NCBI GenBank assembly: GCA_964187785.1
Contig: OZ076409.1
Location: 66,218,001-66,282,000 of the forward strand
DNA from: Amphiscolops sp. MND2022
Taxonomy: Eukaryota
Direction: 5' to 3'
Length of the DNA stretch: 64,000 nucleotides
Part shown: positions 1 to 64,000 of the stretch, piece after piece
Position numbering within the stretch: position 1 is the stretch's first letter
Layout: each line of letters opens with the position of its first letter
The notes under the pieces: generated by a model
Seen by the model: the letters and a program-made list of their open reading frames with translations, nothing else
Told to the model about the DNA's origin: nothing
The model's database searches: none
Made by a program: the position numbers and the translations under genes

Positions 1-608
1 AATTCTGCATTAAGACTTGTACGACAACCGTTCTCCTCTGAGACACACTCTTCAGAACTTATACCTTCTCCTTATTTTACTTCTGGTTTCGAAACCGCTT
101 CATTACTCTCTTTCGATGCTCAAACTGCATTCCTCTCTGGAAACCTTTTCTCTGAAGTTATAATACCTACTCCTGTTTCTGCACATATTAGACTACCTGA
201 ATATTATACTGCTGATCATTCTAGACCTCCAACTCCTAATTTTGCTGACTATCCACTTCGCGTTGATGGAATAACCATCTACGATCCACAAAACGATCCT
301 AAATTTCCAATTCTTGCAGAACGCTTTATTGCTAACAACGATCTCTTATCTCACAAAAGAAAAGAAACAGAACTCAAGCGACTCCAGAAACCTAGTCTAG
401 AACTTAAAGTTGAAGTCAAAGTTAAATTTCAAGGTTTAAATCCTCATCCCATATTTCACGTTTCCAAAATAGAACACAATACTCCTCCTGCTCCATTCGA
501 AATAGTACATATTGAGTTTGAACGAGATCTAACACAACCAACTATTACATATGGCAAAATCATCTTTGTAACCCATATTCAGGACTTAAATATACTTCTT
601 CTTTCTAG
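1..608 (+). pseudogene. C-terminal part of accessory ORF2 (Pro/Ser-rich, Met-less protein) of copy A
   Basis: Frame 1 reads NSALRLVRQPFSSETHSSELIPSPYFTSGFETAS..., matching copy B ORF 59716-60972; 1-nt deletion near 567. Confidence 0.8.
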
Positions 609-3270
609 ACTCTATACAAGACTCCATATAACAAATTGATACTTCATTTACACTTATTTAACCTAACCTTTTCAATACCTATAACACCCTCAGATACAGA
701 AAATTATCTTCCATCAGACGACCCAAATATTACAAACCTCATAGTTTCTCACTATGATTGTGCAAAACAACATAATTTGAGACAATTCAATTTACTTAAT
801 GTGAAACAATGCACTGAAGCTCCTTCTAACATTAAACACGCAAGTGTTAAAGCTCGAGTTTATGTCAGAGCAAAAGCTAAACGCATTAAAGCTTTTAAAT
901 GTGTTGCTTATGCTAAAAAGGAAAGAAAGATTTGCTTTCGAGGATCGGTTAAATACCGCCTTGTTGACAGAACAGTATGGAACCACAATACTTTACCTTA
1001 CCACTTCCTGTTACCCTTGATCGTTTAGAATGTAAAAACATTATTAGACACCCCCTAATGGTACTAATAACAAAATATTGAACAACCTACATTACAATAA
1101 AACCTTTACACTCTTAGAACTCCACTACTTCCAAGAACGTTTGGAACGGTATCAAACTCTTTTCACTGAATATCAATTGAACAAAATGTACACAGGCACC
1201 TTTACCTTCATGCCTGTTGATAAAAACTGGATATATGACTCAACTCAAAACCCTTATCATAATTGTCCTTCTCATCATCAATTTGAAGTCAATTTAGTTA
1301 GTTGGCGATTAGAAATTTCTGAAGTAGAACTTACTTATGATGATACAGCAAATGTTATGATAATTGATGGACATACATTACCCTGCTATTTTGCAGATGG
1401 CTTCTGTAAACCGACAACTAAAACTCCTTTTACTCTTGTTTGGTTCAATGATGACTTTTGTTTAGTTTTTACATTACAAGACTTTCTTGGACGTATGACC
1501 AAAATTGAAGATCGCTATTGGATTGAAACCGACTCTTTTGTACACTCTCCACATTCAGTAAAACCGAAAACCACTTCTAGTATTGAAGGTACAAAACACC
1601 CATATGTTTCTGTTCCTCATACACAACATCCTAATAACCCAAGTCTTTCACGCTTTGAAATATACCCTAAAGCACAAACTTTTTGTGGAAAACCAGATTC
1701 ACTTTATTCTACACAATATTCAGATCTTTTCGTTACATACACCGATGGTTTTAACATGCATACAGGACAACCTATTCCTCATTCTTTGTTTGACGAATAT
1801 ACTTCTGGCAAAATCGTATGAGACAATTCAAATAACAAATTCGTATTCCCTGCATTAAATGTTTCAAACAACTTTGCTACCATTGACTATGATGCACACA
1901 TAAACACCAAAATAGATTATACTATAAATCATGTTTTTCGTTCCATGACTGTACAAGAACTTAAAAACTCTTCATACAGTATGTGAATTAGAACAAAATC
2001 AACTTCTTACAATACTCACAATGTCAGTACAAAACCCTCAACTTGCTGGTTTCCTTTTAACAAGAAATTGTAGTAACTTTTTGTACGTCGGAGGCTCCAC
2101 TGCCTGGCTTTATGATTGTCCCCATTTTCTTTCTCCTTTATACAAAGCTGATCGTTGCTTTGACCGTATACCTAAACACTTCAAAGATACTCTTATGTAC
2201 GTAGACCCAATCACTAGACAAACTTATGACTATGCTATTCCATTACATGTGATAATAACCCAAGAAATATTTTTGAACTAGATCCTGACTCTGATGATCA
2301 AGATTTTTACATTCTTGGACCTGAACCTATTAAATGCAAACCTCCACTAATGTTCACACCTTCTCAAAGTAAAACAACAATACGCTCTAACACTTTCACA
2401 GCCCAAGATGCTGGTATTTATTCAAATGCTGAACTTGACCAATTTTGGAACAGAATTCTTTTTTCTAAACATTCCGATTCTACACTTCAATTACTCGGCA
2501 AAGCTCTTCGTTACTCTTTCATTTCATCTAATACTCCCGATTATGATGCAAATTCACCTCATGATAACCCATATAATACATTACGTATTGGACTTCACGA
2601 TAAACTGCTAAACCTAACTCCTCTTTTTACACCTACATGGTTTTCCGATGCTTTTATTGCACGCTTTGGGTACCCTTGTTAAATTCTCACTCAATGTGGA
2701 ATATATTTTTCTACATTTCTGTTCGCACAAGCAACTATCACACTTATTATCAAATTGTACAAAACAATTTCTATTAAATATAATCTTAAAAACAACATCA
2801 CTTCATTTAGTTCTATAGCACATGGTTTTTTTCAATGTCCTTACAGCACAAATGGTCAATGACCTTAATGATACTCAAAACAAAAACCCAAAAGTACACT
2901 TTTTATATCTAAATCTTTAGATCATTTCACTGACACCTCAACAAATTTAATTAACCATTCTTCTGACATTACTTCCCCTCCACCTTTCTATACTAAACGT
3001 CCTAATAAACTCCAGCTTCCTAAATTTAACTTGTTCCCGAAAAGACACCACACTTCTCATCAAAAAACTGCTCTTCAACCCTCTCCACTTCCTTTCTCTC
3101 CTGTCCACTATCCTTCACTTCCTAATTATACTACTAAAAACTTACATCCGAATGACAATCTAACCACTCAACATGACACTTTGATAAACAATCCTGTCAC
3201 CTCTAATACGGATACACCAATTAAAATCTATTCACGGGTAAACTATCCTTTTCCTCCTCCATCTTCTTGA
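551..3270 (+). pseudogene. env: env-like glycoprotein gene, fragmented (copy A)
   Basis: Track ORFs 636, 1078, 2021, 2350 and 3031 are consecutive pieces of the copy B protein 57066-59774, separated by frameshifts and stops. Confidence 0.9.
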
Positions 3271-3530
3271 ACTCCCTTTCAGTCTATTTGCAAATTATCT
3301 CCTAGTTTACTCACTTCTCCACAATTGCTACTCCTCCACCTCTTGAAACTCTTGTAGAAGTTCACCTTCCTCAACCAAATAACACATCTCTCATCACAAC
3401 AGACCTCAAAAACTCTTCATCTAAAGTTGATAAATCCACTCGTTAGTGTAATTCACAGTACTTCAACTTAAAAGTGCTAAGGCCTCTTGGAATAGATAAC
3501 ACTGTGATTGTTGATGTTTTTTTCAATAAA

Positions 3531-4848
3531 ATGACACAAGCACAACTTGATCTACAAAGACAGCTTGAACAAGCAACCGCAGATCTCACAACCAGACCTC
3601 TTTTAAATGATTCGCCTGTTCTATATATTGATACTTCTGAACCAACATCTTCAAATTTTATTGTACAAATGGAACACACAAAAGTGGAACACAAATATTC
3701 AAAGATTCCTACTCCGCCTGACGAAACTGATCGTACACAAGAGACACCACCTCCTCCAAAATAGCGCTATGAAAGAATGAAAGACCCTGTCTTTCTTTCT
3801 TCACCAATCTATCCTCCTTGTATACCTTCCAAAACTTCACTTTGCACGAATCGTGACAATCATTTGATCCCACATCTTTCTCACGATGATTTCGTCTTTA
3901 AAGCAAAACTAACTTCTCTCTATATGCAACCTACTGACTATTCATTCCGCTTATATGACAAAAATCAAGACTTTTTCACATCAATTGATTCCAAAATAAT
4001 GGGTCCATATCAAAATTGGTTTGTTAATGGAGTCAAAAATTTCTCTCTCCAATTCAACTTGCTCCGCCCATCTATTTACGATCTCAAAACAGACTAATCT
4101 GATCCATCCTTTCTTTCTATATCACAAAAAGCTACTCATCATCAAACGTACACTAAACTTCTTTATTACACAACATCACATTTTCGTCACTTACAAATAC
4201 ACATCAGCGTTCACTATGACAAATATGTACACTCTTGGCCACTCCTGTATCACTGGATATCTTCAAAATTATGACCGTATAAAACAATACTTCTCTTTGC
4301 TTCCGTACAATAATACTTCACGCCCACTTATTGTACCTCAAGAATACCTCATACACTTTGATGACTTTTTGTTGCCTTGCAACATTCCTACTCAAATTGT
4401 CAAACCTCTCAATGTTATCAAACATCTAGTATCTTCTCCAATTGACCCTAAAGATAGAACCTACTATACAGCTCTATACAAACAAACCTACTTCTACAAT
4501 GAACTTTTCTTTATTTCTGCAAAAACTTTTTCCTTTTTGGTACAAGCCGAACAAAAAACAGAACATAAATCTCACTCTTCACCCATAAAAAACACTCCTG
4601 ACAAATTTTCCTCTGTCTTGAACAAGCGAACACTTCGTGATATGACAAATCTATTAGAACCATATAAACGAAATCCTTCTGAAACACCTATCACAACACT
4701 CACACATATACTACACTGCTACGACAGAACACACAAACTCCTACAAACACTCGATCTAGACTCTTAACGCATCACTCAATCATCCCAAGCAATTCAATAT
4801 GCCTTGGAAACTATAACTACTCTTTTTAACTCAACTAATCCTCATTAA
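3531..4848 (+). pseudogene. Accessory ORF4, fragmented (copy A)
   Basis: Track ORFs 3474, 3777 and 4021 match copy B 55473-56801 (MTQAQ..., KDP.FLSSPIYPP, HKLLQTLDLDS), with premature stops. Confidence 0.88.
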
Positions 4849-5281
4849 GCTCTACTACAAGTAATACAAATTTCTTAATTTTGCTTCTCTCGTACACTCT
4901 ATGGTACATCTTTGGCACTACATCAACGGTACACCAATTTTTGACCTACCTAAAGGTAATAATTTGTTTTCTGAATGAATTCTCAGGACTATCTTAAAAT
5001 GAATACTTCTTTCTCCTAAAGTACATGTAAACACTAACTTTTCTTGTCTAAAGCTACATATAAACTAAGGTACAAGACATAAACTAATAATACAAGACGT
5101 TATAGCACCAAAATACGATACACTATAGCACCTTTTTATATTGTACTTCTCTTCAATTGTTGTTGTCAATTTTCCTACACTTCGTTTGTTTTAGAAACAT
5201 CCTTTCTTCTTCATCCTCCTTCCATACTCTTTCAGAACATCTCTACTTCTCTTTCTCCGCATTCTACAGGACTTCATCGCC

Positions 5282-5734
5282 ATGGCCCCCAACGCTGAAA
5301 CAGAAGATATAATTACCATGACTTCTAGTTTTTCGAAAGTTCATAGCCTCAAAGCCGCTATATTTCATACTATGGCTTACAAACTTTCTCTTGAAATCAA
5401 CAACAATAAGGTGACGCCAAAATCCCTTATTGCCTTCCTGAAAGTTCTGTATAATGTCACACAATTAAAAAAGAAAAGAATTACATTTGAACAATATTCG
5501 AGATTTCAAGTTGCTGGCCCAAAAATTGCTATTTGTGAAACGGCATCCAATGTCGTTTTTGTACTAAATTCCGCATTTACTTCAAAAGACCATTATTTTC
5601 ACGCTGCTATACAAGAAGCCACCGACGCATTTAACATCATGCTCCACGATTTCGGGTACACACAGAAGTTGGAAAAATACGACCCACACCAACACCAAGC
5701 CCACCCACCTCACCAACATCCTCTATACAACTAA
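5282..5734 (+). CDS. Accessory ORF5 of the env-bearing element, 150 aa, function unknown (intact here)
   Basis: Conserved with copy B 54611-55063 (MAPNAET...FSKVHSLKAAIFHTMA...), with many synonymous differences. Confidence 0.8.
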   Translation: MAPNAETEDIITMTSSFSKVHSLKAAIFHTMAYKLSLEINNNKVTPKSLIAFLKVLYNVTQLKKKRITFEQYSRFQVAGPKIAICETASNVVFVLNSAFTSKDHYFHAAIQEATDAFNIMLHDFGYTQKLEKYDPHQHQAHPPHQHPLYN

Positions 5735-6406
5735 AAATTTTACTAACAATTTCTCACTCTTCAAATACATCTCTCCTTGATTCCTTCATCTTTCCTCGAT
5801 GATGTCCGAGATGAGTTGTTGATCAATCCTCCAAAGAACTTCTCCTACAACGCTGACACTTCTCACTGCTTCATGCACACCCACAAGATGGTCAGCATCA
5901 TCCATCGTCACTCTGGGTTCTTCGACTTTGTCAACCTCCTTCTTTGTCATCGTCACTGGTCTTTCTGGTTCTTCCACTTTCTCAACCTGCCTCTTCACGG
6001 GTCTTTCTTCACGGCAGCCACTACATCGTCGACTCCTTCTCTACTTGACTGGTCTTTTCACTCCGATGAACTGAATTCTCTTGCAAATTTCAAACTATAC
6101 TGTAACTCTATAGTCAATTTCAAACTATACTGTAACTTTAATATAATGCATATTCTTATTTAATGTTAACCCTCCATTTAATCACAATAGTGCATACTCT
6201 AACTTGATCTTATAATCTCATAATTGCCCATATTAGTCGCTAATATAATCTTTGTAAACCCCCCAAAAAATTGCGTCCATAATTATCTTGTAACCACAAA
6301 TTATATTTCTATTGTCATGTGTATAATACATCTATACAATACATCTTTAATCCACACCTTTTACAGAACACAAGTCCTACGTATGGTACAAGAAATTTTC
6401 TGAGAT

Positions 6407-6779
6407 CATCCCCAATATAAATTGAAGTTTTAACATTCCCATTCTTTCTTTACAAACAGACCTGAGTGAAGGACCCCCAAAGGCCTGAGTGTTATCGAAA
6501 TCGAATTAATTATTATAACCACCCCAGTCCCCTGAGTAAAGTAATTGCATATTCAAACATTACTGCCAAAACTATTTAGAACGCCAAGGAACAAGAGAAA
6601 GATCAAATTTTTGGCGAAAATACGTATTTTCAGTACTGTTCGGAGAGTGTAAAAAGTGCAATCTGAAAAAATTTGGTGAGACCTTATTCGGAACCTACCA
6701 GGTTTCGCTTGCCTATTTTCTGCTATTATAGAACGTAAAGTTACAAGTGCAGAAAACCGCGAGTGATTCCAACCAGTGG
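6407..6779. mobile_element. ~370-bp insertion in copy A relative to copy B
   Basis: Copy B reads AGAAATTTTCTAAGATTTTTGGACAAAAA contiguously; copy A has ~370 extra nt between ...CTGAGAT and TTTTGACAAAA. No clear TIR or TSD. Confidence 0.6.
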
Positions 6780-7929
6780 TTTTGACAAAAAAAATTTTAT
6801 TTTACAAAACATGTTTTACACCTTTTTGTTTTACTTCCCCCAAAGCATTCCCAAGTATTTTCAAAAAAATTTTTTTGGAACCTTTCACATCTTCTTTACT
6901 TCGAGTTTTTCAATGTTTGAAACTTGCAGTTGTCAAAGATTTTTGCTTTCAATTTTTCTTGCTTCTGCTCTACTCGTCATTTTTGTTGAAAATGAACTCT
7001 CACTTCAACCTTGACTTTTCAAAACTTCTTTACTTTTGGTTCACAAACCCGCCAATGTTGGTTCACAACTCATTGATACATCACGCTCTAAATCTTCAAC
7101 TTGAAAAATGTTTTCATGCTGACTAATTCATGTTGATGAAATTTTTTCAAACAAGCTGATGGCTGATACGAAAAAAACAACATAAAAAAGTACATTTTTA
7201 TAGTAAATAGTTGTCAACAATAACGAAACTGAAAGAAAGTGGAACCTTTGCACCAATTGAATCGTCTATGGCGTAAGAAGTAAAATCGTCTTAGGTTGTT
7301 CTCACTCCTTAAGTATGGTACATTACAGATCGAAATTCATGCAAACCACATATGAAACAAACCCATGCATAACACATCTGAAACAAAAAACTTTTAGAAC
7401 TACTCAAATCCAAAGTGCATATATGTAATTTTTATTTTCAAATTCCCTGTTGATTGTGATGCCATGATGCAAGTCCTCAAAGATTCTTTAATTCAGAGAC
7501 TATCTGAACCCTCAGCCCAGATAATTAACAGATGTAATCTTATTTGAAAGCTAATTTTTCTAGAAGAAACTTCATTAAATATATCCTGTAACAAGCTTCT
7601 TAGATTCATCCTGTTACTGTCACTTTCTTAATTGACGTAATTGAATGAAACCTACCCTAGTTGATAGAATATATCTACTTGGAGAAAACTAGAATTCATC
7701 CTGGCGATCGGTCTTTTCTCTAGTATCACAAGAACTGAGATCTCAGAAAGTTTAAACTTAGAACTACCTAGCTAACGGTATTTAAGTAAGACGACTCCGC
7801 TGTTAAAAGTCTATACTTCTTATGTCATTCTTAAAAGATGTAAAACAACATACAACAACTCTTTTTAACAGCTCATTTGTTGTACTTTAGTGGAAGTGAA
7901 GATCTTGAAATCTTCGTATTTTGTCTCAG

Positions 7930-8614
7930 GATTTGTTGAAATGTTTGTGGGCTTCCCGTGTCATAAGCGGGTTATTGACGGTCATGATTGCTGCATTCTT
8001 TGTAAAGTCAATTTGAGCATCGCAGGATGGGAGAGGGAGTGGAACACATCCGATTAGATCAAAGGTATTGTATGATGACTCAGAGGCCATTAATAGATAA
8101 GTCATGTTGTCCTGATACAGCTGCTGAGGACAGGCGCATCCTAGAGGGACGCATATCAGAACCACCAGTCTTGAGTTGCCCCTTGGACTTACAGTCGAGA
8201 AATGGATTGGCATTGAGGAGAACGAAGCCAGTGCTGAGGGTCGTTGGCAGCGTTGTGTGCTGAAATGTCTCGTTGTCGTCGACTTCCGGAATGATTTGGC
8301 GCTAAACTTTGGGAGTAATCGCCCAAGCGTGACTGCAAACATGCGGGAGGTCCCGCCTCTGGAAATGCAGGTTTTCGGGGATGCGCTGATCAGACCTGGC
8401 TTTGCAGTCCTTCGTGTAATTCTTCATGCTTGTGAAAGAAAAAAATATGTTTTTGTGTTTTTGTACAGTAAATGATAGGGTTGTCGGCACTTTGGAAGAG
8501 TTCGAATTTGTTTGTATGTAGCTTTAATGGTCGCATGCACCCTTTGTCGGTCACGCAACTTGATTTCCGTGGTTTGTATGGAGCCACTGGAAAGCGACTA
8601 TGATGGAGCCAACG
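7930..8614 (+). pseudogene. 5' part of a decayed homolog of the antisense Zn-finger/hAT-derived gene (interrupted by the Polinton)
   Basis: After acceptor TTGTCTCAG it reads FVEMFVGFPCHKRVIDGHDCCILCKVNLSIAG...GVEHIRLDQRY..RPL..LPLGLTVEKWIGIEE, versus CLLCKRDINVGS...GLRHHRLD..LPL..TCPSFSILEVFELE in exon 5 at 33701-34260. Confidence 0.65.
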
Positions 8615-9305
8615 AGTAGTATACGAATTCCCGATTCGGGCCAGTCAAATATATATTTTTTAAAAAATGTTAATTATATATTTTTTAAAAATCAACGTTT
8701 TTTTCACAACTAACTGTTAAAAAATAACCAAGGCAAACCATCTAAAAATTAGTTATTTTTCACAACTGAAAAATTAACAAAATAAAAATCAATGAACAAA
8801 TTTTTCCAGTGGAAAACTTTGTCATAAAAGAAAAATTCTCTAACCTCTATTTTACTGTAGATGGTAATAGAGAAAATTTGTATCGAGAGATTCCTTGTAG
8901 CAAAAACTTTTGGAATGAATTGTAGCATTCAAGTGGAAACATATGGTATTGAAATAACATCAAGTGGAACGTCACTTGTTGAATTTTTCGAGACATATGA
9001 ATTTTCCGAGACAAATGAAAAAACCGATATAAAAATCTGAAATTTGAAAAAACCGATACAAATATCTCGGAAAAATTTTTATATCTATATATAGAAAATT
9101 TTTATTCCTAATCTTATTACATGGAAAAAGTTAAGTTGCTCAATATCTCAACGGGATATCATTTTTGAGAAAAACAATAAAAATAAAAGTTGTAGACAAT
9201 CTGATGTTACACAATTTTTGTACCTGCCGTTTTTCTCTAAAATCAACCCACTGATTACCACCTGCCCCAACAGGTGTAAAAAATGGGTTTTGTCCATTTT
9301 ATCAA
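8615..9305 (+). repeat. Polinton left terminal inverted repeat (~690 bp)
   Basis: Reverse-complement match to 21845-22521 with scattered substitutions and a ~16-bp indel; inner boundary approximate. Confidence 0.9.
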
Positions 9306-9342
9306 AAATAAAATGTTTAAATCGATGAAAAATAACTATTAA

Positions 9343-9747
9343 ATGAAATATTTATCATTCAAAGAATTTGTTATTAAATATAGATTAAAAAATGAAGCAA
9401 CTTCCAATGTAGAAATGAAAAAAATCTTAAAACTCATGAACACATCTTGTGGAATATATATGAGAGATGATAAATTTATAACCACCAGTGGTATAGTTAA
9501 CTTACATCCAACTAAAGGAACACATTGGGTTATGTTTGTTAACGAGTTTTATTTTGATTCATATGGTTGTCCACCACCACTAAATATAACAAAACAAATT
9601 AATAATGGTATCTATTCAGAATATCAAATCCAGAAAGACGACAGTTATTGTGCAGCATATTGTTTGTATGTGTTATATCTCACAAATATAATAGGCTTTA
9701 AAAATGCAGTTTTAAATTTATACTATCAAACTTTTAAACTTAATTAA
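9343..9747 (+). CDS. Adenain-like maturation cysteine protease
   Basis: GTHWV (His), YFDSYG (Asp), YQIQ...SYCAAYC (Gln/Cys) motifs. Confidence 0.9.
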   Translation: MKYLSFKEFVIKYRLKNEATSNVEMKKILKLMNTSCGIYMRDDKFITTSGIVNLHPTKGTHWVMFVNEFYFDSYGCPPPLNITKQINNGIYSEYQIQKDDSYCAAYCLYVLYLTNIIGFKNAVLNLYYQTFKLN

Positions 9748-9976
9748 GCAAGCTTAGAAAAAAATTCAACAAAATTTTTATTCTTAAATGAAGAAAATTA
9801 ATAATTATTCAGCTCAATTTAAAGTTATTCAAAAGCCAGAGAATGAAAATAATAACAATAATATTCATAAGCAAAGCTCCTTCGGTAATAGTTCAAAAAA
9901 GAAATTATCAAAACAAAACCGAGAATTCATAAATAAGATATCCGCAAGTGGATTTAAACAATTTTTCTCCTAATAA

Positions 9977-11085
9977 ATGGATCTATCAAATTTTGTAACC
10001 TATGATAAAAAAGAATCTCTTTTATTGGGTTTTGCAAAACCTAATTTGGATATTGTTGAAAATACTTTATCCAAACCTCAGGAAACTCTAGAATTTAAAA
10101 TGAATAAACAAAAAGAATCTTTTTCATTTGATATTCCTTTGGAATTACCAGAACAATGGATGATGGGTGTAACAAGTTTAGAAGTATACAACACTGTATA
10201 TAACATTACTGAAAAAAATAACAAATTTAAAATACTTCTCAGAAAAGATCAAATTGATGTACTAGGACTTGACACTGAATTAGTAAAAAAGGTTGAGTAT
10301 TTATATAAAACATCTGATAAAAGAGGAATCTCTAATATAGAAAAAATTAATAAACTTATAGTTGATAATTATACGAATCAGAAAAAACGAGGTCTAACTC
10401 AAGAAGATTTTGATACTTTAACAGAAATAATTAATTTAATTAATCTTGAGAATACTAAATAATAATAAAGGATCTCCCAATATAATTATTCCTGATTATT
10501 TGATTTTTATAGATCATGTTAAAATTGAGTTAACACCAGGAGTATATGAATTAGTTGATTTAAATAATGCTATTAAGGAAGAAATTATAGAAAGCAAAGA
10601 TTATGCACCAGTTGATTTAGAAACATTTAAAAAAATGAACAAGCAAATAATCAACCTTATATTTATATTGGATTCAATATACAAGCCGATACAATATCAG
10701 TGAAATCAATATTATCAACATCAAACCATATTGTATTCAACTCCGAACTTAACAATCTTTTAGGATTTACAAAGACTAGATACTCAGAAGGAACTCATAA
10801 ATCAGAAAAACCAGTTATGATAACAACGACAGACAAAGTTCATCTTAAATGTGATTGTGTAGATGGTTCAATTGTTAATGGTAAACGAGAACAAATTTTA
10901 TTTCCATTTAACCTTAGTGCTCCTCCAGGATATAAAATTGTTAAAGAACCTAATATTATTTTATATAAAAAAATAAACAAAACAAGGTTAGATAGTATTC
11001 AGTTTTTTTAGAAGGTAACAATCATAACCCAGTTGATTTCAACGGGGAGACATTAACATTTACAATTCAAATCATCAAGATTTAA
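9977..11085 (+). pseudogene. Polinton minor capsid protein (penton-like), frameshifted
   Basis: MMGVTSLEVYNTVYNITEKNN, LTPGVYE, LLGF, LKCDCVDGSIVNGKREQIL..APPGYKI and VDFNGETLTF are spread over ORFs 9977, 10446, 10700 and the downstream frame. Confidence 0.8.
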
Positions 11086-11097
11086 TCTTAATAAATA

Positions 11098-11481
11098 ATG
11101 AGCTTTAGTAAATTTAAAAATAATTCATATTGTGTTGGTGGAAAACATTATTCCGCTACCATAAATATTCGTGGAGATATTACTCAAAATAAAAAAACAG
11201 GAGCACCTGTTAAATTATTAAGAGGTACTTGTTCAACTTGTAAAAGAAATAAATCACTTATAGTATCTGATCAAACAATTCAAGCAGAGGGATTGGGTAA
11301 TTTTTTTAAACATTTGGGCTCGGCAGCCAAAAACGTTGGAAAGAAAAAACTCAATAACCCAGGCCGTGCATTGGAAATAGCAGCAAGTATTGGAACTGCA
11401 GCAGCAAGTAAAAATCCTCGAATGATAGCTGCAACTGCTCCTGATATTATGAAATTTGTTCATCAAGGAAAAGGTCTGTAA
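11098..11481 (+). CDS. Small Polinton virion-associated protein (Cys-rich N-terminus, amphipathic helix, GxG motifs)
   Basis: YCVGGKH...GTCSTCKRNK, then EGLGNFFKHLGSAAKNVGKK and terminal QGKG; located in the capsid module. Confidence 0.6.
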   Translation: MSFSKFKNNSYCVGGKHYSATINIRGDITQNKKTGAPVKLLRGTCSTCKRNKSLIVSDQTIQAEGLGNFFKHLGSAAKNVGKKKLNNPGRALEIAASIGTAAASKNPRMIAATAPDIMKFVHQGKGL

Positions 11482-11548
11482 TTGGGTAAAATTCTTTGAT
11501 TTACAGCCTTGCTGTAAATTAAATATTATTTTTTATGAATAATAAATT

Positions 11549-12519
11549 ATGTATTCAGTTCATAATCGAGATGATTTAGAAAAATTAAAAAAATTGCAAG
11601 AAACAAAATCTTCTTTGAAAGCTGAAAGATTAAAACAACTCCTAGGGAAGCAAGACTTTCATTTTGATATTGAAGAAGTGTTTGAACCAGTTACTGAAAA
11701 TCAGAAAAAAGCCAAAACCAAACCAAGCTAGAATCTGAAAAACAATTACAAGCGTTACGTGATTCTACTCAAACTACAACACAAGCAATACGAGAATCGA
11801 GTAACGCTTTGAATAAAAATTTACAAAAATCGATTAAAGAATACGATGAAATTACTTACCGTAATAATCAACTTGTTACAGATCTTGTGAATTCCAACCA
11901 AGTTGATTCTACTATAATCAAGACAGTTTCTAATTTGCTTAATGACAAAAACAAAAGTCAATTTAGTTTAGAACCTGTTACGCAATTCGGTGAAGGTAAT
12001 CCAAATTTATTCACAATTAACCCTACTAATCCACAACAAGTATTAATCAAAGGTTCAACAATAACTTTCGAGAATGGTAACACATACAATTTAAATGATC
12101 CCGATCTTCAATATTTTATGACTAATACACAAATAGATAAAGAAATACATAACGAGAATCTAATTCATTCTTTTTTAAATGATATGAAATATAATCTAAA
12201 TTATGGAGATAAAAAATCAAAGAGATATTATTTTATTAAAGATTTGATTAATCAATATAAGTATCAACATATTCTTTATCAACTATCCCAATTAGGAAGT
12301 GGATATAATCAGTATGTTTTCCTTCCATCTGATCCAGACGAATTAGTGGATCAATTAAAACTACTTTATTTTGAAAAAGTAGGAGGAAATGATAACCCTA
12401 TGCTTAATGAACAAATTATAGCAATTGCAGATAAATTATTACAGTACAAATGCATTACAATAAATCAACATCAAAACATTCTTTCAGCTTTTACTAAAAA
12501 GGATCAATTTGTGGATTAA
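11549..12519 (+). pseudogene. Conserved Polinton protein, frameshifted near 11710-11730
   Basis: C-terminal GSG..FLPSDPDELVDQLKLL..GGNDN..NEQIIAIADKL resembles a recurrent Polinton ORF; ORFs 11549 and 11809 join by frameshift. Confidence 0.6.
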
Positions 12520-13333
12520 AGGTTTTATACTCCGGATTAGATTCATTACATATTTTATACCTACTCCCATTTTTATCTTCTAACCTATTTATTATTAAAT
12601 GATTATACCTCTTCCTTCATGCTTCTCTGCACAATTCCTTGAATTCTTCATAAGACATATCAAAACCTGCTATGTCTCTATAAATGTGTTCTACATCTTT
12701 CAATGTTTGTTGAAATAAAATTATAATATTACTATTGTTTCTAATTGTTCTTTTAGGTAAATCAAAGTATGACTGTGATAAATAATAAAAATCCAGATCA
12801 TTATGTCTTCCCCTAGTAAAAAATGGATCTATTAATTTCTGTGAAGTGTCCAACATATCATCAAATACAACACAACAATTTTGAAACTTTTGAATACTTT
12901 TGTCTTCTAGATCTTCGTCCACTGAAACATCTTCTATTTCAATTTTGTTGTATTGCTCAGGACTCCTTGTAATAATATGAAGTTTCCTTGTATTATCATC
13001 CAATCGAATTAACTGTAACTTGTTTAATAACAAATGGGTCTTACCACAAAATGATGGGCCAACTATTAATGTTCGATTGAACATACTATTATCATTATTA
13101 TCATTATCATCATTTGTAATAATATTATTATTATGATTTTCAATATGATTTATAATTTCATTATTTGTAATAATATTATTTGTATATTTATTATTATCAT
13201 GATTTATAATTTCATTATTTGTATAATTATTATTATCATGATTGATAATACCGAAGGCGCTTTGCGTACATCTTTTTAAATGTTTTGATAAATATGTTTT
13301 ATTGAAATCCTTATTACAAAATTCACACATCAT
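12494..13333 (-). pseudogene. A32/FtsK-like DNA packaging ATPase with a 1-nt deletion near the C-terminus
   Basis: Walker A LIVGPSFCGKT, Walker B CCVVFDD, FFTRGRH. Loss of one G at ~12617 (TGG to TGA) detaches the tail KERYNHL...IDPF*. N-terminal C2HC-like Zn motif and Asn-rich repeats. Confidence 0.92.
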
Positions 13334-13495
13334 TTTTTAATTGAAACATTCTATACATGTACTATACAATTTACCATTTTTATACTCATAAAAATCTGTT
13401 TTCAGTATATTACATTCTTTACATCTTTTTTATTCTCACAATCCGAACAGACAGATTTTTCATTACTTTTTCCACAAATTATACACTTCATTTAT

Positions 13496-13616
13496 TTAGT
13501 AAAAAATCACTAAGAGCACTAAGCAAATTCACTAAGAGCATGATGTTTTAAGTGTAGCCTTATTTGCTTAGTGAAAAATATATGCTCTTAGTGAATTTAC
13601 TTAGTGATTTTACTAA
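13496..13616. repeat. Imperfect ~120-bp palindrome built of CACTAAG/CTTAGTG units
   Basis: TTAGTAAAAAATCACTAAG..CAAATTCACTAAGAGCAT (13496-13541) versus ATGCTCTTAGTGAATTTACTTAGTGATTTTACTAA (13582-13616). Confidence 0.8.
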
Positions 13617-13686
13617 GGAAATTACTAAGAAATCAGATCCATTATTTTTAATAATTTATATATTATTTAATTATATTTAAGTATAT

Positions 13687-14127
13687 TTAATTACTTTTAC
13701 TAAACCTGATTGCTTGATCAATTGTAATTTTCTTAAATTCAACTTTAAGTTGATCTGAAATTAATGGTTGTTGCATGCGTTCAACGTAGTTGTCTATTTT
13801 AGATTCATTCACTTTTATTTTATTTTGTTTACAATAATATACATAATAATAAGCTAGATTAAAAGGTGTTATTTCAATTGTTTGATCTGACATATCTTCT
13901 AGGAATATTTTAAGTTTATTATATTCTTCACCTGTGAAGAAATAACTTTCATATTTTACATAATCTTCAGGACTCCATTTATGTTTAGTTGTATCGTAGA
14001 CTAGTTGGTATTTGTGGTTGAGTATTTTATACTTTTGTGATCTAGTATCAAATTCAATTACACCAAATTCTAATTGGTCACGATATTGTTTCCAATTAAG
14101 TTGTTTGATACTATAACAACTCATCAT
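13687..14127 (-). CDS. Polinton hypothetical protein (probably 5'-disrupted)
   Basis: 146-aa ORF inside the TIRs; no motif recognised. Confidence 0.5.
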   Translation of the reverse strand: MMSCYSIKQLNWKQYRDQLEFGVIEFDTRSQKYKILNHKYQLVYDTTKHKWSPEDYVKYESYFFTGEEYNKLKIFLEDMSDQTIEITPFNLAYYYVYYCKQNKIKVNESKIDNYVERMQQPLISDQLKVEFKKITIDQAIRFSKSN

Positions 14128-14358
14128 TGTTTCGAAAAATGTATCTGGATTATTTATTGTGATATATAACTTAAAACAATTTTCTCTAACAACAGGTAGA
14201 ACATCCTTTGATTTTAAATCCCTCGAATTGTTTTAGTTTTTGGTATAATTTTTCATAATGTCCAGGTCTAATATAATACCAATAAATATATAAAACTATA
14301 ATAAAAATTACACATAAGAAACATATATATAATTTTTTATTCATTTTTTAAGAAATAA

Positions 14359-15219
14359 ATGAGTGAAAAGAAGAAAGAAATTGCTAAAGAAATGTTTTCT
14401 CCTGAAATTAAAAAGTTTGATCGCATTAAAATAATTCCCCATTATAAAGATGAGTGTTGGAGTATCGATCTGATAGACAGGTCTAGCTTATCAAAATATA
14501 ATAAAAACTACAAGTTTATTTTTACAATAATTGACAATCATACTAAATACGCATGGGCCATTCCTCTTAAAGACAAATCAGGGAAAAGTACAACGAATGC
14601 ATTGAAAAATCGTATTGAAAAAGCAAAAAGAAAACCTGATAAAATTTGGTCAGATAGAGGTAAAGAGTTTTATAATAAAACATTTTTGAATTTCTTAAAA
14701 GAACAAAATATTCATATTTCTTCAACTAATTCAGATTCAAAAGCTGTTTTTGTTGAACGATTCAATAGAACCTTATTAGATCTAATAAAAAAACCAATGT
14801 ATATTGAAGGTAAAGCTTGTTGGATGAATCACCTTGATGCTGCTTTGGAAAAATATAATAATCGTGTCCATGGAACAACAAAAATGACACCATTTGAAAA
14901 GGTTACCAATACTAATAAAATTATCAATATTAAAATTAATAAAAATGAAAAAATACCCAAATTCCAAGTGGGAGACTATGTAAGAGTTCCTGATAAACGC
15001 AATTTATATAGTAAAGGTTATACAACAAATTGGAATAGAGAACTTTTTAAAATACATAAAATTAATCCAACTAACCCAGTTACGTATGGTGTAGTAGATG
15101 AAAGCAACGAACAAATAGAAGGAAAATATTATGAACAAGAACTTTTAAGAAGTGTATTCAATTTCAAATCTAACAACAAAACGTTAGAAAGTATGAAAAT
15201 TTTCCATCAAAATGAGTAA
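14359..15219 (+). CDS. Polinton retroviral-type (RVE) DDE integrase
   Basis: WSIDLID, IDNHTKYAW, IWSDRGKEF, AVFVERFNRTL, KFQVGDYVR, KGYTTNW; frame intact. Confidence 0.95.
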   Translation: MSEKKKEIAKEMFSPEIKKFDRIKIIPHYKDECWSIDLIDRSSLSKYNKNYKFIFTIIDNHTKYAWAIPLKDKSGKSTTNALKNRIEKAKRKPDKIWSDRGKEFYNKTFLNFLKEQNIHISSTNSDSKAVFVERFNRTLLDLIKKPMYIEGKACWMNHLDAALEKYNNRVHGTTKMTPFEKVTNTNKIINIKINKNEKIPKFQVGDYVRVPDKRNLYSKGYTTNWNRELFKIHKINPTNPVTYGVVDESNEQIEGKYYEQELLRSVFNFKSNNKTLESMKIFHQNE

Positions 15220-15236
15220 ATATATTTAAATAAATA

Positions 15237-15959
15237 ATGTCATTTCATAAATTTGGTTATAGTGCCGAAAGCTTACAAAAAGATAAGATTGAGAATTTAG
15301 AAAAAGAATTCGAATCACAAACCAAATTAATCAACATAAAACTTAATGATATGCAAAGCACCATTAGTGGTATTTCTGACAAATTAGGAAACATTGAAAA
15401 CCTACAAAGTGTACAAGAAATTAATTTTGATGATGGTGAAACCAAGGTAGTAGTCAATGCAAAGTTATCCTTAGACATAAATAAAAATATAGAAGACTTG
15501 AAAATCAACCTGAAATACTTAGAACAAGATGTTTAAAATAAAGTTTTAGAAAAGAAAAAATAAATAATTTTGGATGCTGCCAAGTTAGTGGAAGAACAAC
15601 AAACCATTTTACGTAATCACTTTGAACGAAACCTGATTTCAGAATTGGAAAAATGTAAAAATCAAGCAGTCAAAGATACTATTCAATTACTATACAACAA
15701 AGGATTGTTTGACTCATTTGAAAATAAAGACCAAATCTTTAATGAGTACTTATATTTTAGTGATTAATACTTGTTGGAAAAATACGGAAGAGAATTAAAG
15801 ACATCAGATGGTGTGTATTATTTATCTGATTTAGACTATTCAACGCGAGAAGATATTTTGAAGTGCTTAAAAATAGATGAATACAACGATATAGTTGATC
15901 TTAAATATAGAATGAAATTAACCGATACTGAGATTAATTTTGTACTTTTTGAAGAGTGA
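15237..15959 (+). other. Cluster of three short Polinton ORFs (15237-15536, 15570-15767, 15771-15959), possibly fragments
   Basis: Same strand, closely spaced, coiled-coil-like; no motif recognised. Confidence 0.4.
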
Positions 15960-16001
15960 ATACTTTGTTTAAAAAAAAAACCAAGTTTTTAATAAAAATA
16001 A

Positions 16002-16534
16002 ATGAGTGAAAAATTGTACCCATGTTTACAACCAAGTGATAGTCTCGATTTGCGATTGAAAGAATAAATAGTTTCAATATTTCAATTCAAAATATAAAAG
16101 AGATTCAAAATGTTTATAATCATGAAGCTAAAAAGTATAAAAAGAAATCAAAAATATACAAGCTTATAAATTGTTTAATTCAATCTATTGATGGAGTTTT
16201 ATCATTGGGTGTTTCTTCAACTGCTATCACATTAAGTGTTACCGGAGTTGGACTTATTGTGGTACCCATCGCGAGTGGTATAGGTGCAGGAGTATCCATA
16301 ATCAGTGAAATTCTTAACGAATACCTGAAAAGAAAAGAACAACACAATATTAAAAAATATACTCTTGCTGGTAGAACACTACACGACTACCAAAAACTAC
16401 ATTCAAAATGTTTAGAAGACAATAAAATTGATCTGAATGAATACAACAAATTAAAACAAACTTACGATGTGTATAAAAACAATAAAACTAAACTAAATTC
16501 GAGTTTACTTTTTGAGGATAAATTCTTTAAGTAA
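16002..16534 (+). pseudogene. Polinton membrane-associated protein with Gly-rich hydrophobic hairpin, frameshifted
   Basis: MSEKLYP..LRLKEI start, then GVSSTAITLSVTGVGLIVVPIASGIGAGVSII and C-terminal KCLEDNKIDLNEY; located just upstream of the MCP. Confidence 0.6.
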
Positions 16535-16582
16535 AAATAAAATCAGTATAAAATTTAAATCCTAATTTTTATTCCTATTTAA

Positions 16583-17789
16583 ATGGAATTATTTTCTTTG
16601 AAAAATAAATACGCTATGGATAAACCTATTCATAAAATTGATTTCATTAGATACTCACCTAGTAGTTTAGCTACAATTAATAATAGTAGTTCAAATATTT
16701 CCATCATCTTCCTAAGAGAAGATGCATATATTTGTTAACAAAACTCATATATATCATTAGAATTTGAAGTTCTCAAAAATGATGATACAAGATATGCAGA
16801 TGGTGATCAAATAAGCTTGGTCAATTTTGGGCCCGTTGCTTTATTTAGTGAAGCTAAGTTAACTACTAGTTCGGGCAAGCATTTAGAAAAAGTTGATAAT
16901 CTACAGCCAATTTCATTGATGTATAAACTTTTAACATCTAATCAACAAACAAGTCAATTGATGTACGGATTTGAAGAATCACAAGCAACTAGAAGACAAG
17001 AACTAACAAACAATAAAACAGAAAAAGGAACCTTTTTTGTGAGAATAAAATTAACTGATATATTTGGATTTGCTGATCAAGAAAAAATAACTTATGGATT
17101 GGGTTATACTCTAACTTTAAAACGAAATAATAATAATGATCCTATCATCAGGGACAATGGTGTAGATGCTGCAAAAATAAATATAAAAGACATCTCCTGG
17201 CATATTCCACACTATGTTCCTAGCTTAGAAAACCAGCAAGTCGTGATGGATCAAATATTAGACAAAGATCCAACTGAATTATATTACATGGAACGGATTG
17301 TTTTTTAGAAAAGATGTTAACACGAATAACAATTGGACATTTGAATTAGGCAGCAGTTTTATAATTGTTGGATTTCAAGCTAGAAATAGAATTGATTCAC
17401 AAACACATGATAATGCAATATTTGATCGTTTACCTGTTTCAAATGCAGTTTGTAAAATAGGATCAGAAAAATATCCCGATGATGGAATAGAATGTGATTA
17501 TGATAGAGACAAATATGATCAAGCATATAGTGAAATTGAAAACTTTTATTTGTTAAAAAGTGAAACTAATCTACTTAATCCATTTATTGATTTGCGCAAA
17601 TTCAGAACAATTTATAATTTCTATGTATTTGACTTATCAAAACAAAAGGATAATATTGCCAGTCAACCTATTAGATTAGAATTCAAATTTAGTGCTGCCA
17701 TTAATGTAGCAGACTATATAGCTTATGCCCTAACACCCAAACTGATAAGTATCAGCAGTGATGGACAAAGGCATTTTGATTTATTATAA
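16583..17789 (+). pseudogene. Double jelly-roll major capsid protein with one nonsense codon and one frameshift
   Basis: ATG 16583 is in frame with ORF 16817 via TAA at ~16736 (REDAYIC*QNSYISLEF); FGPVALFSEAKL..SGKHLEKV, IIVGFQ, YVFDLSKQ; frameshift in the T run near 17301-17307. Confidence 0.88.
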
Positions 17790-17931
17790 ATAAATATAAT
17801 TTAAATATAATAATACAGCTTTGCTGATATGATAAATAAATTTATAAAAGAATATATTTATTTTTTATAAAATGATAATAATTATAAAACAATAATATAT
17901 TAAATAACTTTATAAAATAATATATTAATTT

Positions 17932-20900
17932 TTATAAAACATGTGCTCGATCACTTATCAACTTCACAAGTTGTTGATGGGTGAGTGCTTGTTTCCAATA
18001 CCAAACACTCCAATATATTTCTTCATCTGTTTTCTTACTACCGTCATCATTTATAGTTAAATCTTTATAATACAAACCAATTAATTTCAAACAATATGTA
18101 CAAGGGCAATCGCCTTTTTGAGTGTGTTTATCCCATGGTAAACTTTGTATTGGATTTATATACAAACGTTTATCATCAAAAGGATTCAAACACAACTTAG
18201 GTTGTTTTTCAACTGTAAGGTTGTGTAAATTAGATCTAATTGATATATTTGTAGAACTTGATGTTTCTGAATTAAACAATGAATTCTGATATTCTTCACA
18301 TTTGGGAGTTTTTTGTATTCCTTTTTGTTTGGCTTTTTGAGTGATACCATTCGGACTATTATAACTAAAAGAATATGACTTTGATCGCAATGCTGTGAAG
18401 GTATCTAACACCAAATTTGGACTTGTTTCAATTTTCATTTTTCCCATAACTTTCTTGTTTATAGGATTATATAATTCATGAGATTTATCCAATTCACTGA
18501 AATCAAATTCATCTTTATTTTGTTGTAAAAAGTTTATTAGTTCTTGGTGGTTTGTATCAAAACTCAGAATAAAACTATCAGTGTCCATGTAGTGTAGTTG
18601 TATGGATTGTTTCCAATATGATTGTAATTTGTTATAATAAAATTCATACATTAATAGTTTACTTAATTCCAACACAGAAAACCCCAAATAAATTGGTTTA
18701 TCAAAGACTGTTTTTTTCTTTATCAAACTTGTACACACTAAACTTAGAATAATGATCCACAATGCCTTTGAAACTTAACTTGGATTGTCTTTTTATTATT
18801 TGATCTATTTGAGAATGATCAATGAATTCTAGATTGGTTCTATCTCTTACATTTTCCATTGTCTTACCAAAGAAAGCATTATTAATTAATTTGTACAAGT
18901 CTTTTTCTAAGTTTGTTTTCGCTACTGTGCGTTTTTGGGTGTTATGATCAATGTATTTTGCTAACCATGGACTTTGCTTGAAGCGGTTGATTGTATGTAT
19001 CTTCGTTACTTTCATCCCTTGGTTAAGATAAAACTTAAACATCCTATAATGTATCATATATTTCGATTTATTGGTTACATCACACATAAGTTTTGATGTT
19101 GGTTTGTAATTAGGTTGATTTATATTATTCATATAACCTGAGAATAAGTTTGGATCTGCTTTTGTTTGATATGGACAAAAAGGAAAGTTTTTTGTTTTTT
19201 CTTTGATTTCAGCTGGATATTCTAAGTTACATTCTATGAAGTATCCATATTCATTATCATCAGGTGTATTGAAAATGTCTTCTTTAATTTCATTCATCAG
19301 TACAGAATCATATTCACAACAGAGCTTTATCTTTTTAAAGTCTCCAGTAGGAAGGTATTGACTCATTGCCCATCCATATAGATTATTTGCATCGATATAT
19401 AAGATTTGTTTATTTTCATCAGATTGCACGTGACGATCACCCATAACACTTGAAATTCCTCCACGTATATTGTTTTCTAAAAGTAATAATAACTCTTTAC
19501 ATTTTATATAATCTAATTCAATATTAGTCAACTTCAATCCTGCTTTCCATGTATAACCAGGTAGAGAGTAACTATACAAAGGATTAATTTTATATTCTCG
19601 TGTAGAACTTTCCACAAAGTTTTCAAATACATCAGCTAATTGTAGAACGTCCATTTTCAAATATAACATTGTTAATTCTCTTCCATTTTTAATTTTTATT
19701 TTATCAAGTAATTCTTGGGTTCTTTTTATATCATCATCTGATGGATAAGATTGTGTTAATGTTGACCAATAATCTTCTTTAGTTAATTTTAATGGTTCCT
19801 GAAAGTTATCAAGATTTAAGTATTCATATGGATAAGCTAATTTCTTTTTTGTTAAATCATCACTCATTCCTTCCAATTTCATGATAGAAAAATTGTCTAA
19901 ACTCTTAACTAATTTATCTAAACTGGAAGAAAGAAATCGGTATGAATCTAAGAATCTCAAACAACCTACTTGTACACTAACGTAATTTTCCAGTGATTTT
20001 GGAATTATTTTTGGTTCATACCCCTTTTCGAAAGCTTGTATTAAGAGTTCTTGAAATATAAGATGACAATCATACCCAGAAAAATACAGGAACAAAACTT
20101 GATGACCTTTGTTTACAATTTATGTTACATATATTATGAGCTGCTCCTCTGTATTTTCCTGTTAGATGATCATGATCTCTAACCTTAGTATCATCGGGTG
20201 GATTTTCACAAAGCCAACACTCTTCTGCAAGTTGAAATTGTACTTCTTCTTCTTGACTCATTTCTAATTCTAAAATTGTTTTAAAATATTTTGATGCAAT
20301 TATTTCTAAAGTTAACATTCTGTTCACAAACCACGTGGTACAATCTATTCCAAAGTATGAATAGTAATAATTTCCGAATGGTGAAATTACATAATAGCCT
20401 ACTGCAATTGGAATTTGTTTAAATAATACTTTGGGGTCTTTTTGAGGTTGATTAATACATTCAAAATCTGCATATACTCTTATTGGTACTGGAACTTTCA
20501 TATGATAATCTTCGAACTTTAACTGATCCTTCCAACTGAATGTGATTTTAGTTGGTTGTTGTTTTACACATCTTTCCATATGATCAATAAGAACTGGTTG
20601 TGAACTAAATGCTGTTAAACATCTTCTACATACATGTTTCATATGTGAATCTTTATTTATTAGACAATGCAACCTTGTTATTAGACAATAGTGATTTTGA
20701 TATAATAATAAATCTATTTGTGGTTGTAAGTATTTTTTGTTAACGTGGATTGGTGTTAAAAAATTTCCAGTGAGTTCAAATACATTTATACTTAAATTAT
20801 TTAGGTTTTCGAACTTGGGAATATCTTTAACTTTCATAGGGAACTCTAATCCTTTCAGGTTGAGTTTATTTAAATGAATAATATGTTTTGATATTCTATC

Positions 20901-21671
20901 TTTATGATTCTCAACTGGATACAACTGGGCTAAAATACACCATAAAAAACAATATTGATCATTATTCTTTATATTTATGATTGATTTATTATCCTTATAT
21001 TTTCCTGGTAATTCAATATATGATGAAGCTTGAATATCATTAACTTTATATATTTCTAAAATAACTTCTTCTATTTCTTGAAACACAAAACTTGATCCTT
21101 CTAATTGTTCATCATCTAATTTCTGCATTAATGTGTTATGAGTATCTTGTTGTGTGTTGTTATACGTTAGATCTGATTTTATCCATCTTTTAAATACTTC
21201 TTCTTCTCCATTGACTATTTTTGAAAATTTAGCTAGATAACTCAATTGATATTTATATCGAGGAAAATAATTTTTACTGAGTAATTCATTTATATGGTCT
21301 TCGAGATTACTAATTGGATTTATTTTAAGTTTAATTTATGTATTTTCATTCATAATTATTTCTACTCCATTACCGAAATTTTGCATGTTTTCCCGTTGAC
21401 GGTTTTGTAAATGAATTTCACTTTGGAAATGTCTTGTTGTATCAGATATATATTTACTACAATCTTCACACCAAACACGTCGTTGTTCGGTTTTATTTTT
21501 ATGTTCATCTGAACTTAAATGAGAAATTTTATTCGAGATAGGCATATATAAATTACATTTTTTACAATAATATTGATCTAATTTTTCAAGATGTTTCACT
21601 GATTTTAAATGATCAGACTTGAAAACTTTTTTATAATTTAAATTACAAATACTACAATTCTCCATTTCCAT
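17932..21671 (-). pseudogene. polB: Protein-primed family B DNA polymerase, multiply frameshifted
   Basis: YADFE (Exo I), GYDCH, YIDANNLYGWAM, KLINNAFFGK, YMDTDS. N-terminal Zn fingers, vOTU-like NNDQYCFLWC..NHY, and HNH/EndoVII-like CWLC..RDHDHLTGKYRGAAHNICN insert. Spans ORFs 21336, 20070, 18701 and 17932. Confidence 0.95.
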
Positions 21672-21844
21672 TTATTAAAGAAAAAATAGTTTAATTGAAA
21701 ATTTTTCAATAATAATTTTTCAAAAAATTGGTGAAAAAATAATTTAATTTTGTGGGTTCAATAAAATTTTCTATTTGTAAAATGTGTGTCTTGTTATTGT
21801 CTATAACTTTGTCCCCTGTATCATTGCGTTGCGATAAACCAGTT

Positions 21845-22521
21845 TCGAGAAAATTGAGAAAAACCCAATTTTTACACATGTTTTGATAGGTGGTAATTAG
21901 TGGGTTGATTTTAGAGAAAACATTCAGTAACAAAATTTGTGTAACTTTTATTTATCTACAACTTTAATTCTGTGAATTTTGTCTAAAATTATTTCCCGTT
22001 GAGATATTAAACAAAATATGTTTCCCCCATGTATTAAGATTAGGAATGAACTTTTTCTATATTTAGGTTTAAAAATTTTTCCGGGATATTTGTATCGGTT
22101 TTTTCAAATTTCAGATTTTTATATCGGTTTTTTCATTTGTCTCGGAAAATTCAAATGTCTCGAAAAATTCAACAAGTGACGTTCCACTTGATGTTATTTC
22201 AATACCATATGTTTCCACTTGAATGCTACTTTCATTCCAAAAATTTTTGCTTCACAATTTTTCTCTATTACCATCCATGGCAACATAGAGGTTAGTGAAT
22301 TTTTGCTTCATGACAAAGTTTTCCACTGGAAAAATTTGTGCATCGATTTTTATTTTGTTAAATTTTCAGTTGTGAAAAATAACTAATTTTTAGATGGTTT
22401 GCATTGGTTATTTTTTAACAGTTAGTTGTGAAAAAAAACGTTGATTTTTTTTAAAAAATAATCAACATTTTTTTTAAAGAAAAATATTTGACTGGTCCGA
22501 ATCGGGAATTCGTATACTACT
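21845..22521 (-). repeat. Polinton right terminal inverted repeat
   Basis: Inverted copy of 8615-9305. Confidence 0.9.
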
Positions 22522-23445
22522 CCAACGTGATTGTGCACCGTCTTCGTTTGGCCTGTATTTCCGCTTCGACGTGAGCAGCGAACTGTCGTGTTTTTATCGG
22601 TCGGTGCAAAAGATCGGTCGGTCGGTGGGTGGACTGTGGTATCAGCTAGTCGTGGTTTTCCACAGTACCTGGATTGCTCACTTAAGTCTCACCGCATTTG
22701 ATCATGTACTTATCTAAAGTGGGTAAAATGATCGGATAGTGGATGCGCTTGTCGGATCGTGTGCGGGTTCGACAACCTACGTGCTGGCTGACAACGACGA
22801 TGGAGGGGTCATCGAACAGCAATATTGCGAGGTAAATCAGTTTTTTGAAAAGAGGTGTGCTGGTTCCCGGGAAACTGACCCTGATGTAGACGATGTGATA
22901 TCGCTGTAGTTGTGATTCGCTTTTTGCAGTAGGTGCCGACATTTACGTGGAGTGTTGGAGCTGATGTGTGGAATGTCCATTGTGCGTACCTTACAGTCAA
23001 CTTTCCTGGATGATTCTTCTACAGCACTGGGTTCGGATGTCCTGATCTCGGCATTGAATTTCGTACCCAGTTGGTTTGCTGGTTCGTTCCTCGAACAAAC
23101 TCCTCAGACACTTCGTTCCTCTTTATCTGATGAAGTAAGAGTAAAGCAATGGGACCTGCTGCTCAAGTGAGGATATTGTCTGCCGAAGAAGTGGGGTTGT
23201 CAGGTCCTCCAGTAGACGAGTATCGATCAAAAGTCCTTGCGCAATTGGATTTACTAGAGGCCGTGGCAACTAGTCAGACTCGCTCTGGGAGCCGTCACGT
23301 TGTCAGTCTTACGTTTGGTAGGCTTCCATGTGGATCCCAAGTAGAAGAGCCCCGGAAACAGAGTGAAGTGACTTTACCTCAGCAACAAGGATGCTTATCT
23401 AGTGTCCTCCCTCTGAAAACGTCGCCCCCAAGTCTTTGTGTCTAG
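22522..23445 (+). pseudogene. 3' part of the decayed Zn-finger/hAT-derived gene relic (second copy at 26471-27394)
   Basis: The frame continues across the TSD (SDYDGANVIVHRLR, cf. GGTDIHVVLNHLQ). LELMCGM..LGSDVLISALNFVPSW..LSDEV..EEVGLSGPPVDEYRSKVLAQL resembles LQLVFCL..LPSDVMSCVCAVISSY..LMEEV..DDVGIVAGEDYRLQLYASL of exon 8. Confidence 0.6.
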
Positions 23446-24265
23446 CGGACTTCGGTTACAAGGAAGATATCGTTTCGTACCTCCACGTCAAAGCGTTGGT
23501 CCGATCGATTTGCTCTGGAATCGTCTGGTGAGTCGGAGTGAGTGGCGGTTCAAGAAAGAGGAAAATCATTTGGACTTTCGAAAAACTATGTTGCAGAAAT
23601 TCTTGTTTGCATTTCGAAATTGTATTTGCATTTTTGACTCATTTTGGTTTTATTTTACTTGTGGAGTTCGTTTGCTGACTTTTAGTTTGTAATACATATG
23701 CTTTGCATTTTATTTCATGCTTTTACTAAAGGTGTCTATGTTGGTTTTCATGTGTAAATTTGATTAGTTGAGTTACATGTGTTGTATGTACTGGGAGGCT
23801 AGTCCTGTTCATAGATACTTGGATGCATTAGTATGGTTGATTTTGTTTAGTTTTGTTATAAGGAAGAACATTACGTGCCCACTTGAATTACATTTACACG
23901 GAGGAGCGAAGTTTATGCTTCATCTGAACAGGGGCCGGGTAGTAACTCTGATCTGTAGTTAGCTGATTTTTAATTGCTGACTTGACCTTCGTTTTCTCTA
24001 AACTATCTTAGTTGAATGACGCGGTGTTTAGTAGTTTCCTTTATTGTTGTCATGCTTAGTCACGTTATTTCACTCTACAGACAGAGCGTTTCCGTCCAAT
24101 TCGAAACTAAAATTGCTAGTAGAGAGTCAGATGTATTGCATACTTGATTAGTTTCGTTATTTTCATGTTCTTTTGCATTTAGTTCTGCATGTCTTCATGT
24201 TTTCGTACATGTCGACTATGTAACGTCCGGCATGGCAAAATTTCGATGAAAAATTCGAAAATATG

Positions 24266-26212
24266 TGTCGAAACCCACCGTGTGGGCCGGCTTTGAAGGA
24301 CCTTTCGAGGTTGACTGTCGGTTTTCGGTGTCTGTCTTACTTATGACAGCCATCATTAAGTCCTTCAGTTGACTGAGCTCATTCTGTAGTTCGTTTATCT
24401 TTCTCTCATAACTCTCTTTTATTTCAGATAACTGAGACGAGATATCAGAAACCTCGTTGCTATCAGAGTCATTGGCAGAAGACTGTGCCATGTCTGGATC
24501 CGTTTGAACAGGTGTTTCTAATGAGGAACTAATAACTCTTCCGCTTCTGAGTTCGGTGCCTAGATCTGGGTTCATAGAGGTGGGAGAAAAGGAATTATGA
24601 GTGAAGACTGGATTCTGGATGATTTTTCGATGTATTTTACTATTTTATGCTGTTATTCGAACTCAAATTCACTATTTCTGAACTTGAGATGTAAATGCGA
24701 TGAGTTTTACAGTAAGACAAGGATACTAGTAAAGAATGAGAAATAGTTAACGAGGATTAAGTAGAGTTCATCCAAATTTCATCGAACAGATATCAATCAA
24801 GAAATTACTCAGAGTTGTGGAGGTAGCGTTATTTACGATGAATAAGAGATATGTTTTCTAGTTCAAATCTGTCGTAATTCGTCCAACTGGACGGTAGCTA
24901 ATCGCAATTTCGGTCTGAGTAATCTCTAATGGCGGTCCAAAATTCAGCAGTTCACGTGTCTTTTCAGGCTGGTAAGACGCTAAATCTCTTACCAGCCGAC
25001 TCTTATTGGCTGTTGCCAGTTGGTGCTAATTGGTAAGTCACGTGACCGGTGTTGTGAACTGCCGCAAGTTGGCCAAACCACATGGTACATCTACATATAT
25101 TCATTATGACTAATCATCACTTTACAATGTCGCAATTGCCTGCACACAGCGCCATGGTTTCTATAGCAACTCAAATCATTCAATAATGTACTAATTTCAA
25201 GTCAAAACAGAGTAAACTGCATCACAGGATGAGAAAACGATGTTTTTCCAACTAATTCTAGCACTAAAATCAATACTTCAAAACCAAAGATGGAAACGCG
25301 ATGAATTCGTCAGAATATTTGCTGATTTTCAAGTCTAGTTTAGCTCTGGATGAAAATGCGATGAATGGTGGTCTTTTAGCTCGAAAATCAACACGATATG
25401 AACTGACGATGATAAAAGGATGAACTCGTCTTCAAAATGAATGATTTCCAGCACAATTTAAATCAACGATGGTAAAAGGATGAACTCTCCTCGAAAATAA
25501 CTAATTTCCAGCACTAGTGAAATTGGCGATGAATTCAGGATGAATTCAGCCAATAAAACAGGTGAAACAGCTAATTCTGCAGTAAAGACAAATATACGAT
25601 GACTTTAGGATGAAGACATTCAGTAAAACAGCAAAATCTAATGAATCGAATTCCAACGATGAGTTTAGGATGAACTCAACTGAAAACTCGACTAATTCTA
25701 GCGCAAGTTGAACTAGTGATGAATTTATGATGAATTAGTGATGAGTTAATCTAATAAAACAGATATCCAGCACTTCACTCTTTTTAGGATGAATTAAGGA
25801 TGTACTTTCTCATTCCTTGTAGTTACTAGTCAGGACGATGAAATATAGATGCGTTATGCTCTTTTTAAGAAATGAGAAGCACATTGAAGGTTAATAATCA
25901 CAAAACGACGATGAGTATAGGATGGTTTTCATGCATTTTAAAGTCCCGTGTGATCCGCTGATGGATCACTAGATGAAATCAAATAAATGTCCCAAATTTT
26001 GTTCACCCGCAATCTTGGCGATGTGATTGCGATGAACCTTGATAATATAGCACTGTGATTTCACTAATAGATCAAGTTGTAGGATCACTAAGTCCGCTGA
26101 TGGATTAGTGATGAACTTTTCTGAAAATCGTCACGACTACAAGTCCTGAGGCGAGGGAGCTAGTAGAAGTTACATATTCCATTATTTCTACATCTCTCGG
26201 TCCAGTCTGACC
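24266..26212 (-). mobile_element. Truncated 5' UTR plus gag start of the 17.3-kb Gypsy element (duplicated copy without LTR)
   Basis: Near-identical to 45280-47226; gag is truncated after ~104 codons. Confidence 0.93.
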
Positions 26213-28214
26213 CATGGCAACATCCATGGCAACATAGAGGTTAGTGAATTTTTGCTTCATGACAAAGTTTTCCACTGGAAAAATTTGTGCATCGATTTTT
26301 ATTTTGTTAAATTTTCAGTTGTGAAAAATAACTAATTTTTAGATGGTTTGCATTGGTTATTTTTTAACAGTTAGTTGTGAAAAAAAACGTTGATTTTTTT
26401 TAAAAAATAATCAACATTTTTTTTAAAGAAAAATATTTGACTGGTCCGAATCGGGAATTCGTATACTACTCCAACGTGATTGTGCACCGTCTTCGTTTGG
26501 CCTGTATTTCCGCTTCGACGTGAGCAGCGAACTGTCGTGTTTTTATCGGTCGGTGCAAAAGATCGGTCGGTCGGTGGGTGGACTGTGGTATCAGCTAGTC
26601 GTGGTTTTCCACAGTACCTGGATTGCTCACTTAAGTCTCACCGCATTTGATCATGTACTTATCTAAAGTGGGTAAAATGATCGGATAGTGGATGCGCTTG
26701 TCGGATCGTGTGCGGGTTCGACAACCTACGTGCTGGCTGACAACGACGATGGAGGGGTCATCGAACAGCAATATTGCGAGGTAAATCAGTTTTTTGAAAA
26801 GAGGTGTGCTGGTTCCCGGGAAACTGACCCTGATGTAGACGATGTGATATCGCTGTAGTTGTGATTCGCTTTTTGCAGTAGGTGCCGACATTTACGTGGA
26901 GTGTTGGAGCTGATGTGTGGAATGTCCATTGTGCGTACCTTACAGTCAACTTTCCTGGATGATTCTTCTACAGCACTGGGTTCGGATGTCCTGATCTCGG
27001 CATTGAATTTCGTACCCAGTTGGTTTGCTGGTTCGTTCCTCGAACAAACTCCTCAGACACTTCGTTCCTCTTTATCTGATGAAGTAAGAGTAAAGCAATG
27101 GGACCTGCTGCTCAAGTGAGGATATTGTCTGCCGAAGAAGTGGGGTTGTCAGGTCCTCCAGTAGACGAGTATCGATCAAAAGTCCTTGCGCAATTGGATT
27201 TACTAGAGGCCGTGGCAACTAGTCAGACTCGCTCTGGGAGCCGTCACGTTGTCAGTCTTACGTTTGGTAGGCTTCCATGTGGATCCCAAGTAGAAGAGCC
27301 CCGGAAACAGAGTGAAGTGACTTTACCTCAGCAACAAGGATGCTTATCTAGTGTCCTCCCTCTGAAAACGTCGCCCCCAAGTCTTTGTGTCTAGCGGACT
27401 TCGGTTACAAGGAAGATATCGTTTCGTACCTCCACGTCAAAGCGTTGGTCCGATCGATTTGCTCTGGAATCGTCTGGTGAGTCGGAGTGAGTGGCGGTTC
27501 AAGAAAGAGGAAAATCATTTGGACTTTCGAAAAACTATGTTGCAGAAATTCTTGTTTGCATTTCGAAATTGTATTTGCATTTTTGACTCATTTTGGTTTT
27601 ATTTTACTTGTGGAATTCGTTTGCTGACTTTTAGTTTGTAATACATATGCTTTGCATTTTATTTCATGCTTTTACTAAAGGTGTCTATGTTGGTTTTCAT
27701 GTGTAAATTTGATTAGTTGAGTTACATGTGTTGTATGTACTGGGAGGCTAGTCCTGTTCATAGATACTTGGATGCATTAGTATGGTTGATTTTGTTTAGT
27801 TTTGTTATAAGGAAGAACATTACGTGCCCACTTGAATTACATTTACACGGAGGAGCGAAGTTTATGCTTCATCTGAACAGGGGCCGGGTAGTAACTCTGA
27901 TCTGTAGTTAGCTGATTTTTAATTGCTGACTTGACCTTCGTTTTCTCTAAACTATCTTAGTTGAATGACGCGGTGTTTAGTAGTTTCCTTTATTGTTGTC
28001 ATGCTTAGTCACGTTATTTCACTCTACAGACAGAGCGTTTCCGTCCAATTCGAAACTAAAATTGCTAGTAGAGAGTCAGATGTATTGCATACTTGATTAG
28101 TTTCGTTATTTTCATGTTCTTTTGCATTTAGTTCTGCATGTCTTCATGTTTTCGTACATGTCGACTATGTAACGTCCGGCATGGCAAAATTTCGATGAAA
28201 AATTCGAAAATATG

Positions 28215-30178
28215 TGTCGAAACCCACCGTGTGGGCCGGCTTTGAAGGACCTTTCGAGGTTGACTGTCGGTTTTCGGTGTCTGTCTTACTTATGACAGCC
28301 ATCATTAAGTCCTTCAGTTGACTGAGCTCATTCTGTAGTTCGTTTATCTTTCTCTCATAACTCTCTTTTATTTCAGATAACTGAGACGAGATATCAGAAA
28401 CCTCGTTGCTATCAGAGTCATTGGCAGAAGACTGTGCCATGTCTGGATCCGTTTGAACAGGTGTTTCTAATGAGGAACTAATAACTCTTCCGCTTCTGAG
28501 TTCGGTGCCTAGATCTGGGTTCATAGAGGTGGGAGAAAAGGAATTATGAGTGAAGACTGGATTCTGGATGATTTTTCGATGTATTTTACTATTTTATGCT
28601 GTTATTCGAACTCAAATTCACTATTTCTGAACTTGAGATGTAAATGCGATGAGTTTTACAGTAAGACAAGGATACTAGTAAAGAATGAGAAATAGTTAAC
28701 GAGGATTAAGTAGAGTTCATCCAAATTTCATCGAACAGATATCAATCAAGAAATTACTCAGAGTTGTGGAGGTAGCGTTATTTACGATGAATAAGAGATA
28801 TGTTTTCTAGTTCAAATCTGTCGTAATTCGTCCAACTGGACGGTAGCTAATCGCAATTTCGGTCTGAGTAATCTCTAATGGCGGTCCAAAATTCAGCAGT
28901 TCACGTGTCTTTTCAGGCTGGTAAGACGCTAAATCTCTTACCAGCCGACTCTTATTGGCTGTTGCCAGTTGGTGCTAATTGGTAAGTCACGTGACCGGTG
29001 TTGTGAACTGCCGCAAGTTGGCCAAACCACATGGTACATCTACATATATTCATTATGACTAATCATCACTTTACAATGTCGCAATTGCCTGCACACAGCG
29101 CCATGGTTTCTATAGCAACTCAAATCATTCAATAATGTACTAATTTCAAGTCAAAACAGAGTAAACTGCATCACAGGATGAGAAAACGATGTTTTTCCAA
29201 CTAATTCTAGCACTAAAATCAATACTTCAAAACCAAAGATGGAAACGCGATGAATTCGTCAGAATATTTGCTGATTTTCAAGTCTAGTTTAGCTCTGGAT
29301 GAAAATGCGATGAATGGTGGTCTTTTAGCTCGAAAATCAACACGATATGAACTGACGATGATAAAAGGATGAACTCGTCTTCAAAATGAATGATTTCCAG
29401 CACAATTTAAATCAACGATGGTAAAAGGATGAACTCTCCTCGAAAATAACTAATTTCCAGCACTAGTGAAATTGGCGATGAATTCAGGATGAATTCAGCC
29501 AATAAAACAGGTGAAACAGCTAATTCTGCAGTAAAGACAAATATACGATGACTTTAGGATGAAGACATTCAGTAAAACAGCAAAATCTAATGAATCGAAT
29601 TCCAACGATGAGTTTAGGATGAACTCAACTGAAAACTCGACTAATTCTAGCGCAAGTTGAACTAGCGATGAATTTATGATGAATTAGTGATGAGTTAATC
29701 TAATAAAACAGATATCCAGCACTTCACTCTTTTTAGGATGAATTAAGGATGTACTTTCTCATTCCTTGTAGTTACTAGTCAGGACGATGAAATATAGATG
29801 CGTTATGCTCTTTTTAAGAAATGAGAAGCACATTGAAGGTTAATAATCACAAAACGACGATGAGTATAGGATGGTTTTCATGCATTTTAAAGTCCCGTGT
29901 GATCCGCTGATGGATCACTAGATGAAATCAAATAAATGTCCCAAATTTTGTTCACCCGCAATCTTGGCGATGTGATTGCGATGAACCTTGATAATATAGC
30001 ACTGTGATTTCACTAATAGATCAAGTTGTAGGATCACTAAGTCCGCTGATGGATTAGTGATGAACTTTTCTGAAAATCGTCACGACTACAAGTCCTGAGG
30101 CGAGGGAGCTAGTAGAAGTTACATATTCCATTATTTCTACATCTCTCGGTCCAGTCTGACCGGAAAACTTCTCTCCCT
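28215..30178 (-). mobile_element. Truncated tandem Gypsy unit (5' UTR plus gag start) sharing the LTR at 30179-30450
   Basis: Near-identical to 45280-47243 and directly abuts the LTR exactly as the 5' UTR abuts the LTR at 47244. Confidence 0.93.
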
Positions 30179-30450
30179 TGTCGTGACAAACCAATATTGA
30201 ATAAGATAGCACGTTAAAAGCCATTTGGCAAGATCATTTGTGCGGACACCGGAACTAGAGCGCTCAGTATTAAATAAATATATATAGCTCAAACTCAGGG
30301 GGGTAGGGATTAAGGTACAAGTAACGTAGGGTTGCTCACAACCATGGCTCTTATTATATGACATCATATTGCCCATATCTAAGTACATAAGACATAATAT
30401 TTACATTACAAATATTTAGTAGATTATATTTCCATCATGCTGGCATGACA
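30179..30450 (-). repeat. 3' LTR (also serves as 5' LTR of the truncated tandem unit)
   Basis: TGTCATGCCAGC...TTTGTCACGACA on the minus strand, preceded by a short PPT-like GGGGAG; 2 substitutions and 1 indel versus 47244-47516. Confidence 0.95.
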
Positions 30451-31074
30451 CTCCCCGGGGCGGGATTTGGACTGAGAGTGCAGGGGCCAAATGTGCAGAG
30501 GATGGTTGTCTCGGCGTTGGCTTCGACTGGTCCTTCGTTTGGTTAGGGAGAAAATGGCCTTCGTTAGTTCTGAATTGGCATGTCCTTCGTTTGTTCTGTC
30601 CTGTGAGAGCTTCTCTGAGAAGAGGACTTTCGGTAATCGTCTTTTCTGGCATCATCCTGGGTGATTTCGGTTAAAATTTTTCGACGCGGCAACTCTAATT
30701 CTTGGTCCATCGAATGTCCGCTGATCTGCATTTTATTGGTTGTCATGCTTTTGACGGGAGTTTCGGCTGGTTATTTTCGGTAAAAGCTGATTTCTCGAAG
30801 AAAAGTTTCCCTCCAAAACGCTTACGCTGAGTAAACAATTCGATTAGCTTCACTGACAAATTGGCGAAGAGTCGGGGATGAATGAACGATGAATTATTTG
30901 CTCAGCGAGACATCAATGCTGTTTTAGCGGAATGGCTGGCGCCGTTGCTTTGTTTACTCGCGATGGAAAGGAGATGAATCGTTGTCATAGCAACTGTCAA
31001 AAGTTACTTCCGCTGCTCGACTTTGAGTGAAATGAGAAAGAGATGAATTCGTCGCCATAGCAACTGTTGCTCGA

Positions 31075-31140
31075 TCTGATTGGCTGAGACTGGATTTATA
31101 ACTGAAGGAAATTACAACCGGTTGTAAACAGCATTCTCAT
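31075..31140 (+). promoter_or_regulatory. Candidate promoter of the antisense gene
   Basis: Reverse CCAAT box CTGATTGGCT (31076-31085), TATA-like TTTATAA (~31095-31101), Inr-like GCATTC ~30 nt downstream. Confidence 0.45.
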
Positions 31141-31587
31141 CCATAAATCATCCTCCATTCAAGTCGGTTTGAAAATCGCCACGATTTCCTTTGCGCGTTT
31201 CCGCTCAACTCCGTCGGTATTGATCTGAGACTGGCAGCTGTCAACAAATCAAATACTTGAAGTTTTTTGTCAAGTGTTAGGAGGGGACGATCCGTTTTCA
31301 GAGAAAGCTTGAGTTGGCTGTACTCGGAAGAAAAGTGATGTCAGTATTTGAAATCGGAGAGTTTTTCATCGATTTTTCATCTTCTGAATTCAAGTATTTG
31401 ATTAACATGGCATTCAAGCTGCGTCGCGCTCTTTGAAATCTTCTATTGAATTTGTTCTTCCGTAATCATGGTTGATCAGGCCATTTAATTACTGATCAAA
31501 TTCTCTGTTCCTGAATTCTTCGATTTCTTTCCTTCTTTCACCTTCTTCCATTCTTTTCAGATTGTTTGTTTTGCAATTCACTTCGAG

Positions 31588-34500
31588 ATGTCAGACATTC
31601 ATTCAGTCTACTCCTTACCAGATACCGAGGTCACAGAAAGTAAGTGCACTAGTTTTCTTTTCTTCACAAACGGGTTAGGGACAAACTAGGTACTGAAAAT
31701 ACGTCTTGCCTTAGCTGACTCAGTCCATTCTGTTGGCATCGTATCTGAGTTGACGACGCTTCAAACTGTGCCGCCGCAAGAGACTCCAATAGCCCAACCA
31801 GCTATCGCTGAGCCTCAGGTTGACCCTGGTAGTCAGCCTAATCAAGAGTTCAATGTCCCGTATCTTCCGCAGTGTAAGTATTATCCTTCCGGCCTTCAGT
31901 TCAGTCTTCGAATCCCTCATATCTCATCCTTACTTCGTCCAGTAGTTGACTCCTTTCGTACGGTGTTTCAGACCACTACCCTTGGTATGCCTCTCTCGGC
32001 AGTATCACCTTCGGGTGGTATGACCGCCACATGCGGGACATGCTGCGGGACAGTATCCAGCAATTCAGTGAGTTTGTCGATTTCTCTTTCATTCTCCTAG
32101 GCGATCGTCCGAACACTCCGATGTGATTCCGATGTAAACATCTCATCTGCATGTAGTGTCCTTTGTGGTCGATTACCCATGTAATTCATTTTCAAGATGA
32201 ATTTAGGATGTGTTATGAACATTCACCGTCCTTCATGACTGGCTCGCTGTAAATCTCATTCTTTGAAGATGAGTTTTGGATGAAATCTTCTCCAGTCTTT
32301 TTCTTCGCGCGGCGTACGCGCTCTTTCTTCTCTAATCGTCGTCGTCCAGTAACTGTTTCTTCTTTCAGGCCCCACACCGATTCACGCGCCGAGGCCTCGG
32401 CCCATCACCTATTCCATTGGAATAGGGACTAGTGATCACCAGGCTGAGAACATTGATGCTAGTACTCAGGGAGGGCCTCCTCAACTTGACTTGTCCTCGT
32501 TCCTTCAGGACTTGTCATTCGGGAGTGTAAGTTCTCCTGTCAGGCAGGCACCAGTGTCTGTACTGTCGCCAGTGCTGAGGGGTTCTTTTGCCGCTAGTAG
32601 TCCTCCTCCTGCTCGCATCACTCTCGACGCTGCTGTGAATGCTGTTGTCGATTGCGTGGATGCAGTCATCGATGCCGTTGTCGATACCTCTGATCGCGCA
32701 GTCCAGGCCGTTGTGGAAGTCAGTGAGTCCTCCACCTTCCATGATCCTCCTGTTGAGGAACCTGTCATCGTTGCCTTTTCTTCTGTTCCTGCCCTTTCAG
32801 TCAGCGGCACTGATACAGTTGGTGACGCTTCCGTGAATACCGCCGGCGGTGCTGAGACCCTACTTGAAGTCCCTGGTGACTTCTCGTCCGACAGCCTTCT
32901 GCCTGCTGAACCTGACCGAGAATCTGCCTCTCCCAGTGCTGCTCTCATGTCGACCGTGGCTTCTCCCATGGGACCCAGTCTACTGGATAGTGATGACGAA
33001 CCAATCGCGTCCCGTCTGCCAGGTTAACTAAACAGCTTTAAACTGGTGAAGTATCTGATCAGTAGATTTTTCATTCATTTCCTTCTTCGCTTTTGCTTTC
33101 ACTAGCATTTTTCACGTTTTTCTTCTTTTCTATCCATTTTTCATCGTTCTTCTGTTTTCACTATATGGTTTTCTGCAGTTTTCCATTTTTCCATCACATT
33201 CTCATCGTCAAAAGTCGTTGAACATTAGTTTTCGCTCTCTAGTCCTTTTTAGAAATTTCATCTCTTTTACATCTTTAAAATTTTCTCTTTTCGGTTTTCG
33301 CTATTTGTCGGTGTTTTCTTTTCAGTTTTCATCTCTTTTTCATCGTTAAGTTGTTTTCGCTCTAAAATATCTCAATTTTTGGTTCAAAGTCGTTCTATTT
33401 ATCTCTTTTCCATCGTTCAAGTTTTTCATTCTTTAAGGTTTCCATTTTTCATTCTGGTGGTGTGCAAAAATCATCTCTTTTTCATCTTTTCGTTTTCTTC
33501 GTTTTTCGCTTATATTTCCTGATGAAAATATTATTTTACATCATTTTTTCATCACTCCGGGTGACTTTTTGGGAGTTTGCGGTGGTTTTTCATTTTTCAG
33601 TTTTTAAAGATTATTTTAAGATGATCTTGGAATTTTGTGGGAACGTGGTCGTTTTTAGTGGATGTGCTATGTGTTGGCATGTGATTATTTCTGTTTGTAG
33701 GGCGAAAAGTGATCAAGTCATGGTGGTTTTCTCATGAATACTGTGGGCTTGCACTGGGCTATGCACGAAGTCATCAATCGCGGCTATCATTCGTTCGATG
33801 TTTACTGTGCAAGCGTGATATCAATGTTGGCAGCCGTGGTATCACTACTTTCATGGAGCATTGTCGTGGGCTCCGTCACCATCGTTTGGACTGCCTGATT
33901 CGTTTGTTTCGGGATTTACCGTTGCGGCGACGCGACGGGTCATTGATGAGTAATGAAGAGAGTGTGGAGTGTAGGAGCAGCCTGGGCGGTGCAATGGTGC
34001 CGTTCATTGAGACGTGCCCCTCCTTTAGTATACTGGAGGTGTTTGAGTTGGAAGCAGCTGGACGACCTGTGTGGGGGGACGAGGAGGAAGAGGATCTATT
34101 GTGTGAAAAGACCGTGCATCTGTTCGTGTGCCTGGTTATTGACGCAATCTATCGTGGGTGTCAGTTCGCCAGCGTAACGAGTTTGTGGGAGGTGATGGTT
34201 GCGTCAGAGCCGCAACATGCCTCTCTTTTCGGTGTTACTTGCGAAGTGAATGACGTGATGGTAATTCGTATTTCCTTTTGTTTTTTTGTTTCATGAATGT
34301 TCATGTAGATGGAAAAAAAATACATTTAGTGGGTGGTTTTCCATAGGTAGTTTTGAAGCTTGTGTGGGGGTGATTTTCAACTATTAATTGTGTCGGGTTA
34401 TTTTTAAGCGGATCGTGAATTAATGTATAGTAAAGTTGATGTTTGTTTTTAGAGTGTGGTTCTACTGAGTTTGTGGCCGTACGCGATGAAGAGGCTAATC

Positions 34501-36369
34501 ACTCTGTGGTCTAACTGTGGGTTCACTAGCTTTCATGTGGCTGTTGGGCAGGGGCGCGTGACTGGCACGGTCACAATGTGTTCTCTAGAAGGGATCAGTC
34601 AGTACTGTGTCTTCAGTTTTTGTCTGTCTGAGGATTGGGAAAAACGAGTTGTCACGTGGATGATTAACATGTGGTGTTGTTTGCTTGGAGAACCTGTTCC
34701 ACTTGGACTGTGTTGCGATGCGTTGCCACAGCTGGGTGGACTGTTCCAAGCCGCCACTGGCGTTGGGTCACTGGAGTTGAAGACGCTGTCATTGTGTGAA
34801 ATCAGTCGGACAATTGTGGACGTGGGAGGGCGGGCGCTCGGCGGGACTGATATTCACGTGGTGCTGAATCATCTGCAGAAGAGACTGAAAGGATATGTCA
34901 GGGATCCTCTGTTGTTGAGTTGCCCTCATCTGTTGCAGGTCGGTGTATTCTTCCGCTTTTATTTGAGTGTTACTATGAGTTGTACTCTTTGTCTGTTTCT
35001 GTTGTTTGTATATTGGTAGTAGTTTGTATTGTAATATTTTGTTTTATCTATGTGGAGCTTGTTATGTTTTGTTTAGGCTATTTTATCCGGGGAAGTCTAC
35101 GTGTGGACTCTTGCTGATGTGTGCGATGAATTACGTGCCAATTGGGCAGAAGTGCTGTGTCTAGTTCGATTTGCTTCGGGAGACGGGCCAGTAGATGCGT
35201 TGGATCTTACCTTGAGGGTGGAGTTTGGGATCCCAATCAGGCTCCGGGCACTTAGTATGGTCTATCGTGCTTGTTAGTATGTTGTATACTTACCGGGTGG
35301 GAAGTTTCTGTAGTTGGCCGTTTTTACGTATTCGAGTGTTTAATCAATTCGCATTTTTCGGGAAGGGAACGGGGGGGGGGGTTTAGTCCGATTATTTACT
35401 GTGTATAGAATTGTTGTGTTTTTCATTTCAGTAGTGACGTCGTACGAAAAGAGTTTCGGGTCTTCATCATTGCGGAGTTGCTACTGGGCGATCGAGAGTG
35501 CATTGTTTGTGAAACGCCTGCTGACTCTACTGGTTGACGAAGAGAGCCTGCCCACTGATCTGGATATCCGTGGGTGGTTGTTTGTGGATGTAGACAGTTA
35601 TGTTGTGTCAGCGACTAAGTTACAAGCCCTTATCGCGAGTTTCAGCTCGGATGAGAATTTGACGGAAGATGTGGCTGTGTATGAAGAGGATGTGTCCCGA
35701 GTGCCTAATTTCTTATTGTCTATCGTCAAGAACGTATTATTGCTACCAGGGATTCGTGACGATCTTGCTTTCGTGCGAAGTGTCTTTAGTTCACCCAGAC
35801 TGGTTTGTGTGGCGGAAACTGATCTTGTGGCGGAAATTCGCAATTTTACTGGTTTACTTGTGGAAATGGGGCGGATCAGTTTAGTCGAACAGGATCGAAT
35901 GGAGCTCGGATTTCTGGAATTCATAAGGGCTTTTCGGTGCGAGCCTAGGCCAGCTGGGGCGACTGCCGAGTATTCAGCCGTTGATCTGTTGCGTTGCTGT
36001 TCCAGTCGCGGGTCACAGAGTCTGTTACAACTTGTCTTTTGCCTGGGAGGGGTGGTGCAGAGCACTTGCAATACCGTATGCGAAGGGATCGGGCACCTGC
36101 CGAGCGATGTCATGAGCTGTGTATGTGCAGTAATCTCTAGTTATTTGTCTGCTAATCATGTGCGAAGTTACGGTAGTGTCAGTGGGCCACTGATGGAAGA
36201 AGTGATGGAGTCGCACAGAAGGCTCGTCGATCTATCAGAGATTACAGAGGGCATGTTGTGGGACGACGTCGGTATCGTGGCTGGGGAAGATTATCGTCTC
36301 CAGTTATATGCTAGTCTTGGTTACGATGTGACCGGGGAGCGGGCTGCCAGTCCCGAGATTGGAAACTGA
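31588..36369 (+). CDS. Spliced antisense cargo gene, 8 exons, ~1046 aa: disordered N-terminus, CxxC-H-H Zn finger, degenerate hAT-transposase-like body
   Basis: Predicted exons 31588-31639, 31715-31873, 31972-32067, 32369-33022, 33701-34260, 34453-34938, 35077-35272 and 35432-36369 total 3141 nt with no in-frame stop. All introns are GT..AG with matching phases (1,1,1,1,0,0,1). AATAAA at 36470-36475. Confidence 0.82.
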
Positions 36370-38431
36370 CTTATTAACTGTTTATGTTGTTCATTGTTTT
36401 GCTATATAATTTGTTGTATTTACATATTAGTGTAGTTATTCATATGTTGGGAGACCCATGAAAAAGGTCAATAAATGGAAAGCACAGTAATGACCATAGT
36501 GAGAATGATACAAATCCAGATGCTACGGCGGAAAGATCGGTAGTAGTGTGTTTACAACATTAGTTATTTTGGTGCCCAACAGCTGTTTTTCTTTTGAGTT
36601 GTTAGAGATAGTTACAGAGGATATTAAGTACGTGTAAATCAACAAGTTTGTCCAACAGTTCACTTGAAGCATTGTCTTCGGTATTTTTGTATCATAGATC
36701 ATCGGTCGCGCGTCGCTTTTATGGTGTTCATCGTTACTACATCTCGTGGTAGTGTAAGTAACTCGTCAGCGTTTGATCTTTGATTTTTCATCTCATTTTC
36801 ATCACGTTTTCCTCGGTCGACCAAGCGACGTCGTGAAAACTGTTTTTGTCATCGTTTTTACATCTTTCGGTGCGTCAGAAACATTGCGTGTTGTTACATG
36901 TGGTTTTTCTACGTATTTCATCATTTTTTCATCTTGCGTTTGATTTGAGCACTTTCGTGCGTTATTTGCTATAGTTCATCGTTTTTGCATCGCAAGTTTG
37001 TCTTGTTCAGTTTCTGCTCACTTTGCTGTATAGTTCATCTTCTTTTCATCGTGCGTTTGAAATGTACGGACTTTTGCGTGTTTTCGATGTTATTTGGCTA
37101 TAACGTAAGCGGGGGTTGCATTTTTCATGTCCGGAGGAAATTTTTATTAATATTGCGGTATTTCGGATTGTTTTCTTCATGTATTTTAGCGTTATACGGT
37201 TATAACCATTTGTCGTGTTTTTGAATTTGCATGAACTTTATGGTATATGTGTTTTAATCATCGTCGTCATGTTTCTAATTTGTCAACTTCGGAACAGCAT
37301 TGCATGTATTTTTAGTTCGAATTCTGGTGACCGCCGCTTGCGTGGCAGTCGAAAATAAGTTCACTCAGCAGTGGTACTGATAGCCTGTAGGCGTGCAAGG
37401 TACTAGTGGCTTCAGTCCAGCGCTGGGTGAGTGGAGCTGCTCCGCTCCTTTCAGGTAAATGGAATCTCGTAGTTTCGGGCTATATATAGTCTATATGTCA
37501 TTTTTTCCGGTCGGTTGTTTGCCATTATTCGTCGAAATGGGTTTGTCCATTTGACGGTCAGTCCGATCAATCAATGTGATTGACATCTACGGTTATGCAT
37601 GTGTCCAGTTTTAGACTATCTGTTTCTTGTATTTGCATGTATGGATTGTTACATGATGTGCTCTTTTAAATGGGTTGCCCCATTATTGACATGTCGTTAT
37701 ATGTTCGGTGTTAGTTTCATGTTTTTTGATTTTATTTTCGTTCATTTGGACAGGGCTTTGTCGTGACAAAGCCCCTACAAAACTAACTGAGAATCCACTA
37801 GCCGCTGGATAACCAACGCAGCAAGCTTCATCCGAATATGGTTGTGAGCTCCCCGCCTCAACTAACCAGCACTCTTTTCAGAGAAATGCCAGCCAGCACG
37901 AAGGAATGGTTTTAGCTTTTCGATAGGGGTGTTTTGTATGTTGTGATCTGATGTTTACTGGGGGGTGCTCACTCCTTTATTAGTTTTGTAGGTGTTTCGT
38001 CAGTTCTTATATTTTGCATGTAAGTTAGTAGACTTGATGTATTTTCGATCGTTTGTTTCATTTTTATTCGTCTAGGTTCGGATGGTTTTGGTGTGAATTG
38101 CATATATTATCTCATTCATTTTTGAACGGTACATGTATATTTCCGTGTGTTGCTCATTTGTATTGCATGTAGTTTGGAATTGTTAATTGCTTTCGTGACG
38201 TCATTGACTTGGCAGGTCTTTGAACTTTACATGTATTGATCATTTCATTTTTGTGTCGCATAATTTCGTTGCATGATTCGAAATAAGGTCGGTTGTTTTT
38301 TATCGTTTCGTGGAGTTACATGTTGTTTGCGAATTAGCTGATTTATTGTGATGTTATGTTGATGGTGTTTCCCATCACAAAGAGGTGTTGGTAAGTCATT
38401 TAATATTTTCGAATTTCCATTTAGACTAAAT

Positions 38432-38964
38432 TCATCGTTTTGACATCCTCCAGCGAAGCTAGAGTATTGTGTCAGGTTAACGATAAATTCGGTCGTGATT
38501 TGATGGTAGTGTCCATCACAAGTTCATCTCGTTAATTGATTTCATGTAATTTTTGAAGAATTGGATCGAGTTCATCGCTATTTCATCCTCTGGCCGAGCT
38601 AGAGTCTTGTAATAGCATGAACGTGGGTGCCCTTGCATTCTGATGGTATTTTCCATCTCAAATGCATCGCTAGTAAATATTGCATGTTGATTGGTCGATT
38701 TTTTGGCTGAGTTCATCACTTTTTCATCTCTCGTGTGTCTGAGCTAAATTTTCGTGTGGTTTCATCCTTTTTTCATCTCAAATTTTTGTGTGTTGTGTTT
38801 TCTGGTTTTTGATCGTTTTTCATCCGTTTTACATCTCGTTTTGTTTGTATGCGGTTTTCATGTGATTTTTAGTAACTTTTCATCCATTTTACATCTTCAT
38901 GTACTTTTTAAGTTAAAATTGCATGTAATTCGTTCGTTTTGTGATTTGTTCATCCGTAATACAT
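38432..38964 (-). repeat. Array of CATC-N7-CATC motifs at ~60-bp spacing downstream of pol
   Basis: Copies at about 38432, 38514, 38573, 38654, 38714, 38763, 38821, 38881 and 38950. Confidence 0.85.
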
Positions 38965-39023
38965 CTCAGATTTAAAATGAGACTTTCTTGGTTAAATGGT
39001 TACGTCTATTTTGTTGGTCTTTC

Positions 39024-42000
39024 TCAGTGCGTTTCTAGCTGAAGTAATCTCATGAATGAGGAAGTCTCTGGATACGTTTTCGGTGTAGGGTTCTCACGTA
39101 ACCTGTACCTACTTTGATTTGATCTAGACGGTCTAGAACTCATCCTTTCTTCATCATCATTTTGCGTGTTTGTCTGTTGTGACTGATTTTCGTGTTGTTC
39201 GTCTCTCAGAGGTACTCTTATCCTACTGTCATCGCGGGGAGGCGGTAGAATAATTTCTTCTCGCGTTCCAAATCTAACTGTAGGTGGTCTAAAGTTGTTG
39301 TGATCAGTTTCTACTTGCTGATAGTCTATTCTCGTGGTTATTTCTGGTGGAATTACTTGTGGAGTGTGTTGTTCTTGTACCCGAGGAATTGTTTCTTCTG
39401 AAGGCTCTTCTTCAACCAAGTCTTGATCTAGATTGTCATTTTCAGTCTGATCTATCTCGTCGGTCGTCGGAATATTCGAGTCGAAAATGTCCGTGTCTTC
39501 AACCCTTTCGGTGTCTGGGTAGAGATGTTTGGACACGTTGATGTCGTCAATCGGAAATTCCGGTTTGAACAATCTCAGTCGCATGCGGTGTACGCACTGA
39601 GTTTGGTGTGTGCCTACTTTGCGGATGATGTAGTTGCTATCGGATAGCACTTTAATCACCTTGTACGGTCCTTTCCAATGGAAAGTTTTAAACTCTTCTT
39701 TGCTTCTCTGAGAGTCGTACTTAGGGTCTAGTAGGAACACAAATTCATTCACCTTCAGTGGCTGTGCTCGTGCTTTTCTATCATAGTACGTTTTGTACTT
39801 GTGATAGGCGGAAATGATGTTATGTAGATTGTCTCTGAAGATAAAATTCATTTTGTCTAGAATTTCGTTCACGTCCTTGCACTTTGTTTCAGCCGGTTTG
39901 TTTGCGTTTCGGAATTGCAGATCTAGTGAGTTGTATGGTGTTCTTCCGTGGAAAATTTCAGTTGGTGAACATTTCAGTGTATCATGATACGTTGTGTTAT
40001 GGGCCATGATTGCTATGTCGACATAGCGGTCCCATTGTGGTCTGTCTGCGTTTACACTAATCTTAAGGATCTTTTTCAGTTTCGCGTGCGTTCTCTCCAC
40101 CATGCCTATTGTCTGCGCGTGCTTTATCGTGGCATGGGAGATGTGAATATCAGCCGCTTTCGCGATTTCAGACAGAAGTTCAGCCGTGAACGCCGTGCCT
40201 TTGTCGGTCAGAATGTGTTTGGGCACATACGCGTGTTTTGTGAAGATCGACAGTAGTCCTCTGACTACGGAATGTGTGTCAGGTCTCTTCAGCGGAACGG
40301 CGAACAGGTAGCGCGAAAAAACGTCAACAGCCGTCAGGATGTGTGTAAAACCGTTCGATGCCGGGAGTGGACCAACGATGTCTATTTCCAGCAGGTCTTC
40401 TGGTCCGTCGCACGGGTCGTAGATTTTTTGTAACGGTGGACGTAGTTGCGTTTCTTTTACAGTTTTAGACTTCATGCAGTTTTCACATCCGTCAAGGACT
40501 TTTTGAACTTTACAGGCTAAGTTAGGAGAGTAATATCTTTTACGAAGTTCATACAACATTTTCTTTAAACCAGGGTGTCCTTGTACCGGGCTGTTATGTA
40601 GAGTCCTAATTATTTTCAAAATACAGTCTTCAGGAACGACTAACTGCTTATGAGACTCTAGTCCCGTGTGATCAAAAAACTGTCTGTACAAGACACCGTT
40701 TACAACTTGTAGGCGTTTTCGATTTTTGTACAACTTTTGAAAAAACTGGTCTTGCATGTTAACTGGGTGTTGCAAAATTTCAGTACCTTCTAAAAATCTA
40801 ATCATTTTTTGGATAACCCAGTTATTTTTCTGGACCTGAATTAGATCGATCCCCTCGGCGGGGCTAACCTGACTCATTACCGGGTGTGATAATGATACTT
40901 TACGGATGAATTGCGAGAGTTGAATCGGCTCGTCCACGTCTGTGAGGCGGTACGTCAGATGGTTGTCAGTCGCGAAGTCATCTGAGGCCGCAGTTCTCTC
41001 ACAGTTGGTGAACTTCATCCCTTTCCCATCGTCATGAGCCACGTCAGTGCCAGTTGCCAATTTCATCTCTTTGACATCCTTCTGGCGTTTGCATCTGAGT
41101 GGTTCGCTCGCGGGGAAGTAATCAGGCTCGTCTTCCTCCTGTTTTGGTGTACGGGAGGCGATGTCGATCTCGATCCTGTGAATTGGAATAGTATCAGTCA
41201 ATTTTAAATGTACACGGTCTTCAGGTCTAATCTCAAGGCGAGATAAGTAATCCGCTGCGGGATTTTCAACTCCTGGAACATGTGCTAATAGAAAATTGAA
41301 CTGAAGGGTTTGCTCGCAAAAATTCCAAAGTGAAGGCGGGATATGCTTCGCCTGGAAAAATCTAGTCAAGGCCTTATTGTCAGTCATAACAATGATGGGT
41401 TTTTTCGCACCCCACAAAATGTGGCCAAAATCATCGAAGGCAAAGTGCATAGCTAGAAACTCTTTGGCATACATTGTTAGAGACATCTGGCCGCCCTGAA
41501 ATTTCTTAGAGCCAAATGCAACAGGGGCGTATGTATGTTTGACTGACGGGTCTGCATAATCCTCGATTAACAACACATAGCCTGCAGCGTGTTCGCTGGC
41601 GTCACACATGATTACCAGTTGTTTATCTGGTAATGGCAATTTCAGAGACACCTTTGTTGCTTTTAACAAACTTTCATTAATTTCAAAAATAGTATCTTTG
41701 TGTTGTTGGTTCAGCTTGAAAGGGACGTCTTTCTTGATGAGTTCCTGTAAACAACAAGTTTTATCAGCTAGACGGGGAATGTAAGACCTGTAAAAGTTCA
41801 CAAAACCAAGATAACGTTGCAACGCTTTCACTGAATTGGGGGGTTTCAACTTCGTTAAATAGTCTGTTACGCGTTTTTCAATGGGAGCAATACCAGTGCT
41901 AGAAATGGTTTTTCCCAAGTACTCAATTTGTTTTTGTCCAAATTCACATTTACTCATGCTAAGTTTAAGACCAGCTTTGTGCAATTGTTGAAAAACAAGT

Positions 42001-44087
42001 TCAAGGTTGGTAATCAATTCTTCGGGTGAGTGTGCTGCAATTCCAATATCGTCAACGTATTGGGCACAGCGGTCCGCTTTGACCAAGGGGTCCAAATACT
42101 CACGGATTACTCCTGTAAATGCTGACAAAGAACGATTAAGACCTTGTGCTAGACGTAAAAATGCAAAAGTTCTAGACCCAAAATTAAACGATAACAGTTG
42201 GACAGATTGCTCATCGGCCATTGGAATGCAATGGTAGGCCTGGGAACAATCAAGTTTGCAGAAGTACTTTTTCCCGGCCATGTGTTGGGCAGCGTCAGCA
42301 ATTGTTGTTACGGGATGATTGTGCTCACCGTAATCGTTTTTGATCAAGTGGTTTATTCTTCTCAAGTCGACTAAAATTCTCAATTTACCATTAGGTTTAC
42401 GTTGAGCAAATATCGGGGAAGAATATTTGCTGTGAGGCAAAGTAGTTATAATCCCGTACTCTTGCATTAGGGCTAACTCCACGAGCAAATCGTCCTTCAA
42501 ATTTGTCGGAGTCGGGAGACTTTGTGAATAAACAGGTTCTTCGTGTTGAGGTGTTAACTTAACTTTAAAATCAGTGTTCATGCCAATATCAAAACGGTGT
42601 CTAGCAAAAATGGAGTTGTACTTTACCAGCAACTCCTCTACCTGTAACCGTTGAGACGGAGTAAGAAGCGAGTCGTCCCAGTTGAAGTTCTTCAGGAAGT
42701 TCATCCGTTGTTCATCGGATTGGGACGGGTCAAGCTTCTCGAGCTCTCGCAGTGCCAGAATCTCATCATAAATCCGTCGCTCAATTGTGTTGAGTTTGTC
42801 TGGCTCACTGCACGTCTCGGGAGTTGGGTACCACTTGGTTGACTTCATTTCAGGGTTCACGAACAGTTGGTTGATCACTGTTTCGGCTTCATCTGGATAC
42901 TTGGTGATCAAGTTCAAGTGTTCCACTGGCATGGGCGTGATGTTTGCCGCCTGGTGTGGTGTCGGGATGCGAAAGTGTGCCAGAGTGGTGTTGGCTTCAA
43001 GTGTGTACGTGTGGTTGTTTGGGTTGGTGACCTGGATTGTCGTCTTGCCCTCGTCTAGGTCAACCAAAGCTGGAGAAACAAGCAAACACGTCTTTCGCAT
43101 GAAACCAGGTGAGCCCTCAACTGTACCAGTTGTAAGTGAGATGTCCGCGTCACTGTGGACCTGTATCATCACTTGATGGAGAGGAGGGATCACTGTTCTA
43201 GTGCTGGAACACAAATCAATTAAACCGGTTTTGAATCTGTTGTTCTTTTGCTGTCTAACTTGCATGGACATCATGTGATTAGGGAAGTGGACAAGGTGGT
43301 TTTTGATGTCTAAGTTGACTGAGTACTTTTCAAAAAAGGACATTCCAATTAAAATTGTTCCCATTGTTGGAAGGATTAGGAACGTTTCTTCGAATACTTT
43401 TCCAGCAACGTAAAATCTAAGTAAGACTTGCTTACGCACTGGGACTAAGTTCCCGTTTGCTATCTGAATTTTGAAATTCGGAGGGGGGAATTCTTGAAGG
43501 ATGGCTTCTGGATGAGCCGTTGTTATTTTTCGCAGTTCGGCTTCAGACATTGCACTTTGTATTGCGCCTGTGTCTAAAAGTGCGCTGTTTTCGTATTTGT
43601 CAAACTGAAGAGGGACGTACAGCATTTTATCTTTCTTGTTTAAATGTAAAGTGGGACTGAGAACGTGAATTTCTGTTTTAATTGCATGTTTTTTAGTTTT
43701 CGAAACGTTAATACTATTCTGTTTTGCATGTTTTTTAATACTAAGCCGTTTGTCGATTGTTGAGTGTGAAGTCGAGTCGTCGTCTAGATGGTGGGTTTCC
43801 ATCTCTTTGGCATCTTCCACCTGCCTCATGGTGTTTGGTTGCCAGTTCATCGTTTGTTCATCGTTGATTTCAGCGAGTGGAGAAAAGCGGCTGCCGTTGA
43901 GTTGACGTGCATTTCTCATCGCTTTTTCATCGTTGGAAAGTCTTCGCTGATAGACGTCGTCAGCTTTTGGTCGTTTGTCCAATGAAGGCTGCCATTTCTT
44001 CATTGGACGGTCGTGTGTAGTCGGTTGAGTCGAAAGTCGTTGGTCGCGCGTTGTGTTTCTAGCGGGTGGAAATCGTGGCGGAATCAA
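39024..44087 (-). CDS. pol: Gypsy Pol polyprotein (PR-RT-RNase H-IN), expressed by -1 frameshift from gag
   Basis: LLDTGA, RILVDLRRIN, KLDCSQAY, YVDD, MCDASE, H-x6-H..CENC, IDIVGP/TDKGTAF/MVERTH, WKGPY; 1687 open codons. Confidence 0.97.
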   Translation of the reverse strand: MIPPRFPPARNTTRDQRLSTQPTTHDRPMKKWQPSLDKRPKADDVYQRRLSNDEKAMRNARQLNGSRFSPLAEINDEQTMNWQPNTMRQVEDAKEMETHHLDDDSTSHSTIDKRLSIKKHAKQNSINVSKTKKHAIKTEIHVLSPTLHLNKKDKMLYVPLQFDKYENSALLDTGAIQSAMSEAELRKITTAHPEAILQEFPPPNFKIQIANGNLVPVRKQVLLRFYVAGKVFEETFLILPTMGTILIGMSFFEKYSVNLDIKNHLVHFPNHMMSMQVRQQKNNRFKTGLIDLCSSTRTVIPPLHQVMIQVHSDADISLTTGTVEGSPGFMRKTCLLVSPALVDLDEGKTTIQVTNPNNHTYTLEANTTLAHFRIPTPHQAANITPMPVEHLNLITKYPDEAETVINQLFVNPEMKSTKWYPTPETCSEPDKLNTIERRIYDEILALRELEKLDPSQSDEQRMNFLKNFNWDDSLLTPSQRLQVEELLVKYNSIFARHRFDIGMNTDFKVKLTPQHEEPVYSQSLPTPTNLKDDLLVELALMQEYGIITTLPHSKYSSPIFAQRKPNGKLRILVDLRRINHLIKNDYGEHNHPVTTIADAAQHMAGKKYFCKLDCSQAYHCIPMADEQSVQLLSFNFGSRTFAFLRLAQGLNRSLSAFTGVIREYLDPLVKADRCAQYVDDIGIAAHSPEELITNLELVFQQLHKAGLKLSMSKCEFGQKQIEYLGKTISSTGIAPIEKRVTDYLTKLKPPNSVKALQRYLGFVNFYRSYIPRLADKTCCLQELIKKDVPFKLNQQHKDTIFEINESLLKATKVSLKLPLPDKQLVIMCDASEHAAGYVLLIEDYADPSVKHTYAPVAFGSKKFQGGQMSLTMYAKEFLAMHFAFDDFGHILWGAKKPIIVMTDNKALTRFFQAKHIPPSLWNFCEQTLQFNFLLAHVPGVENPAADYLSRLEIRPEDRVHLKLTDTIPIHRIEIDIASRTPKQEEDEPDYFPASEPLRCKRQKDVKEMKLATGTDVAHDDGKGMKFTNCERTAASDDFATDNHLTYRLTDVDEPIQLSQFIRKVSLSHPVMSQVSPAEGIDLIQVQKNNWVIQKMIRFLEGTEILQHPVNMQDQFFQKLYKNRKRLQVVNGVLYRQFFDHTGLESHKQLVVPEDCILKIIRTLHNSPVQGHPGLKKMLYELRKRYYSPNLACKVQKVLDGCENCMKSKTVKETQLRPPLQKIYDPCDGPEDLLEIDIVGPLPASNGFTHILTAVDVFSRYLFAVPLKRPDTHSVVRGLLSIFTKHAYVPKHILTDKGTAFTAELLSEIAKAADIHISHATIKHAQTIGMVERTHAKLKKILKISVNADRPQWDRYVDIAIMAHNTTYHDTLKCSPTEIFHGRTPYNSLDLQFRNANKPAETKCKDVNEILDKMNFIFRDNLHNIISAYHKYKTYYDRKARAQPLKVNEFVFLLDPKYDSQRSKEEFKTFHWKGPYKVIKVLSDSNYIIRKVGTHQTQCVHRMRLRLFKPEFPIDDINVSKHLYPDTERVEDTDIFDSNIPTTDEIDQTENDNLDQDLVEEEPSEETIPRVQEQHTPQVIPPEITTRIDYQQVETDHNNFRPPTVRFGTREEIILPPPRDDSRIRVPLRDEQHENQSQQTNTQNDDEERMSSRPSRSNQSRYRLRENPTPKTYPETSSFMRLLQLETH

Positions 44088-45589
44088 AAACCCTGATTTA
44101 TGTCTTCATCAGAGTAGGTTTCTTGGTCTTCTTCTTCGGTGACTGCTTGCATAGGATTCATCGGCTTTTGTTGTCGTTTTAAGTCTTGTCTTCTAGTTCT
44201 GTTGTCATCTTGTGAATTCGTTGCGTATGGAATCTTTCCATATGCAGAACTGCTTTCTTTAGGTACACGTCGTCTGCAATCCCTTGCTGAGTGGCCTGTG
44301 TAACCGCAAATCTGGCAAACCAATTTTGGATTGTATTTCGGCTTATCTGGATCGGCTGCTTTCTTCATTGGGATTGCATCCTCCTTCTTTATGCCGTTCG
44401 CTTCGTCTCGTTGTCGGGCGCGACATTCCGTTTTGCGGTGTCCTGTCTTTCCGCAGTAGAAACATTGTCCTTCAAACCGTTTTCGTTCTGTCGGTTGTGT
44501 GGTCGTCGTTGTTGTAGTAGGCTTCGTCGTTGTAATCGTAGGTGGTGCTGAGGAGGTGACCGCGTTGAATGGTTGGATTGCCGTAGGTGGCGCGACGTAC
44601 TGCTGGTACTGGTATTTTCGCATTAGGTAGGTTTTGATTTCCTCTGGGGAGCTCTCTTCTTTGTTTGCCATGGTGAGCTCTTGTTGAATCTCGACTGGCA
44701 GTTTTCCAAACAGGAACATTTTGATTATACTGTCGGCGTCATTGCCGAAGGCTTGTTTGGCAGTCTTCTTGAGATTTTTGAGGAAATCGCCGAATGTTTC
44801 TGTTGTGGGATCATAGCGTGCTTGATCCCATTTGTAACGGGCCACTTCCTTTAGATCCTCTTTTGCAAATTCTTTTCTGAAGAGGTCGAGTACGTCCTTT
44901 AGTGTTGTCATTGGCGTTATCTGGATGGATTGCCAGTATTCTATTGCGTCATCTCTCAAAAGGCTTTGAAAGAAGTGTAGTTTGTTCTCCTCGGTGATTT
45001 TGTTGGCAAGCGGGCTAAGGTGGTTGAGGAGAAGGTGCTCAAATTCGACGAATTTGTCTTTTTGGCCTCTGAAATTTGGCACGTGTGTCTGCAGAAGCTT
45101 CGTGTTGGTGGTTGTGTTTTTGATCCGTTGGGGGATCGTCTCGATTGCATTGAGTAGTCGTTCCTCATTGCTTCTGGGGGTTGATTCTCCTTCGTCTGAA
45201 TCGTCTTCTTGGTAACTTCTGAAGTTGGTGAAGCTGGTTGTCGGGCGGTTTGAGCGGGTTTCTGTAGCTCCTGTCACCATGTCGAGCCCCACCGTGTGGG
45301 CCGGCTTTGAAGGACCTTTCGAGGTTGACTGTCGGTTTTCGGTGTCTGTCTTACTTATGACAGCCATCATTAAGTCCTTCAGTTGACTGAACTCATTCTG
45401 TAGTTCGTTTATCTTTCTCTCATAACTCTCTTTTATTTCAGATAACTGAGACGAGATATCAGAAACCTCGTTGCTATCAGAGTCATTGGCAGAAAACTGT
45501 GCCATGTCTGGATCCGTTTGAACAGGTGTTTCTAAAGAGGAACTAATAACTCTTCCGCTTCTGAGTTCGGTGCCTAGATCTGGGTTCAT
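44084..45589 (-). CDS. gag: Gypsy Gag, 501 aa
   Basis: N-terminal coiled coil, capsid-like core, two CCHC knuckles CFYCGKTGHRKTEC and CQICGYTGHSARDC. Confidence 0.95.
   Translation of the reverse strand: MNPDLGTELRSGRVISSSLETPVQTDPDMAQFSANDSDSNEVSDISSQLSEIKESYERKINELQNEFSQLKDLMMAVISKTDTENRQSTSKGPSKPAHTVGLDMVTGATETRSNRPTTSFTNFRSYQEDDSDEGESTPRSNEERLLNAIETIPQRIKNTTTNTKLLQTHVPNFRGQKDKFVEFEHLLLNHLSPLANKITEENKLHFFQSLLRDDAIEYWQSIQITPMTTLKDVLDLFRKEFAKEDLKEVARYKWDQARYDPTTETFGDFLKNLKKTAKQAFGNDADSIIKMFLFGKLPVEIQQELTMANKEESSPEEIKTYLMRKYQYQQYVAPPTAIQPFNAVTSSAPPTITTTKPTTTTTTTQPTERKRFEGQCFYCGKTGHRKTECRARQRDEANGIKKEDAIPMKKAADPDKPKYNPKLVCQICGYTGHSARDCRRRVPKESSSAYGKIPYATNSQDDNRTRRQDLKRQQKPMNPMQAVTEEEDQETYSDEDINQGF
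44087..44093 (-). promoter_or_regulatory. -1 ribosomal frameshift slippery site G GGU UUU
   Basis: gag ends CAG GGT TTT TGA; the -1 frame opens directly into pol (TTG ATT CCG...). Confidence 0.8.
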
Positions 45590-46241
45590 AGAGGTGGGAG
45601 AAAAGGAATTATGAGTGAAGACTGGATTCTGGATGATTTTTCGATGTATTTTACTATTTTATGCTGTTATTCGAACTCAAATTCACTATTTCTGAACTTG
45701 AGATGTAAATGCGATGAGTTTTATAGTAAGACAAGGATACTAGTAAAGAATGAGAAATAGTTAACGAGGATTAGGTAGAGTTCATCCAAATTTCATCGAA
45801 CAGATATCAATCAAGAAATTACTCAGAGTTGTGGAGGTAGCGTTATTTACGATGAATAAGAGATATGTTTTCTAGTTCAAATCTGTCGTAATTCGTCCAA
45901 CTGGACAGTAGCTAATCGCAATTTCGGTCTGAGTAATCTCTAATGGCGGTCCAAAATTCAGCAGTTCACGTGTCTTTTCAGGCTGGTAAGACGCTAAATC
46001 TCTTACCAGCCGACTCTTATTGGCTGTTGCCAGTTGGTGCTAATTGGTAAGTCACGTGACCGGTGTTGTGAACTGCCGCAAGTTGGCCAAACCACATGGT
46101 ACATCTACATATATTCATTATGACTAATCATCACTTTACAATGTCGCAATTGCCTGCACACAGCGCCATGGTTTCTATAGCAACTCAAATCATTCAATAA
46201 TGTACTAATTTCAAGTCAAAACAGAGTAAACTGCATCACAG

Positions 46242-47127
46242 GATGAGAAAACGATGTTTTTCCAACTAATTCTAGCACTAAAATCAATACTTCAAAACCA
46301 AAGATGGAAACGCGATGAATTCGTCAGAATATTTGCTGATTTTCAAGTCTAGTTTAGCTCTGGATGAAAATGCGATGAATGGTGGTCTTTTAGCTCGAAA
46401 ATCAACACGATATGAACTGACGATGATAAAAGGATGAACTCGTCTTCAAAATGAATGATTTCCAGCACAATTTAAATCAACGATGGTAAAAGGATGAACT
46501 CTCCTCGAAAATAACTAATTTCCAGCACTAGTGAAATTGGCGATGAATTCAGGATGAATTCAGCCAATAAAACAGGTGAAACAGCTAATTCTGCAGTAAA
46601 GACAAATATACGATGACTTTAGGATGAAGACATTCAGTAAAACAGCAAAATCTAATGAATCGAATTCCAACGATGAGTTTAGGATGAACTCAACTGAAAA
46701 CTCGACTAATTCTAGCGCAAGTTGAACTAGCGATGAATTTATGATGAATTAGTGATGAGTTAATCTAATAAAACAGATATCCAGCACTTCACTCTTTTTA
46801 GGATGAATTAAGGATGTACTTTCTCATTCCTTGTAGTTACTAGTCAGGACGATGAAATATAGATGCGTTATGCTCTTTTTAAGAAATGAGAAGCACATTG
46901 AAGGTTAATAATCACAAAACGACGATGAGTATAGGATGGTTTTCATGCATTTTAAAGTCCCGTGAGATCCGCTGATGGATCACTAGATGAAATCAAATAA
47001 ATGTCCCAAATTTTGTTCACCCGCAATCTTGGCGATGTGATTGCGATGAACCTTGATAATATAGCACTGTGATTTCACTAATAGATCAAGTTGTAGGATC
47101 ACTAAGTCCGCTGATGGATTAGTGATG
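46242..47127 (+). repeat. Array of ~15 GATG-N7-GATG motifs with ~60-bp period in the 5' UTR (copied at 25228-26113 and 29177-30062)
   Basis: Copies at about 46242, 46303, 46363, 46422, 46482, 46542, 46612, 46672, 46732, 46802, 46851, 46924, 47034 and 47113. Confidence 0.9.
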
Positions 47128-47243
47128 AACTTTTCTGAAAATCGTCACGACTACAAGTCCTGAGGCGAGGGAGCTAGTAGAAGTTACATATTCCATTATT
47201 TCTACATCTCTCGGTCCAGTCTGACCGGAAAACTTCTCTCCCT

Positions 47244-47516
47244 TGTCGTGACAAACCAATATTGAATAAGATAGCACGTTAAAAGCCATTTGGCAAGATC
47301 ATTTGTGCGGACACCGGAACTAGAGCGCTCAGTATTAAATAAATATATATAGCTCAAGCTCAGGGGGGGTAGGGATTAAGGTACAAGTAACGTAGGGTTG
47401 CTCACAACCATGGCTCTTATTATATGACATCATATTGCCCATATCTAAGTACATGAGACATAATATTTACATTACAAATATTTAGTAGATTATATTTCCA
47501 TCATGCTGGCATGACA
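47244..47516 (-). repeat. 5' LTR
   Basis: 273 bp, ~99% identical to 30179-30450; contains a TATATATA box. Confidence 0.95.
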
Positions 47517-47987
47517 TTGGAACATCTCAGTTCTTTTAAATACTCTTGAGCATAAATACTTAATTCTTTTAAATACTTTAAGCATACGCTTTTTGCATAT
47601 GCTGTGTGCGTATGCCATCTAGCGAGCTATTTGTAACAAAGTTCCATATTGTTTTCTTCAGTCGCGTACTTTTCTGTTCGCTTCCAATTTAACATGAAAC
47701 ATTACCAGTAATTTTCAACATTGAACGAGTGTTGAAGTTTTCTTCTGAAAAAAATATTAAGCTTTCTTCGCATAAAAAACTGCCGTGAAAGTAGATCCTT
47801 CTTCGCTTCGATTGCTTGGGTCCTTTCCACTAGTCAAGAGAAGGCCGGCTAGTAGGTCACTGAAAAAAACTCAAAACCTTTTAGAACCTCAAGTTGATTG
47901 TAAATCTGTGAATTTTCCCGCAAGACATCGTCTGGGAGAAACCGAACATTCACTGTACTATGTAAGATATTTGAATATGCAGAGATA

Positions 47988-48187
47988 NNNNNNNNNNNNN
48001 NNNNNNNNNNNNNNNNNNNNNNNNNNNNNNNNNNNNNNNNNNNNNNNNNNNNNNNNNNNNNNNNNNNNNNNNNNNNNNNNNNNNNNNNNNNNNNNNNNNN
48101 NNNNNNNNNNNNNNNNNNNNNNNNNNNNNNNNNNNNNNNNNNNNNNNNNNNNNNNNNNNNNNNNNNNNNNNNNNNNNNNNNNNNNNN
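47988..48187. other. Assembly gap (200 N)
   Basis: Run of N. Confidence 1.
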
Positions 48188-48589
48188 AAAAAGTTTTGAT
48201 ATTTGACAAATTCCTGACTTTTGCTCCACGGAGTGTGGATCTTGAAAGGGGGAATTTGGCATAAGTTGTCAGTGGGCATGCCTTGGCATGCCCACAGACG
48301 ATGGGTTTTAATAATAGTTTTAGGCGTCAAATAATACTGTCATATGGGTGATGCAGTTTCTAACTGAATTTAGACTGTATGGCGTTTCTATACCCGCTAA
48401 AACGAGGTTTAGGGGATTAAGGTTAAACGAATATCTCAGCGCATCAAAATGATTTTTTTTTTAAAAAAAAACATCAACAACAACGAGAGCACCAACATGC
48501 TTTGTTTTTCGTTCTCAAAAAATATAGCATTCAAGGTTGACAAAAGAACAACTTCGAAGGCTATCAATAGTGAAAAAGGTGTTCAATTT

Positions 48590-49620
48590 CCTAAAATTCA
48601 GCAGGAGAATATACAATGCTTGGTCTGGTTTGAGATTGGAGCAAGTTTAGTGAAAAGGTCTTAAAAACTGTTTCAACACTAATTTTGGACCAATTCCGTT
48701 CAAAATAGACAAGTTCTTATGGGTTAACTTCCAGAATCTGAATATGTCAGCTTCCGAGTGTGTGTCAGCTCCCGAGTTGACTATCAGCGCATCATCAAAC
48801 CATTTCATTGGACATACGCGACCTACACTCCGATCTAAATGAGTCACAGTGTCAGAAAACGCCAAAAAGGGTGTTTGAATCAATTTCCGGTCAAAGCAGT
48901 TCCCACGACTGGCCTATATTTGGTCACTAGAATGAACCCGGGATATATTTCATCCTTGATATCCTGCTGGGCGCCCCTAAATTGACTCCTCACTGATCAA
49001 ATTGGTAACTTTTGGTCTAGATGCACATGCAAAGCTCATTTCCGGTCCAGGGATTTAAAAAAGCACACTTCACCAGATTTGTCTCAAAAAACCCGACAAA
49101 ACAGGAAAATGCCAAAAGCTAAGCCTACCGCTTTTTGCTCAAAATCGAAATTTTCCCAAGGTTTCGTGGTAAAATTGTACGGGAGACCCATCTATCTCGG
49201 AAGTAGTGATTCGAATGAACCAAAAAAATTTCAGCAGTCGTCTTTCCAGATGATGAAATGCATGGTAAGGACAACCAGAATGGCTAATCTGCCATGGGGG
49301 AAAAAGGTGTCGACAAAAACTAAGAATTCGAAAGAAACACAACAAAGTAACGCAAAAATGGTAAAATATCCTTTTTAAAGGGATGTGCTTCATTTATACC
49401 TCCATTCAAAGGTTGTTTCTTCGTCATCGATGCAGGCATACAGGAGTCTGCCGGTTGGCCGACAGTTTTCGGTAGAGTTGTTGCCCGGACCACCAAAGAC
49501 AGAACATATTGCAAGGAACTTAACAACGCAAATATATGGTATTGAAAATAATCATGAATATAATGAAACCTGCTTGACCTAACATATCGAATATTCAATG
49601 TTTTCACAATTGGAAGCTAG
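48590..49620 (-). pseudogene. Heavily decayed hAT-like DDE transposase remnant
   Basis: Motifs in expected order across frames: VFVDT, HSGCPYH (CxxH), SRGN (TRWN-like), DIFRFWK..LSIL, SVETVF (SxERxF-like), SNLKPDQALYILLLN. Confidence 0.45.
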
Positions 49621-49954
49621 TTGTCACAAAATAAAACGAGACGTGAAGGTCTGAAGTCGGCGCTTTATCTCAGGCTCAAAAGGGGCAAAGCAAAATTTGT
49701 AAAAGATATCCAGCACGTTTTTTAAAAACAACGCAGAAAGAAATTTCGAAACACCCAAAGGCTTCTTCTTATGCTCGATACGACTCAAGAACCACATTTT
49801 CCCCAATTGGGAACAAAAAACTGGAAACAGTGACTTACTCGGTTTTAGGGAATAAGGAACCTATGCAAGAAAAACTGTACTGTAAGAAAAGTCAAAGTGC
49901 CAATTTTGTGTTTCAGAAAAGTGAAAGTCACTGCTGAGAGGCGTTGACATTACG

Positions 49955-50239
49955 TTAAAACATGCGAACTATTACTTTGACTAACGGCAATTTAAGAAAT
50001 ATTAACCGTAGACTAGTTAGTTCGCTGATTTGTCTGTTAATTTCGCAAAATCTGCGTTCAATACGGAACCGTTCATGTTCCCTTTCTTGTTCATTCCAAT
50101 GACGGATAAGATTTTCAGTAGTTAAGTTGTGCGATTTAAATTCGGGCAAACCGATGTCGCTTTCGGTATCACTATGATCATTCATGTTTGTATTTTTGAC
50201 TTCAGCGCTATTCGTACTCTGAGCTCTGGTGATCACCAT
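49955..50239 (-). pseudogene. N-terminal fragment of a third Gypsy-like gag
   Basis: MVITRAQS..acidic..coiled coil RFCEINRQISELTSL, similar in layout to a gag start; truncated. Confidence 0.45.
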
Positions 50240-50684
50240 GTGGGAGAGTCTTTTAGTTTTTAGAGTTGCATTGAGATTGTATAAAAACACTCAGTTTCCT
50301 TTTTCTATGAGAAAAAACCAATGCTTTCCTTATAAAAGGCAGTGTACAAGTTCAAATATAAAACCAAATACCGTATAACACACAGAAACTATAAATTATA
50401 ATTAAAGAAGAAATTAGAGAAATCAAAGAACTTAAAGAAACCGGTATTTTGTCCAACATTTCACTTTACATAAATAATTGTTTAAATAATTTAAATGAAA
50501 TTGATGAGGAATGAGAAAATTTCAAATCTGAGAAAAACTAGTATAGGAGACATCAGCACAGTATGGTATTCAAATTCGTACTGGAATTCACTAGTATTCT
50601 TTGCGAGTACTCACTTTTTATTCTGCGTCCTTAGTTACTGTTTTCTCGTTGGTTGTCGCTTCAGGTGTTAATTATAGCGCAATT

Positions 50685-51143
50685 ACGACTGCGTGTTGCA
50701 GTCGTCACAAACTCCTAAACAGTACTGCGCAAAATCCTTTCGCACCTGCTACATACTATATCAAGCAATAAACAATCGGATCATACAGCACTGTGTTAAT
50801 AGCACTGAATTACTGCATATGGTAACTATGGTTACTGTACTTCTATGGTCGTGAATGGTGTACTACTACATGACGTCTCAAGTATAATCAAGTATAATCG
50901 ATGACTAACAACAACAGTCGTTATGATATTCACATGCTTTCACATTAATGGGTACTCTCTGCTGGATTGTATAAATCGTTCCTTCATGACATGGATAATA
51001 TGCACTATACTGATATACATGAAAAAAGTTTAATACATGAAGACCGGTTAAGCCAGTTGTTTTTCCATTTTTAGCGGCTTCATCATGTTGCCTAACTAAT
51101 AATTGAGTTTTCTAAGTTTGTGACGACTAGGGATTGTAGTCGT
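50685..51143. repeat. ~460-bp segment bounded by inverted repeats with terminal hairpins (LTR with AGT...ACT ends, or a MITE)
   Basis: AGTCGTCACAAACT (50700-50713) and AGTTTGTGACGACT (51115-51128), each extended outward by an ACGACT..AGTCGT hairpin. Confidence 0.55.
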
Positions 51144-51669
51144 CGTTTTCAATCATGCAATCGTGGATGACACAGATGCTTGGAGTAACCTCAATAAAAC
51201 AATTTAAACAACAAACCTCTCACTTTGTTTACTTCTTCCGAATAACTGCTGTATGACTTCGAAAATTGACTTTGTGTCCTTGATGCTGTCTGAAGACTTG
51301 AATTTACCTATAATCACCATTGAATCCACTGCACATTCTGAAAACCACTAACTTTTTCCAATTCCTAAACTTGTACACTTGATTACGTTAACTGTCATTT
51401 TGTTCATTGCAAGAAAAAGGTTCAATCGTCCCATATCCATTTCTTCCAGATCTGCTATAACCTAAAATATTTCGTCATCTAGATCTGATCGAGAAGCATC
51501 TGATGAACAACTCGAATACAGCCGTCCACTTGATTCAGTTTTGTAGCTCACTTTGAGTTTTAGTGCAAACCAATGAATTTCCTAACAGATGCAAATTTTA
51601 CATTTGAGACATTTTCGTAAATGTTTTCGAGACAGTTTCGCTTCTGAGACATTTTCGTAAATGAGATGA

Positions 51670-52106
51670 TTAACCCTAAACGACCAGGGCGTTTTTGCAA
51701 ATTTCTGGATGAAAAGATTTAAATTATCAATATCTCCACGACTACGCGTACCAGAGAAACGAACTATAGCGCGTTTGAAATGTCTGATTTTGGGCTTTCA
51801 TTTTGGGCAGGTGAGCCCCTGTCGCCGCGCGCCCCCTCTTTCAAAATTTTAGTTTCTTTTCCGGTACCGCCGCTTCGCGCTGCGGCCCGCTTGGGTGCGA
51901 TACTTGGTGTGGCACCGCTTGGGTGCGGTACTTGGTGCGGCCCGCTGCGCGGGGCTTGTAGTAACAACAATATTACTGGGATTTGTTGCGTCCGAACTTG
52001 TTGGGCAAGTGTATGAGGTTGGTTTTTGCTAAGAGACAATACTTTTTGAGAAAACTGGATTTCGCCAAAAACTGAAATTTAGAAAAAAAGCCATTTTTTA
52101 CAAAAA
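51670..52106 (+). mobile_element. Possible piggyBac-like non-autonomous element left end
   Basis: TTAA followed by CCCT terminus at 51670-51677, then a GC-rich internal segment; no right end found. Confidence 0.3.
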
Positions 52107-52112
52107 CCTATC

Positions 52113-52739
52113 TGTCATTATCGGACTGATGAAAGTCATCAAGTTTGCCAAAAGAAGCGAAGATGCAGACTCTAGATACGATCTCTAGAAGTATGATCTT
52201 GAACTTCGATCATTTCGTTTTCATCATTTGCCTTGTGGCATTGACAAAACTACTACTAAAGAGAGTGTGCCTGAGCATTGAATATGAAATGAAGACTGAA
52301 GAACCGAGCTTTTTTTTCAAGAGTACACAACTCAGATACAGTAGAGATCATTGAGAAACGACGTCTCTCAAAGAGTTCAGATGGGCAACTAAATGCATGT
52401 GTTATTAACACATCATCAGAGAACAAGCTCAGCAAGCAATCTTCGTGTCAAGAAAAGCAGTACTGCCGATGATGTTAAATTACCTCCCACATTCCAAACG
52501 TCTGAAGCAACGCACAGTCATTCTATACCAACAGTGCTTTAACTACTTTACTATCAGAAGTTTTTCATCATCAGTTGCAGAGTTCAATAGATGCGAAGCT
52601 CTCAGATAGCTGCCTGGTCTATGTACACCAAGGAGTACGAAGCAATCATCAACGTCATCGAAGGTTTCCCGTCATGACATCTTCATGCTCTGACCAGACA
52701 CCCATCTGTCATTATCGGGCAGATGAAAGTCATCAATTT
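52113..52739. repeat. LTR-like unit (TGTCAT...ATGACA, 52113-52679) followed by the start of a second copy (52707-52739) that is cut by copy B
   Basis: ATCTGTCATTATCGG.C.GATGAAAGTCATCAA is repeated at 52110 and 52704. Confidence 0.6.
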
Positions 52740-54275
52740 TGAGCTGTTAAAAAGTTTTGTGGTTGTTTCTTTTATACGAGTTAGAACTGACATAAGAAGT
52801 CTAAGATTTTAACAGCAGAGTCGTCTTATCTTTTATCTTATAGCTAGCTAGTTCAGAGTAAAATCTATTTCTGAGATCTCAGTTCTTGAAGTGCTGGAAG
52901 AAGACTGATTGCTAGGAAGAATTCTCAATTTCTCCAAGTAGATATATTCTATTAACTAGGGTAGGTTACATCAATTAATAATGTGACAGCAACAGGATGA
53001 AGCAGGGAAGTTTGATACAGGATCTATTAAATGAAGTTTCTTCTAGAATAAGTAGTTTCTAGATTCAATTAGATTTACTAATTTCTTCGGTTAAGAGTTC
53101 AGAGTATTTCAGATTTATAAAATCTTTGAGGACATGCATCATGGCATCACAATCAACCGGGAATTTAAAAATAAAATTACATTATGCACTTTTGAGTTTG
53201 AGGAGTTCTAGAAGTTTTTGTTATATGCATGGGTTTGTTTCATATGTGTTGTACTAAAGTTGCATGAGTTTCGTTTTGTAGAGTACCATACTTAAGGAGT
53301 GAGAACAACCTAAGACGATTTGACTTCTTACGTCATAGACGATTCAATTGGTGCAAAAAGGTTCAAACAGGTTCAAGTTCTTTCAGTTTCTTTGACTGAC
53401 AAGTTCTTTGAAGTTATTGTTGACAACTATTTATTCTTTCATGTTTCTTTTTCGTACGTATCAGCCATCGGCTTGTTGAAAAAGTTTGTTTCATCAACAT
53501 GAGTTAGTCAGCATTGAAAACTTTTCAAGTTGAAGAATTAAAGCGTTGAGTTGTCAATGAGTTGTGAACCAACATTGGCGGGTATGTGAACCAAAAGTGA
53601 AGAAGTTTTGAAAAGTCAAGGTTGAAGTGAGAGTTCATTTTCAACAAAAGTGAAGAGTAGAGCAGAAGCAAGAGTTGAAAAAAAACTTTGGCTATTTCAA
53701 GTTTCAAACATTTGAAAACTAGAAGTGACATTTTTTACAAGTGACAATTTTCAAGAGGTCGAAAGAAAATTTTGGAAAATTTTTTGGGAATGCTTTTGAG
53801 GGTTAAAGAAAAGTTGTAGAACATGTTTTGTAAAAGAAAAAATTTTTGTCCAAAAATCTTAGAAAATTTCTTGTGCTGTAAGTAGGACTTGTGTTCTGTA
53901 AAAAGACGGGGATTAAAATGTATTTTGAAGTGGATAATTATGTAAGATAATGTTAAAGTTCTATACACAATACACTGGAAGTAAATAATATTGTGGTTAC
54001 AAGAATAATTATGGGTAGAATTTGGGATAGATTATGGTTAATGGGGTTTAATTATACAATGGTTAGATAAGATTAAGATTATATAACGCGAAAGATTAGA
54101 TAAGAGTATATAGCACTAGTATACTGCGATTAGATAAGATTATATAGCACTAAAATTGAGAAATGGGTATATAGCACTAGTCTATATTATGATTTGATTA
54201 CAATGGGTTACAGGTTATATTGATTATAAGTGATTATACAGTTCAGTTTGAAATTTGTATTGGCCATTGAAGTAT

Positions 54276-54388
54276 GAAGACCAGTTCACGAAGTCAGCAG
54301 TTGAGGTGTGAAGAAGACCAGTTCACAAAGTCAGCAATTGTGGTGTGTAGAAGACCAGTTCACAAAGTCAGCAATTGTGGTGTGAAGA
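54276..54388. repeat. Three tandem ~37-bp repeats GAAGACCAGTTCAC.AAGTCAGCA.TTG.GGTGTG
   Basis: Units start at about 54276, 54313 and 54351. Confidence 0.8.
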
Positions 54389-54610
54389 AGAATGACGAGG
54401 ACAATTTTTGGCAACGTCGATGAACCCAAAGTGTAGATGGATGTTGTTGACCATCGTGGGTGGGTGAAGTGAAGAGTTTCAGCATGTGTAGGAGTTCTTG
54501 GAAGTAATCATCAACCACATTTCGAAGCATCATCGAAAGAAGATGAAGGATTTGGAGACGAAATGTAGTCAAAGAGTGAAATAGAAGTAAGTAGAAGTTT
54601 GTGTTAGAGA

Positions 54611-55063
54611 TTATTGAAAGAGAGAGTTTTGCGATGGAGGATGAGGTTGATGTTGTATCGGGTCATAAAGTTCTAGTTGTTGAGTATACCCGGAATCTTG
54701 TAACATATTATTAAAAGCATCTGTAGCTTCTTAGATAGCAGCACGAAAGTACTGATCCTTTGACGTGAAAGATGAATTGAGGACGAAAACAACATTAGAT
54801 GCCGTTTTACAAATGGCAATTTCAGGTCCTTGAAGATGGATTCGTGAATATTGCTCGAAAGTGATTTTCTTTTTCTTTATTTGCGTGACGTTGTAGAGTA
54901 CTTTTAAGAAAGCGATGAGGCATTTTGGCGTAATTTTGTTTTTGTGAATCTCAAGCGAGAGTTTGAAGGCCATGGTATGAAATATGGCGGCTTTAAGACT
55001 ATGCACTTTCGAAAATTCTGAAGTCATTGTTAGAATGTCGTTTGTTTCAGCATTTGGAGCCAT
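54611..55063 (-). pseudogene. Accessory ORF5 (copy B) with one premature stop
   Basis: CAA to TAA at 54731-54733; the downstream frame continues EATDAFNNMLQDSGYTQQLELYDP, matching copy A. Confidence 0.85.
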
Positions 55064-55472
55064 TATGACGAGAGTTTGAAGAATACGAAGAAAGAGAAGT
55101 TGGGATGTTCTGAAAGAATTTGGATGAAGGAGAAGGAAGAATGGATGTTTCTAAAACAAAGGAAGTGTAAGAAGAATGACAATATCAAGTCAAAGATGTA
55201 CAACAAAAATGGGTGCTATAATGTACCATTTGTAGTGTTATTTTATATTGTCTTGTATGTCTTGTATTGTAGTGTTTTGAGTAAAAAATGGTTAGTTTTT
55301 GACATGTACTGTAGGAAAAATTAGTGTACTTAAAAAACAGTCCTGAGATTTCATTCAAAAGTAAGGATTTTCGTTAAATAAAAATGAAAATACCTGGTAA
55401 AATGTGCCACAGATGTACCATAGAATGTACCAGAGAAGAAAATTTAAAACTTTATATTACCTGTAGAGGAGT

Positions 55473-56801
55473 TTAATGAAGATTAGTTGAATTAAAAAGA
55501 GTAGTTATAGTTTCCAAAGCAGATTGAATTGCTTGGGATGATTGAGTGATGCGTTGAGAATCTAAATCGAGTGTCTGAAGGAGTTTGTGTGTTCTGTCAT
55601 AACAGTGTAGTATATGTGTGAGTGTTGTGATAGGTGTTTCAGAGGAGTTTCGTTTATAGGGTTCCAGTAAATTTGTTATGTCTCGAAGTGTTCTATTGTT
55701 TAATACAGAGGAAAGTTTGTCATGGGTGTTTTTGATGGGTGAAGTGTGTGATTTATGTTCAGTTTTTTGTTCAGCTTGTACCATGAAAGAGATAGTTTTG
55801 GCAGATATAAAGAGGAGTTCATTGTAGGAATACGTTTGTTTGTAGAGTGCTGTATAGTATATTCGATCTTTATCGTCAAGTGGAGAAGAAACGAGGTGTT
55901 TAATAACAGTAAGAGGTTTTGCAATTTGAGTAGGGATGTTGCAAGGCAACAAAAAATCATCGTAATGTATGAGATATTCTTGAGGTACGATAAGTGGACG
56001 TGAAGTATTGTTATATGGAAGCAAACAGAAGTATTGCTTTATAGGGTCATAGTTCCGAAGATAGCCTGTTATACAGGAGTGATCGAGAGTGTACATATTT
56101 GTCATTGTGAACGGTGATGTATATTTGTAATTGACAAAAATATAATTTTGTGGTTTCGTGTATTGGAGAAATTTAGTATATGTCTGAAGATGAAAAGCTT
56201 TTTGTGCTATAGAGAGAAAGGATGGATCAGATTCATCCGTTTTGAGATCGTATATAGAAGGTCGAAGAAAATTGAATTGGAGAGAGAAAATTTTAACTCC
56301 ATTCTCGAGCCAATATTGGTATGGACCCATTATTTTGGAAGCAATGGATGTGAAGAAGTCTTGATTTTTGTCATATAAGCGAAATGAGTAGTCAGTAGGA
56401 TGCATATATAGAGAAGTTAGTTGTGCTTTGAAGATGAAATCATCAGTGGAAAGAATTGAGATCAAATGATCATCGCGAGTCGTGCAAAGTGAAATTTTTG
56501 AAGGTATTGAAGGAGGATATATTGGTGATGAAAGAAAGATTGGATCTTTCATTATTTCATATCGCTTTTTTGGAGGAGGTGGTGTCGATTGCGTATGATC
56601 AATATCATCTTGTGGAGGAGTAGGTTTTGGATTTTCAATTTCAACTTTTGTGTGTTCCATTGGTTCAAGAAAAGTTGGAGGTGTTTTTTCAGAAGTATCA
56701 ATATAGAGAACAGGAGAATCATTTGAAAGAGGTCTTGTTATAAGATCTGTTGGGGTTGCTTGTTCAAGCTGTGTTTGTAAGTCAATTTGTGCTTGTGTCA
56801 T
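55473..56801 (-). CDS. Accessory ORF4, ~442 aa, function unknown
   Basis: Intact; the ATG (MTQAQ) is conserved in copy A; basic PPPKKR motif and C-terminal coiled coil. Confidence 0.85.
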   Translation of the reverse strand: MTQAQIDLQTQLEQATPTDLITRPLSNDSPVLYIDTSEKTPPTFLEPMEHTKVEIENPKPTPPQDDIDHTQSTPPPPKKRYEIMKDPIFLSSPIYPPSIPSKISLCTTRDDHLISILSTDDFIFKAQLTSLYMHPTDYSFRLYDKNQDFFTSIASKIMGPYQYWLENGVKIFSLQFNFLRPSIYDLKTDESDPSFLSIAQKAFHLQTYTKFLQYTKPQNYIFVNYKYTSPFTMTNMYTLDHSCITGYLRNYDPIKQYFCLLPYNNTSRPLIVPQEYLIHYDDFLLPCNIPTQIAKPLTVIKHLVSSPLDDKDRIYYTALYKQTYSYNELLFISAKTISFMVQAEQKTEHKSHTSPIKNTHDKLSSVLNNRTLRDITNLLEPYKRNSSETPITTLTHILHCYDRTHKLLQTLDLDSQRITQSSQAIQSALETITTLFNSTNLH

Positions 56802-57065
56802 TGTTTGAGAAAGCATCAACAGTCACAGTGTTATCTATTCCAAGAGGCCTTAGCACTTTAAAGTTAAAGTACTATAAATTACACTAACGAGTGGATTTGT
56901 CAGCTTTAGTTGAAGAGTTTTTGAAGATGGTTTTTATGAGAGAAGTATTATTGGACTGAGGAAGATGAATTTCTGCAAGAGTTTCAAGTGATGGAGGAGT
57001 AGCAATTGTGAAGAAATAGTAGACGAGTGTTCTGGAAGAGAGTTACAGAAGAACTGAGAGAGAGT

Positions 57066-59774
57066 TCAAGAAGATGGAGGAGGAAAAGGATAGTTTATTC
57101 GTGAATAGATTGTAATTGGTGTATCCGTAGTAGAAGTGACAGAATTGTTAATTAAAGTGTCATGTTGAGTAGTTAGATTGTCATTCGAGTGAAAGTTTTT
57201 ATGAGTATAATTAGGAAGTGGGGGATGTTGGACAGAAGAGAAAGGAAGTGGAGTCGTTTTATGGTGAGAATTGTGGTGTCGTTTCGGAAAGAAGTTAAAT
57301 TTAGGAAATTGAATTTTGTTAGATCGTTTAGTATAAAAAGGTGGAGGGGAAGTAACATCTGTAGAATGGTTAATTAAATTGGGAGAAGTGTCAATGAAGT
57401 TATCTAAAGATTTGGATTTGGAAAGTGTACTTTTGGGTTTTTTGTTTTGAGCCTCATGTAGGTCACTGACCATTCGTGCTGTAAGAACATTAAAAAAACC
57501 ATGTGCAATAGAACTAAGTAAAGTAATATTATTTTTAAGATTATATTTAATGGATATTGTTTTGTAAAGTTTAACAATAAGTGTAAGAGTAGCTTGTACG
57601 AAAAGAAATGTAGAAAAGTATATGCCACATTGTGTAAGAATATAGCAGGGGTATCCAAAAAGTGCAATAAAAGCATCAGAAAACCATGTAGGTGTAAAAA
57701 GAGGAGTTAAGTTCAAAAGTTTATCATGCAGTCCTATTCGTAATGTATTGTAAGGATTACCAGAGTCTTGAGGGGAATCTGCATCATAATTTGGAGTATT
57801 AGATGAAATGAATGAATAACTAAGAGCTTTACCTAGCAATTGGAGTGTAGAATCAGAGTGTTTAGAAAAAAAAATACGGTTCCAAAATTGATCAAGTTCT
57901 GCATTTGAATATATACCAGCATCCTGGGCTGTAAAAGTATTAGGGCGTATTGTAGTTTTGATTTGTGAGGGTGTAAACATTAGTGGAGGTTTACGTTTGA
58001 TAGGTTCAGGTCCAAGAATGTAGAAGTCTTGATCATCTGAATCAGGGTCTAGTTCAATAATGTTACGTGGGTTATTATCGCATGTAATTGGTGTAGCATA
58101 ATCATAAGTTTGTCTTGTAATAGGATCAACGTACATTAAGGTATCTTTAAAATGTATGGGTATACGGTCAAAACATCTATCTGCTTTGTATAAAGGAGAT
58201 AAAAAATGAGGACAGTCGTAAAGCCAGGCGGTTGAGCCTTCAACGTATAAGAAGTTACTTCTATTACCAGTTAAAAGGAAACCAGCAAGTTGAGGATTTT
58301 GTACTGACATTGCGAGTATTGTAAGGAGTTGATTTCGTTCTAGTTCACATATTGTATGAAGAGTATTTAGTTCTTGTACTGTCATTGATCGAAAAACATG
58401 ATTAATAGTGTAGTCAATTTTGGTGTTTATATGTGCATCATAATCAATGGTAGCGAAATTATTTGATACATTTAATGCAGGGAATACAAATTTGTTATTT
58501 GAAGTGTCCAATACTAATTTACCAGAGATATACTCATCAATTATGGAATGAGGATTAGGTTGTCCTGTATGCATATTAAAACCATCAGTGTATGTAACAA
58601 AAAGGTCTGAGTATTGTGTAGAATAGAGAGGGTCTGATTTACCACAAAAGGTTTGTGCTGTAGGAAAAACTTCAAATCTTGAAAGACTTGGGTTATTTGG
58701 ATGTTGTGTATGAGGAGCATGAACATAAGGGTGTTCTGTACCTTTTATGCCAGAAGCAGTTTGAGATTTTACTGAATGTGGAGAATGTACAAAGGAGTCT
58801 GTTTCAATCCAATATCTACCTTCAATTTTAGTCATACGTCCAATAAAGTCTTGTAGGGTAAAAATTAGACAGTAATCATCATTAAACCAAACAAGAGTAA
58901 AAGGAGTTTTTGTAGTGGGTTTACAAAAGCCATCTGCAAAATAGCAGGGTAATGTATGTCCATCAATTATCATGTCATTTGATATGTCATCATATGTAAG
59001 TTCTATTTCGGAAACTTCTAGTCGCCAACTAACTAAGTTGACTTCGAATTGATGATGAGCAGGACAGTTATGATAAGGGTTTTTTGTAGGGTCATATATC
59101 CAGTTTTTATCAGCAGGCATGAATGTAAATGTACCTGTATACATTTTGTTCAATTGATATACAGTAAAAGGAGTTTGATATTGTTCTAAACGTTCTTGAA
59201 AGTAATGATCTTCTAAGAGGGTAAATGTTTTGTTGTAGTTAAGGTTATTCAATATTTTATCATTTGTACCATTTAAATGTCTTATAATGTTTTTACATTC
59301 TACCGGATCAAGAGTAACAGGAAGCGGTAATGTATTATGATTCCATACTGTTCGATCAACACGACGGTATTTGACAGATCCTTGAAAGCATATTTTCCTT
59401 TCTTTCTTTGCATAAGCAACACATTTGAAAGCTTTGATACGTTTAGCTTTTGCGCGGACATATACACGGGCTTTAACACTTGCATGTTTAATGTCAGAAG
59501 GAGCTTCAGTGCATTGTTTTACATTAAGTAGATTAAATTGTCTGAGATTGTGTTGTTTTGCACAGTCATAATGAGAAACCATGAGATTTGTAATATTCGG
59601 GTCATCCGATGGAAGATAGTTTTCTGTATCAGGGAGTACTATAGGTATGGAAAAGGTTGAGTTAAAGAAATGTAAGAAAAGAATTATAGTTGTTATATAA
59701 GAGGTTGTGTAGGATTTAAAAGGATGTCTTATATTTGAGACCAGAGTATGGGTTACAGAAGACAATGTTGCCAT
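57066..59774 (-). CDS. env: Env-like class III fusion glycoprotein resembling chuvirus G, ~902 aa
   Basis: Signal-like IILFLHFFNSTFS; SHYDC..FNLLNVKQC; ICELERNQLLTILAM..NPQLAG; CFDRIPI..YVDPITR..ITC; GIYSNAEL; N-glycosylation sequons; C-terminal TM segment and tail. ATG conserved in copy A (551). Confidence 0.85.
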   Translation of the reverse strand: MATLSSVTHTLVSNIRHPFKSYTTSYITTIILFLHFFNSTFSIPIVLPDTENYLPSDDPNITNLMVSHYDCAKQHNLRQFNLLNVKQCTEAPSDIKHASVKARVYVRAKAKRIKAFKCVAYAKKERKICFQGSVKYRRVDRTVWNHNTLPLPVTLDPVECKNIIRHLNGTNDKILNNLNYNKTFTLLEDHYFQERLEQYQTPFTVYQLNKMYTGTFTFMPADKNWIYDPTKNPYHNCPAHHQFEVNLVSWRLEVSEIELTYDDISNDMIIDGHTLPCYFADGFCKPTTKTPFTLVWFNDDYCLIFTLQDFIGRMTKIEGRYWIETDSFVHSPHSVKSQTASGIKGTEHPYVHAPHTQHPNNPSLSRFEVFPTAQTFCGKSDPLYSTQYSDLFVTYTDGFNMHTGQPNPHSIIDEYISGKLVLDTSNNKFVFPALNVSNNFATIDYDAHINTKIDYTINHVFRSMTVQELNTLHTICELERNQLLTILAMSVQNPQLAGFLLTGNRSNFLYVEGSTAWLYDCPHFLSPLYKADRCFDRIPIHFKDTLMYVDPITRQTYDYATPITCDNNPRNIIELDPDSDDQDFYILGPEPIKRKPPLMFTPSQIKTTIRPNTFTAQDAGIYSNAELDQFWNRIFFSKHSDSTLQLLGKALSYSFISSNTPNYDADSPQDSGNPYNTLRIGLHDKLLNLTPLFTPTWFSDAFIALFGYPCYILTQCGIYFSTFLFVQATLTLIVKLYKTISIKYNLKNNITLLSSIAHGFFNVLTARMVSDLHEAQNKKPKSTLSKSKSLDNFIDTSPNLINHSTDVTSPPPFYTKRSNKIQFPKFNFFPKRHHNSHHKTTPLPFSSVQHPPLPNYTHKNFHSNDNLTTQHDTLINNSVTSTTDTPITIYSRINYPFPPPSS

Positions 59775-60972
59775 ATGTGATAGTGGGTATATTAAGATCG
59801 CGTTCAAATTCAATATGTACTACTTCAAAAGGAGCAGGAGAGGTTTTATGTTCTATTTTAGAAACGTGAAATATTGGATGAGGATTTAATCCTTGAAATT
59901 TAACTTTGACTTCAAATTTAAGTTCTAAATTTGGTGTCTGGAGACGTTTTAGTTCTGTTTCTTTACGTTTATGAGATAAGAGATCGTTGTTATTAATAAA
60001 ACGTTCTGCAAGAATTGGAAATCGAGGATCGTTTTGTGGGTCGTAGATGGTTATACCATCGACTCGAAGTGGATAATCAGCAAAATTTGGGGTTGGAGGT
60101 CTAGAATGTTCTGCAGTATAGTATTCAGGTAGTCTAATATGTGCAGGAACAGGAGTAGGGATTACTACTTGTGAAAAAAGATCTCCTGACAGAAATGCAG
60201 TTTGTGGATTAGATGAGAGTAATGAAGCAGTTTCAAAACCAGAAGTAAAATAAGGAGATTGAAAGAGTTCTGAAGATGATGGGTCAGAGGACAATGGTTG
60301 AGCGTGTTGTCTTACAAGTCGTAATGCAGAATTGCTAGAAAGAGCGGAAAAATTGAGTGTGGAAGTGTCTGTACTAAGTCTACGTGAAGGAAGGTCACGA
60401 AGATTATATCTATGTCTAGGTACAAAAAAAGAGCTTGTGTCTTGTGATGGAGCGTAGTCAGAAGTATTATTGTCTAAGAGATTTGAGAGTGATGTAGAGG
60501 GTTTTCGAAGAGGTTTTAAGGGTGGATAAAGTTTTGAAGAAGTAGTACTAAGTTCTGTAGTGCTAAGTTCTGAAGGTAATTTTAATGGAGGTAGTTTCGT
60601 ATATTCAGTATCAGGAATTTGTACTAGATTAAGTTGAGGTTGGATTCTAACAGTTTTGATAGCTGTAGGGTGTTTGTATGTTACGTATTGTTCAACACTT
60701 TCAGGGTTTGGTATGTGTATAATAGGAGTGTTAATAGGAGTTTGTTGGGGACGAGTGTTTATAGGAATTTCGGTTATAGGTGGTCTGTGAAGAAGTGAAG
60801 AAGAAGAGGTTTCAGAGATGTATGATCTGGGTCTTTTAGATGGAGTAGTAGGAGTTACATTACTAGAGTTTGTGGTGTTTGATACTGAAGATTCAGGTGT
60901 AGAGGGAATACTTGGAGCTGATGGAGAGATATCAGAGGGAGGATCCAGGATTGTTGAAGTGTTTTCAACAGG
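59716..60972 (-). CDS. Accessory ORF2: 418 sense codons with no methionine, Pro/Ser/Thr-rich
   Basis: Frame read manually, open from 60972 (after TAA at 60973-60975) to 59716; the track shows only the part from a TTG at 60294. C-terminal half is conserved in copy A. Confidence 0.8.
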   Translation of the reverse strand, partial: PVENTSTILDPPSDISPSAPSIPSTPESSVSNTTNSSNVTPTTPSKRPRSYISETSSSSLLHRPPITEIPINTRPQQTPINTPIIHIPNPESVEQYVTYKHPTAIKTVRIQPQLNLVQIPDTEYTKLPPLKLPSELSTTELSTTSSKLYPPLKPLRKPSTSLSNLLDNNTSDYAPSQDTSSFFVPRHRYNLRDLPSRRLSTDTSTLNFSALSSNSALRLVRQHAQPLSSDPSSSELFQSPYFTSGFETASLLSSNPQTAFLSGDLFSQVVIPTPVPAHIRLPEYYTAEHSRPPTPNFADYPLRVDGITIYDPQNDPRFPILAERFINNNDLLSHKRKETELKRLQTPNLELKFEVKVKFQGLNPHPIFHVSKIEHKTSPAPFEVVHIEFERDLNIPTITYGNIVFCNPYSGLKYKTSF

Positions 60973-61073
60973 TTATCTTTAAGATAACTTGTTATGGATT
61001 TTATTTCATTTATTCAACATTCATTCAATCGGAGTGACTAGTTTTGAGTAAGGCAACAAATAGAATGACTGGA

Positions 61074-64000
61074 TTACAGTTGTGAAGGTGTAATAAAAAG
61101 TCTATAATCTAATTTGGGTTGTTGTCGTAGTTTATAAGTGGTTTTTGTGGTTCTGTCAATTAGAGGAGGAAGTGAAGTTGTTTGGTTGTTAGAAGGGTGT
61201 CTCGATCTGTCACTAGGGACATTAGTGTGAGGGGTATTAATTATATGTTTATATAAGGAGTTGTCATTGGTTGAGGAAGGTAAAGACTTGTCATTGGATG
61301 TTATAGATGGTGTATTTTGATTGGATGTACTAAATGATGGTGGTGTCATAAATGTTTGAGAATCTTCTTCAGACAAAGATTCATCAGAGTTAAACGGGGA
61401 AGAATCACTGTTTGCATATCTGGTAATTTGTGGAATTTGGTTTTGAGTTGTGTCTGAAAAGCGCATAAAATTACGCAAATGTGGATATAAGAGTGGTTCT
61501 TTAGGATAATATGGGATTAAATGATTTCTATGAACGTGTACTATAGAGCCATCTTGTGCAAGTAATGCATATGTGACGTCTGATAGTCTGTCAAGAATTT
61601 TATATGGTCCAATCCGAAGGGGTTTGAGTTTGTCTGAAAAGTGAACATGTGTAAAATTGCGTTTTAAAACAAAGGTACCAATAGGAAGGGGTTTACCTTC
61701 GTGGTAAGTTTTTGTAATATATGCATGTGAGTTAATTTTTCGTAGAGTGTTTTCGTAGACTGTGGAATAGATTTGTAACATAGCAGTTTCTACAGCGAGA
61801 AACCATTGTGGAATGGGTTTTGAGAGTGTTTTATAGAAGAATGGGTTTAAATCTGATTTATCATAGTGAGAGTGTTCAGGGAGTTGAGAGCAATAACGTG
61901 AAATACATGTCTTGGAGGTATCTCGATTAGGGTTTAAATCAAATGTGAGGGGTATTCTGGGTCTAGTATGGAAAACAATTTCGTGAGGTGAAACATTGAG
62001 TTCTGAAAGTGGTTGTGAATTATGTGCATAAGCGTACATATGGACCTGAAATGCCCAATCTTTAGGTGTGTCATGTAGGAACATTCGAAGATGAGTACCA
62101 AGATTTCTGTTTTGTACTTCTACAAGTCCATTTGTCCAAGGAGAATAAGCTGTTCTAGGAGAACGGCGAATTCCCATAAGTGTACAAAGATGTGCCATTT
62201 CTTTGTTAACATATTCTGATCCACGATCAGTGACAAGGTATATGGGTGGTCCAAATTTAATAATCCAATGGTGTAGGAGAGTTTTGATAGCAGTCTTTGC
62301 GTTGTTTGATTTGATGGGTACTGTAACAACAAAGTGACTAAAAGCGTCAATTATTACATGTATATAGGATTTGTTATGAGAAGGAGGATTAATAGGTCCT
62401 TTAGTGTCCATTGAGATTCTATAGTTGAAAGATGGAGCATGTTCTGAAAATGATTGTGTAGGAGCAGTTTGGATTTTCATATTGAAGTGCTTATTACGTT
62501 GACATTCAATACAGTCATGTATGAAAATGGAAAGCCATTTTTCAAGGAATGGGATATAGTAATATTGTTTGAATGTATTGTAGGTGATTTTCATACCAGT
62601 GTGAGAATGTTCATGAAGTTTGTTAAAGACAGTTTTAAATAGTCGAAAAGGTAGGCATATGCGAATAGTATCTTGTACAAAATTTGGAGTAGAGGATTGA
62701 TTATTAACAGTGGGGTTTGTAATGTACAGACTAATAAGATTAGTGGATTCATCAATAAAAAGTTGTGAAAATCTTTTGTAATATACATGTAGAAATGGAG
62801 TACCAGTGATAAGAGGTGTTATAAATTCGGGTTTTTCATTGTTTAGTAACCAAGAATAAACAGTTCTGAGAACCGGATCTTGAGATTGTTGTTGTTGAAG
62901 AGTTTTTATGTCTAATGAGTAATCATCGGGGAGGAAGAAACCTTGAAAATAGTTTTTGTACTTAAAAAATGATGTATCATAAAAAGGTATAATTTGTTGA
63001 CAGTGTGTGAGAGATGGTAAATTTGGTTGTACATTTATTGCAGAAATTAGTTTCTGTGATGTGTTGTGATTTGGTTGTTTAAGAGTAGAATATTTTCCTG
63101 TTTGTAATGTAGTATCTTGTGAGAAGGAAGAGTCAGATTTTGGAATTCTTGTGTAAATATGATCTTCGTCATCACTTGTAACATCAGTATCATTAAGTAA
63201 GAGAGATTGTTGATGAAGGGTTTTGTTGTTCTTTTTTGTAGGTGTCTTAAATTTGGTTTGAAAAGGAGTTACAGATTTGAATGAGAAAGATTGTAAGGGT
63301 TTCACAATAATGTCATTTCCTTTATCATTGATACGAATAGAGAATTGATCTGTACCATAATCAGCAAGAATTGGATGGGAGTCATGTTTTTGGTGGGGTA
63401 AAATTTCTTCATGTTTTATTAAGTAATGTACAGGTTTAAGAGTGTTATCTTGTAAAAGTGCAAAATCAATTTGTGGTGGAAGGTGTTTATGTTTTAATTG
63501 CTTAAGTTGTAATTCAGCTTTTGTGAATGAGCGACTCAACATATCGGCAACAGAGAGATTTTTTCCAGGAGTGTGAATTATTTTAAGTTTTGAAAATTTT
63601 GTCAATTGCATTTGAGCTCTATAGAAACGAGGGCTGAGATTACCTTTCTTTGTAAAACAATGTAATAAAGGTTTATGATCAGTGAAAATGTGTATTGGAT
63701 GTGGAGAACCTATGATAAGAAATTCATAGATTTGAAGTGCGTGTACTATACCAAGGAGTTCTCTATCAAGTGTGGAGAGTTTTTGTTCTTGTGGGCTAAG
63801 TATACGAGAGTTGTACGATATGACTTTCATTTTGTTTTGTTCATTTAACTGGAATAAGACAGCGCCTAATCCAATAAGGGAAGCGTCAACTGTAATGAAA
63901 AATGGATGTTTTGTATTCGGTATTGTTAATTCTGTTTCAGAAGTGAGAGACATTTTAAGTTTTTGGAATAGACTTTCGTGTTCATCTGTCCATTTCCAAG
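61074..64000 (-). CDS. pol: Gypsy Pol C-terminal part (RNase H, integrase), partial
   Basis: FITVDASLIGLG, RELLGI, FTDHKPL, ADMLSR, HEHSH..CIEC, MDTKGP/TDRGSEY/NGLVE, IGPYKI. Confidence 0.96.
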   Translation of the reverse strand, partial: WKWTDEHESLFQKLKMSLTSETELTIPNTKHPFFITVDASLIGLGAVLFQLNEQNKMKVISYNSRILSPQEQKLSTLDRELLGIVHALQIYEFLIIGSPHPIHIFTDHKPLLHCFTKKGNLSPRFYRAQMQLTKFSKLKIIHTPGKNLSVADMLSRSFTKAELQLKQLKHKHLPPQIDFALLQDNTLKPVHYLIKHEEILPHQKHDSHPILADYGTDQFSIRINDKGNDIIVKPLQSFSFKSVTPFQTKFKTPTKKNNKTLHQQSLLLNDTDVTSDDEDHIYTRIPKSDSSFSQDTTLQTGKYSTLKQPNHNTSQKLISAINVQPNLPSLTHCQQIIPFYDTSFFKYKNYFQGFFLPDDYSLDIKTLQQQQSQDPVLRTVYSWLLNNEKPEFITPLITGTPFLHVYYKRFSQLFIDESTNLISLYITNPTVNNQSSTPNFVQDTIRICLPFRLFKTVFNKLHEHSHTGMKITYNTFKQYYYIPFLEKWLSIFIHDCIECQRNKHFNMKIQTAPTQSFSEHAPSFNYRISMDTKGPINPPSHNKSYIHVIIDAFSHFVVTVPIKSNNAKTAIKTLLHHWIIKFGPPIYLVTDRGSEYVNKEMAHLCTLMGIRRSPRTAYSPWTNGLVEVQNRNLGTHLRMFLHDTPKDWAFQVHMYAYAHNSQPLSELNVSPHEIVFHTRPRIPLTFDLNPNRDTSKTCISRYCSQLPEHSHYDKSDLNPFFYKTLSKPIPQWFLAVETAMLQIYSTVYENTLRKINSHAYITKTYHEGKPLPIGTFVLKRNFTHVHFSDKLKPLRIGPYKILDRLSDVTYALLAQDGSIVHVHRNHLIPYYPKEPLLYPHLRNFMRFSDTTQNQIPQITRYANSDSSPFNSDESLSEEDSQTFMTPPSFSTSNQNTPSITSNDKSLPSSTNDNSLYKHIINTPHTNVPSDRSRHPSNNQTTSLPPLIDRTTKTTYKLRQQPKLDYRLFITPSQL

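Follow-up and report, generated by a model that had tools for sequence, protein, structure and literature searches.

Why does the dyad GATG-N7-GATG, two four-base half-sites with an 11-bp offset, recur throughout a single retrotransposon, in its long terminal repeats (LTRs), its spacers, the introns of an extra gene and even its pol codons? An earlier note on this locus had read the dyads as binding sites for the product of that extra gene. Here, we weigh this reading using the window (the whole 64-kb stretch of DNA analysed), related elements from the same genome and published systems.

The element and its antisense cargo gene

The host element is a 19.3-kb Ty3/Gypsy LTR retrotransposon that carries, antisense to gag-pol, a spliced gene for a BED-type zinc-finger protein, hereafter the cargo. 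Pfam and sequence comparisons recovered LTRs with TG...CA ends, a primer-binding site, gag, and pol in PR-RT-RH-IN order. On the minus strand, the 5' LTR (45280–47516; 2,237 bp) is directly followed by the primer-binding site (45262–45279), recognised by sequence, which starts with TGG and has its first 12 bases identical across the four families compared below (A–D). The gag gene (44084–45589) encodes two zinc knuckles and begins within the 5' LTR; it is followed by pol (39024–44105), assigned to Ty3/Gypsy by Pfam. The 3' LTR (28215–30450; 2,236 bp), also minus and bounded by TG...CA, is 99.5% identical to its 5' counterpart, and the short purine-rich tract adjoining it (30451–30460, minus) is by position the putative PPT. 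Sequence comparison further identified 22272–26212 as a 99.95% tandem duplicate of 26221–30161, which includes a partial third LTR (24266–26212). The window's own copy has no target-site duplication at its ends; 5-bp duplications were found in five of six family A relatives, at the same LTR ends as 45280–47516, and in 11 of 14 further copies (one with a mismatch, two not readable), and the family D copy has a 5-bp duplication as well. A 273-bp candidate LTR was rejected, the TG...CA ends and the relatives' target-site duplications defining an LTR of 2.24 kb.

The cargo gene (31589–36369, plus strand) contains introns and would open with an ATG at 31589, its 5' exons being putative. Its last five exons (32369–33022, 33701–34260, 34453–34938, 35077–35254 and 35432–36369, plus strand) join into a single open frame of 938 aa, with AG/GT at every junction and no internal stop. 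Between divergent pairs, the exons have pN of 0.16–0.40 and pS of about 0.8, a pattern of purifying selection. The cargo alleles are ancient and have been swapped between near-identical backbones; the RT tree comprised 26 of 29 rows, with three carrying a broken RT left out, and the finger tree was a quick tree.

Pfam, PDB, atlas and conservation evidence all bear on the cargo's BED-type finger, C-x2-C-x9-G-x6-H-x5-H (33799–33879, plus). The BED pattern, C-x2-C...H-x3-5-[HC] with an aromatic motif on its N-terminal side, is present. The finger matches Pfam zf-BED with an E-value of 0.0016 and a score of 18.8 bits, short of the 20.6 cut-off, its top PDB match is ZBED2 (E 0.11), its best atlas matches are BED-type at 0.81–0.85, which serve as leads only, and it is near-invariant within family A. 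Pfam returned no BED match for the fingers of families B, C or D. Outside the finger, neither Pfam (12, 37 and 5 proteins) nor PDB sequence searches matched hAT domains (RNase H-like core, PF05699) or any other known body, and an atlas search with the last exon gave nothing above 0.85; the resemblance of the cargo body to a hAT transposase is one seen by eye. Longer homologues of the finger exon were absent from one search and limited to two family-C-like ORFs in another. DUF4371 had no match in the genome, as was also the case for its control; among distant library fingers, P0050, P0061, P0048, P0057 and P0049 found no match in this genome with the queries used, and P0003 found only a 48% match; metagenome contigs contained none of these library fingers.

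Number, placement and conservation of the dyads

The window holds 92 dyads, 59 on the plus and 33 on the minus strand. The earlier note had reported more than 40 across the element, reckoned with about one by chance and staked its reading on a peak specific to the seven-base spacer. All of this was confirmed, its positions being right to within one base: 54 dyads lie in 30800–47200, other spacers from 0 to 15 yield 0–3 each, and in 20 first-order Markov simulations of the element the mean count was 0.6 and the highest 2. The genome-wide count that it had proposed returned 100,399 matches for N7, the reversed pattern giving 26,360, and 33,412 for N6, with 19,151 for its reverse. Across 20 evenly placed 10-kb genome stretches, 18 of 24 dyads fell within one family A LTR, and the background outside the dyad-bearing family was low.

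Each LTR carries 18 dyads (45632–47127 and 28567–30062), beginning about 350–390 bp in from the LTR termini, and the partial third LTR carries 18 more (24618–26099). An array previously placed in the 5' UTR is thus located inside the LTR and recurs twice beyond the span then named. Further arrays comprise 10 dyads after pol (38350–38965, minus; nine on minus, one on plus) and six 3' of the cargo gene (36729–37050, minus). Seventeen of the 18 LTR dyads are on the plus strand and nine of the 10 post-pol dyads on the minus, so the flanking arrays do point in opposite directions, as had been observed. Another four dyads (30877, 30962, 31138 and 31367) lie in the region upstream of the cargo (30452–31588, plus), its putative promoter; three lie at 32120–32282 within the gene, five at 33192–33553 in the intron spanning 33023–33700 (minus) and eight in pol, whereas the coding exons of the cargo have none. 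The sets of five described earlier after the cargo and in pol are therefore real, with actual counts of six and eight.

A period of roughly 60 bp between dyads had first been proposed. Among 53 gaps, 16 measure 58–61 bp, and others fall at 48–50 (4), 67–73 (10) and 79–85 bp (6). The 39 gaps of 40–150 bp cluster modulo 10–10.5 bp (R 0.60–0.66), a figure drawn from gaps that are not independent, as the arrays grew by duplication. Remnants of a ~60-bp tandem unit and of 11-bp units are still detectable, and units have been gained and lost, with clean changes of −60 and +49 bp in the LTRs of two family A relatives.

Across 11 relatives, which are not independent and whose sites were defined on the reference, half-sites mismatch at 92 of 4,176 positions (2.2%) against 488 of 3,654 (13.4%) in the spacer, a six-fold difference; flanks mismatch at 2,207 of 14,094 (15.7%) and lone GATG words at 398 of 3,988 (10%). 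The earlier view that only the dyad is conserved is thus upheld for half-sites relative to spacers, but overlooks the A,A that follows each half-site in 69–71% of cases and the remnant of the ~60-bp unit. In pol, seven of the eight dyads are in frame as Asp-x-x-x-Met, and seven of its eight D-x-x-x-M stretches are encoded as GAT...nnG-ATG through synonymous positions, although GAT makes up 36% of Asp codons and codons with a final G only 20%. This pattern supports the view that the dyad behaves as a selected, putatively protein-binding code.

Motif and finger across families A to D

Families A and B have similar fingers and the same GATG-N7-GATG dyad, with 29–56 and 38–39 direct dyads per single-LTR span, respectively, lying in both orientations and, in B, as head-to-head pairs. 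Family C carries instead an inverted motif, GATG-N15-CATC, dispersed rather than in tandem: its single-LTR spans hold 0–1 direct dyads and 7–29 matches to the inverted motif, which occurs 0–2 times in A and B. Six further family C copies gave 0–1 direct dyads against 9–23 motif matches (13 copies in total, two with only 7–8 matches), and simulated spans average below about 1 match for either motif. The C motif is conserved too: its mismatches number 113 of 882 in the core, 269 of 1,029 in the centre and 1,026 of 4,116 in the flank. The helix between the Cys pair and His reads RG[IL][TS]TF.EH in A and B, RGLSSLW[ED]H in C and KGPFEILRH in D. The finger exons of A and C are only 25–30% identical, yet both families, like B, have the GATG core in common. 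A related family with a different finger and a different motif, as the earlier note had envisaged, therefore exists.

Family D, a distant relative that was encountered by chance, encodes a homologous cargo (hhalign 94%, E 1e-7) and has two direct dyads but no GATG-N15-CATC. It contains TGGCC-N6-GGCCA five times at ≤1 mismatch (three exact) against 0–1 in 30 simulations; this motif derives from one intact copy and, with two mismatches allowed, a spacer of 6 does no better than 7, making it a weaker third candidate. Co-variation of finger and motif thus rests on one strong switch, with A and B on one side and C on the other, and a weak one in D, and since motif and finger are inherited together, it would be expected under descent alone.

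Among the elements examined, the dyad is confined to the cargo-bearing families A and B. The concern that it might be equally dense in unrelated repeats was not borne out, three distant Gypsy stretches holding 0–1 of either motif. Our search found no close relative lacking the cargo, and the cargo-less controls are Gypsy elements with pol 21–31% identical; the env-type control span excludes a flanking tandem repeat with three dyads, the whole 26.4 kb holding four. A further candidate control, G000:C1:49990001-50020000, was rejected as it carries a broken D-like cargo.

Probable self-recognition, its alternatives and known systems

We consider it probable, at roughly 70%, that the dyads serve in cis as sites through which the cargo protein of each family recognises its own copies. 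The spliced cargo gene would be transcribed antisense to gag-pol, an orientation that could let its introns survive reverse transcription. Its product, carrying a single BED-type finger on each chain, would act in oligomeric form, with every finger reading one GATG-type half-site and the oligomer setting the geometry: a direct repeat with an 11-bp offset in A and B, an inverted one with a 15-bp gap in C. Through ~10-bp-phased arrays in LTRs, introns, spacers and pol, the protein could coat all own-family copies in trans, at a site density such as the rest of the genome lacks. That sister families with another version of the cargo carry another motif suggests that each family may mark and tend its own copies.

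An unlikely alternative holds that the dyads are sites for factors of the host, acting in transcription or as insulators (a BED, GATA or homeodomain protein, for example), which the families exploit, with the cargo doing something else. Host-factor sites usually lie in LTRs, as these arrays do, CGATA clusters are bound by host BED proteins (PMC5021357), and A, B and C retain the GATG core despite divergent fingers. However, dyads also persist in introns, spacers and pol codons at a distance from any promoter, their background outside the family is low, and their geometry changes outright from one sister family to the next, although a single genome offers them all the same host factors. Slightly less likely again is a role in the DNA phase, in which the cargo or integrase would bind cDNA sites for folding, nuclear import or integration, in the manner of hAT subterminal repeats. 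The Hermes transpososome is organised on such repeats by BED domains (PMC10368747), antisense ORFs have been proposed to act in nuclear import (PMC7264820), and the dyads are helically phased; against this, they spread through the body, starting some 350–390 bp from the LTR termini, and nothing ties them to integrase. With the cargo as binder, this becomes a variant of self-recognition rather than its denial. Action on RNA, as a packaging, export or hairpin signal, is very improbable: the C motif is an inverted repeat, and pol and post-pol dyads share the sense of the genomic RNA, but A and B dyads occur in both orientations, head-to-head in B, and an RNA hairpin for the C motif was rejected, its arms showing no compensation beyond shuffled pairs (64, 51 and 50 pairs against 62, 51 and 48; p 0.27–0.55). 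Least probable is a neutral residue of 11-bp and 60-bp tandem duplication, for although such units remain visible and are gained and lost, this reading appears largely refuted by half-sites changing six-fold less than spacers of the same units, by isolated pol dyads at synonymous positions and by the dispersed, non-tandem equivalent in family C.

The leading putative purpose of self-recognition by the cargo, at somewhat less than even odds overall, would be to protect transcription of own-family copies from chromatin silencing; a possible but less favoured purpose is that the protein directly activates or restrains its own family, with no conflict over silencing involved. VANC-style action, which in the published account proceeds by loss of DNA methylation (PMC5735166), is an unlikely form of the former. 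As an indirect gauge of methylation, CpG transitions were not elevated in LTR pairs of family A (22/1,192 vs 96/5,854), family B or family C (13/1,057 vs 69/4,479), nor in a pair of env-type Gypsy copies in which no cargo was detected (70/324 vs 457/2,059). Since a CpG-deamination signature is missing even from that pair, VANC-style demethylation fits poorly. The cargo exons scanned had no Pfam match to the VANC domains DUF1985, DUF287 or MAIN-like. The likeness to VANC/VANDAL that the earlier note had drawn extends to the dense family-specific motif but, in these Pfam scans, not to the protein domains.

Taken together, a tentative reading, appreciably short of even odds, is that a VANC-like anti-silencing system evolved independently in a clade of LTR retrotransposons, probably an animal one. 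A captured, catalytically dead BED/hAT-type gene, antisense and with introns, would coat its own family by a dyad code against histone- or small-RNA-based silencing; the code would have switched repeatedly (direct GATG, inverted GATG, inverted GGCC), and ancient cargo alleles would have passed from one young backbone to another in the manner of an arms race. The clade, which accounts for a large part of the roughly 70,000 excess sites in the genome, would then have its own DNA-address system, and its families would offer a natural series of the ways in which a one-finger protein alters site geometry. As gene and candidate target adjoin, and a single genome contains three or four versions of the pair, the claim is directly testable by cross-binding. 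The sequence-specific anti-silencing found in our literature search is that of plant DNA transposons, and the search, with most subscription papers and supplements outside it, returned no LTR retrotransposon reported to combine a BED-finger gene and its cognate motif.

The foamy-virus transactivator Tas/Bel1 is likewise the product of an accessory gene close to the 3' end and binds its own element's DNA. Unlike the cargo, it is encoded in the sense orientation, has few promoter sites and is an unrelated protein. Closer in position are the antisense extra ORFs between pol and the 3' LTR of maize Grande (gene23), RIRE2, Retand, PvRetro13 and fungal Boty, to which the available text of a review assigns no target motif and whose function it calls unknown (PMC7264820). 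They share with the cargo position, orientation, conservation, an upstream region of their own and presence in nearly all copies examined (here, most copies were selected by cargo), and they have been proposed to act in the nucleus as regulators (PMC7264820); the cargo differs in being multi-exon, with a recognisable DNA-binding finger and a candidate cis code.

For the finger itself, the nearest parallel described is Hermes, where the C-terminal helix of the BED finger enters the major groove and two BEDs cooperatively bind paired 4-bp repeats that need an A/T-rich 3' flank (PMC10368747). The BED-type finger and repeated, paired 4-bp cores with an A/T-rich 3' flank recur here, but the repeats are not limited to the ends, the element moves by reverse transcription, and the sequence searches of the cargo recovered neither the catalytic nor the dimerisation domain of hAT transposases. 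BEAF-32/DREF likewise have one BED finger per chain and form oligomers on clusters of a CGAT-type motif, as proposed for the cargo, and BED binding to clustered CGATA is described (PMC5021357); these are, in contrast, host insulator or promoter factors, BEAF lacks a clear spacing rule where the dyad spacing is fixed, and the homology seen is one of finger type.

VANC/VANDAL belongs to Arabidopsis Mutator-like DNA transposons rather than an LTR retrotransposon and uses a contiguous 9-mer rather than a BED-type finger with spaced dyads (PMC5735166); here, sites also lie within pol, the elements examined lack CpG decay, and binding and anti-silencing are candidate roles read from sequence. What the two systems have in common is a transposon-encoded accessory protein paired with a dense, family-specific short motif in introns, intergenic and terminal regions, a motif that differs among related families, arrays that turn over by tandem units (here in family A LTRs) and an accessory gene that varies more than the core enzyme does (PMC5735166).

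Dyad arrays and the element that carries them

The earlier note had reported more than 40 GATG-N7-GATG dyads in arrays phased at about 60 bp across 30878..47127. We counted 54 in this span and 92 in the whole window; against a simulated expectation of 0.6, with the remaining spacers between 0 and 15 giving 0-3 copies each in the span, the excess over chance was borne out. Gaps between neighbouring dyads group at 58-61 bp, as proposed, and also at 48-50, 67-73 and 79-85 bp, clusters that step by about one helical turn. Across the 1.07-Gb assembly, the dyad occurs 100,399 times versus 26,360 for the reversed pattern, and its N6 version 33,412 versus 19,151 times. In 20 evenly placed 10-kb stretches, a single family-A LTR held 18 of the 24 dyads, and 13 family-A stretches of 20 kb carry 38-72 each.

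The dyad observation is confirmed, with one structural correction. The element, Ty3/Gypsy by pol domain order, is bounded by a 3' LTR (28215-30450) and a 5' LTR (45280-47516) that are 99.5% identical; the PBS directly follows the 5' LTR, inside which gag starts. Matching LTR ends carry 5-bp target-site duplications in five of six family-A relatives, and the window's own copy lacks one. Neither LTR is short. Given these limits, the array formerly assigned to the 5' UTR is an LTR array of 18 dyads, found in either LTR and again in a partial third LTR copy.

Other features were recorded in the window. A 3.9-kb tandem duplication (22272-26212 and 26221-30161, 99.95%) covers flank and most of the LTR, and is either genuine or an assembly artefact. 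A near-palindromic 10-mer resembling an LTR end lies inside both LTRs (30179, 47244), and a further copy in the internal region is part of a longer inverted repeat (37759); it was present in one of 11 other stretches checked, and presumably fits the human DREF/ZBED1 consensus. Another Gypsy-type element is present in two inverted copies that are 82% identical (25-5934 and 54408-60972), have one dyad each and carry a gene resembling env (Monjiviricetes fusion glycoprotein in Pfam, E 2.5e-24). An A+T-rich Polinton-like region (11698-21335) has an ORF for an integrase (rve), plus a run of three ORFs, in different frames, that are DNA polymerase B-like by eye. Judged by the elements nearby, the eukaryotic host is probably an animal.

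Selection on the motif and the cargo gene

Among 11 family-A relatives, half-sites mismatched in 92 of 4,176 comparisons, versus 488 of 3,654 for spacers, 2,207 of 14,094 for flanks and 398 of 3,988 for lone GATGs, in counts where relatives are not independent and dyads were defined on the reference copy. In pol, seven of eight Asp-x-x-x-Met stretches take both synonymous choices that spell the dyad (codon frequencies 36% and 20%). The dyad is under selection. The arrays gain and lose units, for example in steps of -60 and +49 bp.

The spliced cargo gene, antisense to pol, occupies the interval that separates pol from the 3' LTR; five exons with AG/GT junctions form a single 938-codon open frame, with further 5' exons presumed upstream, and its coding exons contain no dyad. 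One exon encodes the finger (C-x2-C-x9-G-x6-H-x5-H), which scores as BED slightly below the Pfam cut-off, has ZBED2 as its best PDB match (E 0.11) and BED clusters as candidate matches in the protein atlas. The remainder we take, by eye, to resemble a dead hAT transposase; Pfam and PDB sequence searches gave no match to a hAT body. Additional finger clades occur in other public assemblies (proteins P0049, P0050, P0058, P0061 and clusters, one with ENA, JGI and Logan members).

A first look across the genome gave 2,456 candidate finger exons, 150 of which were scored. Cargo exons of divergent family-A pairs show pN of 0.16-0.40 and pS of about 0.8, with pol dS at 0.04-0.15 in three of the pairs; the cargo is both ancient and under selection. 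Between family-A copies (e.g. the window versus G000:C10:46.22 Mb and G000:C2:98.11 Mb), identity is 44-69% in cargo exons, where synonymous sites are saturated, and 98-99% in gag/pol. In one relative, RT matches that of the window at all 220 columns, and the two finger exons belong to different clades; thus, young backbones exchange ancient cargo alleles as a cassette. In family A the finger helix is nearly invariant, as is the motif.

Motif and finger across families

Family B (gag 52%, pol about 70%) has an A-like finger helix and retains the dyad at 48-50 per element. The dyads frequently form head-to-head tetrads, in which a 9-bp gap parts two direct dyads that face each other; elements at G000:C1:932983-949263 and C9:16.74-16.76 Mb have 11-12 tetrads each. 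Family C, found through a profile search, shares the layout and PBS of family A. The suggestion that related families might carry a different motif co-varying with the finger finds support here in a different helix, 0-1 direct dyads in 13 of 13 copies, and a dispersed inverted motif, GATG(TGGT)-N7-(ACCA)CATC. With a matrix built from a single copy (24 sites there), seven C copies including that one score 7-29 sites and six further copies 9-23; families A and B and three distant Gypsy stretches score 0-2, and simulations come out near 1. The core is twice as well conserved as centre and flanks. Five family-C finger exons, about 10.5-11.6 kb apart, form a tandem array at G000:C1:55531779-55575623.

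Family D turned up by chance in a random genome sample (G000:C3:29987271-30003230, stretches L127, L126 and L110; L114:4090-5810; L124). It has a distant cargo (hhalign 94%), the PBS of the other families, and neither the direct dyad nor the C motif. Its sparse candidate motif, TGGCC-N6-GGCCA, occurs three times exactly and five times at up to one mismatch (simulated 0-1); GGCC-N6-GGCC recurs in a second D-type LTR, spacer 6 giving seven matches in the two pooled LTRs and other spacers 0-2. These comparisons, with one strong switch and a weak one, suggest that motif and finger change together; such co-variation would also follow from descent alone, and the elements examined include no close relative family without cargo.

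An LTR-like piece (L055:7643-8420), about 77% identical to A and B LTR ends and with five dyads, is perhaps a further family; no gag, pol or cargo matches lie near it. A MITE-like repeat of about 650-700 bp with short terminal inverted repeats (L055:2500-3210 and L058:300-940, 90% between copies) bears subterminal clusters of palindromic CATCGATG, and is possibly a DNA-transposon family reading the same half-site.

Proposed self-recognition, its rivals and known systems

We infer, with a probability of about 0.7, family-specific self-recognition, in which an expressed cargo protein would bind the dyads. The one-finger protein would oligomerise and recognise 4-bp cores in pairs, next to an A/T-rich flank, in the manner of the Hermes BED domain (PMC10368747); BEAF-32 binds clustered CGATA via BED fingers (PMC5021357). 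Dense phased arrays would let the protein single out own-family copies in trans. Recognition might serve protection from chromatin silencing, at somewhat under even odds; direct activation or self-restraint is a more doubtful purpose. Among the rivals, sites for a host factor are unlikely, and a scaffold for the cDNA phase slightly more so. An RNA signal is highly improbable, and the C motif as a hairpin is rejected because its arms do not co-vary. Neutral residue is the least credible of all. The genome offers three or four natural candidate finger-motif pairs.

The earlier note's interpretation, a VANC/VANDAL-like anti-silencing system, is partly supported, gaining from motif conservation and the family-level switch; the DNA-methylation route of VANC fits poorly. 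VANC acts on DNA methylation (PMC5735166), and CpG transitions are not elevated in LTR pairs of A, B and C or in an env-type Gypsy pair; by this indirect evidence, any silencing that the cargo might counter is probably not 5mC-based. In both systems a family-specific motif is packed densely into non-coding parts, arrays turn over by tandem units and the accessory gene is variable (PMC5735166). Unlike VANDAL, the window element is an LTR retrotransposon, and Pfam scans of its cargo exons gave no VANC domain; VANC is reported to be MAIN-like (PMC13547354). The element is not a VANC/VANDAL member. The cargo sits where plant and fungal elements have antisense extra ORFs, whose function is called unknown (PMC7264820). 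A 2025 meeting report (PMC12859917), in its available part, mentions anti-silencing for VANC alone, and our literature searches, judged mostly from the beginnings of abstracts, turned up no LTR element that pairs a BED-finger gene with a cognate motif.

Follow-up and report, generated by a model that had tools for sequence, protein, structure and literature searches.

A seven-intron antisense gene, possibly derived from a DNA transposase, in a Ty3/Gypsy LTR retrotransposon

A young LTR retrotransposon in the window (the 64,000-nt stretch analyzed here, from Amphiscolops sp. MND2022, assembly GCA_964187785.1, contig OZ076409.1, positions 66,218,001-66,282,000, forward strand) carries an eight-exon gene antisense to gag-pol, and we are nearly certain that it is a real, selected cargo gene. 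The encoded protein may be a disarmed, transposase-derived factor that binds and sustains its own element; judged by analogy with known systems, this explanation as a whole has a probability of about 0.48.

The element and its antisense gene

Domain order and LTR ends identified the element as Ty3/Gypsy, with gag-pol on the minus strand. Its LTRs, which have TG...CA termini, were 99.46% identical (12 differing columns), in keeping with the earlier note, which had described an antisense gene between pol and the 3' LTR of a young element. The window copy lacked a target-site duplication; among six other copies examined, all three with both ends located had 5-bp duplications around the whole element (CTTAC, CTCAG, and AAGAG). 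A structure consisting of a short LTR and a tandem partial element was dropped after the PBS and the LTR ends had been located. An Rfam scan of positions 21500-48000 returned no match. The features of the element are as follows.

28215..30450, minus: 3' LTR, 2236 bp; about 100 codons at the start of the gag frame fall within it
29176..30063, plus: (C/G)GATGA(A) array in the LTR, period about 60 bp; candidate binding array
30451..30456, minus: PPT-like GGGGAG
30451..31587, plus: putative promoter and 5' UTR region for the antisense gene, including conserved sequence blocks and an acceptor-like site, also conserved, at 31559-31560
31588..31639, plus: exon 1 (ATG)
31715..31873, plus: exon 2
31972..32067, plus: exon 3, in the frame set by synonymous changes and by the conservation of its splice sites
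32369..33022, plus: exon 4
33701..34260, plus: exon 5, BED-type C2H2 finger (about 33760-33879), then a helical region
34453..34938, plus: exon 6, predicted RNase H-like core (about 34453-34785)
35077..35272, plus: exon 7, helical; a permissive alignment puts a Trp near the hAT 'RW' position
35432..36369, plus: exon 8 and stop, helical, structure model unreliable
36470..36475, plus: AATAAA, not conserved in divergent alleles
36521..36545, no strand assigned: hairpin of 6 bp whose CGGAAA loop is conserved and which shows compensatory changes
39024..44105, minus: pol (PR-RT-RH-IN), open frame of 1693 aa
44084..45589, minus: gag with CCHC knuckles, the putative first Met lying inside the 5' LTR
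45268..45279, minus: PBS-like TGGTGACAGGAG
45280..47516, minus: 5' LTR, 2237 bp, carrying the same (C/G)GATGA array as the 3' LTR

The eight exons joined into an uninterrupted frame of 3141 nt (1046 codons and the terminal stop) through seven GT-AG introns with phases 1,1,1,1,0,0,1, confirming the gene structure proposed earlier. An exon 3 start at 31946, which would make all introns multiples of 3, was ruled out by the conserved acceptor and the synonymous pattern, which set a different frame, and was also contradicted by 1-2 nt intron indels in other copies. The AATAAA that had been taken as part of the gene was found at 36470, and all 29 close copies retained it; it was absent there in five of five divergent alleles and is not established as a poly(A) signal. 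A bacterial promoter scan, which has no relevance here, stayed at chance level.

Across four divergent alleles (L031-L034; exon 8 identity 59-85%), 26 of 28 introns kept GT..AG at the identical codon position; the two exceptions were a donor moved by two codons in L033 and an acceptor lost in the decayed copy L034. This evolutionary conservation suggests that the seven introns are spliced. Among 29 close copies, introns 3-7 (about 1.45 kb) contained 49 distinct indels, a count inflated by homopolymer runs, and exons 4-8 (about 2.8 kb) contained 3. Variants in exons 5-8 of the close copies comprised 53 synonymous and 41 nonsynonymous changes and 1 stop (omega 0.31), and those found in at least two copies comprised 37 synonymous versus 13 nonsynonymous changes (omega 0.14), both omega values being computed on a draft gene model in which exon 7 lacked six codons; they agree with the dN/dS below 1 that had been suggested as a check. 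In 9 of 10 allele pairs, pS was 0.68-0.74 versus a pN of 0.13-0.23, and dN/dS of the gene lay at about 0.1-0.3. Antisense introns escape the splicing of genomic RNA and so survive reverse transcription; because they are invisible to that splicing, the introns of this gene would outlast each round.

Distribution and exchange among elements

The gene adjoined at least 49 of 91 near-identical pol matches, with the wrong orientation in none, and was present in both of two elements chosen because match lists had shown no gene there. Considered with the 5-bp duplications around whole copies, this distribution bears out the expectation that the gene travels with gag-pol; it moves together with the element and is not a nested hAT insertion. 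Such an insertion, or chance ORFs, would be a negligible explanation: nothing was found in its favor, although the source genome does contain ordinary hATs, and against it stand the fixed position of the gene in many copies and lineages, its purifying selection, and its conserved introns. None of 49 candidate 11-mer pairs combined inverted repeats with an 8-bp duplication around the gene, so the scenario that the earlier note would have accepted as contrary evidence, a gene confined to this copy with its own TIRs and 8-bp TSD, did not hold.

The same layout, antisense to pol, was found in lineages with pol 56-67% identical, across which seven introns have outlasted retrotransposition. Because this placement persisted, and because introns 4-7 kept their phases in lineages whose exons are 15-28% identical, the gene is ancient and clade-wide. 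Alleles with saturated synonymous sites occurred on elements whose integrase is 98-99% identical, forming mosaics; the gene is thus also exchanged between elements as a cassette, a point that the earlier note had missed along with its age and spread. Template switching between co-packaged RNAs may exchange old gene alleles among near-identical gag-pol backbones in this way. The element is present in hundreds of genomic copies, which allow population-style tests, and the swapped alleles amount to natural experiments on specificity.

Architecture and origin of the protein

Residues 1-320 (exons 1-4) were acidic, S/P-rich, and without Lys. The BED finger in exon 5 gave a Pfam E of 0.0016 (18.8 bits, below the cut-off of 20.6), with Pfam BED matches in 6 of 25 family members; ZBED2 was the sole PDB match of the finger region (E 0.36), and hhalign comparison with hAT BED sequences (E 0.013-0.04) scored above 30 of 30 controls. 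No exon had a Pfam match over the cut-off, including PF05699 and PF04195, and a DUF4371 search gave 0 matches, its control also being without a match.

The exon 6 model (pLDDT 62) had the order b1-b2-b3-aA-b4-aB, an RNase H-like topology. A second look at its fold matched ISCth4 (Z 6.4, 94 aligned, rmsd 4.2, model 1-107 on chain 153-258), over a range that includes D175 and D241 (PMC7780238), and Hermes (Z 5.6-5.9, 97 aligned, chain 152-264), with both matches, at Z about 6, tied with sugar kinases. Every Z obtained was below 8, and a wide fold search placed glucokinase first (5.7) and Hermes 44th (4.8). Foldseek, from which a likeness to RNase H-fold transposases had been expected, gave no match at E <= 0.001; the viral structure library likewise had none at this threshold (a Pandoravirus hAT protein ranked 20th), and a PDB profile search with exon 6 returned only a designed protein and one weak match. 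Fold searches with exon 8 yielded no match, and its model (pLDDT 45.8) was unusable.

Using wider profiles, local alignment to hATs held 53 columns in register (best E 0.18; 1 of 40 controls reached the score). In this marginally supported register, the Asp of L090 and L091 fell on the first catalytic Asp, and the window protein had Gly at that position and Asp596 close to the second one and lacked the CxxH. The third acidic residue of its DDE triad could not be located. The active site is probably dead. Of the catalytic losses claimed previously, those of the first Asp and the CxxH appear correct in the same marginal alignment, but the lost CxxH would lie close to E6 residues 105-112, not at 'CPHL'. 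In most profile comparisons with hATs, exons 6 and 8 scored no higher than controls; the best local alignment of type-B exon 8 fell on the hAT C-terminal dimerization region, with 27 of 40 controls as high. The comparison clade suggested earlier (FPDS..CGRTK) gave 0 matches as a DNA pattern, and the alignments instead fitted Ac/Hermes-type hATs.

Derivation of the gene from a DDE-transposase is probable, and a hAT-like origin is likely but unproven; with less assurance, we lean toward a hAT transposase itself as the source. The earlier reading is borne out as far as a weakly matching BED-type finger and a predicted RNase H-like exon 6, but not for hAT descent specifically, since no significant hAT profile match extended beyond the finger. 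That result also leaves some room for other donors, which we consider unlikely: a domesticated, intron-rich host gene (ZBED-like), a Mutator-type transposase, or separate sources for the finger and the RNase H-like domain. The seven introns would suit such an origin, and the top second-look fold match was IS256/Mutator-type. Against it, the finger, helical region, core, and C-terminal stretch were colinear with Ac-type hATs in permissive alignments, and with the exception of the tandem-finger protein P0064, all 133 protein matches outside the source genome were short pieces about the size of an exon, with no name attached to any of those looked up. A JGI metagenome scan found no relative, 0 of 4753 candidates were full-length relatives of exon 8 (546-2000 aa), and an Atlas search with exon 8 was uninformative (best score 0.82).

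Proposed role and comparison with known systems

The LTR contained 13 CGATGA motifs versus 1.8 expected, and GATGA reached 12.5/kb there versus 3.1-3.9/kb outside the element. The array was seen in type A only; the single type-B upstream region inspected (L036) showed no enrichment. Alleles about 40% apart come with an identical LTR motif, which does not fit close coevolution of protein and motif such as that of VANC. We propose that the protein lost its cutting chemistry and retained a DNA-binding scaffold, which would bind short motifs clustered in the non-coding DNA of its own element, here the (C/G)GATGA array. By analogy with VANC and TnpA, the acidic N-terminus or host chromatin partners might then keep the element transcribed. 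Action as a self-directed transcription or anti-silencing regulator is, on this analogy, close to an even bet. More tentatively, an animal LTR-retrotransposon clade may have taken up a whole intron-bearing hAT gene as a sequence-specific anti-silencing transcription factor, with the LTR array as its cognate, and may keep deeply diverged alleles circulating as an exchangeable cassette, in an arms race against silencing by the host. If so, this would be cross-class domestication by a transposon and not by the host.

A protein of the same origin could instead anchor the integration complex at selected sites on DNA or chromatin, or aid its nuclear entry, which we consider quite unlikely. The finger and transposase scaffold would suit this job, the gene was present in every inspected lineage, and the type-B relatives have a basic C-terminal tail whose conserved motif GRRTG(G)KP (GRRTG in 8 of 8) resembles the histone H3 tail around K14. 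However, the tail had no PDB match for this likeness, the target duplications share no fixed site, and the swapping of alleles onto near-identical integrases suggests no tight integrase fit. RNase H-like folds can also bind nucleic acids, and the covarying hairpin lies directly past the stop codon; these points would be consistent with an improbable role on RNA, either as a Rev- or CERV-like export or stability factor for the 19-kb genomic RNA or as a counter to small-RNA silencing. BED fingers, however, are double-stranded DNA binders, and the hairpin is small. The precedent for such a role is CERV of C. elegans Cer1, the product of a spliced mRNA (PMC10309623). Self-directed regulation through the LTR remains our preferred reading.

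Antisense extra genes are known in plant and fungal LTR retrotransposons; the present one is large and has a readable architecture. Among other accessory genes, HBZ of HTLV-1 has a spliced transcript. HBZ is antisense and nuclear (PMC11963269), and the bdelloid ORF3s are captured enzymes, typically expressed from spliced messages (PMC5408684); in the text consulted, neither these nor CERV is described as a multi-intron antisense gene with transposase architecture. A search of mainly open-access literature found no report of an LTR element with an antisense gene that is both rich in introns and transposase-like. Genes of this kind escape annotation based on ORFs, and others may have gone unnoticed.

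The closest likeness in layout is to the aORF-3R genes of plant Tat/Retand Gypsy elements (Grande gene23, RIRE2, and Retand TRP28 with PF04195) and to fungal Boty brtn, which lie between pol and the 3' LTR in most copies, with a promoter of its own shown for Grande and a nuclear DNA-binding role proposed (PMC7264820, PMC11963269, PMC8365987). The present gene shares their position, orientation, and presence in most copies and, by these tested features, belongs with the class. Whereas aORF-3Rs are plant or fungal and are described as ORFs, with 'intron' mentioned 0 times in PMC11963269, the gene here is split by seven introns, encodes 1046 aa with a weakly matching BED finger and a predicted RNase H-like core, lacks a PF04195 match such as that of TRP28, and resides in an apparently animal host. 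A review states that aORF origin and function are unknown and urges a search for antisense and spliced transcripts (PMC7264820).

With hATs (Hermes, Ac type) and ZBED proteins, the gene would share a BED-type finger (weakly matched), a predicted core overlapping Hermes 152-264, and, in permissive alignments, the order of regions. Unlike active hATs, it lacks TIRs and the 8-bp duplication, appears to have lost the first Asp and the CxxH, and does not match PF05699; it also adds the 320-aa acidic N-terminal extension and rides a retrotransposon. VANC (VANDAL) and TnpA (Spm), the latter derived from a transposase (bioRxiv 10.64898/2026.08.24.746577), likewise have clustered short motifs in the non-coding DNA of their elements, as seen here in type A. 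They belong to plant DNA transposons and their role was shown by experiment, whereas the present gene sits in an LTR retrotransposon, has no sequence relation to them, and has a putative role. If it is a transposase-derived self-activator, the VANC/TnpA principle would extend to retrotransposons and probably to animals.

Structure and selection of the antisense gene

The window belongs to an assembly of 1.07 Gb (1929 contigs). The main features of the window are as follows:

28215-47516, minus strand, Ty3/Gypsy element, LTRs of 2236 and 2237 bp, mutual identity 99.46%
31588-36369, plus strand, antisense gene of eight exons between pol and the 3' LTR
8614-22522, presumed Polinton/Maverick-like element, terminal inverted repeats of ~700 bp, 86%

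The LTR identity agrees with the young age (LTRs ~99% identical) that the earlier note had given the Gypsy element. This element featured PBS-like and PPT-like motifs, a gag with CCHC knuckles, and a pol frame of 1693 aa in the order PR-RT-RH-IN; no target duplication was found around the window copy. Its gag frame opens within the LTR (45280-45589), so that the gag N-terminus is repeated in the 3' LTR. A similar gag frame was seen in L090 and L091, two distant lineages.

The antisense gene is real. The corrected model contained seven GT-AG introns and gave a product of exactly 1046 aa, recovering the length first proposed. Across four divergent alleles (exon 8 identities of 63, 59, 60, and 85%), exons 5-8 aligned without gaps, introns varied in length and sequence, and GT..AG occupied the identical codon position in 26 of 28 introns. 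Of 330 candidates, 40 were scored, and the 29 other copies with the best scores were compared, a choice biased to intact copies. In these 29, 49 distinct indels fell in introns 3-7 versus 3 in exons 4-8, and 26 were intact across the exons covered. When distinct variants were counted relative to the window copy, with no tree, omega for exons 5-8 was 0.31, or 0.14 for variants present in at least two copies. Synonymous sites were near saturation in nine of ten allele pairs (pS 0.68-0.74, pN 0.13-0.23), and allele L034 gave dS 0.26 and dN 0.069 against the window. Both approaches returned the dN/dS below 1 that had been named as a check. From evolution, we infer splicing of the introns. Splicing of genomic RNA passes over an antisense gene, and this accounts for the survival of the introns.

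Several small signals lie nearby. A polypyrimidine tract plus CAG (31541-31561), conserved 27 nt 5' of the ATG and with no clear donor seen, is a candidate 5' UTR intron or trans-splice site. At 36521-36545, a small hairpin whose CGGAAA loop is conserved showed both-sided changes in three of six pairs across six alleles. The spacer between gene and pol holds the near-palindrome AGGGCTTTGTCGTGACAAAGCCCT (37762-37785), whose core TTGTCGTGACAA, almost unchanging among alleles, recurs in the LTR at 30177-30188; it is possibly a dimer or protein site.

Mobility, exchange, and age

The gene travels with gag-pol, as had been supposed. Duplications of 5 bp flanked all three copies whose two ends fell in fetched DNA (six examined). 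At least 49 of 91 integrase-region matches at 98-100% had the gene within 10 kb (at least 36 by exon 8 and at least 13 more by exon 5), always antisense and on the 3' side; at least 12 further pairs were judged by eye. These lower bounds drew on all 127 matches listed for exon 8 and on 94 of the 150 listed for exon 5. The gene was not flanked by paired TIRs and an 8-bp duplication, which argues against a simple nested hAT insertion.

The gene is also swapped as a cassette. Alleles only 58-64% identical occurred in 8 of the 36 pol matches paired with exon 8. In the mosaic copy L077, compared with the window per 250 nt, spacer and pol were 94-100% identical and exon 8 only 57-61%, with the break near 36717; 22 of 467 codons differed in the integrase region versus 240 of 309 in exon 8. 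The distant type B provided 11 cases of integrase at 89-94% adjoining exon 6 at 52-64%.

The gene is old and clade-wide. Exon 5 matched 70 of 1.84 billion representatives at 23-72% identity, and the ten looked up were ENA proteins without a name. The type-B protein P0054 had at least 150 scored matches in the Amphiscolops sp. MND2022 genome. At L035/L036, this gene type is antisense to a Gypsy pol (PR-RT-RH 67%, IN 56%, and gag 41% identical to the window element), and introns 4-7 of the gene occupy homologous positions (phases 1,0,0,1). Among the type-B matches listed (88 of 89 integrase and 147 of 150 exon 6 rows used), exon 6 adjoined integrase in 32 of 37 cases at ≥87% and 5 of 14 at 69-70%, and in none of the 37 at 78-83%. 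One unpaired element fetched from each lower class held exons 5-8 in the same place with matching splice sites, at 15-28% identity to the window's gene, exon by exon. Proteins P0002 and P0052 probably come from other genomes, since their best matches here, among those listed, reached only ~51% and ~34%.

An older gene of this family, similar to type B, is left as decayed exons 5, 7, and 8 at 7869-8472, 22478-23442, and 26427-27391. This gene is interrupted by the element at 8614-22522, which we take to be Polinton/Maverick-like from its motifs and which contains a broken-up DNA polymerase B-like gene (17932-21335); the young Gypsy element was inserted directly downstream of its last exon. A 3941-bp tandem duplication (22272-26212 and 26221-30161, 99.95% identical) covers most of the LTR together with the old exon 8 and a portion of the Polinton TIR, and may be an assembly artefact. 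Two inverted copies of another Gypsy element (1-7875 and 52740-60972, 77-82%) carry, in the same sense, a 449-aa ORF without assigned function and a fusion glycoprotein gene of the chuvirus type (PF24664, E 2.5e-24). This fusion gene in neighbouring Gypsy elements and the Polinton-like element point to an animal host.

Protein origin and proposed role

Residues 1-320 are acidic, rich in S/P, and without lysine; no transmembrane segment was found in the protein. The exon 5 C2H2 finger scored 18.8 bits against zf-BED, below the cut-off of 20.6 (6 of 25 members match), and the only PDB match of the exon 5 profile was ZBED2 (E 0.36). Using hhalign, the finger was placed on hAT BED fingers with a score above 30 of 30 controls. 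The exon 6 model (34 sequences) showed an RNase H-like order (pLDDT 62, strands 70-80), and the exon 8 model was unusable. Foldseek returned nothing for exon 6 at E ≤ 0.001, and in a wide structure search the top match was glucokinase (Z 5.7), with the hAT transposase Hermes in 44th place (Z 4.8). A second-look search placed the IS256/Mutator-type transposase ISCth4 first (Z 6.4, 94 aligned, rmsd 4.2) and gave Hermes Z 5.6-5.9 (97 aligned), both level with kinases. According to PMC7780238, the matched ISCth4 range includes D175 and D241, and its CxxH comes after.

Profile comparisons with 5-12 hATs (this genome and IMG/VR) gave nothing significant outside the finger. With L090 and L091 added, the best local hAT alignment spanned helix-b1-b2-b3 in register (E 0.18; score equalled in 1 of 40 controls), and the Asp of these two lineages fell on the first catalytic Asp. 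In this register, the window's family has Gly at the first-Asp site, Asp596 near the second, and no CxxH, consistent with the proposed loss of the first Asp and CxxH. Because of the finger, exon 6 fold, and profile results taken together, the protein is probably RNase H-like, a dead hAT/MULE-type transposase, which is not proven.

The type-B last exon (L035, L062-L068) ends in a basic tail with a GRRTG(G)KP motif conserved within variable sequence, which resembles the histone H3 tail around K14; the tail had no PDB match. L091 has a variant of the motif, and L090 and the window's type are without it.

A dead transposase retains DNA binding, and the protein may be a DNA-binding regulator directed at its own element (probability about 0.48). 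This reading is favoured because of the presumed retained DNA binding, plant analogues, and the LTR motif array. In plants, transposase-derived activators specific to their element bind dense motif clusters (PMC5735166; bioRxiv 10.64898/2026.08.24.746577). The window LTR contains a (C/G)GATGA(A) array with a period of roughly 60 bp (CGATGA 13 versus 1.8 expected; GATGAA 19 versus 3.0), and enrichment extends to the spacer (20 versus 4.8) and the LTRs of four other alleles. However, divergent alleles have this motif in common, and the single type-B region examined showed no enrichment of it. Both points count against a self-directed regulator; of the main rivals, integration tethering is unlikely and a role in RNA handling is less likely still.

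Comparison with known antisense genes

The literature searched yielded no antisense gene that combines a multi-intron structure and BED/RNase H-like features with clade-wide presence and allele swapping, and the word 'antisense' does not occur in the main text of PMC13547354. The kind itself is already known, because antisense extra ORFs occupy the same position in Gypsy elements of plants and fungi (PMC7264820, PMC11963269, PMC8365987), and those of Retand carry a domain named Transposase_28. What appears new here is the multi-intron, BED/RNase H-like, clade-wide, and allele-swapped form.
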